A DNA stretch of 64,000 nucleotides, from assembly GCA_037133435.1 (NCBI GenBank), contig JBAXOD010000004.1, forward strand, positions 90 to 64,089, read 5' to 3'. Positions 1 through 64,000 of this stretch are shown piece after piece. This DNA is from Candidatus Moraniibacteriota bacterium. GTDB lineage: Bacteria > Patescibacteriota > Minisyncoccia > Moranbacterales > UBA1568. Within the stretch, counting starts at the first letter, position 1; each line of letters opens with the position of its first letter. Position numbers and translations under genes: made by a program. The notes under the pieces are model-generated. The model was not told where the DNA came from. It worked only from the letters and a program-made list of their open reading frames with translations, and did not search any database.

Positions 1-1232
1 AAAAAATTCGAGTTGTCCTGACTGTACACACCCGAGGAACCCGCATAGACGACAGAGCCCGGGGTGAACGGCGTGGTCGTGCCGGTACCGCCGAGCGTCA
101 CGCCAATCGAGGACGCCGTACTCCAGACGCCGGCGTTGACGGTCATGATGCCGGTAGACGACGACGTGTCAAGACCAGTTCCGCCGCGGGTGGTCGTCAA
201 CAGTCCGGACACGATGTCACCTGCCGAGTGCGTATGCATCGCGGCGGCCTTCCCGGCAATCTGCGCCTGGATATTCCCCGTCACCCCGGACAGGTATCCG
301 AGTTCGGTCTGGGTCGCTACCCCGAAGGTTTGCGTCGGGGAAAAAATAATGTTGCCGCCCATAGTCCCGCCGGACAAGGCGAGGTAGGTCGACCCGCCAT
401 ACCCCGCGGTGAGGATCCGATTGAAGTCCGCCCCATTGTTCGAAAGCTGCCACAGGCCCGCCGTCGCGTCGTAACGGAGTGCCGGCTTTGTGGACGCGTT
501 CGAGACGGACAGATCGAAGTTCGCCGAACCGAGTGACGTGCCGGATCCGATATCAAAGATACGCGATGACGTTCCGGTGTCGGTATTCTGATTGTGGAGT
601 CGGCCGTCGTTTCCAAGAACCAATTGTTTCGTTCCGGTGCCGGTCGGGAGGAGACTGACGGCGATCTTGCGATTGATTCCGAGAACCGGGATGTTTCCCG
701 AGGCCGTCCCAGTGACTTTTCCGGACAGTGTCTGGGCACTCTGGGCGGTTATCGCGTTTTGCGCGTTCACGGCATCGGTCGCATGAAACGCGTTCAGCGC
801 CGACGGTACCGAGGTGATCTTCTTGCGCGGGACCAACTCGGAATCCGAGTCGATCCGTATACCGAGATAATAATTCTTGCCGGTATCGGTGAACAGGTTC
901 ACAGGAAGCGCCACCGTATCACCGAGCGCGGTTCGAATGATACCGTTTCTCACCTGAACTTCCTTGGTCTCTTCCCACAGCTTTCCCGTCGTATCGACGG
1001 AGGCGGTATCGGTGCGGTCAGTGTCGTACAGGGCGAACCGAACGGAGAAAGTCCCATTCACGGCTTCGTTTTTCACGGTGAACACGGACAAAGTGACGTT
1101 AATCAAGTCGAGCGATAAACCAAAAACTGGTCGCGGGCCGCCCTGCCACCATAGGTACATCCCCGCGCATACGATCACGACGAGGAAGGATATGAGGATG
1201 TCCCGGGTTTTTTGTGTTACATACGTCGTCAT
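1..1232 (-). CDS. Partial (C-terminus beyond window start) membrane-anchored tail-fiber-like / beta-helical surface protein. The N-terminal TM helix is followed by a Gly/Thr/Ser-rich repetitive domain.
   Basis: Hand translation of the minus strand from ATG (rc of 1230-1232) is open to the window edge for more than 410 codons. It is absent from the ORF track because it has no stop codon in the window. N-terminus is MTTYVTQKTRDILISFLVVIVCAGMYLWW (TM helix). It contains motifs typical of phage tail-fibre-like proteins: LSGGTMGGNIIFSPTQTFG, ELGYLSGVTGNIQAQIAGKAAAMHTHSAGDIVSG. Confidence 0.5.
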   Translation of the reverse strand, partial: MTTYVTQKTRDILISFLVVIVCAGMYLWWQGGPRPVFGLSLDLINVTLSVFTVKNEAVNGTFSVRFALYDTDRTDTASVDTTGKLWEETKEVQVRNGIIRTALGDTVALPVNLFTDTGKNYYLGIRIDSDSELVPRKKITSVPSALNAFHATDAVNAQNAITAQSAQTLSGKVTGTASGNIPVLGINRKIAVSLLPTGTGTKQLVLGNDGRLHNQNTDTGTSSRIFDIGSGTSLGSANFDLSVSNASTKPALRYDATAGLWQLSNNGADFNRILTAGYGGSTYLALSGGTMGGNIIFSPTQTFGVATQTELGYLSGVTGNIQAQIAGKAAAMHTHSAGDIVSGLLTTTRGGTGLDTSSSTGIMTVNAGVWSTASSIGVTLGGTGTTTPFTPGSVVYAGSSGVYSQDNSNF

Positions 1233-1274
1233 GTGAATGCCATATCAGGTGACTCATCCCGATTATTTTCACTA

Positions 1275-1579
1275 CGTATCGCTCTCAAATCTCACCGCGA
1301 TATGAAGCCGAAAAATTCTGTTGGTCGTCTGAAATTCGTACATTTCAGTTACCCCGACCGTCTCGCTACGCCCGCCGCCATGACTGCCGTCGGGCTGTCG
1401 ATCGTCGCGGGCGGACAAACCCTTCAAGTTTCGTCAGGTTTGTTAGCGGGATCCTCATTTCAGTCGGATACCCGTCCTCGATTTTCAGGGTTTTTCACCG
1501 AGAGGGTGACCAACCTCTGGTCGGCGCTCAAACGAAATTTTCGGATGTACAGTTCGACATGAGACTTGAGAGAGATACT
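1275..1579. mobile_element. MITE-like element, copy A (~305 bp), with 20-bp terminal inverted repeats AGTATCTCTCTCAAATCTCA / TGAGATTTGAGAGAGATACT (left TIR slightly diverged in this copy).
   Basis: Termini and internal segments (cgtcctcgattttcagggtttttcaccgagagggtgaccaacctctgg; gaccgtctcgc...gatcgtcgcgggcgg) are shared with copies at 1948-2296 and 27035-27362. No ORF inside. Confidence 0.6.
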
Positions 1580-1580
1580 C

Positions 1581-1744
1581 AGAGCCTATCCGTTAGGGTC
1601 TCCGTCACGAGCTGTACGATCTTCGAGCGGAAAGGCGAGTAACCAGCAGAGCCTATCTGTATAATAAGGCGCCAAGAGGTACGCGCGCATGCACCGAAAA
1701 TCGTAGGGGCAGTCAGTAAATATATTCCTATTGGGATAGCCTCT
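1581..1744. repeat. Structured ~160-nt repeat, family 2, copy 1, with 17-nt terminal inverted repeats AGAGCCTATCCGTTAGG ... CCTA(A/T)(C/T)GGGATAGCCTCT. Candidate ncRNA or second MITE family.
   Basis: About 80% identical to 14863-15019. The first 32 nt are identical (agagcctatccgttagggtctccgtcacgagc). Internal differences are partly compensatory (cgAgtaaccAg vs cgGgtaaccCg). It abuts MITE copy A. Confidence 0.5.
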
Positions 1745-1947
1745 TATAATAGTAACATAAAAATCCGATTATTTGAAATGTGGCACTGGTAGGAGATGAG
1801 GTTAGTAAAGGTGTTTCTTTTTGACTAGGATAAAGTCAGAATTGGCATTCCATATTTTAGAAAGTGAAAATATTCAGTTCACAATCACAAGCTCCCTTGC
1901 CTTCTCATTATTAAAGGGCAATCCCCTTTTCCGGAAGACAAGTTATA

Positions 1948-2296
1948 AGTATCTCTCTCAAATCTCAACGCCTCTATAAGCCAAAAAATCCGCTTACCGG
2001 CTGAAATCCGAAAATTTCGGCTGCCCGCCTGCAACACTTTGCCTAGCAATGCGGGCAGGCCCGTCCGCAACGATTGCGTAGCGATTCGGGCGGACCCCGA
2101 CCGTCTCGCCAAGCGATCGTCGCGGGCGGGCAAACCATTCAAAAATCGTCAGGTTACGACAGCGGGATCCCCATCTCCTTCGGATACCCGTCCTCGATTT
2201 TCAGGGTTTTTCACCGAGAGGGTGACCAACCTCTGGTTGGCGCTCCTATCGAAATTTTCGGATGTACAGCTCGACATGAGATTTGAGAGAGATACT
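1948..2296. mobile_element. MITE-like element, copy B (~349 bp), with perfect 20-bp TIRs.
   Basis: Starts agtatctctctcaaatctca at 1948 and ends tgagatttgagagagatact at 2296. Internal palindrome ccgcctgcaacactttgcctagcaatgcgggcagg. Confidence 0.65.
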
Positions 2297-2325
2297 TACT
2301 ACACACTACCTGCTACCGTCTTCCG

Positions 2326-2375
2326 TTGTAAGTTGTGAGTTGCAGGTTGTGAGTTGTAAGTTGTAAGCTGTAAGT
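2326..2375. repeat. Heptamer-like tandem repeat (TTGTAAG / TTGTGAG, about 7 units) immediately 3' of the uvrA stop.
   Basis: gttgtaagttgtgagttgcaggttgtgagttgtaagttgtaagctgtaagtt. Confidence 0.6.
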
Positions 2376-5330
2376 TCAACGAAGCGCCCGCTTCAGATAC
2401 TCCCCCGTATACGACCCAGAGGTCTTGGCAACGTCTTCGGGCGTGCCGGAAGCGACGATCCTCCCGCCGCCCACGCCACCCTCGGGACCGATGTCAATGA
2501 TCCAATCAGCCGATTTAACGAAATCCATGCTATGTTCGATGACGAGCACCGAGTGCCCTTTGTCCACGAGCCGGTTCAATATCTCCAGGAGTTTCTTCAC
2601 GTCCTCATAGTGCAGGCCGATGGTCGGTTCGTCGAGGAGATACATCGTACGTTCGAGGTGCGGGCGGTAGAGCTCGCTCGCGATTTTTACGCGCTGCGCC
2701 TCACCGCCGGAAAGCGTCGTGGCCGCCTGACCGAGCTGCAGGTAGCCGAGGCCGACCTCTTCGAGCGTGCGCAAGCGGTCGGCGATCGCCGGAATATCCT
2801 TGAAAAAGATATGTGATTCCTCTATCGTCATCGCGAGTATGTCCGCGATGTTCTTGTGCTTGTATTCTATCTCGAGGGTCTCCTTGGTGAAGCGCTTGCC
2901 GTTGCAGACGTCGCACGGCACGTACACCGTCGGCAAAAAGTGCATCTCGACGGCGATGAATCCGTTCCCTTCGCAGGTCTCACACCTGCCACCGGGACGA
3001 TTGAACGAGAAGCGCCCAGCCTTCCACCCGCGGACACGCGCCTCCTCGGTCGAGGCGAACAGGTCGCGGACATGCGTCCACGCGCCGGTATACGTCGCCG
3101 GGTTGGAGCGTGGTGTCCGGCCGATCGGGCTCTGATCGATCAGCACCGCGCGGGACAGGTACTCCGTACCCAAAAACGAGTCGCAGTTCACGACCTTGTT
3201 CGAACGATACCGCCGGTCGAAACGTTTCTGCAAATTCGTCCACAGGATCTCGTAGAGAAACGATGACTTCCCCGAGCCCGACACACCGGTGATCGCGACA
3301 AACCGGCCGAGCGGCACGTCGACAGAGAGGTTTTTGATATTGAAAATATCCCCCCCGCGGACGCGAAGCGTCCCCTTGTCACGGGATCTCCTGATTTTGG
3401 GAATCTCGATCCGTTCCTCGTTTCGCAGGTACGAGAGCGTAAGCGAACCGGATATGTTCTTTTCCGCCAACAAAAGTTCGTCGAGCCACCCCGAGACGAC
3501 GACTTCGCCGCCATGCACTCCGGCCTTGGGGCCCAGGTCCACGAGATAGTCCGACGCGAAAATCGTATCCTCGTCGTGTTCGACGACGATAATCGTATTG
3601 CCGAGGTCGCGCAGACTCTGCAATGTCTTGATGAGCCGGTCATTGTCACGACTATGCAGGCCGATCGTCGGTTCGTCGAGCACATAAAGCGCCCCGACCA
3701 GACGACTCCCAAGCTGGGACGCGAGCCGGATACGCTGTGCCTCGCCGCCGGAAAGCGTATTCGCCCGCCGATCGAGCGTCAGGTATTCCAGTCCCACATC
3801 GAGGAGGAATTCGAGCCGGTTGCCGATCTCGCGGAATACGACCGCCGCGATCTGCCGCTCGCGCTCGGTGAGCGTGATACCGTCGAAGTACGACTTCGCG
3901 TCCGCGATCGTCATACCGGTCAGCTCGACGATATTCTTCCCGCCTGCAACGCTATGCGTTTTTTCTTTTTCAATATTATTTGTCTCATTCAATCCAATAT
4001 TTTCTTTCGGCACATCACTCTTTTTCCGTGTAGCATTGCGGGCAGGACCGCCCACATACACGTAGAGTGCCTCTTCACGGAGTCTCGAACCGTGACAGAC
4101 CTCGCACGGCTCATTGCCGAAGAAGTGCTTGGTGCCGAGTCCGTTACAGGCCGGGCACGCGCCGTACGGCGAGTTGAACGAGAACAGTCGCGGTTCGATC
4201 TCGGGATACGAGAATCCATCGTACGGACAGGAATATTTCGACGAAAGCACCCGGTCTTTCCCACCGATCGTGATACCGATCACGCCTTCGGCTTCCTCGA
4301 GCGCACGGTCCACCGCCTCGCGCAACCGTTCCTCGGACGACTGCGGATACTGTGCGAATTCGCGGAGCGGGATCTCGTCCACGACGAGACTGATATCGTG
4401 TTTCTTGTTCTTGGCCATGACGATCTGCTCTCGCAGGCTGTGACGTTTCCCGTCGATCACCGCCTCGGCGAATCCCTTACCGAGCGCGTCATAAAGAAGC
4501 TGGTAGTATTCCCCTTTGCGCCCGTGCACGACCGGTGCCGTGAGCAGAATCGTATCGGATTTCGCGAGCGTTTTATGTACGGCGATTTCAGCCTTGGCCA
4601 TCTCGCCGACCAAACCCAATATCTCGTCCGGAGCGAGCTTCTCGATCTCGCGCCCGCACACCAGACATCGCGGCCGGCCAAGCCTAGCAAACAGCACGCG
4701 CAGATAATCGTAGATCTCGGTGACGGTCGCGACCGTAGATCGCGGATTGCGCCCCGCCGATTTCTGGTCGATCGAGATAGCCGGCGAAAGCCCCGTGATC
4801 TCGTCAACGTCCGGCTTCTGCATGGTATTCAAAAACTGCCGTGCGTATGCCGAAAGGCTCTCCACGTACCGCCGTTGCCCCTCCGCAAAGATCGTATCGA
4901 ACGCGAGCGACGACTTGCCCGATCCGGAAAGTCCGGTAAACGCGATCATCCGGTTGCGCGGCATCGAGACGGAAATATTCTTCAAATTGTGCGTCCGCGC
5001 GCCCGACACGGTGATCCACTCGCTCGGCTTCCCCGCCTCAATTCTTCCTGCTCCCCTCTCAGAGGGGAGCTGTCGAGTCTGCTTGTCACGTCGCTCGCGA
5101 GCAACGTGATGAAGTGAGGGGTGGTCCCTTCCTACTCCCTTTTCCCTGTCTCCTGCTCCCCTGCCGGAGGGGAGCTGTCTCGTACTCGAGACTGAGGGGT
5201 GGGAGGACTCAACTTCAGACTGTCTCGTTTTTTTCGCCACACCCAAAACCGCCGGTTCCATTTCCGGTTTCATTGCCTTCTTCGCTCGCTTTTCCGCCGC
5301 CTTATCGGCCGCCGTTTTCTTCTTGGTCAT
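2376..5330 (-). CDS. uvrA: Excinuclease ABC subunit A (UvrA), with a Lys-rich N-terminal extension and an internal ~36-aa insertion.
   Basis: Core starts at EWITVSGARTHNLKNISVSMPRNRMIAFTGLSGSGKSSLAFDTIFAEGQRRYVESLSAYARQFL. Two ABC signature regions (LSGGEAQRIRLASQLGS, LSGGEAQRVKIASEL) and zinc-finger cysteines are present. The start is assigned to ATG at 5330 (MTKKKTAADKAAEKRAKK). The true start is uncertain because the region 5049-5203 between that ATG and the conserved core is made of palindromic repeat elements. The track ORF extends to 5519. Confidence 0.9.
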   Translation of the reverse strand: MTKKKTAADKAAEKRAKKAMKPEMEPAVLGVAKKTRQSEVESSHPSVSSTRQLPSGRGAGDREKGVGRDHPSLHHVARERRDKQTRQLPSERGAGRIEAGKPSEWITVSGARTHNLKNISVSMPRNRMIAFTGLSGSGKSSLAFDTIFAEGQRRYVESLSAYARQFLNTMQKPDVDEITGLSPAISIDQKSAGRNPRSTVATVTEIYDYLRVLFARLGRPRCLVCGREIEKLAPDEILGLVGEMAKAEIAVHKTLAKSDTILLTAPVVHGRKGEYYQLLYDALGKGFAEAVIDGKRHSLREQIVMAKNKKHDISLVVDEIPLREFAQYPQSSEERLREAVDRALEEAEGVIGITIGGKDRVLSSKYSCPYDGFSYPEIEPRLFSFNSPYGACPACNGLGTKHFFGNEPCEVCHGSRLREEALYVYVGGPARNATRKKSDVPKENIGLNETNNIEKEKTHSVAGGKNIVELTGMTIADAKSYFDGITLTERERQIAAVVFREIGNRLEFLLDVGLEYLTLDRRANTLSGGEAQRIRLASQLGSRLVGALYVLDEPTIGLHSRDNDRLIKTLQSLRDLGNTIIVVEHDEDTIFASDYLVDLGPKAGVHGGEVVVSGWLDELLLAEKNISGSLTLSYLRNEERIEIPKIRRSRDKGTLRVRGGDIFNIKNLSVDVPLGRFVAITGVSGSGKSSFLYEILWTNLQKRFDRRYRSNKVVNCDSFLGTEYLSRAVLIDQSPIGRTPRSNPATYTGAWTHVRDLFASTEEARVRGWKAGRFSFNRPGGRCETCEGNGFIAVEMHFLPTVYVPCDVCNGKRFTKETLEIEYKHKNIADILAMTIEESHIFFKDIPAIADRLRTLEEVGLGYLQLGQAATTLSGGEAQRVKIASELYRPHLERTMYLLDEPTIGLHYEDVKKLLEILNRLVDKGHSVLVIEHSMDFVKSADWIIDIGPEGGVGGGRIVASGTPEDVAKTSGSYTGEYLKRALR
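3938..4046. repeat. AT-rich palindrome-flanked insertion inside uvrA, kept in frame (encodes ARNATRKKSDVPKENIGLNETNNIEKEKTHSVAGGK).
   Basis: Flanking inverted repeats gcctgcaacgctatgcg ... cgtagcattgcgggcagg resemble the internal palindrome of the MITE family and the one at 61121-61154. The interior is AT-rich, unlike the GC-rich host gene. It falls exactly where E. coli UvrA has no residues (between YVYV and the NIVELTGMTI-like segment). Confidence 0.55.
5049..5125. repeat. REP-like double-hairpin element, family R1, copy a, carrying a nested sub-palindrome. It lies inside the putative uvrA 5' extension, in frame.
   Basis: ctgctcccctctcagaggggagc tgtcgagtctgc ... gaagtgaggggtgg. Nested cacgtcgctcgcgagcaacgtg. 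Confidence 0.55.
5151..5203. repeat. REP-like element, family R1, copy b.
   Basis: tgctcccctgccggaggggagctgtctcgtactcgagactgaggggtgggagg. Confidence 0.55.
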
Positions 5331-5409
5331 CGAGACATGATACCACGGATTAAACAAGATGGCAACAATCAAAAAAACAGTATTTTCACCAAAGAGAATA
5401 GAGCTCACA

Positions 5410-7074
5410 TTATATCTTCTTGGAATGTTCGAGAGTTCCAAGAATAACGAACAAGAACAACAATCCGAAGTTCGAGTCCCAAAGGAAGTGATCGAGAAGA
5501 AGGCTTGGGATGAGTACAAGGAATATTTCTACATTCGGAAAGACAGTTGTTCGTTTGAACGATTCCGGTAACCAGGTTGAGATTCCCGCTCCTCGATGAG
5601 GTCCGAGGACAGGCTTCGCGGGAATGACAACATTTTTGGTTTTCTTTTGCAATGATGACACTTCTCTATTTTTCGGTATGAAAAGTGAAAAGAAAAAACA
5701 CAGCGAAAGGACGAGTCCGGGAATGCCGAGTTCGGAACAAACGAGAAGCAAGACGTCATGGGCGGGTTGGATATCCCAGATCGGACGATCAGGATGTAAT
5801 CGGATCAGTTCCGCTGTCTCGTTTCCTACACCGACTCCGAGGAAGGAATGGGCACGGACGATTTGGAAAGCGTCACGATAGGTCGACATCCGGTCGACGA
5901 CCGATCCTTCCCTATCGACGACTCCCCCGTCGAAACGAGGAAAGACGGTCTCATGCAGTATGCCTGCAAATATCACGGTCGAAATGACGATGGTCGAGAA
6001 ATAAGCACATCTATACCGTCTTGTCATCCCGGGCTTGCCACGGTCGCTCGCGAGCGAACGTGACTTGACCCGGGATCCAGTATTTATAATTTCCTGGATT
6101 CCGGCTCGTAGGCCGGAATGACAAATACATTTGTTCCATGCTGTTTTCAAAGAGAGAAACACAAACCCGAGCGCGAACCCTCCCCACGCGAGACGGGAAA
6201 AAGAAACAATGAGACCCAGAAGAATGATGAGGATACCGAAGAGACTTGCGACCCATTGAAAATAAGCATACCAACCACACCCCTCCTCAATCCTCACCAC
6301 ACAAAGAGGAGGAGGCAAAAATTTTCCAAGCCATGTTAATGTATTATAGTTGCAAATATTTAAGGTTGCCCGCTCCCCTTTCAGAGGGGAGCTGTCGAGT
6401 CTGCGAGACTGAGGGGTGAGAACAAAGGAATCAATCCGCTCAGTTACTATCAACAGAACCACCGCAAGAAACAGCCCGTATAAGTTCGGATGGGGAAAGG
6501 TTCCATACGCTCGCAGGAACCGTCCCGTATCGTTCTTCAACACCGACGTCCCCGACTGCCACGATTCGTATGCGCTCGTCCCGAGAAGCGTCGAAGAAAA
6601 CGTCTCCTGCGTCAGGAATTGTCCGATTCCGATGACTGACTGGATCATTGCCGCCACGAAGAGCACCAAGACGATTTGTTTCATCTTCCCCCGTCGTACC
6701 AGATCACGCGTCATAATGAACGCATCCGCGGCGAGCAGGATCTTCACGAACGTATACCCGGCCAAAGCAGTATCCTGCGCCCAGATGATCGACAGACCCG
6801 ACCAGAGAACGAAAAGCAGAAGAAACGCATCTGACTTTCGCTCCCGCCACATTTTTTTCATCCGGACACCGATGGATTCGCTTTTCAATGCCTTCGCCTT
6901 CAGTAGCGCTCCGAGAACGATCGCACACGCCAGAACCAAGGATGACGCATATATCCCGATCGTCCCGTACTGCCACTTCCCACCCCCGATAATCGGCTCA
7001 CGCCACAAATACACCGTCTGGAACGGTAGGATGAAGAGGAACAGGAAAAAGAGATCGTCCTGAAGCTTTTGCAT
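5410..7074 (-). CDS. O-antigen ligase / Wzy_C-family polymerase-ligase. The 554-aa ORF contains two in-frame palindromic-element insertions.
   Basis: C-terminal half has the Wzy_C signature SFSRLAWGGFALGFVFL ... DRMSTYRDAFQIVRAHSFLGVGVGNETAELIRLHPDRPIWDIQPAHDVLLLVCSELGIPGL. It is a polytopic membrane protein. Region 6000-6420 of the ORF is built from repeat elements R2 (6020-6082) and R1 (6372-6420) without breaking the frame. Confidence 0.7.
   Translation of the reverse strand: MQKLQDDLFFLFLFILPFQTVYLWREPIIGGGKWQYGTIGIYASSLVLACAIVLGALLKAKALKSESIGVRMKKMWRERKSDAFLLLFVLWSGLSIIWAQDTALAGYTFVKILLAADAFIMTRDLVRRGKMKQIVLVLFVAAMIQSVIGIGQFLTQETFSSTLLGTSAYESWQSGTSVLKNDTGRFLRAYGTFPHPNLYGLFLAVVLLIVTERIDSFVLTPQSRRLDSSPLKGERATLNICNYNTLTWLGKFLPPPLCVVRIEEGCGWYAYFQWVASLFGILIILLGLIVSFSRLAWGGFALGFVFLSLKTAWNKCICHSGLRAGIQEIINTGSRVKSRSLASDRGKPGMTRRYRCAYFSTIVISTVIFAGILHETVFPRFDGGVVDREGSVVDRMSTYRDAFQIVRAHSFLGVGVGNETAELIRLHPDRPIWDIQPAHDVLLLVCSELGIPGLVLSLCFFFSLFIPKNREVSSLQKKTKNVVIPAKPVLGPHRGAGISTWLPESFKRTTVFPNVEIFLVLIPSLLLDHFLWDSNFGLLFLFVILGTLEHSKKI
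6020..6082. repeat. Palindromic element, family R2, copy a (hairpin gtcatcccgg...ccgggatccagt with nested cgctcgcgagcg).
   Basis: cttgtcatcccgggcttgccacggtcgctcgcgagcgaacgtgacttgacccgggatccagtattt. A related copy lies at 35136-35167. The tail CCAGTATTTAT recurs at 34862 and 60972. Confidence 0.5.
6372..6420. repeat. REP-like element, family R1, copy c (inside the ligase ORF).
   Basis: cgctcccctttcagaggggagctgtcgagtctgcgagactgaggggtgag. Confidence 0.55.
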
Positions 7075-7189
7075 GTGGCAAATCCTTTATTATTGCCCAT
7101 TATAGCACTTTCTGGTAGAGTAAGGACAGTCGGATATACTATCATTTCATCTCCTTTTCGACATTCCCGTTTCTCTATTCCCGTATCCT

Positions 7190-7789
7190 ATGATTCTCAT
7201 CACCCTTTCCGGCACCGACGGGTCCGGAAAATCGACCCAGCTTGCGCTGCTTCGCGACTATTTCGAACGAATGGGCAAGAAAATCGCGTATTTTCATGCG
7301 GTTGAATTCTCGCTTGCCAACCGATGGCGTCGCAAAGCGAGTGGCGAGACGGAATTTACATCCGGGAAGGATGCGGCTGTCACCAGGGCGTCATTCGCTT
7401 CCTTGTTCCTTCGCAGGTTATTTCTTGTGATTGACCTGTTCCGATTCCGGTTTCTGCTGAATTCTCTTCGAAAAGACGGGACCGATATCCTCCTCTCGGA
7501 TCGTTACTTCTACGACTCGTTCATCAATATCGACTATCTTTCCGGATCGAAGAACGCACGTTGTCTCGCCTTGAAGATGATTCCACGCCCCGATACCGCT
7601 TTTTTTCTCGATGCAACGCCCGAAGCGATCATGCGTCGTGAACGCGTTCCGGAGCAGGGTATCGATTACATCACCGCGAAACGTGATCTCTTCATGTCGA
7701 AACGGGCCGAATGGAACCTCGTCCGAATCGATGCGAACAGAACCAAAGAAGAGGTCTATGCCTCCATCCTGGAAACATTGAATCGCTAA
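7190..7789 (+). CDS. Thymidylate-kinase-family P-loop kinase (dTMP kinase-like).
   Basis: ITLSGTDGSGKSTQ P-loop and LLSDRYFYDSF (DRY motif), length 199 aa. It is divergent from the ligase gene. Confidence 0.55.
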   Translation: MILITLSGTDGSGKSTQLALLRDYFERMGKKIAYFHAVEFSLANRWRRKASGETEFTSGKDAAVTRASFASLFLRRLFLVIDLFRFRFLLNSLRKDGTDILLSDRYFYDSFINIDYLSGSKNARCLALKMIPRPDTAFFLDATPEAIMRRERVPEQGIDYITAKRDLFMSKRAEWNLVRIDANRTKEEVYASILETLNR

Positions 7790-7798
7790 TACACCTCC

Positions 7799-9271
7799 AT
7801 GAAAAACTTCTCACGCGCACTCGTCTGGCTCACTGTCTCGGAGATCGTCTTCAACGCCTCGGGGTACGTCATCCACTCCGTTGTCGGTCGGTTGCTCGGC
7901 CCGGCCGATTACGGTCGGTACGGTCTCATCGTGAACCTCACGACGACCGTCATCATCCTCATCGGCAACGGTATCCCGACCGCGATGTCGAAATACCTGA
8001 GCGAAGTTTTCGAATCGCATCCGGAAAAGATCCGCGGTATCAAACGCAAGACGATACTCCTGCAGACGGGCATCATGGCTCTCGTCACGCTCGCCTTCTA
8101 CCTCGCGTCCCCGCTTATCGCGACCCTCCTCGGCGACCAGACCCTCGTTCCGCTCTTTCAGCTCTCTTCGCTCATCATCCCCGCCTTCGCCGCCGCCTCG
8201 TTTTATTTCTATTACTTCACCGGGCTTCATTTTTTCCAGCTCCAGGCCGCCCTCAAGTCGACCCGTGCGATCACCCGGATGACGTTCATCATCCTCTTGG
8301 CGTGGTTCTTCGGGGTCAAAGGCGCCGTCGCCGGATACATCGTCTCCCCCCTCGTCGTCTTCGGCGTCGCGATCGTCCTCGATATCATATGGACGGGAAA
8401 GTATTTCCCGGAAGTCCGCACGAAGAAATCCCCCGATTTCCCCGCGAAGAAGCTCTTCGACTATGCCTGGCCGTTGACGCTGTTCCTCCTCTTCTATCAG
8501 CTCATCACCTCGCTCGACCTCTTTCTCGTGAAGTCACTCATGCAAAACGACCGGTGGACCGGACTCTACAACGCCGTCATCACGGTCGGCAACATCCCAT
8601 ATTATCTCTTTTACGCGTTGACCATCATCCTCCTGCCCGCCATCGCCAAGACCTCCACCAACCGCGACGCGACCGAAACTCGCGCGCTCGTGAACAAATC
8701 GCTGCGCCTCCTTGCGCTCATCCTCTTCCCGACGGTCACCCTCCTTTCCGCGTTCTCGGGTCCGATCATCAACCTCTTCTACGGCGGGGAATACTCGGCC
8801 GCTACCAGATCGATGGAAGTCTTCGCGGTCGGCAACGGCTTCCTGACCGTGTTCTACGTCCTCGCGTTCGCCGTCTCCGGCGCGGGACTGGTCATGATTC
8901 CGATGTACGTTTCCGGAGTCGGACTCCTCGCCTCGATCGGGCTCAATCTCCTCCTGATTCCCCCCTTCGGCATCGTCGGATCCGCGATCGCCACGACCAT
9001 CGTCACATTCATCCTCATGGTCGGCATGCTCCTCTTCACCGACAAACACTTCAAAGTCCGTATCCCGCTCAAGCTCTGGGTCGTCTCACTCGGCTCTTCC
9101 GCGCTCATCGTCATACTCTCGCGATTCGCCCCGAAGGGATCGATTACCTTCATCCTTTCCGGAGGCATCCTCTTTGCGCTTCACTTCGGCATCCTCCGGT
9201 TCTTCGGCGTCCTCGTGGATTCCGACATCGCCCCGCTCCTGAAACTCCTTCCGACCAAGTTGAAGCGATAG
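7799..9271 (+). CDS. Wzx-type polysaccharide/O-antigen flippase (MOP superfamily, polysaccharide biosynthesis protein).
   Basis: 490 aa with about 12-14 TM helices, typical polysacc_synt architecture. It lies in the glycan locus next to the ligase. Confidence 0.7.
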   Translation: MKNFSRALVWLTVSEIVFNASGYVIHSVVGRLLGPADYGRYGLIVNLTTTVIILIGNGIPTAMSKYLSEVFESHPEKIRGIKRKTILLQTGIMALVTLAFYLASPLIATLLGDQTLVPLFQLSSLIIPAFAAASFYFYYFTGLHFFQLQAALKSTRAITRMTFIILLAWFFGVKGAVAGYIVSPLVVFGVAIVLDIIWTGKYFPEVRTKKSPDFPAKKLFDYAWPLTLFLLFYQLITSLDLFLVKSLMQNDRWTGLYNAVITVGNIPYYLFYALTIILLPAIAKTSTNRDATETRALVNKSLRLLALILFPTVTLLSAFSGPIINLFYGGEYSAATRSMEVFAVGNGFLTVFYVLAFAVSGAGLVMIPMYVSGVGLLASIGLNLLLIPPFGIVGSAIATTIVTFILMVGMLLFTDKHFKVRIPLKLWVVSLGSSALIVILSRFAPKGSITFILSGGILFALHFGILRFFGVLVDSDIAPLLKLLPTKLKR

Positions 9272-9284
9272 TCGGCAGACTATC

Positions 9285-9325
9285 AAAAAAATACGCCTGT
9301 CTTTTCAGAGAGAGGCGTATCGGAA
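9285..9325. terminator. Bidirectional intrinsic terminator between the convergent flippase (+) and 9349..9789 (-).
   Basis: aaaaaaatacgcctgtcttttcagagagaggcgtat : A-run / hairpin / T-rich. Confidence 0.45.
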
Positions 9326-9348
9326 TTTCATATTTTCCTTTTTCAAAA

Positions 9349-9789
9349 TCAATTCAGATTCAGTATTATATGATCAAGAGCATCCGACGAATTGAGGTCG
9401 ACATACGATGCGACCGATACGGATATCGGCCCGACGGAGACGACCACGACGCATGATTCATTTCTCAAGTCCCGCTCCCTCATCCACGTCTCCGGAAAAT
9501 CGTTCCTGAGCACTCCGACCGGGACTTCACTCCATCGTTTGAAAAATTCATCTACAAGTGCGATATGATTCTCCCCCCTGAGTTGTCGCCGCAGCTCATC
9601 CGAACAGAATTCTTCCAGATGAGATACGAATTTTTCATTGAGAAAATTATCATCGAATCGCTCATCCTCCATATGGACCATGAAACGTATCAAGGCGGCA
9701 TTTCCGCATAACCTCTCATCATCCTCGAAAATCCTTTTCAGATAAAGGACATTCAGGACATCTCCGAAGAAAAATGTTCGATTGTTCAT
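9349..9789 (-). CDS. Hypothetical protein.
   Basis: ORF 9349..9849 with the likely start at the internal ATG (MNNRTFFFGDVLNV...). Local GC is lower. No recognisable motif. Confidence 0.35.
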   Translation of the reverse strand: MNNRTFFFGDVLNVLYLKRIFEDDERLCGNAALIRFMVHMEDERFDDNFLNEKFVSHLEEFCSDELRRQLRGENHIALVDEFFKRWSEVPVGVLRNDFPETWMRERDLRNESCVVVVSVGPISVSVASYVDLNSSDALDHIILNLN

Positions 9790-9924
9790 TGTGAAGGTTC
9801 CGGTTGGGTTCCCGCAAGCGCCGCGGTGGGCAAAGCCGTTTTTCAGCATCAGTATAGCGTATTTTTCAGAAATGAAAAGGCATATCCCAAGAATATGCCT
9901 GTTTTCAGTGTGATGGGTTACAGC

Positions 9925-12033
9925 CTACCGGAGAATCTTTTCGCGGATCGGTTTACGAAACGTTATCAAGAGCCAGGCGATAATAACCCCAGCTATCAGG
10001 CTTACCGAGATAGCGACATAGAGCGGACGCGGGAAGTAGTATGCCGTCACGACGTGCTCCCCTCCTGAAAGTGGGAAACTGAAGAATATGCCGTCACGCG
10101 TTATCGGGACCGGGGTCCCGTCGACGTCCACCCTCCAGTTCGGATCGTATTTGAGATACGTTCGAACCACCGAGTCCGCGGGATTGTTCACACGCATGAC
10201 GATCCTCCCCTCGGTCTTTTCGACGTACTCGCCCGGCAGGTCGTTTCTGATCAGGTCAAGCGTCTTTTCGGTCAAATGCGTTATCGTGCCGTCCTTTCGG
10301 GAAATCGCGACGATGCCGATATCGACGAGCTGCTGGAAATTCTCGCTCGGTATCTTGTCGTACGATTTCTTGATATCCCCCAATCCCAGACGCTTGTAGA
10401 TATCGATGTACGACTTCTCCTCGAACTGGCTGTATCCGAACGGACTCCAGGAATCATAATAGAGCGATTCCATACCCTCCACCCGTACGGAACCCAGAAC
10501 GACACGCCGGTTCGCCAGCTCCGCCGGGATGGTCGCTACCTTATAATCCGATATATCCTTCAATCGGAATTCGAGCACATCCTTACTGAAAGTGACGAGG
10601 TCGAAAAAAACGATGCAGGCGAGCAGCAGTTGCACCGCGAATACAGACTGCCACGCGACCTTCGCCGGAATGAATTTCCTGATGATCAGATACAGAATGA
10701 CAACGGCGATGATCGACCCGGTGATGATCGCGAGCACTGGAAAATATCCGTACGATACGATGGTATGAAGCGACGTCCGCTTGGCCATCTTCGCAACCAG
10801 GCTATCGTCGGCATTCAATCGCTCAATAATGAACAGATAGACGACCGGAGGAATCAGGAATACCGCCCCCATACGGAGGTGCTTCGGGGAAATCGCCCTG
10901 ATGTTTTCAATAAACAAGGCCGCCAGAAATGCGACTCCGAAACTCGACAAAGCGACGGTCCGTTCCCAATCCCGAAACAGCGTCAATAGCGGCGTGCCCG
11001 CCGGAACGAGATGATTGTACTTCAGAAACGAGAAGATGAGAAAGATCCAGATGAACACGTACGCGGCCACGACGTCACGGGATTTTCTCAAGAGCGCGAT
11101 CGCGAGACCCGCGAGCAATACCGAGGAAAGACCGAGATAGGTATAGATTTCCGTGTAGGTGAATCCCACATCGATTTTCTTGCCCTGAAAATGCACGTAC
11201 CCACCGAGTAAGTATGGGACGAAGGAAAAGACGGCCATCGACGGCGTGAGCGAGCCCTTGAGATAATCCAGATCCACCTCGCGACTGCTGCCGCCGAAAA
11301 GCCCGAATGTGGGCAGGATCTGCGGGAACGATTCCACGAAGACGAGCGCGACAAGGAGCAAGAAATAAAATGTGAATGTACGAAGCCGCATCTTCCTGAA
11401 CCCGAGGACGGCCATGTACGCGAACACTCCCATACCGACGATGATCGCCGACTGCATATGACCCCACAGGACCGCGTTCGTGAGCACGAGCGACTGCAGG
11501 ACGATCAGACCCGTCTTCCGTCTCTCGAGGAACAGATCGGTCAACAGGAGCGCCGTCGGGATCAGGAAAAAGGCCATCACGATATTGAAGTGTATCTGAT
11601 GGTCGATGGAAAAGGTGTTGAAATAATAGATGACGTTTCCGACCGCGAATCCGAGAAGGCCCATTCCTTTGCGCCGCAACAGGAAAAAAAGAGACAGCGA
11701 CCCGAGCAGGTATTCCGCCACGTGCAGCACTTTGTAAGAAATCTCCGGACCGAAGACGAGGATGCTTCCGACATTCACCGGATTCAGGTAGGAATTCTCC
11801 AGGTCCGCGTAGATCGGAAACCCGGAATACAGGCGTTCCGTCCAGAACGGGAACGTATGATGATTGACGATCTGATCATACAGATACGCCCGTGCCGGAA
11901 CATATTCTATCTCCGCGTCACTCCCCCAGAAATAGTGCGTCGCGGTCAGAAACGGCCCGTAAAACAGCACGTACGTCGAACACGATATGAGGATCGCGAA
12001 CAGTAAAATCTTGTGTCGGACGATGAATTTCAT
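9925..12033 (-). CDS. Large polytopic membrane protein (YfhO-like / GT-C-like) with a C-terminal extracytoplasmic domain.
   Basis: 702 aa with more than 12 TM helices followed by a ~200-aa soluble C-terminal domain. It is in an operon with glycosylation genes. Confidence 0.4.
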   Translation of the reverse strand: MKFIVRHKILLFAILISCSTYVLFYGPFLTATHYFWGSDAEIEYVPARAYLYDQIVNHHTFPFWTERLYSGFPIYADLENSYLNPVNVGSILVFGPEISYKVLHVAEYLLGSLSLFFLLRRKGMGLLGFAVGNVIYYFNTFSIDHQIHFNIVMAFFLIPTALLLTDLFLERRKTGLIVLQSLVLTNAVLWGHMQSAIIVGMGVFAYMAVLGFRKMRLRTFTFYFLLLVALVFVESFPQILPTFGLFGGSSREVDLDYLKGSLTPSMAVFSFVPYLLGGYVHFQGKKIDVGFTYTEIYTYLGLSSVLLAGLAIALLRKSRDVVAAYVFIWIFLIFSFLKYNHLVPAGTPLLTLFRDWERTVALSSFGVAFLAALFIENIRAISPKHLRMGAVFLIPPVVYLFIIERLNADDSLVAKMAKRTSLHTIVSYGYFPVLAIITGSIIAVVILYLIIRKFIPAKVAWQSVFAVQLLLACIVFFDLVTFSKDVLEFRLKDISDYKVATIPAELANRRVVLGSVRVEGMESLYYDSWSPFGYSQFEEKSYIDIYKRLGLGDIKKSYDKIPSENFQQLVDIGIVAISRKDGTITHLTEKTLDLIRNDLPGEYVEKTEGRIVMRVNNPADSVVRTYLKYDPNWRVDVDGTPVPITRDGIFFSFPLSGGEHVVTAYYFPRPLYVAISVSLIAGVIIAWLLITFRKPIREKILR

Positions 12034-12044
12034 ATCTAGTTCGA

Positions 12045-13136
12045 TCAGAACGCATTCAAGAGCGAAACGACCGTCCGGACGTCTTCCTCGGTATGAAAGG
12101 ACGAGATAGGCAGACTGAGTGTCGTCTCATGGATCAGGTCGGCGATCGGATACTCCTCACCTTCGAAATGGCTGCATATCGCCTTCTGACGATGGGGCGA
12201 TATCGGATAATGGATTTCCGTCTTCACCCCGTTCTCAAGCAGATATTGTCTCAGCTCGTCACGCTTCGGATGACGGATATTGTAGATGTGATAGGTGTCG
12301 AAGAAGCGCTCATCCACGACCGGCTTGATAAAATCATCTTTCAGTCCCTCGTGATAGATGGCGGCGAGCGACCGCTTGTGCGCGATGGTCTCATCGAGCC
12401 GTTTCAGTTTCACACGCAAGAGTGCCGCCTGCACCTCGTCGAGCCGGGAGTTCGTCCCGATCAGGTCGTTCTTATACTTGATTTCCGACCCGTAATTGCG
12501 GAGTTTCCGGACCGTCGCGGCCGTTTCCGGATCCGTCGTGGTCACGGCCCCCGCTTCACCGAGCGCGCCGAGGTTCTTGGTGGGATAGAAACTGAACGCC
12601 CCGGCGTCGCCGAACGACCCGGCCTTTTTTCCGAGAAAGCACGATCCGTGCGCCTGCGCGCAGTCTTCCACAAGCCTGAGTCCGTGCCGATGAGCGATGC
12701 CTTTGATCTTGTCCATCTCGGCGCATTTCCCGTACAGATGGACGATCATCAATGCCTTGGTTTTGTCGGTAATCTTCTCCTCGATCCGTTCCGGGTCGAT
12801 ATTGTATGTCCGGATATCCGGCTCCACGAGGACCGGCTTGAGTCCGGCATCGAATATGGACAGGATGGTGGCGATATAGGTGTTCGACGGGACGATCACT
12901 TCGCTTCCTTCCGGCAGGTCGAACGAACGCAGCGAAAGCTCCAACGCGTCGAGTCCGCTCCCGACCCCGACACAGTGTTCCGTTCCGACATACGCCGCGA
13001 AGGACTCCTCGAAACTCAAGACGTTCTTGCCGAGCACATACCATCCGGATTCCAGCACTTCCCGGAACGCCGCCTCCAGTTCCGGAAAGAACGGTTCGTT
13101 CGATTTCCCGAGATTCTCGTATTCGATCATATTCAT
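12045..13136 (-). CDS. DegT/DnrJ/EryC1/StrS-family PLP-dependent sugar aminotransferase.
   Basis: [20 protein letters not shown]... [30 protein letters not shown]. Start taken at ATG 13136 (the track ORF extends to 13334 through an Arg-rich junk N-terminus). There is a 4-nt ATGA overlap with the upstream cupin gene. Confidence 0.85.
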
Positions 13137-13495
13137 GATTGCGGTTCGTCGATATAATCGTCCGGATCGTAGTACTCGCTCACCAAGGCGAGGAGTATCG
13201 CGTTCGGCGAGAAATCGTACATGGTTCGGAATTCCTCGGGACCGAGAATCAGGATCTTCTCCGGCTCGTCCAGGTCGTAGATGCCGATCGATTTCCCGGT
13301 GTTCACCTTCACCTTGCAGCTGCCGCTCACGCACACGAGTGCCGTCCTGTTGCGCTTGTGCCGATGGTTCCCGCGATCGTCCGACACGCCGTAAATGAAG
13401 AATATCCTCCGTATATCGAACGGGACGACTTTCTCGATCACCGTCAGACTTCCGCGTTTGTCGACGAAGGTTTTCGCCCGTAATATTTCTGCCAT
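13133..13495 (-). CDS. WxcM/FdtA-like cupin, probable NDP-4-keto-6-deoxy-sugar 3,4-ketoisomerase.
   Basis: 120 aa, ...[11 protein letters not shown]...[15 protein letters not shown]... cupin. Translationally coupled to the aminotransferase. Confidence 0.6.
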
Positions 13496-13517
13496 ATCCG
13501 TTTCCGTTTATATGCGT

Positions 13518-14684
13518 TTACGCCGCCGGTTCGTCCATCGGGACCCGTCGCCGCAACCACACGAATTTCTTCTGTGTCGAATAGTTCCAGAAAAAGGTCA
13601 CCCCGAGTCCGACGACGAAGAAGAAGTTCGCGACCAAAATACCCTCGCCGAAGGCGTTCGTACCGGTCCAGACGATCGCGGCCTGGATCAGGGTCGCCAC
13701 CATCACGATCACGTAGAATTTGGCGAACGCGAGAAGCGAGACACCGATGGCCGTATGTTTGCGGTCATGGAAGGTATAGAAATTATTGAGCAGATAGGAC
13801 GTGACGATGGCGAACTGATCGGCGAGAATCGTCGCCCACGCCGGATTCATGTGAAACACGGCGATGAACACGTTGAAAAGGACGGCCTGCAGTACTATAC
13901 TCGACAGTCCGACCATGCCGAAACGGACGATGCGGAGACTGTTGGCCGGGTCGTATGTTTTCCGGATCACGAAATAGAGTTTCAGATCGCCCAAGAGTTT
14001 TTCCTTGAAGAGGCCCCACGGCGTGTAGTTCGATATTCCGTATTCGCGCGAATAATGCGACACCGGCACCTCGACGAACGTGGCACCGACGATTTCCAGT
14101 TTCTTGATCATCTCGCCGAGAATCGAGGCGTTCTCACTCAGGAGGGTTATCTTGTCCATGCATTCGCGCCTTATGAGACGGAAATCACAGTCCGTATCAC
14201 GGATCGGAAGCTCGAAGACGTACCGGCTGAATCGGGCATACATATCACCGAGGAAGTGACGGATGAAACCGTCCCCACGGTTCGTCTTGTACCCGTTCAC
14301 GACATCGGCTCCGGTATCCACGTGCCGTTGCACCAAAAGCGCGAGCTCGCGCATGTCGTATTGCGCGTCCCCGTCGGTATAGAATATCCAGTCCTTGGTC
14401 GCGGCCGCGAAGCCGTATTTGATGACCGCGTATCCTTCGGTATTGTCCGTCTTGTCCACCACGACCAGATCGGGGTGACGTTCTTTCATCTCGCGGATTT
14501 TCGCGAACGTGCCGTCCTTCGAATTCCCGCCGTGTATAGCGATGACTTCGACCAGATCGGCCACTTCCGCACCGACCTCGTAGGCCGCCTCAATCTGCTT
14601 TTCTACCGTCCCCTCGTCGTTATAGAACGGGAAGAATATGGACAACGAATCGAGTTTTGCGGACGTTATGGGATCGTTTTGCAT
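13518..14684 (-). CDS. GT2 glycosyltransferase fused to a GtrA-like membrane domain (polyprenol-phosphate sugar transferase, DPM1/ArnC-like).
   Basis: N-terminal IFFPFYNDEG...YTDGDAQYD (DxD) catalytic domain. C-terminal ~120 aa have 4 TM helices (GtrA-like). Confidence 0.8.
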   Translation of the reverse strand: MQNDPITSAKLDSLSIFFPFYNDEGTVEKQIEAAYEVGAEVADLVEVIAIHGGNSKDGTFAKIREMKERHPDLVVVDKTDNTEGYAVIKYGFAAATKDWIFYTDGDAQYDMRELALLVQRHVDTGADVVNGYKTNRGDGFIRHFLGDMYARFSRYVFELPIRDTDCDFRLIRRECMDKITLLSENASILGEMIKKLEIVGATFVEVPVSHYSREYGISNYTPWGLFKEKLLGDLKLYFVIRKTYDPANSLRIVRFGMVGLSSIVLQAVLFNVFIAVFHMNPAWATILADQFAIVTSYLLNNFYTFHDRKHTAIGVSLLAFAKFYVIVMVATLIQAAIVWTGTNAFGEGILVANFFFVVGLGVTFFWNYSTQKKFVWLRRRVPMDEPAA

Positions 14685-14862
14685 ATGATGAGCACAGATT
14701 CGTTGACGGATGGAATACGTTTTCTACGACCCGCACTACAGCCGCCACAATAGCCGAATAGTCTTTATTATAGCGGTTTTTCATCTTTTGTACAGACCAT
14801 GAATTCACACGTTCTGCCAAAGCATCATCCTCAAAATTCCAGTCTTTCAAAAAGGTTGGTTT

Positions 14863-15019
14863 AGAGCCTATCCGTTAGGGTCTCCGTCACGAGCCGTACG
14901 AGCTTCGAACGGAAAGGCGGGTAACCCGCGGAGCCCTATCGAGATAAGGCGACAAGGGGTACGCGCGTGTACGCCGAAGATCGTAGGCGCGGGAGGTATG
15001 TTCCTAACGGATAGGCTCT
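14863..15019. repeat. Structured repeat, family 2, copy 2 (perfect 17-nt terminal inverted repeats).
   Basis: agagcctatccgttaggg ... cctaacggataggctct. It lies in an intergenic position between two minus-strand glycosyltransferase genes. Confidence 0.5.
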
Positions 15020-16572
15020 TAATTCCGACTCCCCGAATTTCCCCATCGAAACACGACGACGTCGCCGCGGATCAATGGATCACTCTGCCGGTCCATGTTT
15101 TTGTACATGAAGTTCTCGGCATCGCGTGAGACGTAGTCCGTATCGTTATCGGACATGATTATCCAACCGGTCGGATACTGGCTCATAAGCGACTGCAGTT
15201 CCGCGACGGAAAGTTTCGCGGTCGAAAGTTCACCGCCGAAATCGTAGACCGGCGCGTGCATGCCGCTCAAGTAGTAGTTCCGGAAATTCCGCGTAACGAC
15301 GACTTCCCCTTTCGTGGCGTTCTTTCGGAAAAATTGGAATATCTTCCGGTAATTCGCGCTACTCGAAGTCGACGTCTGATGATACGTGTTGTTCTCCTCG
15401 AAGAAATATCCCCAGTTGGGGACCAAGATCGCGAGCGCGACGGTCGACACGAGGACGGCATGCTTCCATTTCGACGAAAGCAGCGCCTTCGTCTCGCGTA
15501 CAACGGCATATCCTCCGGCGGCGATGAGGATCATCAGGAACGATTGCGCGAAGAAGATATACTGATGCCCCTCGTTTCGTCGCCAGAACCATATCGCCAT
15601 GACAAGCGGCACGAGAAACGACGAGAGCAGCCAGACGGATTCCCGCTCCTTTCCGAATTTCCTGATGAGCATCCACGCCCCGAGAAGGGCGAGGACGATC
15701 GCGAAGATCGGTTCACCGTAATCGGAAACCACGTACCCGAGATACGAATAGTGATTGTCGAACCAGGTAAGCGTCCCGAGAGAGAATTTCACTTTCTCAG
15801 GCACCGCGATCACGAGGGCGAGCGCAGCCGCGATCCCGGCCGCCGCCGTCACCACATACTTATTCCGATACCCGTTCCCCTTCCGCCACTCGATCACGGC
15901 CATCGCGAGGACATAGACACCGAAGATCGGGAGGATATTGGCCGTCAGCTGATGCGTCATCGAGCTCGCGATGCCGAAGAAAATCGTCGGAACCAGAAAG
16001 AGGGCATTCGTCCCCGTCTTTTTCCAGATCGTGCGGACGACCTTCAGTTTCCCCTTGTACTCGTTCTCATAAAAAAGGAACAGCGAGGACGAAAACAGGA
16101 GGAATACCGGAAAAAACATCGCGTACATGCGGAGCCTCCGATCGAACTCGAGTCCGGAAACGGAAACCGCGAAAAGGAACGCGGCGAACAGCCCGACCGT
16201 ACGCCGACCCGAAAACTTCCAACCCGCGAAAAACATGGCCGCGATCGAGATCACGCCCCACAGTGCCGACACCGATCGGGCATTCGCCTCCGTCGGGGAC
16301 AGAAATCTGAAAACTTGTGCCACCTGCCACTTGTAGATATTGGCTCGTTCATCGCGGGCATCGTTCCCGTTCACGATCGCCGCCTTTCCGTCATTGAAGT
16401 CCCACGCTTTCCACTCCCCGGTCTTGAAATAACCGTAGGAAGAATTGATGTCCAGGAACTCGTCAGCGACGAACGAGTTATTTCCGAGTCCGAAGAACCG
16501 GAGCGCCGCACCGAGCACGAGAATCGCCACGAATATCTGGAGTTTCCTTTGCCGTATCAGTTTCATCAACAT
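15019..16572 (-). CDS. GT-C glycosyltransferase, PMT/ArnT (GT39/GT83-like) family, number 1 of 3.
   Basis: LRFFGLGNNSFVADEFL motif typical of PMT_2/ArnT. 517 aa, polytopic. Confidence 0.75.
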   Translation of the reverse strand: MLMKLIRQRKLQIFVAILVLGAALRFFGLGNNSFVADEFLDINSSYGYFKTGEWKAWDFNDGKAAIVNGNDARDERANIYKWQVAQVFRFLSPTEANARSVSALWGVISIAAMFFAGWKFSGRRTVGLFAAFLFAVSVSGLEFDRRLRMYAMFFPVFLLFSSSLFLFYENEYKGKLKVVRTIWKKTGTNALFLVPTIFFGIASSMTHQLTANILPIFGVYVLAMAVIEWRKGNGYRNKYVVTAAAGIAAALALVIAVPEKVKFSLGTLTWFDNHYSYLGYVVSDYGEPIFAIVLALLGAWMLIRKFGKERESVWLLSSFLVPLVMAIWFWRRNEGHQYIFFAQSFLMILIAAGGYAVVRETKALLSSKWKHAVLVSTVALAILVPNWGYFFEENNTYHQTSTSSSANYRKIFQFFRKNATKGEVVVTRNFRNYYLSGMHAPVYDFGGELSTAKLSVAELQSLMSQYPTGWIIMSDNDTDYVSRDAENFMYKNMDRQSDPLIRGDVVVFRWGNSGSRN

Positions 16573-16656
16573 ATGGGTCGCGTTAACGTTTTATGATATT
16601 CGTCGATTACGTTCTCACTTCTCCCCCGAAAAATTCTCCTCCGAAAAATGCCCCGA

Positions 16657-18453
16657 TCAATTCCCGTCGTCTTCCTCATCCGCCGTGTCGTTTCCGGTAT
16701 CGTTTTGCCGCTGCCACCACTCGCGCCACGTATAGCGAGGAAGCGCGGCCGTGGTCTTCGTCGTCGAGGTATCGAAAATCTGACGCTCGTCCTGGATCGC
16801 TTCCGGTTTGGGGCGGAACTCGATCAGCGTGAGCGTTCCGAATTCCCGAGTATCGATGGTATCATACTTGTCGAGATACTTTTTGGTCGCGCCGGACAGG
16901 TCCGACTGCGTCCGCAGGATCGTGACATATATCCCCTCCCTGTATATGCCGTCGAATCCGAGCACACCGTTCTCCACACCCGAGCGATCAAGCAGATATT
17001 TGAGCGCCCGCCGATGTTGGGGCTCACTGAACATATAGACCGGATATCCGTGCTCGTCGGATCTCGATTTGAGGTATGCGACGATGGTCGATTGCTGTCC
17101 AAGAGTCACCCGGGTGAGTTCCTTCAAAATCCGATCCGGCGCGATCCGGACGGATTCCGTTCCGGCTCGTCCTAGCTGTTCGAACCGCTTCGTCAGACGA
17201 TAGAGATTCGAACAGGCGAGCGTCGCGATAGCGACAGCGGTCATGAGTATCACGAAGCGTTTCCATGGAAGGAGTTTCCCTGCAGCTTCGGAAAGGAATC
17301 CCAGAAGAAGGAACGGGATCGGCGCGGTGACAAGAAAGAACCGCGGAGCGAATCCATACGCAAGCGGCAAAAAAACGAAGAACGGGACCAGAAACCACAG
17401 GATTGAAAGCAACAGTACATCCGATTTTCGTCGGTTCTTTTCATTCCGAATGAGGTATCCGAGAGAAACGAGTGAGGACACGAAAATGACCAACGCGAGG
17501 ATACCGTATTTCAACCCCCTCATACAGGCCGAATTGCAGGTAACGAACGAACCGTCCTGCGAGGAAGTGTTTCCGAACGAATAGAACCCACCGCCCTCAT
17601 ACCCCGAAGCGACGACCATATAGCCGAGCGCATGTTCCGTGGTATCCTTCACGAGTTTCCCGGCAAGAGAATGCTGACCTTGTGACGATTTGTTCGTGAC
17701 TGCGGCAATGAACGCCTTGGAATTCGCTCCCCCCGTATCGATTTCGTTCAAGACGACCGGAACATAGAAAAAGAGTCCCGCCGCGAGCGCGACCGTCCAT
17801 ACCTTCCACGGGAATCGCGGTCTTCTGATGAGGAGGAAGGCGGCCGTGACGACCGGCAGGGTCAGAAACGCCAGAAAGTGCAGATGGGTAGAGAATCCGA
17901 TCGCGAACGCGGCGAGCACGAACCATCTGCCGGCATGTCTCGCCTCGGGCTCGACGGACCGGAGCAAGGCGTAGAATCCGAGTAACGCGAAAAACGGGAT
18001 GGGATTCGGATTCCATGCGAATCGTCCATACATCGTCAGGAAGGCCGAGACCGAAAAGAGGAGCGTAAGCCCGAGAGAAAGACGCTCCGAGAAATATCGC
18101 CGCGCGAACAGAAAGAAAAGCGGGATGGAGAGGACGGACAGGATCGGCATGAACGTCGCCATCCCGACCGGTGTCGGACCGAAGAGCAGTCCGCTCAGGT
18201 ACTGCAGGTAGTAGAATCCGGGACCGAGACGGAGCGACGTGCCGCCAGCCTTCATCCCGAGCAGCGTCAGATCGCCGGGACCGCCGAAGAGGGCGTCATC
18301 CACGACCCGGGCATCCCGCGCCTGGTCGAGTTCGAAATGCAGCCAGTCGGGAAAATGAGAGAATCGGAGAAACGCCCCGAGAGCGATGATCAGCATGAGA
18401 AGCGACATCCCGACGGAAATCCTGCCAAGAAGGGCTTTCTTTTCCTGTGACAT
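16657..18453 (-). CDS. GT-C glycosyltransferase, PMT/ArnT family, number 2 of 3.
   Basis: LRFSHFPDWLHFELDQARD motif. 598 aa, polytopic, with an acidic C-terminal tail. Confidence 0.75.
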   Translation of the reverse strand: MSQEKKALLGRISVGMSLLMLIIALGAFLRFSHFPDWLHFELDQARDARVVDDALFGGPGDLTLLGMKAGGTSLRLGPGFYYLQYLSGLLFGPTPVGMATFMPILSVLSIPLFFLFARRYFSERLSLGLTLLFSVSAFLTMYGRFAWNPNPIPFFALLGFYALLRSVEPEARHAGRWFVLAAFAIGFSTHLHFLAFLTLPVVTAAFLLIRRPRFPWKVWTVALAAGLFFYVPVVLNEIDTGGANSKAFIAAVTNKSSQGQHSLAGKLVKDTTEHALGYMVVASGYEGGGFYSFGNTSSQDGSFVTCNSACMRGLKYGILALVIFVSSLVSLGYLIRNEKNRRKSDVLLLSILWFLVPFFVFLPLAYGFAPRFFLVTAPIPFLLLGFLSEAAGKLLPWKRFVILMTAVAIATLACSNLYRLTKRFEQLGRAGTESVRIAPDRILKELTRVTLGQQSTIVAYLKSRSDEHGYPVYMFSEPQHRRALKYLLDRSGVENGVLGFDGIYREGIYVTILRTQSDLSGATKKYLDKYDTIDTREFGTLTLIEFRPKPEAIQDERQIFDTSTTKTTAALPRYTWREWWQRQNDTGNDTADEEDDGN

Positions 18454-18542
18454 TGTGGTAACGTATCGGGTATTAGAGGTCCGTTTCCGGACCGAATTTC
18501 ATAAAAATTGTACCGCTTTCCGCCGAAGAAAGCAATCATCCT

Positions 18543-20807
18543 ATGTGGTTTTTCAAAACGGCCGATCGGAGGGAAGTCATCGCGCTTGCGACACTCGCGA
18601 CGATGTTCAACATGAACTGTTTTCTCTTCATTCTCAAGTTCATACCGCACGTCCCGAAAATCGCGTTGCTGTCCGATCGGAATTTCTTTCTCATTTCGTT
18701 GCCGATCTCATCGCTCCTGCTGCTCGCCGGGATATTCTTCTTCAATCCGTTCCACAAGGTCCGGGATTGGTCATCGAAACTCCTCTTATTCCTGTTTCCC
18801 ACGGTCATCGTTTTCGCGATCGTCTGGAACCGAGGCGATTTGATTCCGGATTCGGCCAAGATATTCGTCTGTTTCTCTGTTCTCTTCATCGGGGCGTATT
18901 ATGCGGTGAGGGTGATCGGGAAACGCTCCGATATGCTTCACTCGCCCTCGATCGAAGAACCGTCACCCTCACGATGGGTCCGCAACCAGGGTTTCTCCCG
19001 ACTGGCGACCGTCATCGCCCTTACCGCGGTCTTTTTCGGATTCGCTATCCGCGATCTCGGAACCTTCGCGGCCGTCGATGAGGCGCTCTGGCTCTACGGC
19101 CGCATTCCGAAATACTGGAATGCGTTTGCCAGCCTCGAACCGGCAAAGACGAATATCAGCGACAAACCGGGCATCACGGTCGCCCTCACGACTGGCTTTG
19201 GGCTTCTCAGCGAAAATAATCCCAAAGCCTGGAAAGATCTCGAGGGGAACTACCGTCATATCGACGACTTCTTCCGCCTGTTCCGTCTGCCGATCGTCGT
19301 CCTCGCGACACTGCTCCTGCCGCTCTTCTACTATCTCTTGGAGCGACTTTCCGGAAAGACGTCCGCCCTGTTCGCCTATTCGTTCATCGCCCTTTCCCCT
19401 GTCACGATCGGCATGACGAAGATCATCAATCCGGATTCGCTCTTGTGGCTTTTCGCCCCGCTTTCCCTCTTCGCCTATCTCGCCTACGTCAAACGGCGGC
19501 ATCTCGGGTTTCTCTTACTGTCCGGCGGCCTGCTCGGACTCGCGCTCCTCACGAAATATGTGGCCAATATCCTTTTTGTCTTCGTGCTCGGCATCATCTT
19601 TCTCGAATACGTGTTTCGCAAGGAAGAGGAACCATTCCTGGTATACCTCAAACGCTCACTGCTCGCCTATGCCGTCTGGACGTTCACCGCGATATCGGTC
19701 TTTTTCGTCCTTTTTCCGGCAACCTGGGTAAAGCCGGTCAAGATACTCAACGCGACCATCTTCTCGCAGGCATTCGAAAAGGTCACGTATCTGTTCATCG
19801 CGCTGTTCGCGATCATTCTCGCCGACAGCCTCCTGAACCGGTCCCGTTTCACCGGGGCGATCGCGGGATTCCTTCGCAGGAGATACCGCTTCGTCGCCCT
19901 CTCAATCGGCATCATCTGGACGATGTTCTTTCTCTTCGTCACGACGGACGTCTGGACCGGGATGAAGCCGTATGATTTCATGACCATCCTCGCCGCGCCG
20001 AAAACCGTCCTGAAAGGGGCCAACATCTTCGGCGTCTTCGCGTCCAACGCGTATCCGCTCGTCTTCGGCGTGACCCCGTTCGTATTTTTTCTTCTCATCG
20101 CGGCGTCATTCATCGCCATCCGCAAACGACACCTTCGCACGGCGGCGGGAAAATTCGTTTTCTTCGGCGTCCTCTTCATCATGCTCTACTATGCGGGTAC
20201 CACGATCAGCAAGGTCGGCGCGATCACGCGCTACCAGATCATGCTCTTCCCGATCGCCGGAGCGATCGCGGGTATCTCGCTTTCCTTGTTCCTGAAAACC
20301 CTGTTGAAGTCGTCCGTTGGAAACCAGCCATGGTCCGCGAAACTGATTCCGACGATTCTCGCCGTAATCATCGTTTCCGGTTTGACAACCCTTTTCATGA
20401 CACCCTTCCCGCTCAGTTACGCGTCCGTCCTTCTCCCGAGACAATACGGCCTCGATGTGAAGGACATGGGAGAAGGGAGCTACGAAGCGGCACAATATCT
20501 GAACTCATTTCCGGACGCATACAAGCTTGTCATCTGGAGCGACAAGGACGGTGTCTGTAAATTTTTCAACGGCGTCTGCAAGTCCGGATTCGATTGGAGC
20601 GCCTATTCGAAAATCCATTTGGACTATTATGTCGTCACGTCCGGCCGGGAGAGCCGCACCGGAAAATTCGTGGGTTCCGCGGTCCGGAGCGCCCGGAGCG
20701 ACACCATCCGTCTCGACGAATTTTATGACCGGACCGATCCGCAGTGGGAGCTCCTCATCAACGATCGACCGTCGCAGTTCATAAAGATCTTCCCCAATAC
20801 GCAGTAG
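18543..20807 (+). CDS. GT-C glycosyltransferase, PMT/ArnT family, number 3 of 3, with a large C-terminal domain.
   Basis: FAAVDEALWLYG motif. 754 aa, polytopic. Confidence 0.7.
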   Translation: MWFFKTADRREVIALATLATMFNMNCFLFILKFIPHVPKIALLSDRNFFLISLPISSLLLLAGIFFFNPFHKVRDWSSKLLLFLFPTVIVFAIVWNRGDLIPDSAKIFVCFSVLFIGAYYAVRVIGKRSDMLHSPSIEEPSPSRWVRNQGFSRLATVIALTAVFFGFAIRDLGTFAAVDEALWLYGRIPKYWNAFASLEPAKTNISDKPGITVALTTGFGLLSENNPKAWKDLEGNYRHIDDFFRLFRLPIVVLATLLLPLFYYLLERLSGKTSALFAYSFIALSPVTIGMTKIINPDSLLWLFAPLSLFAYLAYVKRRHLGFLLLSGGLLGLALLTKYVANILFVFVLGIIFLEYVFRKEEEPFLVYLKRSLLAYAVWTFTAISVFFVLFPATWVKPVKILNATIFSQAFEKVTYLFIALFAIILADSLLNRSRFTGAIAGFLRRRYRFVALSIGIIWTMFFLFVTTDVWTGMKPYDFMTILAAPKTVLKGANIFGVFASNAYPLVFGVTPFVFFLLIAASFIAIRKRHLRTAAGKFVFFGVLFIMLYYAGTTISKVGAITRYQIMLFPIAGAIAGISLSLFLKTLLKSSVGNQPWSAKLIPTILAVIIVSGLTTLFMTPFPLSYASVLLPRQYGLDVKDMGEGSYEAAQYLNSFPDAYKLVIWSDKDGVCKFFNGVCKSGFDWSAYSKIHLDYYVVTSGRESRTGKFVGSAVRSARSDTIRLDEFYDRTDPQWELLINDRPSQFIKIFPNTQ

Positions 20808-20865
20808 TCACGAACCGACAGGCGGAAGCGCGCTCGGATTCGACCTCGGACCATGTTTCAGGTAT

Positions 20866-20899
20866 AAAAATAAAGACCCGTTTACGGGTCTTTATTTTC
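20866..20899. terminator. Bidirectional intrinsic terminator.
   Basis: aaaaataaagacccgtttacgggtctttattttct between convergent genes. Confidence 0.7.
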
Positions 20900-20911
20900 T
20901 CTCATGAAATA

Positions 20912-21604
20912 TCACTTCGCGTACGCTCCCGCCGCATTGTTCGAAGCCCATTTCTGCAGCCATTTCTGCTGCGTTTTCCCGAGACTCTTCGTGTAAAGCG
21001 ATGACTCGGCGATCGCCTTGTCCATCGGCCACCCCTCTACGCTGTAGCGATAAAGCGCGACCGCGATACCGGTACGCCCGATACCCGCCGCACAATGGAC
21101 GTTTGCGGGCTGATTTTGCGGATCCGTCACGAATTTCAAGTACTGATCAGCCTGTTCGTTCGTGGGATTACCGCCATCCTTGATCGGAAGGCTCAAGAAA
21201 CGAAGTCCCAACTCGTTGAATCCGGGCAGCTTCGAATCGACGGCATACTGGTTATCCTTCTCCCCGTCCTGACGAAAATCGACAACGCTCTTCCATCCGT
21301 TTTCCTTCATCCAGCGGAATTCGTCGAGGGTGGGCTGTTCGGAACGGGAGAGTTTTCCCGGAACCGGGATGGCAAACAGATTGAATTCGTCCTTGTTCGG
21401 GGCATTTTCCGGAACATTTCCCCGCGGCCCGACGAGTTCGGGATCTCCGGCATAGGCCGCATAATCATGCGTCACCGTATCGGCAACCGCGGTCTTCTTG
21501 ATTGTGGCTTTCTTGTATTGGTGATACGCGAAATATGCTCCACAGGCAATCAGGATCACCGCCCCGACGGCGACGAGTATCATCGTCACGTTTCTTTTAT
21601 TCAT
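20912..21604 (-). CDS. Membrane-anchored protein tyrosine / dual-specificity phosphatase.
   Basis: N-terminal TM helix plus CX5R P-loop HCAAGIGRTG. Confidence 0.75.
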   Translation of the reverse strand: MNKRNVTMILVAVGAVILIACGAYFAYHQYKKATIKKTAVADTVTHDYAAYAGDPELVGPRGNVPENAPNKDEFNLFAIPVPGKLSRSEQPTLDEFRWMKENGWKSVVDFRQDGEKDNQYAVDSKLPGFNELGLRFLSLPIKDGGNPTNEQADQYLKFVTDPQNQPANVHCAAGIGRTGIAVALYRYSVEGWPMDKAIAESSLYTKSLGKTQQKWLQKWASNNAAGAYAK

Positions 21605-21605
21605 A

Positions 21606-22505
21606 GTGTCTGCTATAATGACTACCCATCATCGAACGCACTATATCATGGAAACCGCAAAAAAAATACCGGCTATCATCCGCTCGCTCTTCGGGAACAG
21701 AAAGAGGCTGACTTCGATTATCGGAATCATATTGATCGTTGCCATCGTTTTCTTCACGAAAGACGCCTCGTACGGCGCGTATCTGAAATATGTCAGAAGC
21801 CACGATAACGAACTGAAAATCGGCTTCGTCACGGACATCCATGCCGGAAACAAGGCAAGCAAGGAAAAGGGAAGCGGGCTGATCTACCCGATGCACTTCA
21901 GGGAGAACATGACCTCCGCGCTCGACGACATGAGAAACGACGACTATATCGTCACACTCGGTGACAACCTCGATGTGGAAAAAGGATGTCAGAAATACAT
22001 CGACGAACTGCACAAGATGACGAAAAACTTCGACGTGCTGTGGACGAAAGGCAATCACGACAAGGATGCCTGTTTTCCGTCTCTCGAGTCCCGCGGAAAC
22101 TACTACTCTGTCGACGTGAAGGATTGGCGACTTGTGGTCCTGGACAATTCGAGTTGGTATACCGACGAAGAGCGCGCCTCGAACGGGAGCCAAAACAGGA
22201 TCGGATCGATCGATGCCGGACAGATGGCCTGGCTCAAGGATTCCCTGAAGACGGACAAAAAAATACTGATCGCCATCCATGTCCCGATCTGGGACGACAA
22301 CGGCAATGGAAACTATTCCATGCGCACCGACTATCTCGACCTGAAGAAGATGCTCGAGGACAGCGGAAACGTGAAATATGTCCTCTCCGGCCATTACCAC
22401 AACGATGACTGGAAACACGAGGAGAACGGTATCACCTATTACATTCTCCCCTCGATCGAACAGGAGGGTTCCGAGGGGTATCATATGACCCTGAAGCTCG
22501 AGTAG
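21606..22505 (+). CDS. Calcineurin-like metallophosphoesterase with an N-terminal TM anchor.
   Basis: GFVTDIHAG...TLGDNLD...GNHD...GHYHND motifs. Start ambiguous (GTG 21606, or ATG at codon 5 or 15). Confidence 0.75.
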   Translation: MSAIMTTHHRTHYIMETAKKIPAIIRSLFGNRKRLTSIIGIILIVAIVFFTKDASYGAYLKYVRSHDNELKIGFVTDIHAGNKASKEKGSGLIYPMHFRENMTSALDDMRNDDYIVTLGDNLDVEKGCQKYIDELHKMTKNFDVLWTKGNHDKDACFPSLESRGNYYSVDVKDWRLVVLDNSSWYTDEERASNGSQNRIGSIDAGQMAWLKDSLKTDKKILIAIHVPIWDDNGNGNYSMRTDYLDLKKMLEDSGNVKYVLSGHYHNDDWKHEENGITYYILPSIEQEGSEGYHMTLKLE

Positions 22506-22540
22506 ACGGGCGGCAGGTAACGCATCCTCCCTTCCGACCT

Positions 22541-22582
22541 CAAAAAACGGATACCCGCGTACGCGGGTATCCGTTCCGGTTT
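22541..22582. terminator. Bidirectional intrinsic terminator.
   Basis: caaaaaacggatacccgcgtacgcgggtatccgttccggtttta. Confidence 0.6.
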
Positions 22583-22595
22583 TATACGCACATCG

Positions 22596-23546
22596 TCACT
22601 CCCCTTCTATCCCGTATTCCTTCTTCTCCCGGAAAAACGACGGGGCACCGGCAAGACTGACGAGGATCTGCAGAAACCTGCCGAGGAGCGCCACCGCGAG
22701 CGCCGTTTCCGGCCGGATACCGATAAGCGGCAAGAACGCGTAATACGCCCACTCCTTGAGACCGATATTGTTCACCGAAACAGGCAGGCTTGAAATGATG
22801 CTGATAAGGAATACCACGGAAAGATACGGGACGATCGGCACCGGAGTACCGAGCGCCCAGAAGATGGTCATATTGAACAGTCCCACGCCGACGACCGCGA
22901 ACACGACCGAAACGATGAACGTGTCCCGGAAGAATCTCATATCCGTATATCCGCCGATCTCTCCGAAGACGTTCCGTATCTTTTCCGGCAGGAATTTGAA
23001 GACATTCTGCAGATGCCGTCGCGCATAGAAGAAGAACGCGTCGACGACGAGAAAAACGGTCAGGAATATCCCGAATGCCGCGAACAGGTCCTGCGAGAAC
23101 ACCTCACGGAACCCGATTACCCCGAACAACAGGAACAGGATGATCGTCACGAAGAGTCCCATGAACCGCACGAACATGACGGTGGAGAACGCCGCGGCAT
23201 ACCGCTTTTCGGATTTCCCGAGAATATAACTCTGATAGGCGTCCCCGCCGAGAAACGACGGCAGGAAATTGTTCAGGAACAATCCGGCATAGAAATGTTC
23301 CCGCGCGTTTCCGAGCGTCATGGAGAATCCCTTATACTGCGAGGTGCGCCACCATCTCCGTACGCACAGTTCGACGCCGAAACCGTACAAAACGGTAGCC
23401 ACGAGCAAGAATGGGATGGACGCCTTGGCAAACTCCCCCCACATCCTCGACCAATCGACCTGCCAGATAAGCAGTCCGATGAGCCCCGCCGCCACGGCCG
23501 ACTTGGCGATCAGGAGAAGCTTTTTTTTCGGTTCCTTTTCGGGCAT
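22596..23546 (-). CDS. UPF0104 / lysyl-PG-synthase-TM-like (flippase-like) membrane protein.
   Basis: About 315 aa with 8 TM helices. Start taken at MPEKEPKKKLLLIAKSAV. Confidence 0.45.
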   Translation of the reverse strand: MPEKEPKKKLLLIAKSAVAAGLIGLLIWQVDWSRMWGEFAKASIPFLLVATVLYGFGVELCVRRWWRTSQYKGFSMTLGNAREHFYAGLFLNNFLPSFLGGDAYQSYILGKSEKRYAAAFSTVMFVRFMGLFVTIILFLLFGVIGFREVFSQDLFAAFGIFLTVFLVVDAFFFYARRHLQNVFKFLPEKIRNVFGEIGGYTDMRFFRDTFIVSVVFAVVGVGLFNMTIFWALGTPVPIVPYLSVVFLISIISSLPVSVNNIGLKEWAYYAFLPLIGIRPETALAVALLGRFLQILVSLAGAPSFFREKKEYGIEGE

Positions 23547-23651
23547 ACGGTGAGATTTTACGGAAAGTGACTTCCAGGATACTATGAAGATGACCCGCAT
23601 TCCAATGGTAGCAGGAAGCGTCTTTTTTCGATAGACCCGTCAAAAAACCCT

Positions 23652-24029
23652 ATGAGAATCTATATCAGTCATCCGAGAGCGTCGGACTTCGAGAATGAAC
23701 TTTATGCGCCCATTCGCGAGCATTTTTCCGAAAGCGGGCACGAGTTCATACTGCCGCATGAACACGGAAACGACGAGGAAACCAAATCGGTCATCCCGAC
23801 CTGTGACCTCTTGATCGCCGAGGTCTCGAAGCCCGCGACCGGCGTCGGCATCGAGCTCGGCCGTGCCGAAGCGGCCGGCATACCGATCGAATGTATCTGT
23901 CACACCGGAAATATCCCATCCTCGTCACTCGATCGACTCGTCGACGAAATACATGAATACGATTCGAAGGAATCAATGCTGACTCTCTTCAAGACGATCA
24001 TCGAAAAGCACGATCTTAATTGCAATTAA
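23652..24029 (+). CDS. Nucleoside 2-deoxyribosyltransferase-like (Rossmann-like) protein.
   Basis: MRIYISHP... and a catalytic-Glu region VGIELGRAEAAGIPI. Confidence 0.45.
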   Translation: MRIYISHPRASDFENELYAPIREHFSESGHEFILPHEHGNDEETKSVIPTCDLLIAEVSKPATGVGIELGRAEAAGIPIECICHTGNIPSSSLDRLVDEIHEYDSKESMLTLFKTIIEKHDLNCN

Positions 24030-24039
24030 ATCCGACATT

Positions 24040-24432
24040 ATGAAAACCATACTGGTCGATGCCGCATTTACTTTTACGATAGACAGCGAAAGCGGTTTCC
24101 ATATCTTTCAGGAATTGCATGATCTTCTTGATACGTTTCCGAATCCGAAGATTATCCTCACGAACGCGAACGACGAACAGCTTTTGAAATTCGGCATCGT
24201 CGATATGCCCTATCCCGTCTTTTCCCTGAAGCACGAACCGGACAAGGTCGTGCCCGAATATTTCGTAATAATGCTCGATCATTTCAACCTGAAACCGGAA
24301 GATATCGTCTATTTCGAACATGACCTGAATGCCGTACGAAGTGCGGAGTCAGTCGGCATCACATCGTATCACTACGATGCCGACAAAAAAGACCTCGTGT
24401 CGCTTCGAAATTTTCTCGAGCACAATGTCTAG
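24040..24432 (+). CDS. HAD-like small hydrolase family protein (motif I degenerate).
   Basis: KIILTNANDEQLLKFG... YFEHDLNAVRSAESVGI (motif IV-like). Confidence 0.35.
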   Translation: MKTILVDAAFTFTIDSESGFHIFQELHDLLDTFPNPKIILTNANDEQLLKFGIVDMPYPVFSLKHEPDKVVPEYFVIMLDHFNLKPEDIVYFEHDLNAVRSAESVGITSYHYDADKKDLVSLRNFLEHNV

Positions 24433-25024
24433 AAACGATACCATCGTAATCGTCCCAGGTGCCCGGTATCCGAATTCCGAGAACCCGTTCATCCAATCGG
24501 TGATTGTGAAGCTGCTCGGTCTGTTCAATGTCATTCCCTCCCCTACCGACACCGAGGAAGAATGGATACGGGCGCTTGAGAACGGAAATCGCCAGATTAT
24601 CCGATTCGTCTGGAGTGGACGCGCATCCGTGCATTCCGTCCGGAAGGCGGCACGAGAACTCGCCTCGCTGATCCGAAAATATCCTTCCGTCACCGTCGTT
24701 TCCTGCAGTCTCGGGACGCAGGTCGCATTATTGGCAACAAAACGCAATAACGATATCAGGAAGATTGTTTCACTTTCCGGCGTATATCGACGATCGGATA
24801 CGCCGTTTCCGATCATCGACATCCGTTCTTCCGACGACCCGTTCGCAAATGTGTTTCATGCCATACTAAACCTGTTCTCTCTCACTTCGAAACCTACACA
24901 ACAAATCATACTCGAAGGAATCCGGCACGACGAGTTCGGTACGGATGTGCTCCTTCAAAAGGGAAAATTCTCGGGTCGGAATATTTCCGACGTGATAGAA
25001 TCATTCATCGATCCGTCTGTCTGA
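24425..25024 (+). CDS. Alpha/beta-hydrolase-fold protein.
   Basis: Nucleophile elbow VVSCSLGTQ. Start taken at MSRNDTIVIVPG. 8-nt overlap with the upstream gene. Confidence 0.4.
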   Translation: MSRNDTIVIVPGARYPNSENPFIQSVIVKLLGLFNVIPSPTDTEEEWIRALENGNRQIIRFVWSGRASVHSVRKAARELASLIRKYPSVTVVSCSLGTQVALLATKRNNDIRKIVSLSGVYRRSDTPFPIIDIRSSDDPFANVFHAILNLFSLTSKPTQQIILEGIRHDEFGTDVLLQKGKFSGRNISDVIESFIDPSV

Positions 25025-25312
25025 TTTGACAGGGGCCGAATGCGCCCTTATACTGGCGCATATGAACTTCACAGTGAATACGACGAAGGGCATCGCGTGG
25101 TGGACCGCTTCCTGAATGAGGCGGATATTTGACGTTGTCACCCGATATCCCGCCTCTTTCCAGGGCGGTTTTATATTTGTTTATTCTATTCTTATGTCCC
25201 CGAACACATACTTCCTCTATCGCGGTGCATCGACCTTTTCCTGGCGACGCTCGATTCGGCTTTTCTATGCGATATTATCGCGTGTATTTCATTCCATTCA
25301 TATTCAAATTTT

Positions 25313-26545
25313 ATGACCGCATTCATTCATGACGACCACAAGACGAACAAAGAAATCCTCGGCGAACTTCCAGATAGCAAAGGCTACTTCGGCGAATACG
25401 GCGGACAACTGATCCCGCCGGAACTCAAAACCGCGATAGACGAGGTCGCGATAGCGTACGAAGAAGCGAAAAACGACCCCGCGTTCCAAAAAGAATATAG
25501 GGACCTCCTCTCGGAGTATGTCGGCCGCCCTTCCCCGATATTTTTCGCCAAGCGGCTTTCGGAAAAAATTGGCGGGGCGAAAATATTCCTCAAGCGCGAG
25601 GACCTGAACCATACCGGAGCGCACAAGATCAACCATACCCTCGGGGAAGCGCTCCTCGCGAAACGCATGGGAAAAACGAAGCTCCTCGCCGAAACGGGCG
25701 CCGGCCAGCACGGTGTGGCACTCGCGACCGCAGCGGCGCTCACAGGTCTCGACTGTGAGATCCACATGGGTACGATCGATATCGAGAAACAGCATCAAAA
25801 CGTGTTACGTATGCGGATGCTCGGCGCGACCGTGGTTCCGGTAGAAAGCGGGGGGCGATGTCTCAAGGATGCGGTCGACAGCGCGTTCTCGGCATTCATC
25901 GCCGATCACGAACATACGTTCTTCGGCATCGGTTCCGTCGTCGGTCCGCACCCGTACCCGATGATGGTCCGCGACTTTCAATCGATCGTGGGCGAGGAGG
26001 CCCGTCGTCAGATGCTCGAACGGGAAGGGCGTCTTCCGGATACGCTCGTCGCGTGCGTCGGTGGCGGTTCGAACGCGATCGGTCTCTTCACGGCGTTCCT
26101 CGATGACGAAGTCGATATGGTCGGCGTGGAACCGGCCGGACGAAGTTTCAAGAAGGGCGACCATGCCGCGACACTGACCCTCGGGACGCCGGGTGCCATC
26201 CATGGCATGTTCACATATCTATTGCAGGACGCGGAAGGAACACCCGACCCGGTCCATTCCGTCGCCTCGGGACTCGACTATCCCGGTGTCGGTCCGGAGC
26301 ACGCTCACCTCAAGGACACGGGACGCGTCACCTACGCGACCGCGACAGACAAGGAGGCGCTTCAGGCCTTCTCCGTCCTCTCCGAGACGGAAGGTATCAT
26401 CCCGGCGCTCGAAAGCGCACATGCGGTGGCGTACGCGATGAAAATCGCACCGGATATGGACAAGGACGCGATCATCCTCGTCAACCTTTCCGGCCGCGGC
26501 GATAAGGACATCGACTATGTCGCGGATGTGATCGAACGTATATGA
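25313..26545 (+). CDS. trpB: Tryptophan synthase beta chain.
   Basis: [40 protein letters not shown]. No trpA adjacent. Confidence 0.92.
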
Positions 26546-26810
26546 TAGCATTTCTAAATATTATTCCCTATACGATTGTGTTTGCGAGCCCGCACTCGGG
26601 CTGCCTGCCCCGCGCATGCCAGGGTGGCAATTCAGCCCCCTCGGTCTTTGCGAGGGAGTCCTCGACCGCGGCAATCCAGAATGAGAGAATATGACATGAA
26701 CCGCCACATCTCACCTTTCGCGAAAGGCGGAACTCGCGGAGACAAAGGGAGCAGATTTCTTAGAAATGGTAAAATCATCACTTTCACTCGATCCGACTCA
26801 GTTCGTAAAT

Positions 26811-26846
26811 GTTACATCTGATACGCTATCGCGTATCAGATGTAAC
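26811..26846. repeat. 36-bp perfect palindrome, variant of the 40-bp palindrome family (compensatory arm changes).
   Basis: gttacatctgatacgctatcgcgtatcagatgtaac vs gttacatttgctacgctatcgcgtagcaaatgtaac at 62657 and 63948. Confidence 0.6.
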
Positions 26847-26919
26847 TCCGAATGACCCTGTTTTCAACCAATAAGACATAATATATCCCCTGATTCCGGT
26901 TCGATGCTTTACTGATTCC

Positions 26920-26968
26920 GGAAGGGCGCGAACGGACGACCGTCCGTTCGCGCCCTTCCCTGTTTTCC
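26920..26968 (+). terminator. Strong intrinsic terminator (19-bp GC stem plus T-run) on the plus strand.
   Basis: ggaagggcgcgaacggacgaccgtccgttcgcgcccttccctgttttcc. Confidence 0.6.
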
Positions 26969-27034
26969 GCGCATTCCTGAACAACACAGCTAACCAAAAA
27001 AAAGACACACTGAGTGTCCGAGGTTTCTCTTCTT

Positions 27035-27362
27035 AGTATCTATCTCAAATCTCACCACGATAATAAGCCAAAAAATCCGTTTGTCGTCTGAAATCCGTAC
27101 ATTTCGGCTGCCCGCCCGAATCGCTACGCGAAGCGTTGCGGGCGGGCCCAGACCGTCTCGCCAAGCGATCGTCGCGGGCGGGCCCAGACCGTCTCGCCAA
27201 GCGATCGTCGCGGGCGGGCCCAGACCGTCTCGCCAAGCGATCGTCGCGGGCGGACAAACCCTTCAAATCTCCTCGGGTTACGACAGTAGCCCTCGACGAT
27301 TTTCAGTGTTTTCGCTCGAAATGTACGGATTTCAGTTCGACATGAGATTTGAGAGAGATACT
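27035..27362. mobile_element. MITE-like element, copy C (~328 bp), containing a 36-bp x3 internal tandem repeat.
   Basis: TIRs agtatctatctcaaatctca / tgagatttgagagagatact. Internal (cccagaccgtctcgccaagcgatcgtcgcgggcggg) x3 at about 27140-27250. Confidence 0.65.
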
Positions 27363-27369
27363 TATTCCT

Positions 27370-27747
27370 TTACGAAAAATGTCGGATTTCGCGAACGGAT
27401 AGCCATTGTTTGAAATAGGTGCACCGCCCTGCCTCGTCGAGAGAAACCTGAAAAATGCCGTCCATCTCCACCCGGTTCCCGGTAGCTAAGACCGTTCTCG
27501 TCAGTCGAAAATGAATGATGCCGCATTTCTCGTTCTCCGCAAGAATCTCGTATGAATACTCGATATCCTTCTGATATTCCGGCGCGACTTCCCAGAGTCT
27601 CCGGATCGCATGGATATCCAGGCAAGGTTTGTCGAAAACCGTCTCATAATATGCACAATCCTCCGCGATCGTCGACATGACCCGCTCGACATCGCGGTTC
27701 TTCCAACCCTCCATGAACGCGTCCATCCATGCACTATATTTATTCAT
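27370..27747 (-). CDS. NTF2-like / SnoaL-like small protein.
   Basis: 125 aa, MNKYSAWMDAFMEGWKNRDVERVMSTIAEDCAYYETVFDKP... pattern. Confidence 0.4.
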   Translation of the reverse strand: MNKYSAWMDAFMEGWKNRDVERVMSTIAEDCAYYETVFDKPCLDIHAIRRLWEVAPEYQKDIEYSYEILAENEKCGIIHFRLTRTVLATGNRVEMDGIFQVSLDEAGRCTYFKQWLSVREIRHFS

Positions 27748-27762
27748 AATGAGTCAATTCTT

Positions 27763-28902
27763 CTATAATACTCCCCGATATTCCTCCACATACCGCTGAG
27801 ACACTGATTTCCAACTCATCGATTCCGCCTTCGTGCGGCTGGCAACGGCCATACGGGCGCGGAGAGCGGGGTCGGCGATCAATGTGCCGAGCTTGGCCGC
27901 GAGGTCTTCCGGTGATTCCTTCTCCGCGAAAAATCCGTTCTCCCCGTCCGAGACGAGTTCTTCCGTCCCGCCAGTCACGGTCGCCACGATAGGAAGTCCG
28001 GATGCGATCGCCTCGAGCACGGTATTGCTCATCCCTTCGTTGAGTGACGGCATGCAGAAAATATCACATTCACGATATATTTCCGGAAGGTCGTCATGCG
28101 GTATAAGCCCGCGGAATTCCACGCGATCCGTCACGCCTGACTCGGCCGCGACCGATTCCAGATTCGCCCGTTCCCCACCCCCGCCAACGACGATCAACCG
28201 TGCAGATCCGGGAAGCGACTCCATCGCACGGATCAAAAACCGCATTCCTTTGCGCGGGGTAAGCCGCGAAACGACCAGGATACGTACGATACCGTCGGAA
28301 ATTCGATTGCTTTCCGGCATGAACTGAATCGTATCCACGCCGTTTGGTATGACGGGAATATCACGCTTCGGATCGGTCACAAGTGCCAAATCGCGCAAAC
28401 CGTCGCTGTTCGACACGACCCGCGAGGATCGGTGCCACACCAGTCGCACGATGGGACGAAGGATCGCATAGAGTACCGTAAACCGTTCACTGTATCCCGG
28501 GACGTCCGCACCCCGGAGCGAGACGACATATGGTAACCGGAACTCGAACCCGAGCACCATGGCCAGAAATCCGCACGGGACTGTGAAAAACGCGTGTATC
28601 AGGTCGAAACCGCGTTCCTTGCGGATGAGCTTTCGGGAAAAGAAATATGCCTTCCACGAATACGTGATCAGGTCGGTACGCGACTGATAGTGGAGATTCT
28701 TCGGATTCTTGCCGATCGGCAACCGATGAATGATGATGCGCTCCCCGATCGTCTCGCGGGAATACTCGTTTCCTACGGCCGAAGTGACAAGATGCACTTT
28801 GAGATCCGGTACCGACGCGAACTCACGCAAAAGATACGCGGTCGCATTCCCCGCCCCACCCCCGAGCGGAGGATACTCGTAATTCAGAAACAATACCTTC
28901 AT
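27763..28902 (-). CDS. GT4 glycosyltransferase.
   Basis: MKVLFLNYEYPPLGGGAGN... EGMSNTVLEAIASGLPIVAT (E-X7-E region). Confidence 0.8.
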   Translation of the reverse strand: MKVLFLNYEYPPLGGGAGNATAYLLREFASVPDLKVHLVTSAVGNEYSRETIGERIIIHRLPIGKNPKNLHYQSRTDLITYSWKAYFFSRKLIRKERGFDLIHAFFTVPCGFLAMVLGFEFRLPYVVSLRGADVPGYSERFTVLYAILRPIVRLVWHRSSRVVSNSDGLRDLALVTDPKRDIPVIPNGVDTIQFMPESNRISDGIVRILVVSRLTPRKGMRFLIRAMESLPGSARLIVVGGGGERANLESVAAESGVTDRVEFRGLIPHDDLPEIYRECDIFCMPSLNEGMSNTVLEAIASGLPIVATVTGGTEELVSDGENGFFAEKESPEDLAAKLGTLIADPALRARMAVASRTKAESMSWKSVSQRYVEEYRGVL

Positions 28903-28924
28903 AGAATGACCAATAATCAAAGCG

Positions 28925-29242
28925 TCAATCCGCCGCGTGTTCCTTCATCTCCAATTTCGATATGATTACGGAGAGAATCTTCTTCAGTTCGACCGACTCC
29001 AGTTCCAGCCCCTCAATCCTTCGGCTCATATCCGGATTGGCCTCAATAATCAGCTCCAGCCAGAAATGAGTCTCCTTAGCTTCTTTCCTTGAAATACGCA
29101 GGCGCATGAGTCTGTCCTTCTTGCCCAAGGCATCGTTCGCTTCACGATAATTCGCGCCCACTGAACCTGCCGACCGTATTATCTGACTGACAAGCTTATC
29201 ATTGACGATATTTACAGGGAGCTCCCGGCACATCCGAATCAC
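28925..29242 (-). CDS. Four-helix-bundle protein (TIGR02436, 23S-IVS-type), N-terminally truncated.
   Basis: LVSQIIRSAGSVGANYREANDALGKKDRLMRLRISRKEAKETHFWLELI matches helices 2-4. The first ~25-aa helix is absent. GTG start, with an AT-rich repeat-laden region upstream. Confidence 0.6.
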   Translation of the reverse strand: MIRMCRELPVNIVNDKLVSQIIRSAGSVGANYREANDALGKKDRLMRLRISRKEAKETHFWLELIIEANPDMSRRIEGLELESVELKKILSVIISKLEMKEHAAD

Positions 29243-29405
29243 ACGCTTTGCAAATATAAGAGTGCGCTCTTCTCAATCGAAATCTTTATGAGTTGTCGGG
29301 TCTTGATTCTTACTCATCACTCTCTCTTTTGATGATTGGATTTCGGTTGTTCTTCTCCCCATTGGTGATTGGAACTTGATTCTTGGTTATTATCGCTTAG
29401 GCAGT

Positions 29406-30731
29406 CTAGCGACCTATAGAATGGTATTCGAATCCAAGCCCTTTCATTTTCTTCGGATCATACAAGAGACGTCCGTCGAATACGACCGGCTCGCTCAGTG
29501 ACTTTTTGATACGGTCGAAGTCCGGCGTGCGGAATTCCTTCCATTCGGTGACGACGATCATCGCGTCGGCGCCCGTTAGCGCCTCATACTTGTCATCGAA
29601 ATACGTGATAGACGGATTGTCACCGAAATATTCCGGCGTCTTCGCCATCTTCATCGCCTCCGGATCGTGCGCCCGGATGGTCGCTCCACGCTCGATGAGT
29701 ATGTTGACGACCGATATCGCCGGAGATTCGCGCATATCGTCGGTTCCGGCCTTGAATGCCAATCCCCATATGCCGAACGTTCTCCCGGTCAGGTCCTTGC
29801 CGAATCTGTCCTCAACCATTCCCGAGAGCACGAGTTTCTGCTTCTCGTTGGTATCCAAGGTCTGTCGTAACATGCGGGCATCGTATCCGAAATCGGCCGC
29901 CGTCTTCACCAACGCCTTCACATCCTTCGGAAAACAGGAGCCGCCGAACCCGGCGCTCGCATAAAGGAATGCCTCGCCGATCCGCGGATCGGCACCCATG
30001 GCCTTGCGGACATTCTCGTAATCGGCACCGGCCTTCGAGCAGATATTCGCCAATTCGTTCGAAGCCGAGATCTTCACGGCCAAAAAACAGTTCGAGGCAT
30101 ACTTCACGATCTCGGCCGTCTTCGCGTCCATCGCGAAAAACCGTCCTTCGCGACGCGTGAACGGCGCGTACAGTTCCCGCATCGTCTCGATCGCCTTCGG
30201 ATCGTCGGACCCGACCACGATCCGGCTTGGTTCCAAAAAGTCCTTGACCGCCGTACCCTGCGCCAAAAACTCGGGATTGCTCACTACCTGGAACGGGATC
30301 TCGACGCCACGTATTTCTAATTGCTCTGCGATCTTTGCCGCGACGAGTTCCGCGGTTCCGACCGGCACCGTCGACTTGTCGACCACGACGATCTCGTGAT
30401 CCATGCATCGTCCGAGGTCGGTCGCCACCCCCAGAACGTGAGAAAGGTCGGCGCTCCCGTCCTCGTTCGGCGGAGTACCGACGGCGATGAAGACGATGTC
30501 GCTTCCCTTGAGGGCCGTCTCGAAATCGGTCGTAAACGTGAGCGTCCCGTTCTTCAGGTTCCGCAAGACGAGTTCGTCGAGTCCCTTCTCGTGAAGCGGC
30601 GCTTTCCCGGACTCGAACTTGTCGATCTTGTTCTGGTCCTTGTCGACACAGACGACGGTATTGCCCATTTCCGCGAAGCACACGCCCGTCACCGAACCGA
30701 CATACCCCGTCCCAATCACTGCGATATTCAT
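29406..30731 (-). CDS. ugd: UDP-glucose 6-dehydrogenase.
   Basis: MNIAVIGTGYVGSVTG..., GFGGSCFPKD catalytic Cys. 441 aa. Confidence 0.9.
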   Translation of the reverse strand: MNIAVIGTGYVGSVTGVCFAEMGNTVVCVDKDQNKIDKFESGKAPLHEKGLDELVLRNLKNGTLTFTTDFETALKGSDIVFIAVGTPPNEDGSADLSHVLGVATDLGRCMDHEIVVVDKSTVPVGTAELVAAKIAEQLEIRGVEIPFQVVSNPEFLAQGTAVKDFLEPSRIVVGSDDPKAIETMRELYAPFTRREGRFFAMDAKTAEIVKYASNCFLAVKISASNELANICSKAGADYENVRKAMGADPRIGEAFLYASAGFGGSCFPKDVKALVKTAADFGYDARMLRQTLDTNEKQKLVLSGMVEDRFGKDLTGRTFGIWGLAFKAGTDDMRESPAISVVNILIERGATIRAHDPEAMKMAKTPEYFGDNPSITYFDDKYEALTGADAMIVVTEWKEFRTPDFDRIKKSLSEPVVFDGRLLYDPKKMKGLGFEYHSIGR

Positions 30732-30744
30732 ATGGATGCGATTA

Positions 30745-31686
30745 CTACGAGTTGATTGTCTCTCGTATCGAATAGTTCATTCTCCCGCGCTGCCGATAGT
30801 AGGTCTTCACCGAGATGTCGACGAGGATGCCGAAGACGAAAAGCTGCACGCCGACGAGGATGAGCAACGTTCCCACGAGCGGCCAGATGCGTTCCGAAAG
30901 CGATGCCCCGAAGAAAACCTTGTCGAGGAACATCCAGAACAGTATGGCCAGGCCGAGCATGACGGACACGATACCCGTCCCTCCGAAAAGATGGAGCGAA
31001 CGGTACGAGTATTTCCTCCAGAACCACAGGAACACCATGTCGACGAATCCCTTGATGCCCCGTTTCCAATTATATTTCGTCTTGCCGTGGACGCGCGGGT
31101 GATGCGATACCTTCACCTCGGTCACGCGGAATCCGTCGAGCAGCAGGAGAGCCGGAATGAATCGGTGCATCTCCCCGAACAGATCGACGCCGTCGAAGCA
31201 TTCCCGTCGGAACGCTTTCAGGCTGCATCCGGAATCATGGATACCGTCCTTGATGAGCAGTCCGCGCAGCACGTTCGCCGTCCGCGAAAAGAATTTCTTC
31301 ATGAAAGAATCCTTGCGCTTGTGCCGCCAACCGGACACGACGTCGTATCCCGCTTCGATCTGTTCGATAAGCGCGGCGAAATCCGCCGGATCGTTTTGCA
31401 GGTCGCCGTCCATCGTGATGATGATATCCCCGGTCGCGGCCTTGATGGCGGCATCGAACGCGGCCGTCTGCCCGAAATTCTTGCGGAAGCACACGAGCCG
31501 GAGCGGCGACAGTCCTTCGCAATCCGCGACCGTCTTGTCCGTCGAACCGTCATCGACGAAGATGATCTCGTACGGTTTCCCCATCCTGTCGAGCGACTCC
31601 TTGATCCGTCGATGCTGCTCCCTGACGTTCCCCTCCTCGTTGTAGAGCGGCACCACCACCGACACATACGGCCTTGATCCGTCCAT
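30745..31686 (-). CDS. GT2 glycosyltransferase (polyprenol-phosphate hexosyltransferase, GtrB/DPM1-like) with 2 C-terminal TM helices.
   Basis: YVSVVVPLYNEEGN... IITMDGDLQNDP. Confidence 0.8.
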   Translation of the reverse strand: MDGSRPYVSVVVPLYNEEGNVREQHRRIKESLDRMGKPYEIIFVDDGSTDKTVADCEGLSPLRLVCFRKNFGQTAAFDAAIKAATGDIIITMDGDLQNDPADFAALIEQIEAGYDVVSGWRHKRKDSFMKKFFSRTANVLRGLLIKDGIHDSGCSLKAFRRECFDGVDLFGEMHRFIPALLLLDGFRVTEVKVSHHPRVHGKTKYNWKRGIKGFVDMVFLWFWRKYSYRSLHLFGGTGIVSVMLGLAILFWMFLDKVFFGASLSERIWPLVGTLLILVGVQLFVFGILVDISVKTYYRQRGRMNYSIRETINS

Positions 31687-31796
31687 AAGGCGAAAACATG
31701 AATGGTATACTCGTATTCTAGCGACAAAAACGCTTCCTGGCAAACCTCAAGCGTAAGAAAAAAGCCCCGTCTTGAGGCTTTTCGACGGAAGCTGAT

Positions 31797-32519
31797 TCAA
31801 CGCCGTCTCCGTATTATCCAGAACGCGAACGCGACGATGGCAATCGCACCCAGGGATCCGACAACGAGTACGAATATCCTACTATTGTCCTGTGTCGTCG
31901 TCGAAACCGGTTGCGTCGGTGCAACATCGGTCGGCTGCGGAGGCATGCCGACGGGCGTATAATCGCGGAGTTGCGTTTCTCCGGTATTCGGATTCTTGAT
32001 GGTGCCGCCGCTCTTATCGAGCAGTGTCTTCGTCTCCGGGCTGAACTCAACTTTGCCCGACGCACAGTCGGAAAGACAAGTATTGATATTCTCGCCCTTC
32101 TCGTACTCGCAAATACCATTCGCATTACAGGTCACGAAATCCGCAAGACTCCCTTCGAGAAGAACCGCCCCGGTTTTGACCAAAGTGAGTTGGAACCGAT
32201 TCACGATACTGAAATACGGGACCTCGAACGAATTCTTACCTTGCGGAATATCGAAGTGCGTGGAAACCGCTTTCGCCCCGCTCACATCGAACATATCAAG
32301 ACTGTACGGACCGGCGTGCGTCGACTTCGAAAAACCCAACAATGAAAATGCGGGGTCATCAATTTTCGCTATCGTTTTGGATACAGACGCATCCAGTGTG
32401 ATCTTATCTCCATTTCGTTCAAGATGAAAAACCCAGGCATCCTCGGCAGAAGCCTTAGAGAAAGGTGTCAGCGCGAGAAGAAGGAACGAAGCGGCAATCA
32501 GGCCTAGACGATATTTCAT
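31797..32519 (-). CDS. Exported protein with a signal peptide and a C-terminal TM anchor.
   Basis: MKYRLGLIAASFLLLALTPFSKASA ... IFVLVVGSLGAIAIVAFAFWIIRRRR. Confidence 0.4.
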   Translation of the reverse strand: MKYRLGLIAASFLLLALTPFSKASAEDAWVFHLERNGDKITLDASVSKTIAKIDDPAFSLLGFSKSTHAGPYSLDMFDVSGAKAVSTHFDIPQGKNSFEVPYFSIVNRFQLTLVKTGAVLLEGSLADFVTCNANGICEYEKGENINTCLSDCASGKVEFSPETKTLLDKSGGTIKNPNTGETQLRDYTPVGMPPQPTDVAPTQPVSTTTQDNSRIFVLVVGSLGAIAIVAFAFWIIRRRR

Positions 32520-32532
32520 AAGAATGCCGTTA

Positions 32533-33660
32533 CTATTTACAGTTGCTATAGTAGGTCTCGACACGACCGCAATAATCATTTGTACTTTTGGCACAATTAT
32601 TCGGTTGCCCGGTATTCCAGCAGGAAGCGACCTGTCGGATATCGGTCGTAGTGCATCTACTCTTCTCATGATTTATAAGCCATGCCGTACAGTTCATATC
32701 AAGCGTGATATCGTTCTGAATCTTCGTGCACGTCTCAGTCTGAGTGCCAGTTATACCACACGCCGTCCTATTCGCCGGCAACAGCTGACCGTATCCGCAT
32801 GAACCTTTCCCATCACTCGAGACCGATTTATTGCAACCTTCACCACCCTGAATAATAGCCATGATGACGTTCGAAGCAACGCCGAATGTATTATTTTTTA
32901 TAGCATTGACAATCGAGGCATTGGTGGCGCATGTTCCGTTCGTACAGGTCCCCGTCCCACCGCTGCCCGCCGACGTATACGTGTACGGCACGTTCGTGTT
33001 CGCGTTGGTGAGCGCCGTCGACGTCGTGAGCGACGTATCGGATTCGATCGAGGCAACCGTTACGGACTGGCCGTTGATAGTGATCGTATCGCCGACTTTG
33101 AGCGTCGACTTGAACGTGGTACCCGTACCGGTAACCGTCGTCGAGCCCGCCTCATTCGATACGGTACCGACTCCGTTCTGCGTCGTCGTACCGACACCCG
33201 TTCCCGTCGCCGTACCGGCCGACGACGTCGTATCGCAGTTCATCTGGAACCCGTGAGCGATACTGAACGACGCCCCGACCCCGAAATCGGTTTTGGCGGG
33301 CATGAGCCAATAAATGATCAGGTTGACGATAAGCCAGGCGAACAGTACGATCGCGATACCGGAAAGCGTGGTCCACAGACCCTTCTTCGCCGTGGTGATA
33401 AGTCCCTCGTTCCCGGCGGAGACGATATAGAGCACGCCCATCGCCGTGATGATGGACAGGCCCAGAAACATCATCACCGCGAAGAAATAGTCGACGATGT
33501 TCTTGATGCCGATGAAGAAATGACAGAGCGTGCACGGCGCTTCCGTGGGACCGCCGCACGGAACGACACCCGCCGCCCGAACCAAAGAAGGCGCGAATGC
33601 GACCGCCAATATGACAAGAGACACGGCGAGGACGACGCGGAACGATTTCGATCGGATCAT
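32533..33660 (-). CDS. TrbC/VirB2-like pilin-family protein with a long Thr/Gly- and Cys-rich C-terminal extension.
   Basis: Signal peptide, then CGGPTEAPCTLCHFF..., then two TM helices with SAGNEGL...KKGLW...IVNLIIYWL (VirB2-like pattern), then a ~230-aa T/G/C-rich domain. Confidence 0.45.
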   Translation of the reverse strand: MIRSKSFRVVLAVSLVILAVAFAPSLVRAAGVVPCGGPTEAPCTLCHFFIGIKNIVDYFFAVMMFLGLSIITAMGVLYIVSAGNEGLITTAKKGLWTTLSGIAIVLFAWLIVNLIIYWLMPAKTDFGVGASFSIAHGFQMNCDTTSSAGTATGTGVGTTTQNGVGTVSNEAGSTTVTGTGTTFKSTLKVGDTITINGQSVTVASIESDTSLTTSTALTNANTNVPYTYTSAGSGGTGTCTNGTCATNASIVNAIKNNTFGVASNVIMAIIQGGEGCNKSVSSDGKGSCGYGQLLPANRTACGITGTQTETCTKIQNDITLDMNCTAWLINHEKSRCTTTDIRQVASCWNTGQPNNCAKSTNDYCGRVETYYSNCK

Positions 33661-33733
33661 AACTGCAAGTGATTCGTTTTGTATTTACCGTCTACCGTCG
33701 ACACTCTTTCACGCGTATATCGTACCATATCTA

Positions 33734-33783
33734 AGTATCTATCTCAAATCTCACGACGCTCATAAGCGGAAAAGAGAGATACT
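33734..33783. mobile_element. Internally deleted MITE remnant (left TIR plus a partial right TIR, about 50 bp).
   Basis: agtatctatctcaaatctcacgacgctcataagcggaaaagagagatact. Confidence 0.5.
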
Positions 33784-33811
33784 GACACGTTCACAAAAGC
33801 GTCCCGGGTAT

Positions 33812-34771
33812 TCAGGTCCGGTAATATTCCCGGTACCACGAGACGAACTTCGCGATGCCGTCGTCGATATGGGTCGTGGGCGCCCAACCGAGCGCACGCA
33901 GTTTCGAGATATCCGCGACCGTACGGGTCACGTCACCTGGTTGCATCGGGAGCATTCGCTTCTCGACAATCTTGCCGGCGTGTTTTTCGACCGCCCCGAT
34001 ATAATCCGAAAGCGCCTCATCCCGGTCACCACCGATATTCATGACGCTGCCCGGCGGTAAATCGGCATCGAGCGTGACAAGCGTCCCGGATACGATGTCG
34101 TCGATATAGGTGAAGTTTCGTCGCATATTCCCACCGTTGTAGAGATCGATCGGTTTCCCCTCGATGATATTTCGTACGAATGTGAACACACCCATGTCCG
34201 GCCGTCCCCACGGACCGTACACCGTGAAGAATCGTAGTCCGGTCGTTTTCAGTCCATGCACGTGCCCATAGACGTCGGCAAGGAGTTCCGTCGCCTTCTT
34301 CGTCGCGGCATAGACCGATACCGGATGTTCGACCGGGTCGGATTCGGAAAACGGCACCTTGGCATTCTCTCCGTAGACCGAGGAAGAAGATGCATACACG
34401 AAATGCTTCGTACCGTACTTCCGGGCGCATTCGAGTATGTTAAGTGTCCCCATCACGTTCACATCGGCATACAGTTCGGGCCGTTCGAGCGAATACCGTA
34501 CCCCGGCCATCGCCGCCAGATGAACGATCTTTTCCGGGCGTTCCTTCTCAAAAACGGTATCAAGAAACGCCTTGTCACGGATGTCTCCTTCATACAAGCG
34601 GAACTTCCCCTCATATCCGGCGAGAAATATCGAAATCCGGTCGCGCTTGAGCTGCGGATCGTAGTAATCGTTGAAATTGTCGATGAGTATCGGCGTATCG
34701 CCGCGCTCCATCAAAGCCTTGGCCACCGCCGACCCGATGAATCCCGCCCCGCCGGTCACGAGTATGTTCAT
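33812..34771 (-). CDS. NAD-dependent epimerase, UDP-glucuronate 4-epimerase-like.
   Basis: MNILVTGGAGFIGSAVAKAL... YASSSSVYG... YAATKKATELLADVY. Adjacent to ugd. Confidence 0.8.
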   Translation of the reverse strand: MNILVTGGAGFIGSAVAKALMERGDTPILIDNFNDYYDPQLKRDRISIFLAGYEGKFRLYEGDIRDKAFLDTVFEKERPEKIVHLAAMAGVRYSLERPELYADVNVMGTLNILECARKYGTKHFVYASSSSVYGENAKVPFSESDPVEHPVSVYAATKKATELLADVYGHVHGLKTTGLRFFTVYGPWGRPDMGVFTFVRNIIEGKPIDLYNGGNMRRNFTYIDDIVSGTLVTLDADLPPGSVMNIGGDRDEALSDYIGAVEKHAGKIVEKRMLPMQPGDVTRTVADISKLRALGWAPTTHIDDGIAKFVSWYREYYRT

Positions 34772-35294
34772 ATTTTTTCATTGTTGAATGATTTCATTAT
34801 CATGCCATTTCTCAATTATGCACTCCCTGTAAGGCTGTCTTTGCGAGCCCGTACTCGGGCGTGGCAATCCAGTATTTATGGCAGAGATCTGGACCGCCAC
34901 AGATTTCCGAAGACGAAAATCTTCGCGGAGACGGAGGAAACGGGGGGGTCTTATCTTGGGAATGGTATCTCATTGTTGGATTGATACACGGCTACATTGC
35001 AACACTACTACGCCACTTGTTGCATTGTCTCATTGTTTCATTGTCGAATCAATCCATACGATGCTCATCCGATGCTCATCCATCCATTTCTCACTCAATG
35101 AACTACCCCGCGGCAAGCCACGAGGTATCCCCCGACTTGTCATCCCGGACTTGATCCGGGATCCAGTCCCACTCCGTGAGACATATCCGCGGCGAGCAGC
35201 GAGGAATTAACCCTAAAAAAGATTAACTGTAACCCTAGAAAACAACGATTATGGCTAAAGAGAGCCATATTTACTTAGACATTAGTGCCGAACA

Positions 35295-35323
35295 TTGACA
35301 AGTATGTTATCATGGTGTATAAT
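35295..35323 (+). promoter_or_regulatory. Consensus sigma70 promoter (TTGACA, 17 nt spacer, TATAAT).
   Basis: ttgacaagtatgttatcatggtgtataat. Confidence 0.55.
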
Positions 35324-35379
35324 ACATTTTACAAAGTGATAGTAGTGATAGTCGGCCAAAAAATTTATCAGGGGAAAAT

Positions 35380-35538
35380 ATGGACAAGCTGTTTTCAAAT
35401 TTCGAATGGTATCGTCGTTGGACACGGGATAACTGGGTCCTTATTGATACCGGCAAAGTCACAACGTGGCTCCGCGGCAATTCCGCAAAGATAGTGCGGA
35501 CACACAGCTATACATTCGTCCGTAGGGACGCAGAGTAA
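35380..35538 (+). CDS. Small ORF (52 aa), basic, with an AGGGGA RBS. Not in the track (under 60 aa).
   Basis: MDKLFSNFEWYRRWTRDNWVLIDTGKVTTWLRGNSAKIVRTHSYTFVRRDAE. It sits between a consensus promoter and a terminator. Confidence 0.4.
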   Translation: MDKLFSNFEWYRRWTRDNWVLIDTGKVTTWLRGNSAKIVRTHSYTFVRRDAE

Positions 35539-35558
35539 CTGTGATACCACCGCCTTTT

Positions 35559-35596
35559 GACCTTCACGAAATGAAATCGTGGAGGTCGTTTTTTTA
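35559..35596 (+). terminator. Intrinsic terminator.
   Basis: gaccttcacgaaatgaaatcgtggaggtcgttttttta (10-bp stem with one G.U pair, then a T-run). Confidence 0.65.
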
Positions 35597-36070
35597 TGTC
35601 TCGATAACTTTGACACCTTTCGGGAGGTCAGAGAAAGTCACTTCGATGACTTCAATCGGATGAACCGTTTCCGGACTCCTGCAATCCATTCCCCTGAAAT
35701 CACCAAATTTTCTTTTGTCCAAAACATATACATAACCGATTTTGTCTTTCGCCCGCTCCATCAATATTTGGCCGGCCGTAAAATGTAATTGATCATGATC
35801 ATCTATTCCCGTCTTATTCTCGAATTCCTTGCCATGTATCAATGACCTGAAAATGGCGCAATCGGCGTACGTGCTCGCGAAAACCGCCGGTTCGCCATCG
35901 TTCTCATGTCGACCCGTCTCCTCATCATAGCCACAAGCCTGATGCGGTTCCAAAGCCTCGACACGTTCGTACGAACCATGAAAGACATATTTTCCTTCTT
36001 TTTCCAAGGACAACAGTCGTTCGCGTGCGGCACTTATCTGTTCCTTATTGTTCGGCTGATCGAAATTCAT
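35594..36070 (-). CDS. Hypothetical protein (158 aa) in an AT-richer islet.
   Basis: ORF with protein-like composition and no recognisable family. Confidence 0.4.
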   Translation of the reverse strand: MNFDQPNNKEQISAARERLLSLEKEGKYVFHGSYERVEALEPHQACGYDEETGRHENDGEPAVFASTYADCAIFRSLIHGKEFENKTGIDDHDQLHFTAGQILMERAKDKIGYVYVLDKRKFGDFRGMDCRSPETVHPIEVIEVTFSDLPKGVKVIET

Positions 36071-36174
36071 AGGTTATCGACAAAATACATTTGAATTCAG
36101 ATTTCGACTCCGTACCGCAGTCGAAATCCAATACACCGATACAAACCTTACATTGGAAATTGATTAATATCACC

Positions 36175-36226
36175 TGCTCCCCTTTCGGAGGGGAGCTCCT
36201 GAATCTTCGAGGGTGAGGGGTGGGAG
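36175..36226. repeat. REP-like element, family R1, copy d.
   Basis: ctgctcccctttcggaggggagctcctgaatcttcgagggtgaggggtgggag. Confidence 0.55.
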
Positions 36227-36337
36227 AAATTCCATATGTCGCCACGCTGTAGCCTCGACACAAGTCGATTCCCTGCCCGCTCATCCCTACAAGCGGGTCC
36301 GTTCACTTCGCCTTGCGGTGATGTAGCGGATTATCTG

Positions 36338-37534
36338 CTATCTGACTCGTGCTATCGCTTCTTTCAGATATTCCACATATTCCCTGTCATCGGCGTCCGT
36401 CGTCACGTACTTGGAAAGAGCGGTTTTTCGAGCCTGCTCACCGATGCGTTTCCGAAGATCGGGATCGGTGATGAGACGTTCGAGCTTCTCCTCCCACTGC
36501 GCTTCGTCTGCGGCCACGAACCCGTCCACACCGTCCGTGATCGCCTCGCGGAAGGTCCGCGTGACGCAAGCGACCGTCGGCACCCCGAGAATGCCCGCCT
36601 CGAAGAATTTCAGTTCCGACTTCCCCTCGCAGAACGGATTGCCGATCTCAAGTGGCGCGATGATGATATCCGACTGGGAAATGTTTTCGAAATGTCTTTG
36701 ACGCGGGACATAATGCATCCGCTCGATCCGGCCAGAAAACACCTCGAACCGGTCATCGATCGTGAGCGGTCCGACGAGCAACAACCGCAACCGCGGATAT
36801 TTTTCCAGAAGATGCAACATCGCCCCGGTGATCGTCCCGAAGTCCTTGTCATGCCCGAGTGAACCGCTGAAATAACCGATCGTCACCGTATCGCGCGCTC
36901 CCGACGCGAGTCGCGCCATGCGCTCCTCGTAAAGCGGGGCTACGGTTTTCACGTCCGACTCGGGAAGTCGGTTCGGGATCACGAAGACGCGTTTCCCTTT
37001 CGTGCGGAGTTCGTCGGCGATGAACGAAGTCGAGGTCGTCGCCACCTTCACGTACGGATCGGCCAGGATCTCGCCGCCGACGCCGTTCTCGTAGAGTTTT
37101 CGTTCCATGGAGTTCATCAGGCGCCAGTAATCCATATGCTTGAGGAACGCCGGATCATGTACGAGGTCATCGGTCTCGAAGATGATCTCTTTTCCTTGTT
37201 TCTTGATCAGGGCGATAAGCTTCGCGACCGACGGCGTGAAGAGAACGCGATGAAAGACGAAGACCGAAAATTTGCCCGCATACGAAGAAAGGCGGGGGTT
37301 GTCCTGCACCGTCACGGACGAGGTGATGCCGCGAAAGCCGATCTCCTCGGCCACATGCTTCGTCCGGAACCGGGCGCTGTCCCCCACCCCGCCGGTGACA
37401 AACAGCACGTCCGCCGGACGCACGCGCCCGAACAGTGCGAGTCCCGCCGGGATGATCCGTTTCATCCCATGGACAAAACCTTCCCGCTTCAGGGTCTGCC
37501 ACGCCTTCCCGATCTTGATCGATAGCAGTCTCAT
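36338..37534 (-). CDS. GT4-fold (group 1) glycosyltransferase.
   Basis: 398 aa. C-terminal GT-B domain with CEGKSELKFFEAGILGVPTVA. Confidence 0.7.
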   Translation of the reverse strand: MRLLSIKIGKAWQTLKREGFVHGMKRIIPAGLALFGRVRPADVLFVTGGVGDSARFRTKHVAEEIGFRGITSSVTVQDNPRLSSYAGKFSVFVFHRVLFTPSVAKLIALIKKQGKEIIFETDDLVHDPAFLKHMDYWRLMNSMERKLYENGVGGEILADPYVKVATTSTSFIADELRTKGKRVFVIPNRLPESDVKTVAPLYEERMARLASGARDTVTIGYFSGSLGHDKDFGTITGAMLHLLEKYPRLRLLLVGPLTIDDRFEVFSGRIERMHYVPRQRHFENISQSDIIIAPLEIGNPFCEGKSELKFFEAGILGVPTVACVTRTFREAITDGVDGFVAADEAQWEEKLERLITDPDLRKRIGEQARKTALSKYVTTDADDREYVEYLKEAIARVR

Positions 37535-37606
37535 ATATTTCTATTGATTCGTTGTCTCATGGTCGGATGGTTCCCATTCCCAATCCCGTCTTCCAACGAA
37601 CGGATA

Positions 37607-38824
37607 TCATTCGGCTTCTTTCAAAATATTCCTATAGATTTTTTCAAGCTTTTCCCCCGTCTTGTCCCAGGTGAAATCGTGCGACCGGAGCCGGTTGGCC
37701 CGTCCGATATCGTCCCATGATGCCCGTTTTCCGGCAAGCGAGACAATGGCGTCGGAAAGCGATTCAGGCGTATTCGTGACCGCATACACGCCCCCGTCAC
37801 CGAGATAGTTCCGATTGTTTTGCGTATCGAAACAGACGACCGGAAGTCCGGCTCCCATATACTGCAGCATCTTGCCGCTCGCCTGACCCGTATCCTCGTG
37901 TTTCGGGTCAATCGCGAAATCACCGATACCGAGAATGTCGCCGATCGTGAAATATGGGAGAGGAGAAACGACCGTCACCCGATCAGTCACGCCGTATTTC
38001 GAAAGAAGCGCCTCAAGCTGGTCCTTGGGAAATCCCGCAAGCACGAAACGGAGATCCGTCACGTTCGCAAGCGACGAAGGAATCGAACCGACGAGCGCCT
38101 CCACGCCCTTGTTCGGCAGAAACGATCCGGTATAAACGGCAACCGTCGCGTCTTGCGGGATACCATACCGTTCCCGAATGCCCGATCGGATATCCGGAGA
38201 AAGCTTTGGAAGGTCCCGGGCGCCGTCAAGTGCCGTTTCCACCGGCCCCTTTTTTCGTATCTGCGAGATCTCGTCCGCGCTCGCCCACGAACTCGCCACG
38301 GCCGCATCGCCGAGATCATTGAGCCATGCCTCGACCGACCGGAAAATCCGACGAAGCAGACCACCCCGAAGATAGGCGTGGGAAGCCATCTCTCTCGTCA
38401 GACTGCCCTGGAAGTCCGCCACGAGTTTCGGGCGCTGCCCATGGAGACGCAGAAGCAGGATCGCCACCCACGCGATCGCCACGCCCTCGTGGATATGCGC
38501 GTGTATGATATCGGGCCTGAATTCGCGCGACACGGTATACGTCTTGCGGATGAGCAGCACGTCGAGGACGAGTTTCTGCCAATCCGGTCCGGCTTCGAGT
38601 TTGCGGTACCAGAACAGCAGGCGGCGGATACGCCGAACCTCGATGCCGGGATTCTCGGGTTCGGGAATATCGCGGCCGATGTGATAGGTCACGATCTTCA
38701 CCTCGTGACCGAGATGAACCAGGGCCCGCGCTTCCTCCAGGATACGGATATGCATCCCCCGATCCGCGAAGAACGGGGTCGGGGCCACCATGAGCACTTT
38801 TAGATGCTGCCGCGATTCGGTCAT
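37607..38824 (-). CDS. GT4 glycosyltransferase.
   Basis: LKVLMVAPTPFFADRGMHIRILEE... GQASGKMLQYMGAGLPVV. Confidence 0.75.
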   Translation of the reverse strand: MTESRQHLKVLMVAPTPFFADRGMHIRILEEARALVHLGHEVKIVTYHIGRDIPEPENPGIEVRRIRRLLFWYRKLEAGPDWQKLVLDVLLIRKTYTVSREFRPDIIHAHIHEGVAIAWVAILLLRLHGQRPKLVADFQGSLTREMASHAYLRGGLLRRIFRSVEAWLNDLGDAAVASSWASADEISQIRKKGPVETALDGARDLPKLSPDIRSGIRERYGIPQDATVAVYTGSFLPNKGVEALVGSIPSSLANVTDLRFVLAGFPKDQLEALLSKYGVTDRVTVVSPLPYFTIGDILGIGDFAIDPKHEDTGQASGKMLQYMGAGLPVVCFDTQNNRNYLGDGGVYAVTNTPESLSDAIVSLAGKRASWDDIGRANRLRSHDFTWDKTGEKLEKIYRNILKEAE

Positions 38825-38867
38825 TTCGGTATGTTCAACAGCCAATCACCCGTATCATCCATATTCA

Positions 38868-41333
38868 TCAACCGAGATCCGCCTCGGAAATCGTGACGGT
38901 CCCCCGTTCGGCCACTTCTCCCGAGATCACTTTCCGCACGATCACGTCCTCGATGTGATCCTCGATATACCGGTTGATGGAACGCGCCCCGAATACCGGC
39001 TCATATCCGCGGGCGACTACGGCGGCGGCGAGACCCGGCGCGAATTCGATACCGATGTTCTTCTGCTTGCGGATCCGCGCCGCGAGCGCGGCCAGCTTGT
39101 TGTCCACGACCTGGCACAATTCCCCTCCCTCAAGCGGGGCGAAACAGATGATGCCGTCGAATCGGTTCAAGAATTCCGTACGGAAAATCCCCGTCGCCGC
39201 GATATCTGCCAAGATCCGCTGCCGCATCACCTCTTGCGTCGCCCCTTCCGTGACGAGCTGCGCGATGAGACCGGAACTCGCGTTCGACGTCGCGATGATG
39301 ATCGACTTGCGGAAATTGATCTTCTTGCCGAACCCGTCGGTCACGAATCCCTCGTCGAGGATCTGCAGGAAGATATCGAGTACCTTCGGATACGCCTTCT
39401 CGATCTCGTCGAGCAACACGACCGAGAACGGGTGCTCCTTCATGATATTTGACAAGCGACCCTCCTCGCCGGTGATGCCCGATCCGAGCATGTGCTCGGC
39501 TGCATCGGACGATTGGAATTCGCTCATGTCGAGCCGGACCATCCGGTTCTCGTCCCCGAAATATGCCTCGGCGAGCGCCTTGGCCGTCTCGGTCTTGCCG
39601 ACGCCGGTCGGTCCGAGAAACAGGAAGGATCCGAGCGGACGATTCGGATTGCCGAAACCGGCCCGGGCACGACGAAGCGATTCGGATACCTGCCGGACAG
39701 CCTCGTCTTGTCCCACAACTCGATAATGCAGGATCTCCTCGAGCTTGAGCAGGCGCTCCTTCTCGCTGTCCCCGAGCGTGCCGATCGGAACGCCGGTCTT
39801 GATCGATACGTACGTGGCGACGGACTTTTGCGTGATGTACGGCCCGTCCGGATCCATCTGCCAGTTGCGAAGCGTCTGCGCCGCGAGATCGATCGCCTTT
39901 TCCGGATACGGGATATCCCATTCGTACTGTCCGGAATATTCGACGATGGACTGGAGCGCCTTCCAGGAATAGAGGACCCCGACACGCTCCTCCGGCCCGA
40001 GCACGTCGAGCATGATGCGGACCGTATCGTCCGATCCGGGTTCCCGGAGATAGACCGCCTCGAAGAATTTGAGCGTGGGTTCGTCGTCATGGGCGAGCGA
40101 ATGATACCCGGCGGTACCCATCATGCCGATGACCCGAAACGATGACAACGGGAGGAATTCCGCGAATACCCCGGACAGGTCGATCCGCCCCGCCTTGCCG
40201 CTCAAATACATGTCGAGGTTGTCGATCACGAGCACGACATTGCCCGCGTTGGTCGCCTCGTAGAACAGGGAACGGACGAAGTTGGCCGGATCCTCCCCGC
40301 GGTTTCCGGCATCGCCGACCGCGACCGAAAGATCGAACGAGACGAATCGGAGCTGTTCGAAGCCCGGCAGATCCCCTTCCCGGATCTTTCGCGCGAGCGC
40401 ATGCACGAAGGTCTTCTTGCCGATTCCGGCATCGCCGACCAGGATGAGGCTGTTCTGCCCGGGACGGCCGAGGAGCAACGTCGTGATACGGAGTTCGTCG
40501 TCGCGACCGAAGAGGTGCAGCTTCGAATACTCGGAATAATCCTCGTGCGAGATGTCCACGGAATAGCGGTCGAGGTGGACGGTGAATCCGAATTGCCACC
40601 CGCGACCGATAGGAACGGTCTTCCGAAGGTTCTCCCACAAGAGCGGTTGCCGACGTTTCGCGTTGCGTTCCGCGGCGAGCGCCTCATAGGTGACGATCGC
40701 TTCGAAATCATCGACACTCATATTGAGTTCCGCCAGCCGATCATTGAACGACTCGTCGGTCTTCCAATCCCGCGCATGGAAATCCGCAGGAGCGATGCCG
40801 AGCCGCCCAAGCACGCGCGGGAACCATCTCATCTTGAATAACTGACTGCGGTCACGCGGGAGAAACACCTTCGGCTGACGGGAAAAGAACGCCACGAGCT
40901 GTGACAGCAATACGACGAACGCGAAGAGGAGGAACAGCCATTCCGCCCTGCCGACATTTCCGAAGGGCGTCCTGACCACGAACCAGAAGAGGACCGGCAA
41001 AGATGCGAGCCAGAAGAGGATGTAGACGACACCGAAAACGGCCAAGAAAGCGATGGATGCGACTCCGGCGACCAGCACGAAACTGCGGACGATCACTCCC
41101 ATGAACCGCGAGAAGATATTCATCGCGAAACGGTTGAGTGTTTTCGGTATATCGAGTCCGAGCCAATCCTTCGGTGAACTGTCACGTTTCCACGGCGCGA
41201 AAAATGTCGGGATAAGATCGCGGAAATTGAACAGGTGCACGAAATACCTGAAGAGTGTCTCCCACGACGAAACGAGGGCGAAAAACCCTTCGAAATACAT
41301 CCACAACAAGAAAGAGAACGGGAACATAGACAA
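38868..41333 (-). CDS. ClpA/ClpB-family double-AAA+ ATPase with an N-terminal polytopic membrane domain in place of the Clp N-domain.
   Basis: AAA-1 is GRDDELRITTLLLGRPGQNSLILVGDAGIGKKT. AAA-2 is LFLGPTGVGKTETAKALAEAYFGDENRMVRLDMSEF... VVLLDEIEKAYPKVLDIFLQILDEG. The first ~230 aa have 4-5 TM helices. Confidence 0.7.
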   Translation of the reverse strand: MSMFPFSFLLWMYFEGFFALVSSWETLFRYFVHLFNFRDLIPTFFAPWKRDSSPKDWLGLDIPKTLNRFAMNIFSRFMGVIVRSFVLVAGVASIAFLAVFGVVYILFWLASLPVLFWFVVRTPFGNVGRAEWLFLLFAFVVLLSQLVAFFSRQPKVFLPRDRSQLFKMRWFPRVLGRLGIAPADFHARDWKTDESFNDRLAELNMSVDDFEAIVTYEALAAERNAKRRQPLLWENLRKTVPIGRGWQFGFTVHLDRYSVDISHEDYSEYSKLHLFGRDDELRITTLLLGRPGQNSLILVGDAGIGKKTFVHALARKIREGDLPGFEQLRFVSFDLSVAVGDAGNRGEDPANFVRSLFYEATNAGNVVLVIDNLDMYLSGKAGRIDLSGVFAEFLPLSSFRVIGMMGTAGYHSLAHDDEPTLKFFEAVYLREPGSDDTVRIMLDVLGPEERVGVLYSWKALQSIVEYSGQYEWDIPYPEKAIDLAAQTLRNWQMDPDGPYITQKSVATYVSIKTGVPIGTLGDSEKERLLKLEEILHYRVVGQDEAVRQVSESLRRARAGFGNPNRPLGSFLFLGPTGVGKTETAKALAEAYFGDENRMVRLDMSEFQSSDAAEHMLGSGITGEEGRLSNIMKEHPFSVVLLDEIEKAYPKVLDIFLQILDEGFVTDGFGKKINFRKSIIIATSNASSGLIAQLVTEGATQEVMRQRILADIAATGIFRTEFLNRFDGIICFAPLEGGELCQVVDNKLAALAARIRKQKNIGIEFAPGLAAAVVARGYEPVFGARSINRYIEDHIEDVIVRKVISGEVAERGTVTISEADLG

Positions 41334-41452
41334 CCTTTGACGTCGTCACATCGGGCGCGACGTTTCTCCCTTTATTTTACCCGTGAAGGTCACCTTTTGC
41401 AAACCGGGTCACCGATTTTGAACTGACCGGACCTTTCAGGTATACTGTCAAT

Positions 41453-43225
41453 ATGAAACATGATACTTCCGCAGCCGACAACGAATGGCGTTTCTTGTAC
41501 GCGATGGCAGGAATCGTCGCATTCGGATTGTTCTCATACGGTGCGACCGTCACCGGGATTCTCTTTCTTCCGGTCGCGCTCATCTTCGCTCTTCCCGTCT
41601 TCGTCCTCACGCTCACTTTTCTTTTTCGATGGTTGCTCGTAGAAACCGTTCCGACCCGTATCATAGTCGCGATCGCGATATTCCTTCCGATAGTTCTCCT
41701 CCCCTTCGCCGAGCCGACGATTTTTTCAGGCCGTGACCAGGGTGCTATCGCGGAAGCCGCGATCGAGCTCTCTGACAACGGCTCACTCCATTTCGGCGGA
41801 CCGGCCATACGGACCTTTTTCAGTATGTACGGACCGGGGAAAGCGCTGAACTTCCCGGGTTTCTTCTACACCGATCAGGGCGAACTCTCGACGCAGTTCC
41901 CCATCGGCTCGATCGCGTTCCATGGCGCATTCGTTTCCCTCTTCGGCACGAACGGACTCCTTGTCGGAAACGGGGTCCTGCTCTTCGCGTCTCTGCTCAT
42001 GGTTTTCATGATTGTTCGTTTTCTCGCCGACGAATGGTATGCCACAGGTGCTTTCCTTGCCGCGGCCGTATCGTTTCTTCCTCTCTGGTTCGCGAAATCC
42101 GCGCTTTCCGAAAACCTCTCGCTCTTTCTCTTCCTGTTCCTCTCGTATTCCCTGGTACGGTTCCTTCGCAAGCCCGACGCTCTTTTGTTTTTATTCTCGC
42201 TCGCCTCGGCGATACTGCTTTCGGCGACCCGTATGGAAGGCCTCTTCTCGCTTGCCGTCACGGTCGTCCTCCTCTTCCTCACCACTCCGGAAAAAACGTT
42301 CTCCTCAAAGAATCCGTTTCTCTTCCGCGTCCTTCCGTTACTCGTCATATCTGTCATGCTGTTTGTGAACGTATTTTCCGCGATGCCGGCCTTCCGGAGC
42401 ATCGGCAAGGCCATCTTGCAAAGCCAGATCATATCGGGGTCCGCCACCGCAGCGACCGGTATCTCGGCCACGATATCACTGTGGACACTCTTCGTTCCCT
42501 ACGGACTGTTCCTCCCGTTCTCTCTCGGCCTTGTCGGCATCGCGATATTGTTCTTTCGGAAACGATTCATCGAGCTCGTCCCGGCGGCGCTTGCCCTCCC
42601 GGCATTCATTTTTTTCCTCTATCCGAATATCACCCCGGATCATCCATGGATGCTGAGACGGTACCTTTTCTCATTGTGGCCGACGCTTTTCATCGCGTTT
42701 CCGGTCGCGCTCCGATCCGTTTTAACATCACGAAAGGCACACGCTGCCCAAATGTCGGGAAAAGCGATACCGACCGCCATCTTCGCGGTCGTCATCCTCT
42801 GGTCGCTTCCCGCGACCATCTCCACATTCGCCTTCTCGGACGATCACGGGCTGGCCGATGAAACGGCATCGCTTTCGGAACACATCGGGGACCGCGATCT
42901 CGTCTTGGTCGACCGCGCCGCGACCGGTGATCCGTACGCCATGCCCGCCGGACCGCTCCGATTCCTCTCCCACAAGAATGCCGCCTACTTTTTCAATCCT
43001 TCGGATTATGAGAAGATACGAAAAGACGATTACGATCATATCTTTCTGCTCGCCCCGGCGGATTCCGCTCTTTTATGGGAAAAGCAGAACGTAAGCCTGA
43101 TTCCCGTCACGAAAACCGTCTTTTCCTTCGACCGACTCGAACGGTTGCCTCTTCGGGACCCACGATTCCCCACCCGGGAAACCGTCTCACAGGAAGCGCT
43201 ACTGTTCGAACTCAAGCCCCTATGA
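41453..43225 (+). CDS. Polytopic membrane protein, possible GT-C-type glycosyltransferase.
   Basis: 590 aa with more than 10 TM helices plus a C-terminal soluble domain. No diagnostic motif. Confidence 0.3.
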   Translation: MKHDTSAADNEWRFLYAMAGIVAFGLFSYGATVTGILFLPVALIFALPVFVLTLTFLFRWLLVETVPTRIIVAIAIFLPIVLLPFAEPTIFSGRDQGAIAEAAIELSDNGSLHFGGPAIRTFFSMYGPGKALNFPGFFYTDQGELSTQFPIGSIAFHGAFVSLFGTNGLLVGNGVLLFASLLMVFMIVRFLADEWYATGAFLAAAVSFLPLWFAKSALSENLSLFLFLFLSYSLVRFLRKPDALLFLFSLASAILLSATRMEGLFSLAVTVVLLFLTTPEKTFSSKNPFLFRVLPLLVISVMLFVNVFSAMPAFRSIGKAILQSQIISGSATAATGISATISLWTLFVPYGLFLPFSLGLVGIAILFFRKRFIELVPAALALPAFIFFLYPNITPDHPWMLRRYLFSLWPTLFIAFPVALRSVLTSRKAHAAQMSGKAIPTAIFAVVILWSLPATISTFAFSDDHGLADETASLSEHIGDRDLVLVDRAATGDPYAMPAGPLRFLSHKNAAYFFNPSDYEKIRKDDYDHIFLLAPADSALLWEKQNVSLIPVTKTVFSFDRLERLPLRDPRFPTRETVSQEALLFELKPL

Positions 43226-44379
43226 TCCTCTTCGATGCCGCCACCGTCCTGCCAGAAAAGATCCGGATCCGATTCCGATGGTTTCAGGTCGTCTTGGTAC
43301 TGGTCTTCCTCTTCGCCGCCTTCATGTCGGGATACGCCCTCCTGTTCCCGTTCCAGAATTTCTCGTTCAACTTCTCGAATCCGGACACCGCCAAAAACAC
43401 GCTCGAAGATCCGGTCGGACCGGACCTGACGAGTCTCAAAAAAGGACGGGTGAAGGCCGGCGAAACGCTCCGCACCTATGCCGGCACCACGGCGAGTTTC
43501 TCGTCGGTCCGGGTCGATCTCGCGCTGGAAAAGGATTCGCCGCTCCCCGATATGATCACGGTCTCGCTGCGCCGCTCATTCCGCTCGTTTTTCCTGCCCG
43601 CCGGCAAACCGCTCGACAGCGCACCGGATCAACGCGTCCTGGCCGTTGACGGTTCCCCGTACCTGTTCTCGCAGCAATCACTCTCCCCGTTCATAAGCGA
43701 CACGGCCGCCCTTTCCTGGGCGCCGAAGGAAAAAGTCCTTCCGGGAAAGAACGACATCCTTACGATTTTCCCTCCGCAGGATACGCTCGTGGGATTCCGT
43801 CATGGGACACTCGTTTCCGACGCACAGGGCGTGTATGCGATCGGTGGCGACGACAAGGCCCATCCGATCGGCAATACGACCGTCTTCGAATCGCTCGGTT
43901 TTCATTGGAACGATGTGCGCCCGGTCAGCGAGGAAGAACTCGGTTTGCACAAGAGGGGGAAGATAATCCTCTTCGACGCCGCACAGCCGGACGGAACGGT
44001 GTTCCTCGACCGTGCCACGAAGCAGTATTATGTCATCGACTCGGGAACCAAAGCCCCTATCGTGAACAAGGACCGGCTCGATACGCTTCTGGGTGTCACG
44101 ACCCCGATAGAGGCTACGAGCGATACGTTCCGACGCCCCGTGAAGTGTGTCCTGAATAAAAACATCCTTCCCTTCGGACGCACCTATTCCTGCGATATCC
44201 CGATCGAGTCGCTTCGTAACCTGCCCGGAGGCAGCTTCGAACTCTCGCTCGATTCGGTGCGCGACTTGCATCTGGCCGATCTTTCCCTCAGTTTCCACAC
44301 GAGTCCGGACTGGCAGAATTTCTCCCTGTTCCTCACCCAGCTGAAAGAGCGGTTTCTCGCCGTCTATGGCAAAAAATAA
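43222..44379 (+). CDS. Membrane-anchored hypothetical protein (N-terminal TM helix plus ~350-aa extracytoplasmic domain).
   Basis: Start taken at MILFDAATVLPEK... giving an ATGA overlap with the upstream gene. Confidence 0.4.
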   Translation: MILFDAATVLPEKIRIRFRWFQVVLVLVFLFAAFMSGYALLFPFQNFSFNFSNPDTAKNTLEDPVGPDLTSLKKGRVKAGETLRTYAGTTASFSSVRVDLALEKDSPLPDMITVSLRRSFRSFFLPAGKPLDSAPDQRVLAVDGSPYLFSQQSLSPFISDTAALSWAPKEKVLPGKNDILTIFPPQDTLVGFRHGTLVSDAQGVYAIGGDDKAHPIGNTTVFESLGFHWNDVRPVSEEELGLHKRGKIILFDAAQPDGTVFLDRATKQYYVIDSGTKAPIVNKDRLDTLLGVTTPIEATSDTFRRPVKCVLNKNILPFGRTYSCDIPIESLRNLPGGSFELSLDSVRDLHLADLSLSFHTSPDWQNFSLFLTQLKERFLAVYGKK

Positions 44380-44382
44380 CCT

Positions 44383-44844
44383 ATGAACCGGCAGAAAAAG
44401 ACCATTCGGAAGCGATTCAGCACGATCCGTTCGACCGGAGCCGTTTTCGTGAAAAATTCACGGGAATGGATCGTATCGATGTTCCCTTTTTCCTATGCCG
44501 CTCTCCTCGACATCATCGAACTGTCGCTGTTCGCATTCGCCCTCATCATCACCGCCGAGGCCGTCCTCCCCGGCATCATCTCGCTCCGATTGAACCTGGC
44601 GAAGCCGTTTTTCGTCATCCTCATCCTGATCGCGCTTTCGGGACTCATCGGCCGGAAAATCGGCGCCTCGTTCCCGTTCGTTCCCGACAAGAAAAGCCCG
44701 GTCACATGGATCGGTATCTCGTGGCTTGCGTTCCTGCTCACCCTGTCTTCGATCAAGTTCTCTCCGTTTCTCGTACCGATCATCGTCGGCGCGTTCTTCC
44801 TCATCATCCGTCTCTTTTGGAAACTGCTCTTCCGCAAGGGATAA
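44383..44844 (+). CDS. Small integral membrane protein.
   Basis: 153 aa, 4 TM helices. Confidence 0.4.
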   Translation: MNRQKKTIRKRFSTIRSTGAVFVKNSREWIVSMFPFSYAALLDIIELSLFAFALIITAEAVLPGIISLRLNLAKPFFVILILIALSGLIGRKIGASFPFVPDKKSPVTWIGISWLAFLLTLSSIKFSPFLVPIIVGAFFLIIRLFWKLLFRKG

Positions 44845-44873
44845 CGACAACCGTTTCAGATTGCAAAGACGAC

Positions 44874-44906
44874 AAAAAAATCGGAACGATCACGTTCCGT
44901 TTTTTG
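44874..44906. terminator. Bidirectional intrinsic terminator.
   Basis: acaaaaaaatcggaacgatcacgttccgttttttg. Confidence 0.65.
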
Positions 44907-44918
44907 CGTTCGTGAAAT

Positions 44919-46037
44919 TTATACGTTCCGTATGCAATCGAGGGTCTCCTCCGCGCACCGATCCCAGGAGAAAAGTTTCACACGTTCATATCCCTTCGCG
45001 ATAAGCCGCTCACGAAGCGATTCGTCTTCCCACAACAGCGAAAGTTTTTCCGCGATATCGTTCTCGAGATACGGATCGACATAGAGCGCGGCATCGCCCC
45101 CGACTTCCGGCAGGCTCGAGATGTTCGAGGTGAGTACCGGCGTTCCCGAAGCGAACGCTTCGAGGACCGGCAGACCGAATCCTTCATACAGCGACGGGAA
45201 TGCGAAGCATCGCGCACCCCTATACCAGACCGGGAGTTCGCTCATCGGTGCCTGTCCGACGCGGACGATGTCTGCCGCGAACCGGCTCCGCTCCATGCGT
45301 GAGACGATGTCGTCGGATAACCATGCTTTCTCGCCTACGATGACGAGTTTCATCTCCGGATGTTTCTTTTTCGCTTTCTCGAATGCCGAGACGAGCCGGA
45401 TAAGATTTTTTCGCGGCTGGATCGCGCCCACGTAGAGTGCGTACGAACCGGACGAGAGACCGTATCGGTTCAACACTGCGCCCAGTTCAGCCTCATCTAT
45501 CGTCCTCGAGAAGAAATCCGCATTCACCCCGTGATGGATGACGGTGATTTTCGATTCGGGCACGTGCGGATAAAACCGCATGATATCCGCCTTCGTCGAT
45601 TCCGAAACCGCGATGATCCGTGTCGCCTTGCTGATAAGGACACCGAGCAACAGATTCAGTTTGGCCCGCGAAGCGGCTGGGAACGTCTTCGGGAAAAATC
45701 GGAACGCAAGGTCGTGCACGGTCGCGACGATCTCCACCCCGGGCGGCGTGGTGACCGGAGCCGCCTGTACGGGTATGAAGATCCGGTCCGGTCGCATCCG
45801 ATACAGCGCCTGGGCGAAAGCGGTCTGCATCCACAGACGCTCCCCGGGAAGCGCGATAATCTCGTAGTTTTGGAGTTTCGGCGGTGCGAGCTCGGGATTG
45901 AACTCGCCTTTGTGGCAGATAAAGAACGTATCGTCGCGATCGATGTCGCCGAAACGCCGAAGCAGTTCACGGATGTACGTCCGCGTCCCATCCACCCGCT
46001 TGGCATCCAGATCCGCCGCCTGTATCGCTATTCTCAT
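44919..46037 (-). CDS. GT4 glycosyltransferase.
   Basis: MRIAIQAADL... PSLYEGFGLPVLEAFASGTPVLTSN. Confidence 0.8.
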   Translation of the reverse strand: MRIAIQAADLDAKRVDGTRTYIRELLRRFGDIDRDDTFFICHKGEFNPELAPPKLQNYEIIALPGERLWMQTAFAQALYRMRPDRIFIPVQAAPVTTPPGVEIVATVHDLAFRFFPKTFPAASRAKLNLLLGVLISKATRIIAVSESTKADIMRFYPHVPESKITVIHHGVNADFFSRTIDEAELGAVLNRYGLSSGSYALYVGAIQPRKNLIRLVSAFEKAKKKHPEMKLVIVGEKAWLSDDIVSRMERSRFAADIVRVGQAPMSELPVWYRGARCFAFPSLYEGFGLPVLEAFASGTPVLTSNISSLPEVGGDAALYVDPYLENDIAEKLSLLWEDESLRERLIAKGYERVKLFSWDRCAEETLDCIRNV

Positions 46038-46049
46038 ATTCATATCATT

Positions 46050-46190
46050 TCGAAATCACTCCCGCCCGTTCCACTATCCGCATAACACCCCGTTCCGCGT
46101 CGACCTCGACGAGATCACCATTGCGCAGGATTTGAGTCGCGATCTTGGTTCCGACGATGCATGGAATTCCAAGCTCGCGGCTTGTCAGTG
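46050..46190 (-). pseudogene. Remnant of a PEP-utilizers swivel domain lacking the catalytic-His segment.
   Basis: Translation SLTSRELGIPCIVGTKIATQILRNGDLVEVDAERGVMRIVERAGV lies in a different frame from the upstream ORF. The ...GGxTCHAAIV segment is missing. Confidence 0.45.
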
Positions 46191-46197
46191 ATACTTC

Positions 46198-48645
46198 CTA
46201 TTTCCGACCGCCACGATTAATCACGTTTTTCACCAGTTCCTTTTCCGTATCAGTCGCGATCCGCACCTTCCCTCCTCGGGCGACCGTCATACATTCCCCG
46301 TTCATCCGCTCCTCGGAAGTCCGTTTCAAATGCTCGATGTTCGTCTTCAATCCGGCGAGTTCTTCGGTGAAAAGGAATTTCAAATTTTTGATCGGGATTC
46401 CGAAACGCGCCGAGAGCTCCTTGAGCACGTTCCCATACTCGTAACAGAGCTGATATTCGAGCATCTTCCGTTCATCCGTCCAAATCGCCATCGTACGGAG
46501 TATCGTGATCCACTGTTTCGCTTTTCTGTCGGCAAGATACTGTTTTGCGAGATATTCCGATCGTTGTCTTGTATCGTGTTCATGCCGATTCATCGCCTCC
46601 AGCCTCTCGGGTATCGTTTTCCGACGGACGCGATTCTCATTGATCCGATCGGCGAAATATTCCTCATCCAAGACACTGGGGCCATCGTATCCGAATGGGA
46701 TCCAGTAATATCGCCGTACAAGTCGTCTCACAGCGGCATTAACATTTGGATCATGATCAAGTGACACTTCGAGGATTTCCCGTTCCATCCGAGTAGGATG
46801 GTTCTCCTGCTCTGGTAAAGACAGCGCGTCCAGATCTTCCGCAGGAATCCCAAGTGCGGTCGAAACCCGTTTCACGAATGGTTCCTTGGCGACAAACCTG
46901 TAAAAGACGCTCGCCGCGTCATATCGCATGAAGAGGTCTCGCACTCTCTCCGCAAGTCCGAAGAGATCGCGATCACTTGTCACTTCGAGATCCCGTTTTT
47001 CCATTTCAGCCAGAAAAGAAAGGACTTCCTTTTTCGCCTCTTCGGTCGATCGGGCGATCTGCTCATAAAAACCGTTCTCTGAAAACAGTCTTTCCGCGAC
47101 GAGAGCCCCGACTTCTTCCCAATCCTTCTCGGGAATGACGACATTCATTTTCCCTTCTGAAAAGAAATTGTACTCGACCGGAAAGGTTTTTCCGTACAGC
47201 TCAGAAACGAGCGGGCTCGTCTGGATCAACGCGTTCCAATAGATCGGTGCGAGGTCGTATTCCCCGGTCATCGGCACGACGAATTTCTTGTCCGTTCCTT
47301 CTTTGGTAGCATGCTCCCGTTCCGAAAGTTTTCGCACTATCCCCTGGTCGGCATCGACTTCGACCAGATCTCCATCCTTGAGTATTCGTGTGGCATTTTG
47401 GGTACCGATGATACATGGGATTCCCAGCTCGCGCGATACGATCGCGGCATGACATGTCACGCTTCCCTCGTTGGTGACGATGGCCGCCGCCTTCCTGAGG
47501 ATAGGAGCGTATTCCGGACGGGTCATAGAGGCGACCAAAATATCCCCTTCCTCCACCTTGTCAAAATCATCCCTCCCCATGACGACACGTACCGGACCAG
47601 ATGCCCGGCCTTTGGAAGCGGTCACTCCCGAAAGACTGTCATTGAACGCCGATGTCGACAGTTTCTCCCACTCTTCCTCGGTGATGTCCGTAAATCCGGT
47701 TTCATGCGATGTCCGAATGAGACGTTCACCGGGATACTCCGACAAGTGACCGCTCTTCTTCTGCCGTTCGAATTCGTCCGGCGAGAGCATGACCGCCTGC
47801 TCATACCTGATACCGTAAATGTCGCATTCCCGTTTCAGATACCGGCAATACAGTACGTTGAAGAGCATATTGCATCGTTTCCGTTCATCACGGATATGCG
47901 TCGCGAAACCGATCCATTCGGGCATCGTTTCCGGCCGTCCGATCTCACCCGGCTCATCGACAGTACCGCCTTCCATCAATCCGGAAAGCCGATCGGTAAA
48001 ATAGGCCAGTCCCGTGGGATGGTATCCTTTGTAGTCGCTCAAGATGAACGAATACAGTGCGGCGTGATCCCGAAGCTTTTCATCTTTTTCGACGCCGTCA
48101 TCCATTCGGGCGATCTGCCGCAATTCCCGCTCTTCCCGTGCGATGAACGATTCGCCGGGAATTTTTACGTCGCTCAAATCTATATGATGTTCCGATACGT
48201 ACGATTCGAACGCCACGTCCATGACATATGCCACCCCGATGACCCATGGGAACAGTTCTGCATATTCATCGTAGAATTCCGACTTTTCGGGAATTCGGTC
48301 GTACAAAACTTCCGCGTAGTTTATCTCCTGCAATCGGTCCGCGAGCGGCGCGATGGAGGAATACTGCCGATAGAGCGTCTCGGTGAATTCGACATCCCCC
48401 TCCTCGAGCAGTCGTATGAAGTGCATTCCGTAATCAATGAGAGACTCCTTTGGAATGATGACCTCACTGTTCCCCTCGTAGCGATACCGGATATACCAGG
48501 GTCCGCACAGGTAGGAATCATTGTATCTGAGAAGCGACGACGCCCCGCCGTGAAAAAAATTGGTGATCGGGTACATCGGCAAATTGACATGAAAAAAATC
48601 ATGTTCCGTCCGGCGTGACGACAGGGAATCCTTTTCCGAAGCCAT
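46198..48645 (-). CDS. Tandem fusion of two paralog units: [N-domain + PEP-utilizers swivel domain] followed by a second N-domain whose swivel domain is deleted or frameshifted.
   Basis: Swivel domain GSVTCHAAIVSRELGIPCIIGTQNATRILKDGDLVEVDADQGIV lies mid-protein. A possible internal second start is MTGEYDLAPIYWN. The C-terminus ends ARGGKVRIATD..., just where a swivel domain should begin. Start taken at MASEKDSL... Confidence 0.55.
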   Translation of the reverse strand: MASEKDSLSSRRTEHDFFHVNLPMYPITNFFHGGASSLLRYNDSYLCGPWYIRYRYEGNSEVIIPKESLIDYGMHFIRLLEEGDVEFTETLYRQYSSIAPLADRLQEINYAEVLYDRIPEKSEFYDEYAELFPWVIGVAYVMDVAFESYVSEHHIDLSDVKIPGESFIAREERELRQIARMDDGVEKDEKLRDHAALYSFILSDYKGYHPTGLAYFTDRLSGLMEGGTVDEPGEIGRPETMPEWIGFATHIRDERKRCNMLFNVLYCRYLKRECDIYGIRYEQAVMLSPDEFERQKKSGHLSEYPGERLIRTSHETGFTDITEEEWEKLSTSAFNDSLSGVTASKGRASGPVRVVMGRDDFDKVEEGDILVASMTRPEYAPILRKAAAIVTNEGSVTCHAAIVSRELGIPCIIGTQNATRILKDGDLVEVDADQGIVRKLSEREHATKEGTDKKFVVPMTGEYDLAPIYWNALIQTSPLVSELYGKTFPVEYNFFSEGKMNVVIPEKDWEEVGALVAERLFSENGFYEQIARSTEEAKKEVLSFLAEMEKRDLEVTSDRDLFGLAERVRDLFMRYDAASVFYRFVAKEPFVKRVSTALGIPAEDLDALSLPEQENHPTRMEREILEVSLDHDPNVNAAVRRLVRRYYWIPFGYDGPSVLDEEYFADRINENRVRRKTIPERLEAMNRHEHDTRQRSEYLAKQYLADRKAKQWITILRTMAIWTDERKMLEYQLCYEYGNVLKELSARFGIPIKNLKFLFTEELAGLKTNIEHLKRTSEERMNGECMTVARGGKVRIATDTEKELVKNVINRGGRK

Positions 48646-48784
48646 AGACGTGAATATTAACGCTATGAGAAACCTACCGACAGTATACGGCCATATATAT
48701 CCCGTCGGCAAGCTCCAACAGACCATCAGGACACGAAAAACGGCCCGGGAAATCCGAGTAGCTATCGTCGTTGAATTGTGATCG

Positions 48785-49861
48785 CTACACCGCCCGATCA
48801 GCCTTTTCCACAGCGACTTCCTTCTTTTCTTTAACAAATCCCGCGATCGTCTGAAGCGGTACGTCCTCGTTAAAGACGAATGTACTCGCCGTCCCGTCCG
48901 CTTTCACGTACTCTTTCGTAAAGGCGATGTTGACAACCGGCTCATCCTCACCCGGCACAGTCATGATGTCGACTGTAAACCCCTCGACGTCACCAAATCC
49001 CACATTGCCCAGCGATTCGACGAATGCGTTCCGCTCCTCCACTCCCTTGGTCGTTTCGATCAATTTTGCCAAGAACGATTCCCCGATTCCCTGATGGGAC
49101 CCAAAAAACCGTTCGAGTGTTTCGGTATATCCTTTCGACTCTTTTCCGCTCGCAACACGAAACGCGTCTTGCGCAACGAGCTGATCCCAGTTCTTTTCCA
49201 CCTTCGCATATTTCACGAGAACTTCGGCAATATTTGATACAAAATCCGAATATCGGGAATCAGTCGTATTTCCAAGTTGCTCTGCGAGTGCGTCGCTCTG
49301 CTCGATAAGAAATGAAAGGTATCGTTTTTCCCCGATCGACTTCACCATCGCGGTGCCATATTCACCCTTCATGTCGAGTGCGAAGTCCAGTCGACTGTCC
49401 ACTCCGGTCTTCTTACCATTCAATTCGAATCCGTTATCGAGCGCTTCTTGAGAAACGACCCCGGCATCCACGGCTTCCTGTGCGAGTGCGGCGTCGAATT
49501 TCGCCTTCAGTTCATCGAGTGTCTCGTCTCCCGTTATAGCATCTTCACTTCCCGCCATCTTGAATGCCGCCGTCTGCTCAGCGCGCGGTTTCGTACTACC
49601 GAAAGCAATCGACTGTCGAACATTCGTTTCCGGATTGCTCGCCGCAACCGCCTCGCCTCGCCCCTTTTCTGACAACAACACCGAATCCGCAGTCTGTCCC
49701 TCCGCGGGTTTCGCCTTGTCCCCATGCCGGAAGAAGCTCAGTCTCGTCCGGGAGGAATACTTCCTGACTTTCTCCTTCTCAACGCCCTTCCACTCGACCG
49801 ATTCCGGAGTCTTCTCAGGTACCTGTTCAATAGGATGCAACCTATCAAAACCAAATTTCAT
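48785..49861 (-). CDS. Histidine-phosphatase-superfamily (phosphoglycerate-mutase-like) protein with a C-terminal extension.
   Basis: LSFFRHGDKAKPAEGQ (RHG motif) and LSEKGRGEA. Start taken at MKFGFDRL. Confidence 0.5.
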   Translation of the reverse strand: MKFGFDRLHPIEQVPEKTPESVEWKGVEKEKVRKYSSRTRLSFFRHGDKAKPAEGQTADSVLLSEKGRGEAVAASNPETNVRQSIAFGSTKPRAEQTAAFKMAGSEDAITGDETLDELKAKFDAALAQEAVDAGVVSQEALDNGFELNGKKTGVDSRLDFALDMKGEYGTAMVKSIGEKRYLSFLIEQSDALAEQLGNTTDSRYSDFVSNIAEVLVKYAKVEKNWDQLVAQDAFRVASGKESKGYTETLERFFGSHQGIGESFLAKLIETTKGVEERNAFVESLGNVGFGDVEGFTVDIMTVPGEDEPVVNIAFTKEYVKADGTASTFVFNEDVPLQTIAGFVKEKKEVAVEKADRAV

Positions 49862-49924
49862 ACTATTTTCCTTACGAATTATATACACCCGTATTATACA
49901 CCCATCATATCCGCCGTGAAGAAA

Positions 49925-51463
49925 TCATACCTCTGCCCGCTCAAGTATCCGCACCACCCCGTGATCCGCGTCCACCTCCACAAGGTCGCCGTCATGGAGT
50001 ATCTTCGTCGCAGTCTTCGTGCCGATCACGCACGGCTTCCTCATCTCCCGGGCGATGATCGCCGCGTGGCAGGTAATACCGCCCATATCGGTAATGAATG
50101 CTCCTGCTTTCTGCATGGCCGAGATGAGATCCGGATTCGTCGAAGGCGATACCAATATATCCCCGTCATTCATCTTCACGACATCTTCTCTGTCGATGAT
50201 GATCTTCACCGCTCCTTGCACCTTTCCGACGAACGCTGTCGAGCCTTTCAATTCCGTCACTTCATCAATCGTTATTTCTTCCATAATCTCCCGCCTGACC
50301 CGTTCAATCGCGTTATCATCAAGCACCTCCGTCTGCCCACCACCGATACGAAACATGCAATATTTCGTCCGTTTTTTCGCTATGGTCGAAAAATCTTTCT
50401 TCTCTTTGAGCGCTTCACCGATTTCCGCGGTCGTGAGATATTTCGTCTCCTCCACCGAAAGTCCGACCCGCTTCGCGATCTCCGTAATAACCGGATCCAT
50501 CGCCACATATGATTTCTGATATATCCCCTTCCGGTGGTCTTTCAGGGAAAGGAATGTCGCATATATCCGGAACAGGTGTTGCAAATCGTCCGTCAAGCCT
50601 ACTTCCTTGATTATCTCCTCTTTTTCGCGAGCCAGTTTTTCCGAGCGTTCGACGAGCCTCTGTAGTTTGGTTCCGACCGTTTCTCCGGTCGCCAGGAATT
50701 CCGAAAGCGACACTACGACATCATTCGGCGTCATTCCTGGCCCCTCGTACGCGTACGGGAGCCATTCGAATTCCCTCGCATGCGCCACGATACGTCCGTG
50801 AATCTCCGGGGATGCGTCACGAATATCTTCGAGAAACCGTTCCGGGGATTCGGTCCGCATACGCTCCACCGCATCGCGATCCATTGCAAGGATATCCGCA
50901 AGCATCCTTATCCATGCGATCTCCTCGGTCCGAACTTCGCTCTCTTCCTCGCTCGAACTCAATACGGAAAACAGGGAAGCCGTTCGTTCTTCCATTCCAT
51001 GTTCTTTCATGAATTCCTGAAACGCCTCCTGTATATGATTTGTCAAAAACGATTCCAGCATCCCATCGATAATCACCGGCACCCAACCCCACACCCGCAT
51101 CACACCCAATTTGTGAGCATACGTCACATATAGGTCGTTTAATTCCTGCTCGGTCGCCACTGACACATCGCGATCCCTGATCGAATCACAAAACGCAAGC
51201 AATGTCGCTCCCTCCCCAAGCGTACGATCCTTGACCATGGCCGCGAATCCGGGGTCAGCGAGAGTTCTCGCACAGAGCGCTTTCCCGAGAGCGTTCATCT
51301 CCGAAGGATCCAGATAGTAATACATGTGTCCCTTACAAAATTCGAGCAGTATCGATGAGATTTTGAGACCGAGTACCCTCTCCATGTCGTTCGTCAACAC
51401 CTCGTCGGAAAAATACCATGGATAAAGGTACATCCGGTTCCTGTCCCAGATCTTCTTATACAT
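49925..51463 (-). CDS. PEP-utilizers swivel-domain protein (unknown ~400-aa N-domain plus C-terminal phosphohistidine domain).
   Basis: DGDILVSPSTNPDLISAMQKAGAFITDMGGITCHAAIIAREMRKPCVIGTKTATKILHDGDLVEVDADHGVVRI. Confidence 0.7.
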   Translation of the reverse strand: MYKKIWDRNRMYLYPWYFSDEVLTNDMERVLGLKISSILLEFCKGHMYYYLDPSEMNALGKALCARTLADPGFAAMVKDRTLGEGATLLAFCDSIRDRDVSVATEQELNDLYVTYAHKLGVMRVWGWVPVIIDGMLESFLTNHIQEAFQEFMKEHGMEERTASLFSVLSSSEEESEVRTEEIAWIRMLADILAMDRDAVERMRTESPERFLEDIRDASPEIHGRIVAHAREFEWLPYAYEGPGMTPNDVVVSLSEFLATGETVGTKLQRLVERSEKLAREKEEIIKEVGLTDDLQHLFRIYATFLSLKDHRKGIYQKSYVAMDPVITEIAKRVGLSVEETKYLTTAEIGEALKEKKDFSTIAKKRTKYCMFRIGGGQTEVLDDNAIERVRREIMEEITIDEVTELKGSTAFVGKVQGAVKIIIDREDVVKMNDGDILVSPSTNPDLISAMQKAGAFITDMGGITCHAAIIAREMRKPCVIGTKTATKILHDGDLVEVDADHGVVRILERAEV

Positions 51464-51468
51464 ATCGA

Positions 51469-52071
51469 TTACTGATACAGATTACGCAGTCTCGATTCCG
51501 CCAATTCGCGAAATTCCGGAAAAATGAACGTACAAAGACTCTCATCGAGCATCTTTTTCACTACTGATTCATCGGAATAGAGATCGCGAACGTTCTTTAA
51601 TCGAAGTTCGGAAAAACGATCCAACCGATCAAAGTCATGAAAAATCTTCTTATTCTCGGTATCATAAAATCGATCGTGGTCGATTCCTTCCAGAGCATCG
51701 GCATCGTGAATACTGATGATATCGACGATCTCGCCCGATTTTCCTGTATCATATCCCGCGGACTCGAGCACTTCCCTCGCAACCTTCGCTCCGGTCAGCA
51801 TATGCACCAGTTTTCCATTTACAATCTTTTCCGGACCCGTGACATACCGGAAGTGCTCGGGCAATATCGCGATATGCCCGATATCGTGCATCATCGCGAC
51901 CGGGACGAGTACATCGAGGTCTATCGGAATCCCACCCCGATATTCAAGAATCATCTTCACCGTTTCCACGGCATGATCTACGTCTCCCGCCCTACCCCGT
52001 TCCAACATCGGTTTTGCCCGATCCCAGATATTCCGATACGGTTCCGGCACGAATGCATCCTCATATTCCAT
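51469..52071 (-). CDS. HD-domain phosphohydrolase.
   Basis: VAMMHDIGHIAI ... HDAD motifs. Confidence 0.7.
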   Translation of the reverse strand: MEYEDAFVPEPYRNIWDRAKPMLERGRAGDVDHAVETVKMILEYRGGIPIDLDVLVPVAMMHDIGHIAILPEHFRYVTGPEKIVNGKLVHMLTGAKVAREVLESAGYDTGKSGEIVDIISIHDADALEGIDHDRFYDTENKKIFHDFDRLDRFSELRLKNVRDLYSDESVVKKMLDESLCTFIFPEFRELAESRLRNLYQ

Positions 52072-52334
52072 ATTCGTAGAACGTTACATGTATTTTCACT
52101 ATACCCTCGTTTCGAATCTCCCTCAATCGATTCGAAATAATCATACGGTTCTCTCTTGCCAACGGTATATAATTAATATATCATAGGTTATACCATGCGT
52201 GTCTCACTAAAAACCCCTCATCACACAAAATAGCCCTCTATGGGGCTGTTTTTTGACTCTTTTTGTTCCGCACGACTTGAAATGAAAAACTTGGGATACT
52301 GAAGGGGCTATTTTATCCACCACCAGTATCCGCT

Positions 52335-52589
52335 ATGTATCAAGGGAAGTATGTTTTCGCACAAATCATGGAATACCTGCCTCGACACGAGTTCGATATA
52401 TGTGTCGCTCGATATCACGGAGAACGGTATGCTAAACATTTCTCGTGTCGTGATCAGTTTCTTGCGATGGTATTCGGACTCCTTCCCATCGATTCCGCTA
52501 TCGCCCGACACGAATACCCCTTGTCGAGAAGAATCCCGATCTCAAGCCGCTCGGCACGGCTCAGTTTTTTCATTTTTTCCATGCGGTAA
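52335..52589 (+). pseudogene. IS4-family transposase N-terminal fragment (DUF4372-like), truncated.
   Basis: MYQGKYVFAQIMEYLPRHEFDICVARYHGERYAKHFSCRDQFLAMVFG matches the conserved N-terminus of IS4-family transposases, and the remainder diverges. Inverted motifs caaaatagcccc / ggggctatttt lie at 52224 and 52297. Confidence 0.5.
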
Positions 52590-52683
52590 TTATAGACCAA
52601 GAGTGTCCTAATCCAGAACGGAATGAATTTTTAACAAGGCAGTCAAAGAACATTCAACCATCAACCGAAAGGGAGAGCTTATA

Positions 52684-54129
52684 ATGCGACATTTAGCCAT
52701 AAGGCCGGAAACGGTCGCTTACGTAATCACGGTCCACAACCATCTCCACACACATCCTGAAACCCGTTGGGAAGAGACCAAAACACTCTCCTATATCAAA
52801 CAACAAATCGGGTTTCTCGGTATCAAGGGCAGTCTATCAGAATTGCAAGGGGGTCTGACATTCGATTATGTTGTTAATCCGAATCTCGCATGGGTCCTCT
52901 TCCGGGCGGATATCGATGCTCTTCCGATTCTGGAACATGTGGAGAATGTCCCAAGATCGGAAAATGACGGGGTCATGCATGCATGCGGACACGACATCAA
53001 TACTGCCGTTCTCCTCGGGCTCATGAAAGAAATCGCGGACGACTACGTCTTGCCGACGAAAAATATCCGTTTTGTCTTCCAGCGTGCCGAGGAAAATCCT
53101 GGTGCGTCGCCACAGGCGAAATCAGGCGGTGCCAGTCTCGTTGAAGCGGGTATCTGCGACGGTATGTCGGCAGCGTACATGCTTCATACTTGGGCCGAAG
53201 GAACACCCGGTGCTTTTTCCTCTCGACCCGGTGCCATGCTGGGATGCAGCGATCGGATGGGTATCATTCTCTCACTCGAGGAAGGCCGCGATCCGAAAAC
53301 CATCATGCAAGCACTCCAGACGATCTGGAACACCTTGGAAGGATTTCCGAACCGGACGATCGGTCCGATCGAACCGGCGACGCTGGAGCCGGTCAAAGGA
53401 AGGAAGGCAAGCAATGTCATGCCTGACAAGGTATGGCTTTGGTATGCGATCAATCCATTCGCATTTCTTCCACAAGGGTTAGAAAATATCAGGAAAATCG
53501 TCATCGCCGCCTTCCCGGAAACGAAACTCGAATTCTTTCGTGAGAACGACTCGATCGTCGTTTCCGTGGAATCGACCGGCGGACATGTCGCTTTACCGCA
53601 AAAAGGCACGAATGCCCTCCGCGCCTCTCGGTTCGTCATGAATACGATCGACATGCTCGGCTACTCGGTATCTATGAAACCGATTTCCTATTCATGCGAT
53701 ACCGACAAAGATATGGGAAAATCGAATGTTCTCGAGGCCTGGTACGGCGTTCGAACCATGCTTTCAGCGAAAAGACGCGACGAATATTTCGTCGAACTCG
53801 AACGAGTCGTGGTATCCGTAGTCTCGGCGTTTCCGGGAGTCGGTGTCAGGATCGAGAAAATACTCGGCCACCCCGCTCTCATCAATACCGACTTCGAAAA
53901 AATTGCAGGAGTATTGAAAACTGCCGGAGAAAACGTCGAAAAAGCCGATCCGAGTCTCGGTGGTGAGGATTTCGCGTATTACCTCCAGAAAATTCCCGGG
54001 TCATCCTGGCTGCTCTGCACGCACCGGGAAGGAAGCGGTCACCTCCATACCGCCACGTTCAATCCCGATCCGGAAATTTTCGCCGAGAAGGGAGTACGGT
54101 TCTGGACGCTCTTGGCCACGGAGCCGTAA
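52684..54129 (+). CDS. M20/M20D-family amidohydrolase (hippurate hydrolase / N-acyl-amino-acid amidohydrolase-like).
   Basis: HACGHD motif. 481 aa. Confidence 0.7.
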   Translation: MRHLAIRPETVAYVITVHNHLHTHPETRWEETKTLSYIKQQIGFLGIKGSLSELQGGLTFDYVVNPNLAWVLFRADIDALPILEHVENVPRSENDGVMHACGHDINTAVLLGLMKEIADDYVLPTKNIRFVFQRAEENPGASPQAKSGGASLVEAGICDGMSAAYMLHTWAEGTPGAFSSRPGAMLGCSDRMGIILSLEEGRDPKTIMQALQTIWNTLEGFPNRTIGPIEPATLEPVKGRKASNVMPDKVWLWYAINPFAFLPQGLENIRKIVIAAFPETKLEFFRENDSIVVSVESTGGHVALPQKGTNALRASRFVMNTIDMLGYSVSMKPISYSCDTDKDMGKSNVLEAWYGVRTMLSAKRRDEYFVELERVVVSVVSAFPGVGVRIEKILGHPALINTDFEKIAGVLKTAGENVEKADPSLGGEDFAYYLQKIPGSSWLLCTHREGSGHLHTATFNPDPEIFAEKGVRFWTLLATEP

Positions 54130-54154
54130 ATGAAGGTTCCCAACAGACAGCAAA

Positions 54155-54190
54155 ACTCTTCCGTTCAAAATGCGCGGAAGAGCTTTTTTT
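54155..54190. terminator. Bidirectional intrinsic terminator.
   Basis: aaaactcttccgttcaaaatgcgcggaagagcttttttta. Confidence 0.6.
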
Positions 54191-54206
54191 ATTCTTTTGA
54201 ACCGAG

Positions 54207-55133
54207 TCAGACATCGATATCGAGAAGATAGGTGACGACAGCGAGACCGATTTCCATGAACGGCTCCCGTTTCATATAGAGAGCGCGTGGATCCGAATCG
54301 ACCGCCTTCTCAATCTCGAATATTCTCGGTGTGATCATGCTAAGAACCGCGTCAGGACGCAATCGTTTCATGTGTTCCGTGTTGATCGGAAGATAGGATT
54401 TGAGAATCAATTCTTCCTTTTCTTTCGGGAATTTGTTTTCCGGAATGATGCCTTTCTGCAGCCCTCGCGTCACCACGAGCACGTCGACATCACCGATGAA
54501 ATTATCGAGCTTGTCATATCGCAGTTCGACGAGTCCATTGCGCACGGCGTCTTCCTCGACCTGCTTCGGCACCGGAAAATGACCCAAATCATCCACGACA
54601 AGACTCATCTTGTACATCCCCATGACCGGAATGAGGGATTTGCAGACACGGTTGATCTCTGGTGTCCCGTACAACCCCACTTTCAACCCCTCCAACGGAC
54701 GCCCGGAGTGATAGAACCAATCATAGAGCATCATCGCGGCACCGACCGCATGTTCCTTCGAACCACTGCCACCGTTTATGACCGGCACGGCGGACGCCGC
54801 CTTCGCCCGCTCGGCCGAATCCTCATCGGGGTGGCGCAAAACGATGACATCCGCGAGACTGCCGAACGTGGTTATCGTATCATCGAGGCTTTCGCCTTTT
54901 TCCATGGAAATACCCTGTTCTCCGGAAACGGCAAGATACCCGCCTCCGGCACGAATCATAGCAGACTGGAATGAACCGGCCGTCCTGGTCGAGGGCTGAA
55001 AAAACAGGGTTGCCGCGATTTTTCCACGGCAGATGTCGGGTGAGATCCCTTCATCCACGAATTTCTTCGCGCGCCGAAAAATCTCGTCATAATCCGACCG
55101 ATCGAGGTCCTGCGAATTTATGAGGTGTTTCAT
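54207..55133 (-). CDS. Aspartate/ornithine-carbamoyltransferase-family protein (substrate unknown).
   Basis: FFQPSTRTAGSF (STRTR motif). 308 aa. ATGA overlap with the upstream M20 gene. Confidence 0.65.
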   Translation of the reverse strand: MKHLINSQDLDRSDYDEIFRRAKKFVDEGISPDICRGKIAATLFFQPSTRTAGSFQSAMIRAGGGYLAVSGEQGISMEKGESLDDTITTFGSLADVIVLRHPDEDSAERAKAASAVPVINGGSGSKEHAVGAAMMLYDWFYHSGRPLEGLKVGLYGTPEINRVCKSLIPVMGMYKMSLVVDDLGHFPVPKQVEEDAVRNGLVELRYDKLDNFIGDVDVLVVTRGLQKGIIPENKFPKEKEELILKSYLPINTEHMKRLRPDAVLSMITPRIFEIEKAVDSDPRALYMKREPFMEIGLAVVTYLLDIDV

Positions 55134-56581
55134 ATGACTGCCTCTCCGGTCGATCCGCCCTCAGGGCGCATCGATGACGATGAATTATAATGATTAATGC
55201 CGTTTAACGCGAGTATGGAGTACGCTTCGGCGAGATCCTTCAGCGCCTCGGGATCGATTCGGAAATTCGGGGAATGATGATCCACCTTCGGGTACCCGCT
55301 GTCGGGACTTGCACCGCCGATCCCCATATACACGCCGGGTATCCGTTTGCTTTGCAACTCTTCAAGGTAAAAGGAGAAATCCTCTCCGCCCATGATGAGC
55401 GCATCATCTTGTTTGGCATTATCCCCCATAACTTCTCTGGCCGATCGCACGGCCAGACCCACCAATTCCGCATCATGATGGACGACCGGACGATATCCGT
55501 CCCGTCGTTTGAATTCGACCGTTATTTCCTTGTTTACCGCTGAGCCTGTTGGATCCATTCTTTCAAGTTCCTCGAGATGTCGCGAAATAACCTCGTCCGT
55601 CACCTGCCGTATCTCGCTTGCTACGGACTGTGACATTTTTTTGAAATCAGGCGAAGCGATACGGATTACCCAGGTGCTTTTTCCGGATGCCGGCATTACG
55701 TTGTATCCCCCGCTTGAATATTCCGGTCCGCGGGTATTGATGACCGCTTCGTTTTTTTCAAAGAGCGGCCGAAATCGTTCCTGTAATTCCAAAGTGATCT
55801 GGGAAAAAACGCGGTTCAGATCGGGACTCTCATACGAATTCATGATGTGACCTCCGGGACCGTGCAGTTCGATATCCATCTCGCCGGAACTCGCCATAAA
55901 GACGCCTTCACGGGTCAGAATAGTTCCTTTCTCCGCCATACCGAAGACATGAAGACCGAAGAAAGCCCGAATATCATCACGAAGCCCGTTTCGCTCAAGA
56001 AATGCTATCATGGGGACCGAACCCGGTTTTTTCTGATGCGCTTTCTCTTCACTTGGCTGAAATAAGAGGACGACTTCCCCCTTGAGCGCTCCCTCATCCG
56101 CCAACTCCTTCAAGATACGCGCCGCCCCCATGAGACCTGCAGTGTGCAGATCATGACCACAGCCGTGCATCATTCCGTTTTTCTTCGAGCGGGGCTCGTT
56201 CACCGGGTTTTCCTCCATTGGCAACGCGTCCATATCGGCCCGAAGCGCGACTATAGATCCACTCTCCTTACCTTTGATCTTCGCCACGATTCCGGTTCCG
56301 CCGATACCTTCACCAAGAATCTCGATTCCGAGCGATTCGAGGTGCAGTTTGACACGCGCCGCCGTCTCGAATTCCTCCCCTCCAAGCTCGGGATTCTCGT
56401 GGATAGCGATATAATCCTTGAGCATTTCAGGATAGATCTCCCGTGCCCGTTCGACGATCCGACCGGCGAGGGTCTGTTCCCTCTTTTCCATCTTCAGGTC
56501 GGGAGTGTTGCCAACCCCCGAGTCATTCAAGATTTGCTGTTCATGCTTCATATTTCTCGATATTTTGCGATATGTTTCCAT
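55130..56581 (-). CDS. M20D-family amidohydrolase.
   Basis: MHGCGHD motif. Start taken at METYRKIS... (the track ORF extends to 56764 and would overlap the next gene). Confidence 0.65.
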   Translation of the reverse strand: METYRKISRNMKHEQQILNDSGVGNTPDLKMEKREQTLAGRIVERAREIYPEMLKDYIAIHENPELGGEEFETAARVKLHLESLGIEILGEGIGGTGIVAKIKGKESGSIVALRADMDALPMEENPVNEPRSKKNGMMHGCGHDLHTAGLMGAARILKELADEGALKGEVVLLFQPSEEKAHQKKPGSVPMIAFLERNGLRDDIRAFFGLHVFGMAEKGTILTREGVFMASSGEMDIELHGPGGHIMNSYESPDLNRVFSQITLELQERFRPLFEKNEAVINTRGPEYSSGGYNVMPASGKSTWVIRIASPDFKKMSQSVASEIRQVTDEVISRHLEELERMDPTGSAVNKEITVEFKRRDGYRPVVHHDAELVGLAVRSAREVMGDNAKQDDALIMGGEDFSFYLEELQSKRIPGVYMGIGGASPDSGYPKVDHHSPNFRIDPEALKDLAEAYSILALNGINHYNSSSSMRPEGGSTGEAVI

Positions 56582-56594
56582 TCTATCAGACCGA

Positions 56595-58046
56595 TCACGA
56601 TCGGCAAATTTCCGAGGAAATAAGCCGCACGACCCCGTGATCCGCATCCACCTCCACGAGGTCGCCGTCATGGAGGACTCGTGTCGCGTTCGATGTGCCG
56701 ATAATGCACGGGACGTCCAATTCGCGGGACACGATAGCAGCATGACAAGTGACGCCACCTTCATCGGTCACGATCGCGGCCGCCTTTCTCATGAGCGGAA
56801 CATACTCCGTCCTGGTCATGGACGTGACAAGGACGTCCCCTTCTTCAAACGAAGCGAAATCGTTTCCGCCGAAGATCACTTTTACCGTGCCCTTTCCAAA
56901 TCCTTTTCGGGCGACGGTTCCACGGATCTCAGACAGAGACATTTCGGGACGGGACACGAGAACATCATAGATTCTCGCGATAGCCGCATCGGGGTCGGAA
57001 TATTCGAAATGCGGACCCTCGGAATCGCAGAAGACGACACACCGTTTTCTTTTTTCCAATTCGTCACCGTATCCCGGCTGCCGATACCGATCCGTAAAGA
57101 AATCCGCATACGCGGCATTTGGCGCAAGGTCGGTCAAAATTCCGGTGCGCGAGAGAGCTTCCTTCGCCGCGACGGCGATGATCGTCATGATCCGCAACTG
57201 GGGTTCCTTCCGGATATCCCGAGTTTTCATGGACAGCTGGATGAAATCGAACAATTTCCGAAGCGGCGGCTCAAGTGTCGCGCGATACGTCTCCAGCCGT
57301 TCCTTATTCATCCGTATTTCCGACACTCTAAGGCTGATTTCATCTCGTATTCCGGCTGCGCCTCCTTTTTCAATCATCGTTTCTTTCACTTTCGAGTCGA
57401 ATCGATCGATATCGACCGCATCATGATAGTCGGTGAAAATCCACAGAGCGTCTTGAACGTTCCCATCGACCAGATACTTTTCGATCTGTCTGTCGGCTCG
57501 GAGCGAGAAGGATTCGAACACAGGCAGCGTTGTTTTGGCGAGAAATTCATCAAAATTTCGGTCGTTACCTCCGGACTCACGATACATCTTCCGTATCAAT
57601 TCCTCATCGACCGCCTCCGAGAAAATGGACGAGGAAAGGAGATCCCAATACGACTCGAACGCCTCCCGAATTAGCGATTCCATCTGGACGTCGAAATACC
57701 TGCCGAGTTCCGACAGGTTCGTGGTCGAGTACAGGGCGTGGATACGCTCCGACACATTCACGAAATCCGAGTATTCACGAAAGTCATCGTTTTTCTCCAA
57801 CCTGCAGAATCGCTCGTATGAGATCAGCGACGTCTTCGTATACGTTTCCATATCAAAAAACAGCACGCCGTATTTCGGTTTGGCAATAAATAGCACTTTT
57901 TCGAAATCAAAATCGTAATATCGTGACGAGTACGGCGGAAATATTTCGGGTACGAAACTCATGAAAAGAAGGCATGAGAAATTTCCTTCCTGCTTCGTAA
58001 TAGTGGCCGTCTTTATCCCGTCCAGATATCGATCGACATTATCCAT
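56595..58046 (-). CDS. PEP-utilizers swivel-domain protein (N-domain plus phosphohistidine domain).
   Basis: EGDVLVTSMTRTEYVPLMRKAAAIVTDEGGVTCHAAIVSRELDVPCIIGTSNATRVLHDGDLVEVDADHGVV. Confidence 0.7.
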   Translation of the reverse strand: MDNVDRYLDGIKTATITKQEGNFSCLLFMSFVPEIFPPYSSRYYDFDFEKVLFIAKPKYGVLFFDMETYTKTSLISYERFCRLEKNDDFREYSDFVNVSERIHALYSTTNLSELGRYFDVQMESLIREAFESYWDLLSSSIFSEAVDEELIRKMYRESGGNDRNFDEFLAKTTLPVFESFSLRADRQIEKYLVDGNVQDALWIFTDYHDAVDIDRFDSKVKETMIEKGGAAGIRDEISLRVSEIRMNKERLETYRATLEPPLRKLFDFIQLSMKTRDIRKEPQLRIMTIIAVAAKEALSRTGILTDLAPNAAYADFFTDRYRQPGYGDELEKRKRCVVFCDSEGPHFEYSDPDAAIARIYDVLVSRPEMSLSEIRGTVARKGFGKGTVKVIFGGNDFASFEEGDVLVTSMTRTEYVPLMRKAAAIVTDEGGVTCHAAIVSRELDVPCIIGTSNATRVLHDGDLVEVDADHGVVRLISSEICRS

Positions 58047-58057
58047 ATCATATCATC

Positions 58058-59110
58058 TTATCGTGAACCACCGCGTTTCACCACCCGCACCACCCCGTGA
58101 TCCGCGTCCACCTCGACCAGGTCGCCGTCACGGAGGACCTGTGTCGCGAACTTGGTTCCGATGATACAGGGCTTGCCCATCTCGCGTGCGACGATGGACG
58201 CATGGCACGTGATACCGCCCTCGTCGGTGACGAATGCGGCGGCTTGTTTCATGGCGGGAAGGAAATCCGGCGTCGTCATGGGCGACACGAGAATATCCCC
58301 GTCATGCACCGCATCCATATCACTTTGCTTCCGCACGATACGCACGACACCGGTTACGACGCCCTTGCAGGCAGACTGGCCCTCCAGTTCATTCCGATCG
58401 ATCACCGCTTCGGTTTCAAAGACGTATTCCGGATGGGTCGCGACGTATTCATCGATCGTACCGAGTTTCGCCTCTTTGCCGTCTATCAGGAGATACGATT
58501 TCAACCGTCGTTCCAGAATTTCCGCAAACGGAATATTTTCCACCTCGTCCGGCAATACGACTCCGGCCGCCTCGGAGGAAATTCCTGCCAATCCGGAAAT
58601 CTCCGTGCGCACGAACGCATCGTTGTCCGCGAAAAAGTCTGCGATCTCACGGGCACGAACGGCAACTTCCTGAGCCTCATCCGGACTCCTCTCGTCCGTT
58701 CCGGTATAGTAAAACAACGTCATGCGGAGCGCGGCATAAGAGATCGCGTCTGCATAATCCTTCCGGCCCGAAGGAGAAGAAAAGCAGTCTTTCCCGCGAA
58801 GGGTCTCGATATTTTGAAGCACTTCCACGTATTCCTCGAATACCTTTCCGAGAAACGCAGTCCCCTTCCGATTCTCCTCGAGCAACCGGTCCAAGAACCA
58901 CCGCATACCCGTTTGGTGTTCCCAGATTTCCACGACGCCATCACGGACGAAATGTCCGACCAACGGCAGATAGGGATTCTTCCAACCGAATGCCTCTTCG
59001 GTTCCGTGTGAAAGCGTCCCGGCCCAGAGCGCCTGCATATAGAGGGTCGTATCTCTGGAATTGGCTTTCTCGAATCGAAGTGACGGAGCGGGATGTACAA
59101 CGTTCGACAT
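58058..59110 (-). CDS. PEP-utilizers swivel-domain protein (middle domain plus phosphohistidine domain), the partner of the ATP-grasp protein upstream.
   Basis: DGDILVSPMTTPDFLPAMKQAAAFVTDEGGITCHASIVAREMGKPCIIGTKFATQVLRDGDLVEVDADHGVV. Start taken at MSNVVHPAPSL. Confidence 0.7.
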   Translation of the reverse strand: MSNVVHPAPSLRFEKANSRDTTLYMQALWAGTLSHGTEEAFGWKNPYLPLVGHFVRDGVVEIWEHQTGMRWFLDRLLEENRKGTAFLGKVFEEYVEVLQNIETLRGKDCFSSPSGRKDYADAISYAALRMTLFYYTGTDERSPDEAQEVAVRAREIADFFADNDAFVRTEISGLAGISSEAAGVVLPDEVENIPFAEILERRLKSYLLIDGKEAKLGTIDEYVATHPEYVFETEAVIDRNELEGQSACKGVVTGVVRIVRKQSDMDAVHDGDILVSPMTTPDFLPAMKQAAAFVTDEGGITCHASIVAREMGKPCIIGTKFATQVLRDGDLVEVDADHGVVRVVKRGGSR

Positions 59111-59151
59111 AAGGATATATCGAAAAAATATGATCGGGCGACGGAAGACGA

Positions 59152-60114
59152 TCAGTCTTCCTTCGTCGTGCCGCCGGCAAGTGTGGTGATCGGACGTGAC
59201 TGGACGATATGGAATGCGCTCCCTTCGTACGCCCACTCGATGTCGCATGGGAATCCGTAATGATTTTCGATCCGCATGACGATGTCGGCGAGTTCAAGAA
59301 CCAGGGTATCATCGAGTTTCCGGTCCGAGCCGTGCTCACCGAGGTCACGCCATTCGTTCCCGCCGTCTTCCTTGCGGTAGATGCCGCGTGTCTGGTCGCT
59401 CACGTTCACGTCGAGGATATTCCGACCTTTTTTTGAGATAACATAGGAATCCGGGGTGATCTGCCCGGAGACGATCGCCTCGCCCAGTCCGAAGCCGGCC
59501 TCGATGATGATCTGATCATGATCCTCGGTCACCGGATGGACGGAAAACGCGATCCCACTCACCTCGGACTCGATCATTTTTTGCACGACGACCGCTACCG
59601 ACACACGTGAATCACGGAGGCCCTGTTCAAGGCGGTAGAAGATGGCCCGCGGGGTGAAAAGCGAGGCGAAACAGCGTTTCACGTTTCGCAGCAGGGTCGC
59701 CTCGGTGGTATTGAGGAAAGAATCGAGCTGTCCCGCCCACGCGGCCGACGCCGAGTCCTCGGCGGTCGCCGAAGAACGCACCGCAACGAACTTCGCGTCG
59801 AGCTCGATAAACGCATCCGTGACCGCTTTCGCGATATCTTCTGGCATGTTTGCTTCCAAAATGTGCTTCTGTATGCGTTCGCTCGCGTACTCGACCGTGT
59901 GAATCTGATCACGGTTCACATCATTGAGTTCACTTTCGATCTCCTGCACGAGATCCGCTTCCGCAAGAAACCGCTCAAACGCATCCGTAAGGATGACGAA
60001 TCCCTGCGGAACAGGAATACCGGCCTGTGTCATTTCGCCGAGCGATGCGCCCTTGCCCCCGGCGATACCGGCGTCGCTTTTCGAGAGAGAAGCAAAAGGA
60101 AGGATATAGGCCAT
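59152..60114 (-). CDS. Stand-alone PPDK_N-type ATP-grasp nucleotide-binding domain protein (PEP synthase / rifampin phosphotransferase N-domain-like).
   Basis: DAGIAGGKGASLGEM ... FAVRSSATAEDSASAAWAGQ ... DIEWAYEGSAFHIVQSRPIT (canonical domain end). Start taken at MAYILPF. Confidence 0.75.
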   Translation of the reverse strand: MAYILPFASLSKSDAGIAGGKGASLGEMTQAGIPVPQGFVILTDAFERFLAEADLVQEIESELNDVNRDQIHTVEYASERIQKHILEANMPEDIAKAVTDAFIELDAKFVAVRSSATAEDSASAAWAGQLDSFLNTTEATLLRNVKRCFASLFTPRAIFYRLEQGLRDSRVSVAVVVQKMIESEVSGIAFSVHPVTEDHDQIIIEAGFGLGEAIVSGQITPDSYVISKKGRNILDVNVSDQTRGIYRKEDGGNEWRDLGEHGSDRKLDDTLVLELADIVMRIENHYGFPCDIEWAYEGSAFHIVQSRPITTLAGGTTKED

Positions 60115-60130
60115 ATGATTCTTCAAATAA

Positions 60131-60826
60131 TTAACTGATGATGGTTCCTTCGAATGCCTCGCCCGCGAGATATCGGGACACGTTCCCGAGATCGCCACCA
60201 GACAAGATGGCCACTTCCATCCCTTCTTCTTCGGCGAGCTTGGATGCGATCGGATCGAACGGTGCGTTCAATCCCGGCGTCCATTCCGATCCCACGAGCT
60301 CACGAAATTCCGGCCAGGTCATCCTCTCGAATTGCTGCGCATCCGGAAATTCACGCGGATCGCGGTCGTACACGTGATCGATATTGGAAAGGTTGACAAT
60401 CTTCTTCACGCCGAGGTACTTCCCGAGGAGCGTGGCATCGTAGTCGGTCGAGCAACCCGGGCGCCAACCGGCCGCTACGAGAATGGGGCTGCGCGCAAGG
60501 TAGAAATCCTCCAGGTCGTGCGGGTTCGTATTGATGCGCGGATAAGAATACTCGCGGAGTATGGTCCGCAACAGCTGCGCATTGAGACGTGTCGCGTGAA
60601 TACCCATCCAGTCACGATCTTCGTCGGAAACCGGAGTCGCCTCGCTCGCCGCATCGATATACGCCCGCGCCGTCCGCCCCCCTCCGGTCACCACGATGAA
60701 CCGTCTGCCTTTCGCGATCTCGCCCTCGATGAATTCCTTGAACGTCTTCAGAAACCGCCAGTCTATGCCGTCCGGCACGATAAGCGATCCCCCGAGCGAT
60801 ATGATGATGCGATCAGAATCTTCCAT
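60131..60826 (-). CDS. Amino-acid-kinase-family protein, UMP kinase (archaeal/eukaryal-type PyrH)-like.
   Basis: IISLGGSLIVPDG ... FIVVTGGGRTARAYI. Confidence 0.55.
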   Translation of the reverse strand: MEDSDRIIISLGGSLIVPDGIDWRFLKTFKEFIEGEIAKGRRFIVVTGGGRTARAYIDAASEATPVSDEDRDWMGIHATRLNAQLLRTILREYSYPRINTNPHDLEDFYLARSPILVAAGWRPGCSTDYDATLLGKYLGVKKIVNLSNIDHVYDRDPREFPDAQQFERMTWPEFRELVGSEWTPGLNAPFDPIASKLAEEEGMEVAILSGGDLGNVSRYLAGEAFEGTIIS

Positions 60827-61120
60827 AGTGAGTGGTCAGTAATCAGTTATCAGTGAGCATGAAACATTGAACAGGTGGCAGCAAATAGATAAGCGGAACA
60901 GGCTGCCCGAGTACCTCATAACAAAGACCGAAGGAACTTTTTTTTATCTGTCTCCGCGAGGATGTAGTCATCCGTGGCGGTCCAGTATTTTGTTCTCTGT
61001 TCCCTGCATCGCCACGCCGTAGCTTTGTCGAAGGCGGGCATCGCCACGCCGGAGTCTTAGCGGAGATGGGTTTTCTGTTTTAAAAACTGGATTGCCACGC
61101 CTCGCAGAATCGTCTCACAC

Positions 61121-61154
61121 CCGCCTGCAACGCTTTGCGAAGCAATGCGGGCAG
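61121..61154. repeat. Palindrome related to the MITE internal hairpin.
   Basis: ccgcctgcaacgctttgcgaagcaatgcgggcagg. Confidence 0.5.
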
Positions 61155-61183
61155 GAAGACCGAAGGGGTCTGTTCCCTTCCGC

Positions 61184-61210
61184 CTGTTATCTGTTATCTG
61201 TTATCTGTTA
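61184..61210. repeat. (CTGTTAT)x4 heptamer tandem repeat spanning the proS stop codon.
   Basis: ctgttatctgttatctgttatctgtta. Confidence 0.6.
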
Positions 61211-62438
61211 AATATTCCACGAGTTCGGACAATTTGACCATCTCGGTTTCTTCACTCGTCCGACGTTTCACCTCCGCTTCACCGTTTTCTGCGGAACGCT
61301 TGCCGATTACGACCCGGTACGGGATACCCAACAAGTCGCTGTCCGCGAATTTTTCTCCCGCGCGCGCGTCCCGATCGTCATAGAGCACCTCGACACCCGC
61401 GTCGAGCAGCGTCCGATACGCCGCATCGGCTTCCTCGTCCGCCCCGAGCGACAGGAGGTGTACCCTGAAAGGCGCGATCGCCTCGGGCCAGACGAGTCCT
61501 TTTTCATCCGAAAATTGCTCAACCACGATTCCCATGAGCCGAGTGATGCCGATACCGTATGATCCAAGAATCACCGGTTTCTGACTCCCGTCCTCATCCT
61601 TGAAGAAGAGTCCGAGTTGCTCGCATTTCGTCCCGCCGAAACTGAAGATATTTCCCACCTCGACCGCTTTCACTTCCTCGAGCGTCTCACGGTCCAACCC
61701 GAGTTGTGTGACCACCTCGTCCGTCAGCACTTCCTGATTGATCGCGATCTTCTTGTTCCGATCGAGATAGATGACATCTTCCCCAACAGACGAAATCGTC
61801 TGAAATTCATGACTGAACTGCGTGAACGCTCCTCCCGAAGCAAAGGTCAAAAAGGTCGAATCACCGAGTCCGACGCGCTCGAAGACGCGTAGGTATGCCG
61901 CGATTGCACTGTCATAAAAAGCCTTGTGATCCTCTTCCGTGCGACTGTACGAATACAGGTCCTTCATCACAAACTCACGCCCCCGCATGATGCCGGATTT
62001 CGCCCGAAGCTCGTTTCGCAGTTTCGTCTGAAATTGATATCCGTAGACCGGCAAATCCCGATAGCTCGAGATATAGTTCCGCATCATATCCGTGATCGGC
62101 TCCTCGTGCGACCAGCCGAACCCGACCTGCCCGCCGTTCTTGAGCTCCGATTTGAACCACACATCGACCTTGCGGTCGTCCCATCGATCCGTTTTCTCCC
62201 AGAGTTCCTTCCGCTGAAGCGACGTCATGATGAACTCCTGACACCCCAGCGCGTTCATTTCTTCCCTGACGATTCCCTTGATCTTCTCGATTACCCGAAG
62301 CCCGAGCGGCATATAGGCATACACCCCGGCCATCTCCTTGTGGACGTACCCGGCCCGGATCAAGAGCTGCGCATTGCGGCTTTCCTCGTCCTTGGGCGCC
62401 TCCCGCCGCGACCGGGTGAACAGCTGGCTTTGTCTCAT
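61194..62438 (-). CDS. proS: Prolyl-tRNA synthetase, short bacterial form lacking the INS editing domain.
   Basis: MRQSQLFTRSRREAPKDEESRNAQLLIRAGYVHKEMAGVYAYMPLGLRV. Class II motifs present. About 415 aa. Confidence 0.85.
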   Translation of the reverse strand: MRQSQLFTRSRREAPKDEESRNAQLLIRAGYVHKEMAGVYAYMPLGLRVIEKIKGIVREEMNALGCQEFIMTSLQRKELWEKTDRWDDRKVDVWFKSELKNGGQVGFGWSHEEPITDMMRNYISSYRDLPVYGYQFQTKLRNELRAKSGIMRGREFVMKDLYSYSRTEEDHKAFYDSAIAAYLRVFERVGLGDSTFLTFASGGAFTQFSHEFQTISSVGEDVIYLDRNKKIAINQEVLTDEVVTQLGLDRETLEEVKAVEVGNIFSFGGTKCEQLGLFFKDEDGSQKPVILGSYGIGITRLMGIVVEQFSDEKGLVWPEAIAPFRVHLLSLGADEEADAAYRTLLDAGVEVLYDDRDARAGEKFADSDLLGIPYRVVIGKRSAENGEAEVKRRTSEETEMVKLSELVEYLTDNR

Positions 62439-62463
62439 ATCGGCTAAAATTAACAATAGTACC

Positions 62464-62516
62464 CGCTCCCCTGCCAGAGGGGAGCTCCTCGGCTTTGCGA
62501 GGTGAGAGGTGGGAGC
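62464..62516. repeat. REP-like element, family R1, copy e.
   Basis: cgctcccctgccagaggggagctcctcggctttgcgaggtgagaggtgggagc. Confidence 0.55.
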
Positions 62517-62656
62517 AGATTTTTTGCCTCAAATATATACAATCCTAGCCCCTTTTCCTTCCCATCATACCCGAATGCTACACTCGGGTCAAAAAAGAGC
62601 CCATCCTATATAGGATGGCTTTCCCAATTTCCCGCCGCATATCCCCCCCACAACCA

Positions 62657-62696
62657 AAGTTACATTTGCTACGCTATCGCGTAGCAAATGTAACTT
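62657..62696. repeat. 40-bp perfect palindrome, copy 1.
   Basis: aagttacatttgctacgctatcgcgtagcaaatgtaactt, preceded by aaccaa. Confidence 0.7.
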
Positions 62697-62928
62697 CGCC
62701 CGCCACCATAATTGCCGTCAGGCTGTCGCGCTGGCGTAGCGATGCGGACAGGCGCAGTAATACGAGCAGGCAGAGAGGCGTATTGAAAATGGTTTAGATT
62801 TCGGTTTCTAGCGTAACCGAGTATATTCAGCACACCAAGCAAAAAGAAAAACCTTTCCATTACAGAAAGGCGTTCGGTATCCGACCCTGTACGGGTCGAA
62901 TACCAGACAAAGATTCAAAGAACAAGAC

Positions 62929-63768
62929 TCAAAATCCACTGCGGGAGGCCACGGCACGCAAAACCGAGAACGAGCCAACCGGCGTGACCCCGAACACGCA
63001 CGCGCCAAGCGCGCCCGCATCGCCGAAGCAAACGAGGCTGCCGTCGGTCGAAGGGGAAGATGACCATGAATAGAAATCCCTGAATAACTTTTCACCGGTA
63101 CAGCCATGGACGATCAGGTACCGGAAAAATGTGTTTTGCACGGGTTCCCGAAGAAGACGGACGATATCAAGGACGGTAAGGAAAAGTGTCGTAGCAGCAT
63201 TGTTCCCTTGTTCCAGCAGTTGATACGCAACCTTCCGCTCGTATCCTTCCCATTTCGATATCGCTGTTTGCAATGCCCGTGGAAGGCGGCCGCTCAACAG
63301 ACTTTCCATGTTTCCAATCAGAACATCCGTCTGACTGATAAAGTTTTCTCTTGCCGTACCAGCTACCTCTTCGGGTGACACAAATTGCCATCCGCTCCGG
63401 AGTACAGTAGAAGAAACAAGCAAGTCATTTTTCATCCAAGCTCTCTCTTCGTAGTTCCCACTCTCTTCGAATTGGTCACCCCACAGCAATCCCGCGGGAA
63501 GCGAACTCACAACAGACGAATACCAAGTCGCCATCTTCTCGAGCGTTATCGGTGTGTTCTGTAGCCGGTTCGGATAGCAGAACCGAACCGGATAGCAGAT
63601 CAGCATATGCCCCGCTTCTGCATGCAGTTCATAGTCTTTCGACGTCCAGTATCCCGGAAGCGGATCGTCTTTCGGACGGAAACCGAACACCTGTTCGGTC
63701 TGGTCGTCAGCATAGAATTTCTTCCCGAATATGCTTTGTGCATCGGGTATGGTCATTTTGATATCCAT
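62929..63768 (-). CDS. Hypothetical protein (279 aa). GC content is lower than the surrounding genes.
   Basis: ORF MDIKMTIPDAQSIFGKKFYADDQTEQ... with no recognisable family. It is flanked by identical 40-bp palindromes. Confidence 0.45.
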   Translation of the reverse strand: MDIKMTIPDAQSIFGKKFYADDQTEQVFGFRPKDDPLPGYWTSKDYELHAEAGHMLICYPVRFCYPNRLQNTPITLEKMATWYSSVVSSLPAGLLWGDQFEESGNYEERAWMKNDLLVSSTVLRSGWQFVSPEEVAGTARENFISQTDVLIGNMESLLSGRLPRALQTAISKWEGYERKVAYQLLEQGNNAATTLFLTVLDIVRLLREPVQNTFFRYLIVHGCTGEKLFRDFYSWSSSPSTDGSLVCFGDAGALGACVFGVTPVGSFSVLRAVASRSGF

Positions 63769-63947
63769 CGCTCATCTCCGTTTTAAGGTTCATACAGCCA
63801 GCGAATGCTGACCAGACAGAATAGCGTTTTTATACGATTTGTCAATGATACTTTTTTTACTTCCTTTTATAATCCTCGTATGTTCTTCGGTAACGAAATG
63901 CTTCCAAAACGATGCGCTTCTCTCTCCTTCACATAAACCCAACCAAA

Positions 63948-63987
63948 AAGTTACATTTGCTACGCTATCGCGTAGCAAATGTAACTT
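63948..63987. repeat. 40-bp perfect palindrome, copy 2 (identical to 62657-62696, including the aaccaa(a) 5' flank).
   Basis: aagttacatttgctacgctatcgcgtagcaaatgtaactt. Confidence 0.7.
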
Positions 63988-64000
63988 TTCAAAACGAGAT

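Follow-up and report, generated by a model that had tools for sequence, protein, structure and literature searches.

Textbook swivel-domain dikinases consist of a single chain, with one histidine arm that moves between two fixed active sites. Those that use an ATP-grasp domain and a swivel histidine to phosphorylate an acceptor other than pyruvate include the prodigiosin ligases PigC, RedH and HapC and glucan water dikinase, all of them single-polypeptide, single-module enzymes with acceptor domains of other kinds and with known pathways. In rifampin phosphotransferase (RPH), residues R666-E667..K670 are essential for the second phosphotransfer (PMC4844700). Split dikinases have been described as well. 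HpeHI, CreHI and phenylphosphate synthase PpsAB have the ATP-grasp domain on one polypeptide and the acceptor domain with the swivel on another, work in trans and depend on a conserved, essential His; they are 1:1 gene pairs, located in catabolic operons and directed at phenolic compounds (PMC12167813).

The 64-kb stretch of DNA analysed here (the window), from a candidate-phyla-radiation (CPR) bacterium, encodes one ATP-grasp loader and five substrate-domain modules, four of them with a phospho-histidine arm. The initial annotation knew of no described system of this kind. As regards the split itself, this went too far, since HpeHI, CreHI and PpsAB are split in the same way and provide a precedent for operation in trans (PMC12167813). 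The one-to-many layout, on the other hand, is indeed absent from the literature that we searched. The chemistry is thus known from RPH and the three split systems, and only the layout is new. We consider it likely that the block encodes a small-molecule dikinase of the RPH family that is split and serves several acceptors. Its layout is common among ultra-small bacteria and archaea but, as far as the searched literature goes, has not been described there.

A stand-alone ATP-grasp protein

Among the window genes, Pfam PPDK_N matched a single one, J (59152-60114, minus strand; 320 aa; E=5e-97). A search with an ATP-grasp HMM, run with filters off, found no second grasp domain in the 64-kb window; because the window covers only this part of the genome, a further one may be encoded elsewhere. 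J aligns with the grasp domain of RPH-Lm (5fbs) over residues 4-316. Of the ATP-positioning residues of RPH-Lm, Lys22 and Arg117 are conserved in J and Thr136 is replaced by Ser. J ends at ...SRPITTL, as the RPH-Lm grasp domain does, so it stops at the canonical domain boundary, as had been proposed. Its reading frame closes at 59152 and, after a 41-nt spacer, gene I begins. Grasp and acceptor-swivel parts are separate proteins, and the identical split is found in independent assemblies. The most similar PDB sequences, for grasp and swivel alike, are those of PEP synthase (PpsA) and PPDK, with archaeal PpsA (8a8e) matching the grasp at E=2e-64.

The loader is among the better conserved proteins of the array loci. 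J shares 63-77% identity with grasps, some stand-alone and some fused, from CPR and DPANN genomes, and between CPR bacteria and DPANN archaea the loader is 63-69% identical, with no separation of the two domains of life. Stand-alone grasps of about 315 aa account for more than 100 protein clusters.

Swivel domains and their acceptor domains

Four genes on the minus strand encode complete PEP-utilizers domains (Pfam): I (58058-59110; residues 269-339, E=3e-27), H (56595-58046; residues 400-471, E=6e-26), C (49925-51463; residues 432-502, E=2e-25) and A (46198-48645; residues 365-435 of 815, E=3e-27). The swivels lie at 58094-58306, 56634-56849, 49958-50170 and 47341-47553, respectively. All four have the GG(I/V)TCHA motif, including the conserved catalytic His of T-C-H. 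Over the 64 kb, the swivel HMM recovered no swivels beyond these four and a remnant of the C-terminal part at 46048-46197 (E=1.6e-16), which covers model positions 69-109. The swivel-coding DNA forms a repeat family of 4-5 copies with 61-77% identity. The remnant, rightly recognized earlier as a decayed copy near 46050, has K-stop-E in place of T-C-H (His replaced by Glu) and a deletion of about 20 residues upstream.

It belongs to gene A, a fusion of two modules: an N-domain of the rare subfamily P (A1), the intact swivel and a second N-domain of subfamily F (A2, approximately 46201-47313), whose decayed swivel (46050-46197, minus strand) follows in frame behind a stop codon. In the A2 orthologue P0082 the swivel is intact. 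The window thus holds one PPDK_N ATP-grasp, four intact swivels and one decayed swivel, in agreement with the initial annotation; several details of that annotation have to be revised. The five genes that it called consecutive are interrupted by two phosphatase-type genes (48785-49861 and 51469-52071) and by an unrelated block (52684-56578). The complete swivels are real in four genes, but the 815-aa A does not end in one, and the N-domain length of 350-400 aa does not hold for I, whose N-domain has only about 250 aa.

Directly N-terminal to the swivels are helical acceptor domains of the RPH (RIF-binding) type. The predicted structure of I has a pLDDT of 91.9, and its best structural match is RPH. 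The acceptor domains of the array share just 15-21% identity with RPH. The catalytic R-E-x-x-K of RPH is retained in the modules as K/R-D-x-R-K. In C, K-D-H-R-K (K308-D309..K312) aligns column by column with R-E-Y-P-K of RPH-Lm (R666-E667..K670); the corresponding motif is R-D-I-R-K in H and R-D-E-R-K in A1. I (T-D-E-R-S) and A2 (T-D-E-R-K) have no basic residue at the position of RPH Arg666 but keep the acidic residue and an Arg. Together, the grasp boundary, Lys22 and Arg117, and the aligned motif of C substantiate the proposed split RPH-type architecture.

The proposal of paralogs with differing N-domains also holds: I (short, subfamily G), H (long, subfamily D), C (long, subfamily B) and A1 have four different acceptor domains. 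Those of H and of the C family are related in profile comparison (E=3e-6 over 304 columns), and the subfamily F HMM matches H colinearly. A2 shows homology to both the C family (hhalign E=1.7e-18) and subfamily F (E=1e-53). For A1, locus L006 contains a full-length homologue (E=4e-49), and the link to the other N-domain subfamilies is weak (E of about 3e-4 to 5e-4). The C family is conserved in 19 loci, and C and its family have kept all catalytic residues.

Compared with RPH (PMC4844700), the array has its grasp on a separate protein, has four to five modules per grasp and occurs in CPR and DPANN organisms, and its swivel sequence is closer to PEP synthase (T-C-H with a regulatory-type Thr). 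The motif GGxTCHAAIVSRE is shared with PEP synthase and PPDK; the array differs from both in its helical acceptor domain N-terminal to the swivel and in having no PEP/pyruvate TIM barrel, with no Pfam PEP-utilizers_C match in any array gene. Of the NCBIfam models, PigC and RedH both match the grasp and the swivel; in C, the RedH match reaches into the end of the acceptor domain. PRK08296 models, which we take to represent the PpsA of PpsAB, match window proteins in the swivel region alone.

Arrays in related genomes

In CPR bacteria and DPANN archaea, 84 related loci were compared; each contains exactly one grasp, followed by one to seven swivel modules drawn from about ten conserved N-domain subfamilies in variable order. 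Modules were counted in the 52 loci whose flanks are complete, with 9 kb or more of sequence downstream; 33 of these have 2-7 downstream swivel modules on the same strand and 19 have one. Grasp and first module are fused in 62 of the 84 loci. The fusions comprise grasp, H-type domain and swivel (P0241 and P0243-P0245, 44-48% identical to H), grasp, I-type domain and swivel, and a 1432-aa protein that combines one grasp and three modules; elsewhere, six modules share one ORF of 2867 aa. In the closest genome, genes for ProRS, PyrH and the grasp are followed by five swivel genes, and further modules lie 70 kb away with no grasp nearby. The single grasp throughout, the majority of multi-module loci and the natural fusions strongly support the arrangement of one loader with many partners.

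This sets the arrays apart from HpeHI, CreHI and PpsAB. Instead of a 1:1 pair in a phenolics operon, the window has four swivel partners and one swivel-less acceptor domain per grasp, and no aromatic-catabolism genes were found near the array. The arrays at large reach seven modules, are often polyproteins and are accompanied by phosphatases, not catabolic enzymes.

Phosphatases and other neighbouring genes

The assignment of gene B (48785-49861, minus strand) to the histidine-phosphatase superfamily is backed by its RHG motif and by one homologue that passes the Pfam threshold with 22.9 bits; B itself stays just below it (His_Phos_1, 21.2 bits against 21.7). In 12 loci a member of its family (cl2) lies no more than 2.5 kb from the array, in most cases inside it and on the same strand; the farther flanks contain none. 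Gene D (51469-52071, minus strand), 5 nt upstream of C, is an HD-domain phosphohydrolase, as annotated (Pfam HD, 24 bits; cut-off 22), and has orthologues (50-62% identity) inside or adjoining arrays in L001, L070 and L083. Two further neighbour families are cl1, for which the best match in NCBIfam is the SixA phosphohistidine phosphatase, and cl3, a low-molecular-weight (LMW) phosphotyrosine phosphatase. Five phosphatase-type families in all lie within 2.5 kb of arrays in 34 of the 84 loci; 584 kb of more distant flanking sequence contain none of them. Clustering across related loci thus bears out that the histidine-phosphatase and HD families belong with the arrays. The amino-acid-kinase gene at 60131-60826 does not: it is an archaeal-type UMP kinase PyrH (TIGR02076, 192 bits; cut-off 158), a housekeeping gene outside the system. 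Nor did this analysis find a link between the array and the phosphorylation of glycans or antibiotics suggested earlier.

Proposed mechanism and alternatives

One grasp per locus, one to seven modules, RPH-type acceptor domains and clustered phosphatases together lead us to propose a split multi-acceptor dikinase array. J would bind ATP and phosphorylate the T-C-H histidine on the mobile swivel of a partner, with release of AMP and phosphate, as expected of a dikinase. The swivel would then return to its own helical N-domain and pass the phosphoryl group to an acceptor, presumably a small molecule, beside K/R-D-x-R-K, which corresponds to the residues with which RPH catalyses its second half-reaction. 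The four swivel modules with their four acceptor domains (I, H, C and A1) may all be loaded in trans by J, and the fifth acceptor domain, A2, has lost its own swivel. B and D would act in the same system, most likely taking phosphate off the products or off phospho-histidine. Kinases beside phosphatases would be a futile cycle unless regulated or placed within a longer pathway, and no such pathway was found.

On balance, we lean towards a hub-and-spoke organization, in which one highly conserved loader charges acceptor-swivel modules of about ten subfamilies, in a variable set that is exchanged horizontally and numbers up to seven or more, the modules being encoded as separate genes or polyproteins, each presumably with a different acceptor and reversed by dedicated phosphatases. 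The fusion of grasp and first module in most relatives means that loading of the extra modules could be less efficient or fail altogether. It is conceivable, if unlikely, that J and the adjacent I, perhaps with H, form an ordinary two-component dikinase, and that C and A use a loader outside the window or are inactive leftovers. The characterized split dikinases are 1:1 pairs (PMC12167813), a single downstream module is not rare among related loci, one swivel has already decayed, and C and A are 6-13 kb from J with unrelated genes between. However, no locus has a second grasp despite up to seven modules within 10 kb, the distant modules of the related genome have no grasp closer by, one grasp and three modules occur on single polypeptides, and the conservation of the catalytic residues in C and its family does not fit leftovers.

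We regard it as improbable that the array is a regulatory phosphorelay, in which modules His-phosphorylated via J act on proteins or as sensors, and the phosphatases (SixA-like, LMW-PTP, B and HD) reset phospho-histidine or phosphoprotein. A PPDK-derived regulatory histidine kinase, VadK, has been described (PMC13400623), and the tight association of the arrays with phosphatases, among them cl1 and cl3, would suit such a role. The SixA match, however, is far under its cut-off (32 against 74.5 bits), the N-domains have the small-molecule-binding fold and phosphotransfer motif of RPH, and no response-regulator-like partner recurs among the neighbour families of related loci. Furthermore, all characterized relatives with an RPH-type acceptor domain phosphorylate small molecules (PMC4844700, PMC12167813).

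The two findings named beforehand as contrary to a split array, a cryptic ATP-grasp and broken ppsA/ppdK genes with TIM barrels, do not apply. Phosphoenolpyruvate synthase models are the best NCBIfam matches of the pieces, but these matches span the grasp or the swivel alone (106-318 bits against cut-offs of 598-740), and the split recurs in independent assemblies and many clusters. Fragments from frameshift or misassembly, or self-sufficient modules with a hidden grasp, are ruled out for practical purposes by these results together with the absence of PEP-utilizers_C, the helical RPH-like N-domains and the empty grasp search of the module genes.

Implications

In the array, a single ATP site seems to be shared by many arms and acceptor sites, in trans or along polyproteins of up to about 2400-2900 residues, which raises questions of geometry, partner choice and control. 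If true, the hub-and-spoke organization would be a new organizational principle for swivel-domain dikinases and a trait common to ultra-small symbiotic prokaryotes. The system is widespread in CPR and DPANN lineages, whose metabolism is poorly understood; its roughly ten acceptor subfamilies may represent as many phosphorylation targets and could bear on scavenging, detoxification or host interaction. Current annotations give the array genes names such as "PEP-utilizing enzyme", "phosphoenolpyruvate synthase" or "pyruvate, water dikinase", which can wrongly imply gluconeogenic capacity in metabolic reconstructions of these lineages.

Array architecture

The array region of this CPR (Patescibacteria) bacterium spans positions 46050-60198, with the array genes on the minus strand. 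In the order of transcription it opens with J (59152-60114), the stand-alone ATP-grasp "loader" and the sole PPDK_N gene of the region (Pfam, E=5e-97), followed by I (58058-59110) and H (56595-58046). An insertion of three genes unrelated to the array (52684-56578, one on the plus strand) separates these from the HD-family gene D (51469-52071), C (49925-51463), B (48785-49861; weak His_Phos_1) and A (46198-48645), and a minus-strand GT4 glycosyltransferase gene comes last. I, H, C and A each carry one complete PEP-utilizers swivel domain (Pfam, E 2e-25 to 3e-27). A swivel-domain HMM run on the 64 kb found these four swivels and, at 46048-46197, the C-terminal remnant of a fifth (E=1.6e-16), with no further match, and a grasp HMM applied without filters detected no second ATP-grasp in the window. 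The swivel-coding DNA constitutes a repeat family with 61-77% identity among copies; the copies are therefore old paralogues, and recent gene conversion among them was rejected.

Protein A had initially been described as ending in its swivel. It turned out to be a fusion of two modules, with an intact swivel (residues 365-435) between the N-domains A1 and A2. The swivel belonging to A2 lies in frame beyond the stop codon of A, with K-stop-E in place of T-C-H and a deletion of about 20 residues; P0082, an A2 orthologue from another genome, retains its swivel. A short swivel remnant (L001:7310-7498) is likewise present in the closest related genome, together with a swivel-less N-domain gene (L001:13214-14383), the latter directly upstream of the GT4 gene, which is the position held in the window by A2 and its decayed swivel.

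The block that cuts the array in two comprises two M20 amidohydrolase genes (TIGR01891), one on the plus strand (52684-54129) and one on the minus strand (55130-56578). Its third gene, at 54207-55133, resembles aspartate carbamoyltransferase (159 bits; cut-off 237). A long ORF (55130-56764) extends into the 3' end of H. We considered these genes as members of the system and rejected them, as they do not recur near arrays elsewhere.

Relationship of the loader and acceptor domains to rifampin phosphotransferase

Residues 4-316 of J align with the ATP-grasp domain of the Listeria rifampin phosphotransferase RPH-Lm (5fbs), and J terminates at the same ...SRPITTL boundary as the RPH-Lm grasp. In RPH, ATP is positioned by Lys22, Arg117 and Thr136 (PMC4844700); J keeps the first two and has Ser in place of Thr136.

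The N-domains of the swivel proteins are of the same type as the helical acceptor domain of RPH. The structure of C, predicted from a 77-sequence alignment, has a pLDDT of 94.8, and in the C-family profile K308-D309-x-R311-K312 matches R666-E667-Y-P-K670 of RPH-Lm column for column, K308 being invariant and R311 and K312 nearly so. In RPH the R666/E667/K670 motif residues perform the second phosphotransfer, which is lost in Arg666 or Glu667 mutants (PMC4844700). The model of I, built from 14 sequences (pLDDT 91.9), has the same N-terminal order of secondary-structure elements as that of C, and a Foldseek search with it placed RPH entries on top (E=3e-11). The N-domains had been estimated at about 350-400 residues, an estimate too large for I, whose N-domain has just about 250; according to the subfamily HMMs, short N-domains represent the long type minus a central helical insert.

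Among the remaining N-domains, homology to the C family is clear for A2 (E=1.7e-18). Profile comparison ties H to the C family as well (E=3e-6, 304 colinear columns), as do subfamily-HMM cross-hits, and A1 is linked weakly to the other N-domains (E about 3e-4 to 5e-4). Single-sequence comparisons by BLAST, phmmer and hhalign recovered the A2-C relation alone, with A1, H and I at the level of shuffled controls; all other relations required family profiles and subfamily HMMs. The acceptor motif reads R-D-x-R-K in H and A1 and T-D-E-R-S/K in I and A2.

The initial annotation named two findings that would overturn a split arrangement, namely N-domains hiding ATP-grasp folds of their own and genes that are pieces of an ordinary TIM-barrel ppsA or ppdK; neither applies. 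No array gene contains a PEP-utilizers_C TIM barrel (Pfam), and NCBIfam PEP-synthase models match either the grasp or the swivel alone, far below their cut-offs. Since a second grasp is also lacking, we rejected the modules as cryptic ATP-grasps or ppsA/ppdK pieces. UDP-GlcNAc 2-epimerase (PF02350) was likewise dismissed as a clue to the substrate, because its matches in some homologues are below cut-off and fall on the swivel itself.

Survey of CPR and DPANN loci

An exact look-up of protein C returned no database record. Its homologues are proteins of about 500 residues from Patescibacteria, Nanoarchaeota and Micrarchaeota, annotated merely as "PEP-utilizing enzyme", and those of J are mostly stand-alone proteins of about 315 residues with 65-77% identity. 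Scanning species-representative genomes with J yielded 489 relatives, of which the best 80 loci were analysed; these 80 represent many CPR lineages as well as DPANN archaea (Woesearchaeota, Micrarchaeota, Nanoarchaeota and a complete Iainarchaeum genome). Loci from earlier look-ups bring the set to 84 grasp loci, each of which has one grasp and no more. In 52 loci the downstream sequence extends to 9 kb or more; here the grasp is followed on the same strand by one swivel module in 19 loci, two in 10, three in seven, four in five, five in three, six in six and seven in two.

In 62 of the 84 loci the ORF of the grasp continues into one or more modules; in about 22 the grasp stands alone, like J. 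At the protein level we found a grasp joined to an H-type N-domain and swivel (about 795 aa), a grasp joined to an I-type N-domain and swivel (667 aa), and a 1432-aa protein with one grasp and three modules (one PPDK_N and three PEP-utilizers by Pfam); two-module proteins are many. Stop-free ORFs reach about 2400 aa in the survey, and on the Woesearchaeota contig JAHWGY010000175.1 a 2867-aa stop-free ORF with six N-domain and swivel modules (L005:5724-14324) directly follows the grasp gene. The recorded gene table has just a 373-aa gene at the end of this ORF.

Grasps are 69.3% identical among archaea and 69.5% among bacteria, against 67.9% across the two groups (L004-L086 and the window, a similarity-selected sample), and for 8 of the 17 grasps labelled archaeal the nearest neighbour is bacterial. 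These values suggest either CPR-DPANN exchange or very strong constraint on the loader, with MAG binning errors as a possible contributor.

Acceptor subfamilies and variation of the module repertoire

Clustering of 209 N-domains resolved about ten major subfamilies. In the window, C belongs to subfamily B (23 members), H to D (19), A2 to F (18), I to G (14) and A1 to the rare group P (three). The order of subfamilies is free, and any of them can stand first behind the grasp. The C-type N-domain alone matched 903 cluster representatives in a library of 1.84 billion proteins.

In the closest genome found (ProRS 81%, grasp 77% and PyrH 74% identical to the window), five swivel genes in a row come after ProRS-PyrH-grasp. 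Orthologues of B, D and C lie 70 kb off on the same contig, along with the GT4 gene, a second swivel gene and an N-domain gene that lacks a swivel; this distant cluster has no grasp near it. Positional orthologues of I and H were not detectable in this genome (z<3). Hypervariability of I and H would account for this, but we dropped that reading, as clustering puts both in conserved subfamilies of other genomes. The lack of detectable counterparts in the closest genome, combined with this membership, indicates that between genomes it is the module repertoire that varies, not the domains.

Phosphatase-type neighbours

Clustering of non-module ORFs within 2.5 kb of arrays produced four recurrent families, every one phosphatase-type: a His_Phos_1 family of about 200 aa whose best NCBIfam match, SixA, is far under cut-off (16 loci); the family of window gene B, with weak His_Phos_1 similarity and an RH[GP] motif (12 loci); the LMW phosphotyrosine-phosphatase family (10 loci); and a family of about 280 aa with an RHS motif and no database match (nine loci). 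The HD family of gene D occurs at two more survey loci, and a D orthologue is also present in L001. At least one phosphatase-type or HD gene adjoins the array in 34 of 84 loci, and none of these families was found in 584 kb of farther flank (near flank, 314 kb). Such enrichment near arrays argues that B and D belong with the system, and thereby bears out their initial inclusion in the block.

The LMW phosphotyrosine-phosphatase genes (L004:12407-12844, L008:16398-16841 and eight further loci) adjoin arrays mostly on the opposite strand; in 7 of their 10 loci N-domain subfamily E is present too, compared with 18 of 81 loci overall. The neighbours of about 280 aa (L019:14455-15315, L070:8951-9778 and seven further loci) have RHS...GHE motifs and no Pfam or NCBIfam match, and are possibly divergent members of the histidine-phosphatase superfamily.

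The amino-acid-kinase gene at 60131-60826, initially counted as part of the block, falls outside the system: it encodes a UMP kinase of archaeal type (TIGR02076, 192 bits; cut-off 158) and is syntenic with ProRS in close relatives only. Its presence in a CPR bacterial genome is a separate observation, the bacterial pyrH model scoring just 41 bits. The ProRS-PyrH-grasp synteny (60131-60826 and 61194-62456 in the window) is common to L002, L009 and L031.

Proposed mechanism and known systems

In HpeHI, CreHI and PpsAB, the grasp protein acts in trans with an acceptor-plus-swivel protein, whose swivel His is essential (PMC12167813). Homology with RPH and with these systems makes a three-step sequence likely (PMC4844700, PMC12167813). 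With ATP as donor, J would phosphorylate a partner's swivel histidine, with release of AMP and Pi; the swivel would then swing back to its own helical domain and pass the phosphoryl group to the acceptor at the K/R-D-x-R-K site. From the single grasp per locus, the grasp-less module clusters and the polypeptides with one grasp and several modules, we infer that one loader serves several modules. In characterised relatives the acceptors are small-molecule hydroxyl groups. The phosphatases next to the arrays suggest that phosphorylation is reversible or transient.

The window array shares its predicted chemistry and its three-part architecture with the RPH family, and the two-protein split has already been described for HpeHI, CreHI and PpsAB. 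In the searchable part of the literature we could not find arrays or polyproteins in which one grasp is followed by up to seven or more modules of acceptor domain plus swivel, a report of the one-grasp, many-module layout across CPR and DPANN, a mention of about ten recurring acceptor subfamilies, or the tight array-phosphatase link. By its gene organisation the window array is a typical split-state member of the CPR/DPANN group.

Genomic surroundings

PADLOC defence models gave zero matches, no Rfam family reached its gathering score across the whole window (1-64000), and promoter and terminator scans gave signal at chance level. GC skew is negative across the entire window. Four long ORFs have no Pfam match (41453-43225 and 43075-44379 on the plus strand, 32533-33660 and 62929-63768 on the minus strand); around them are genes for GT4 glycosyltransferases, a ClpB-type AAA ATPase and an NAD-dependent sugar epimerase/dehydratase.
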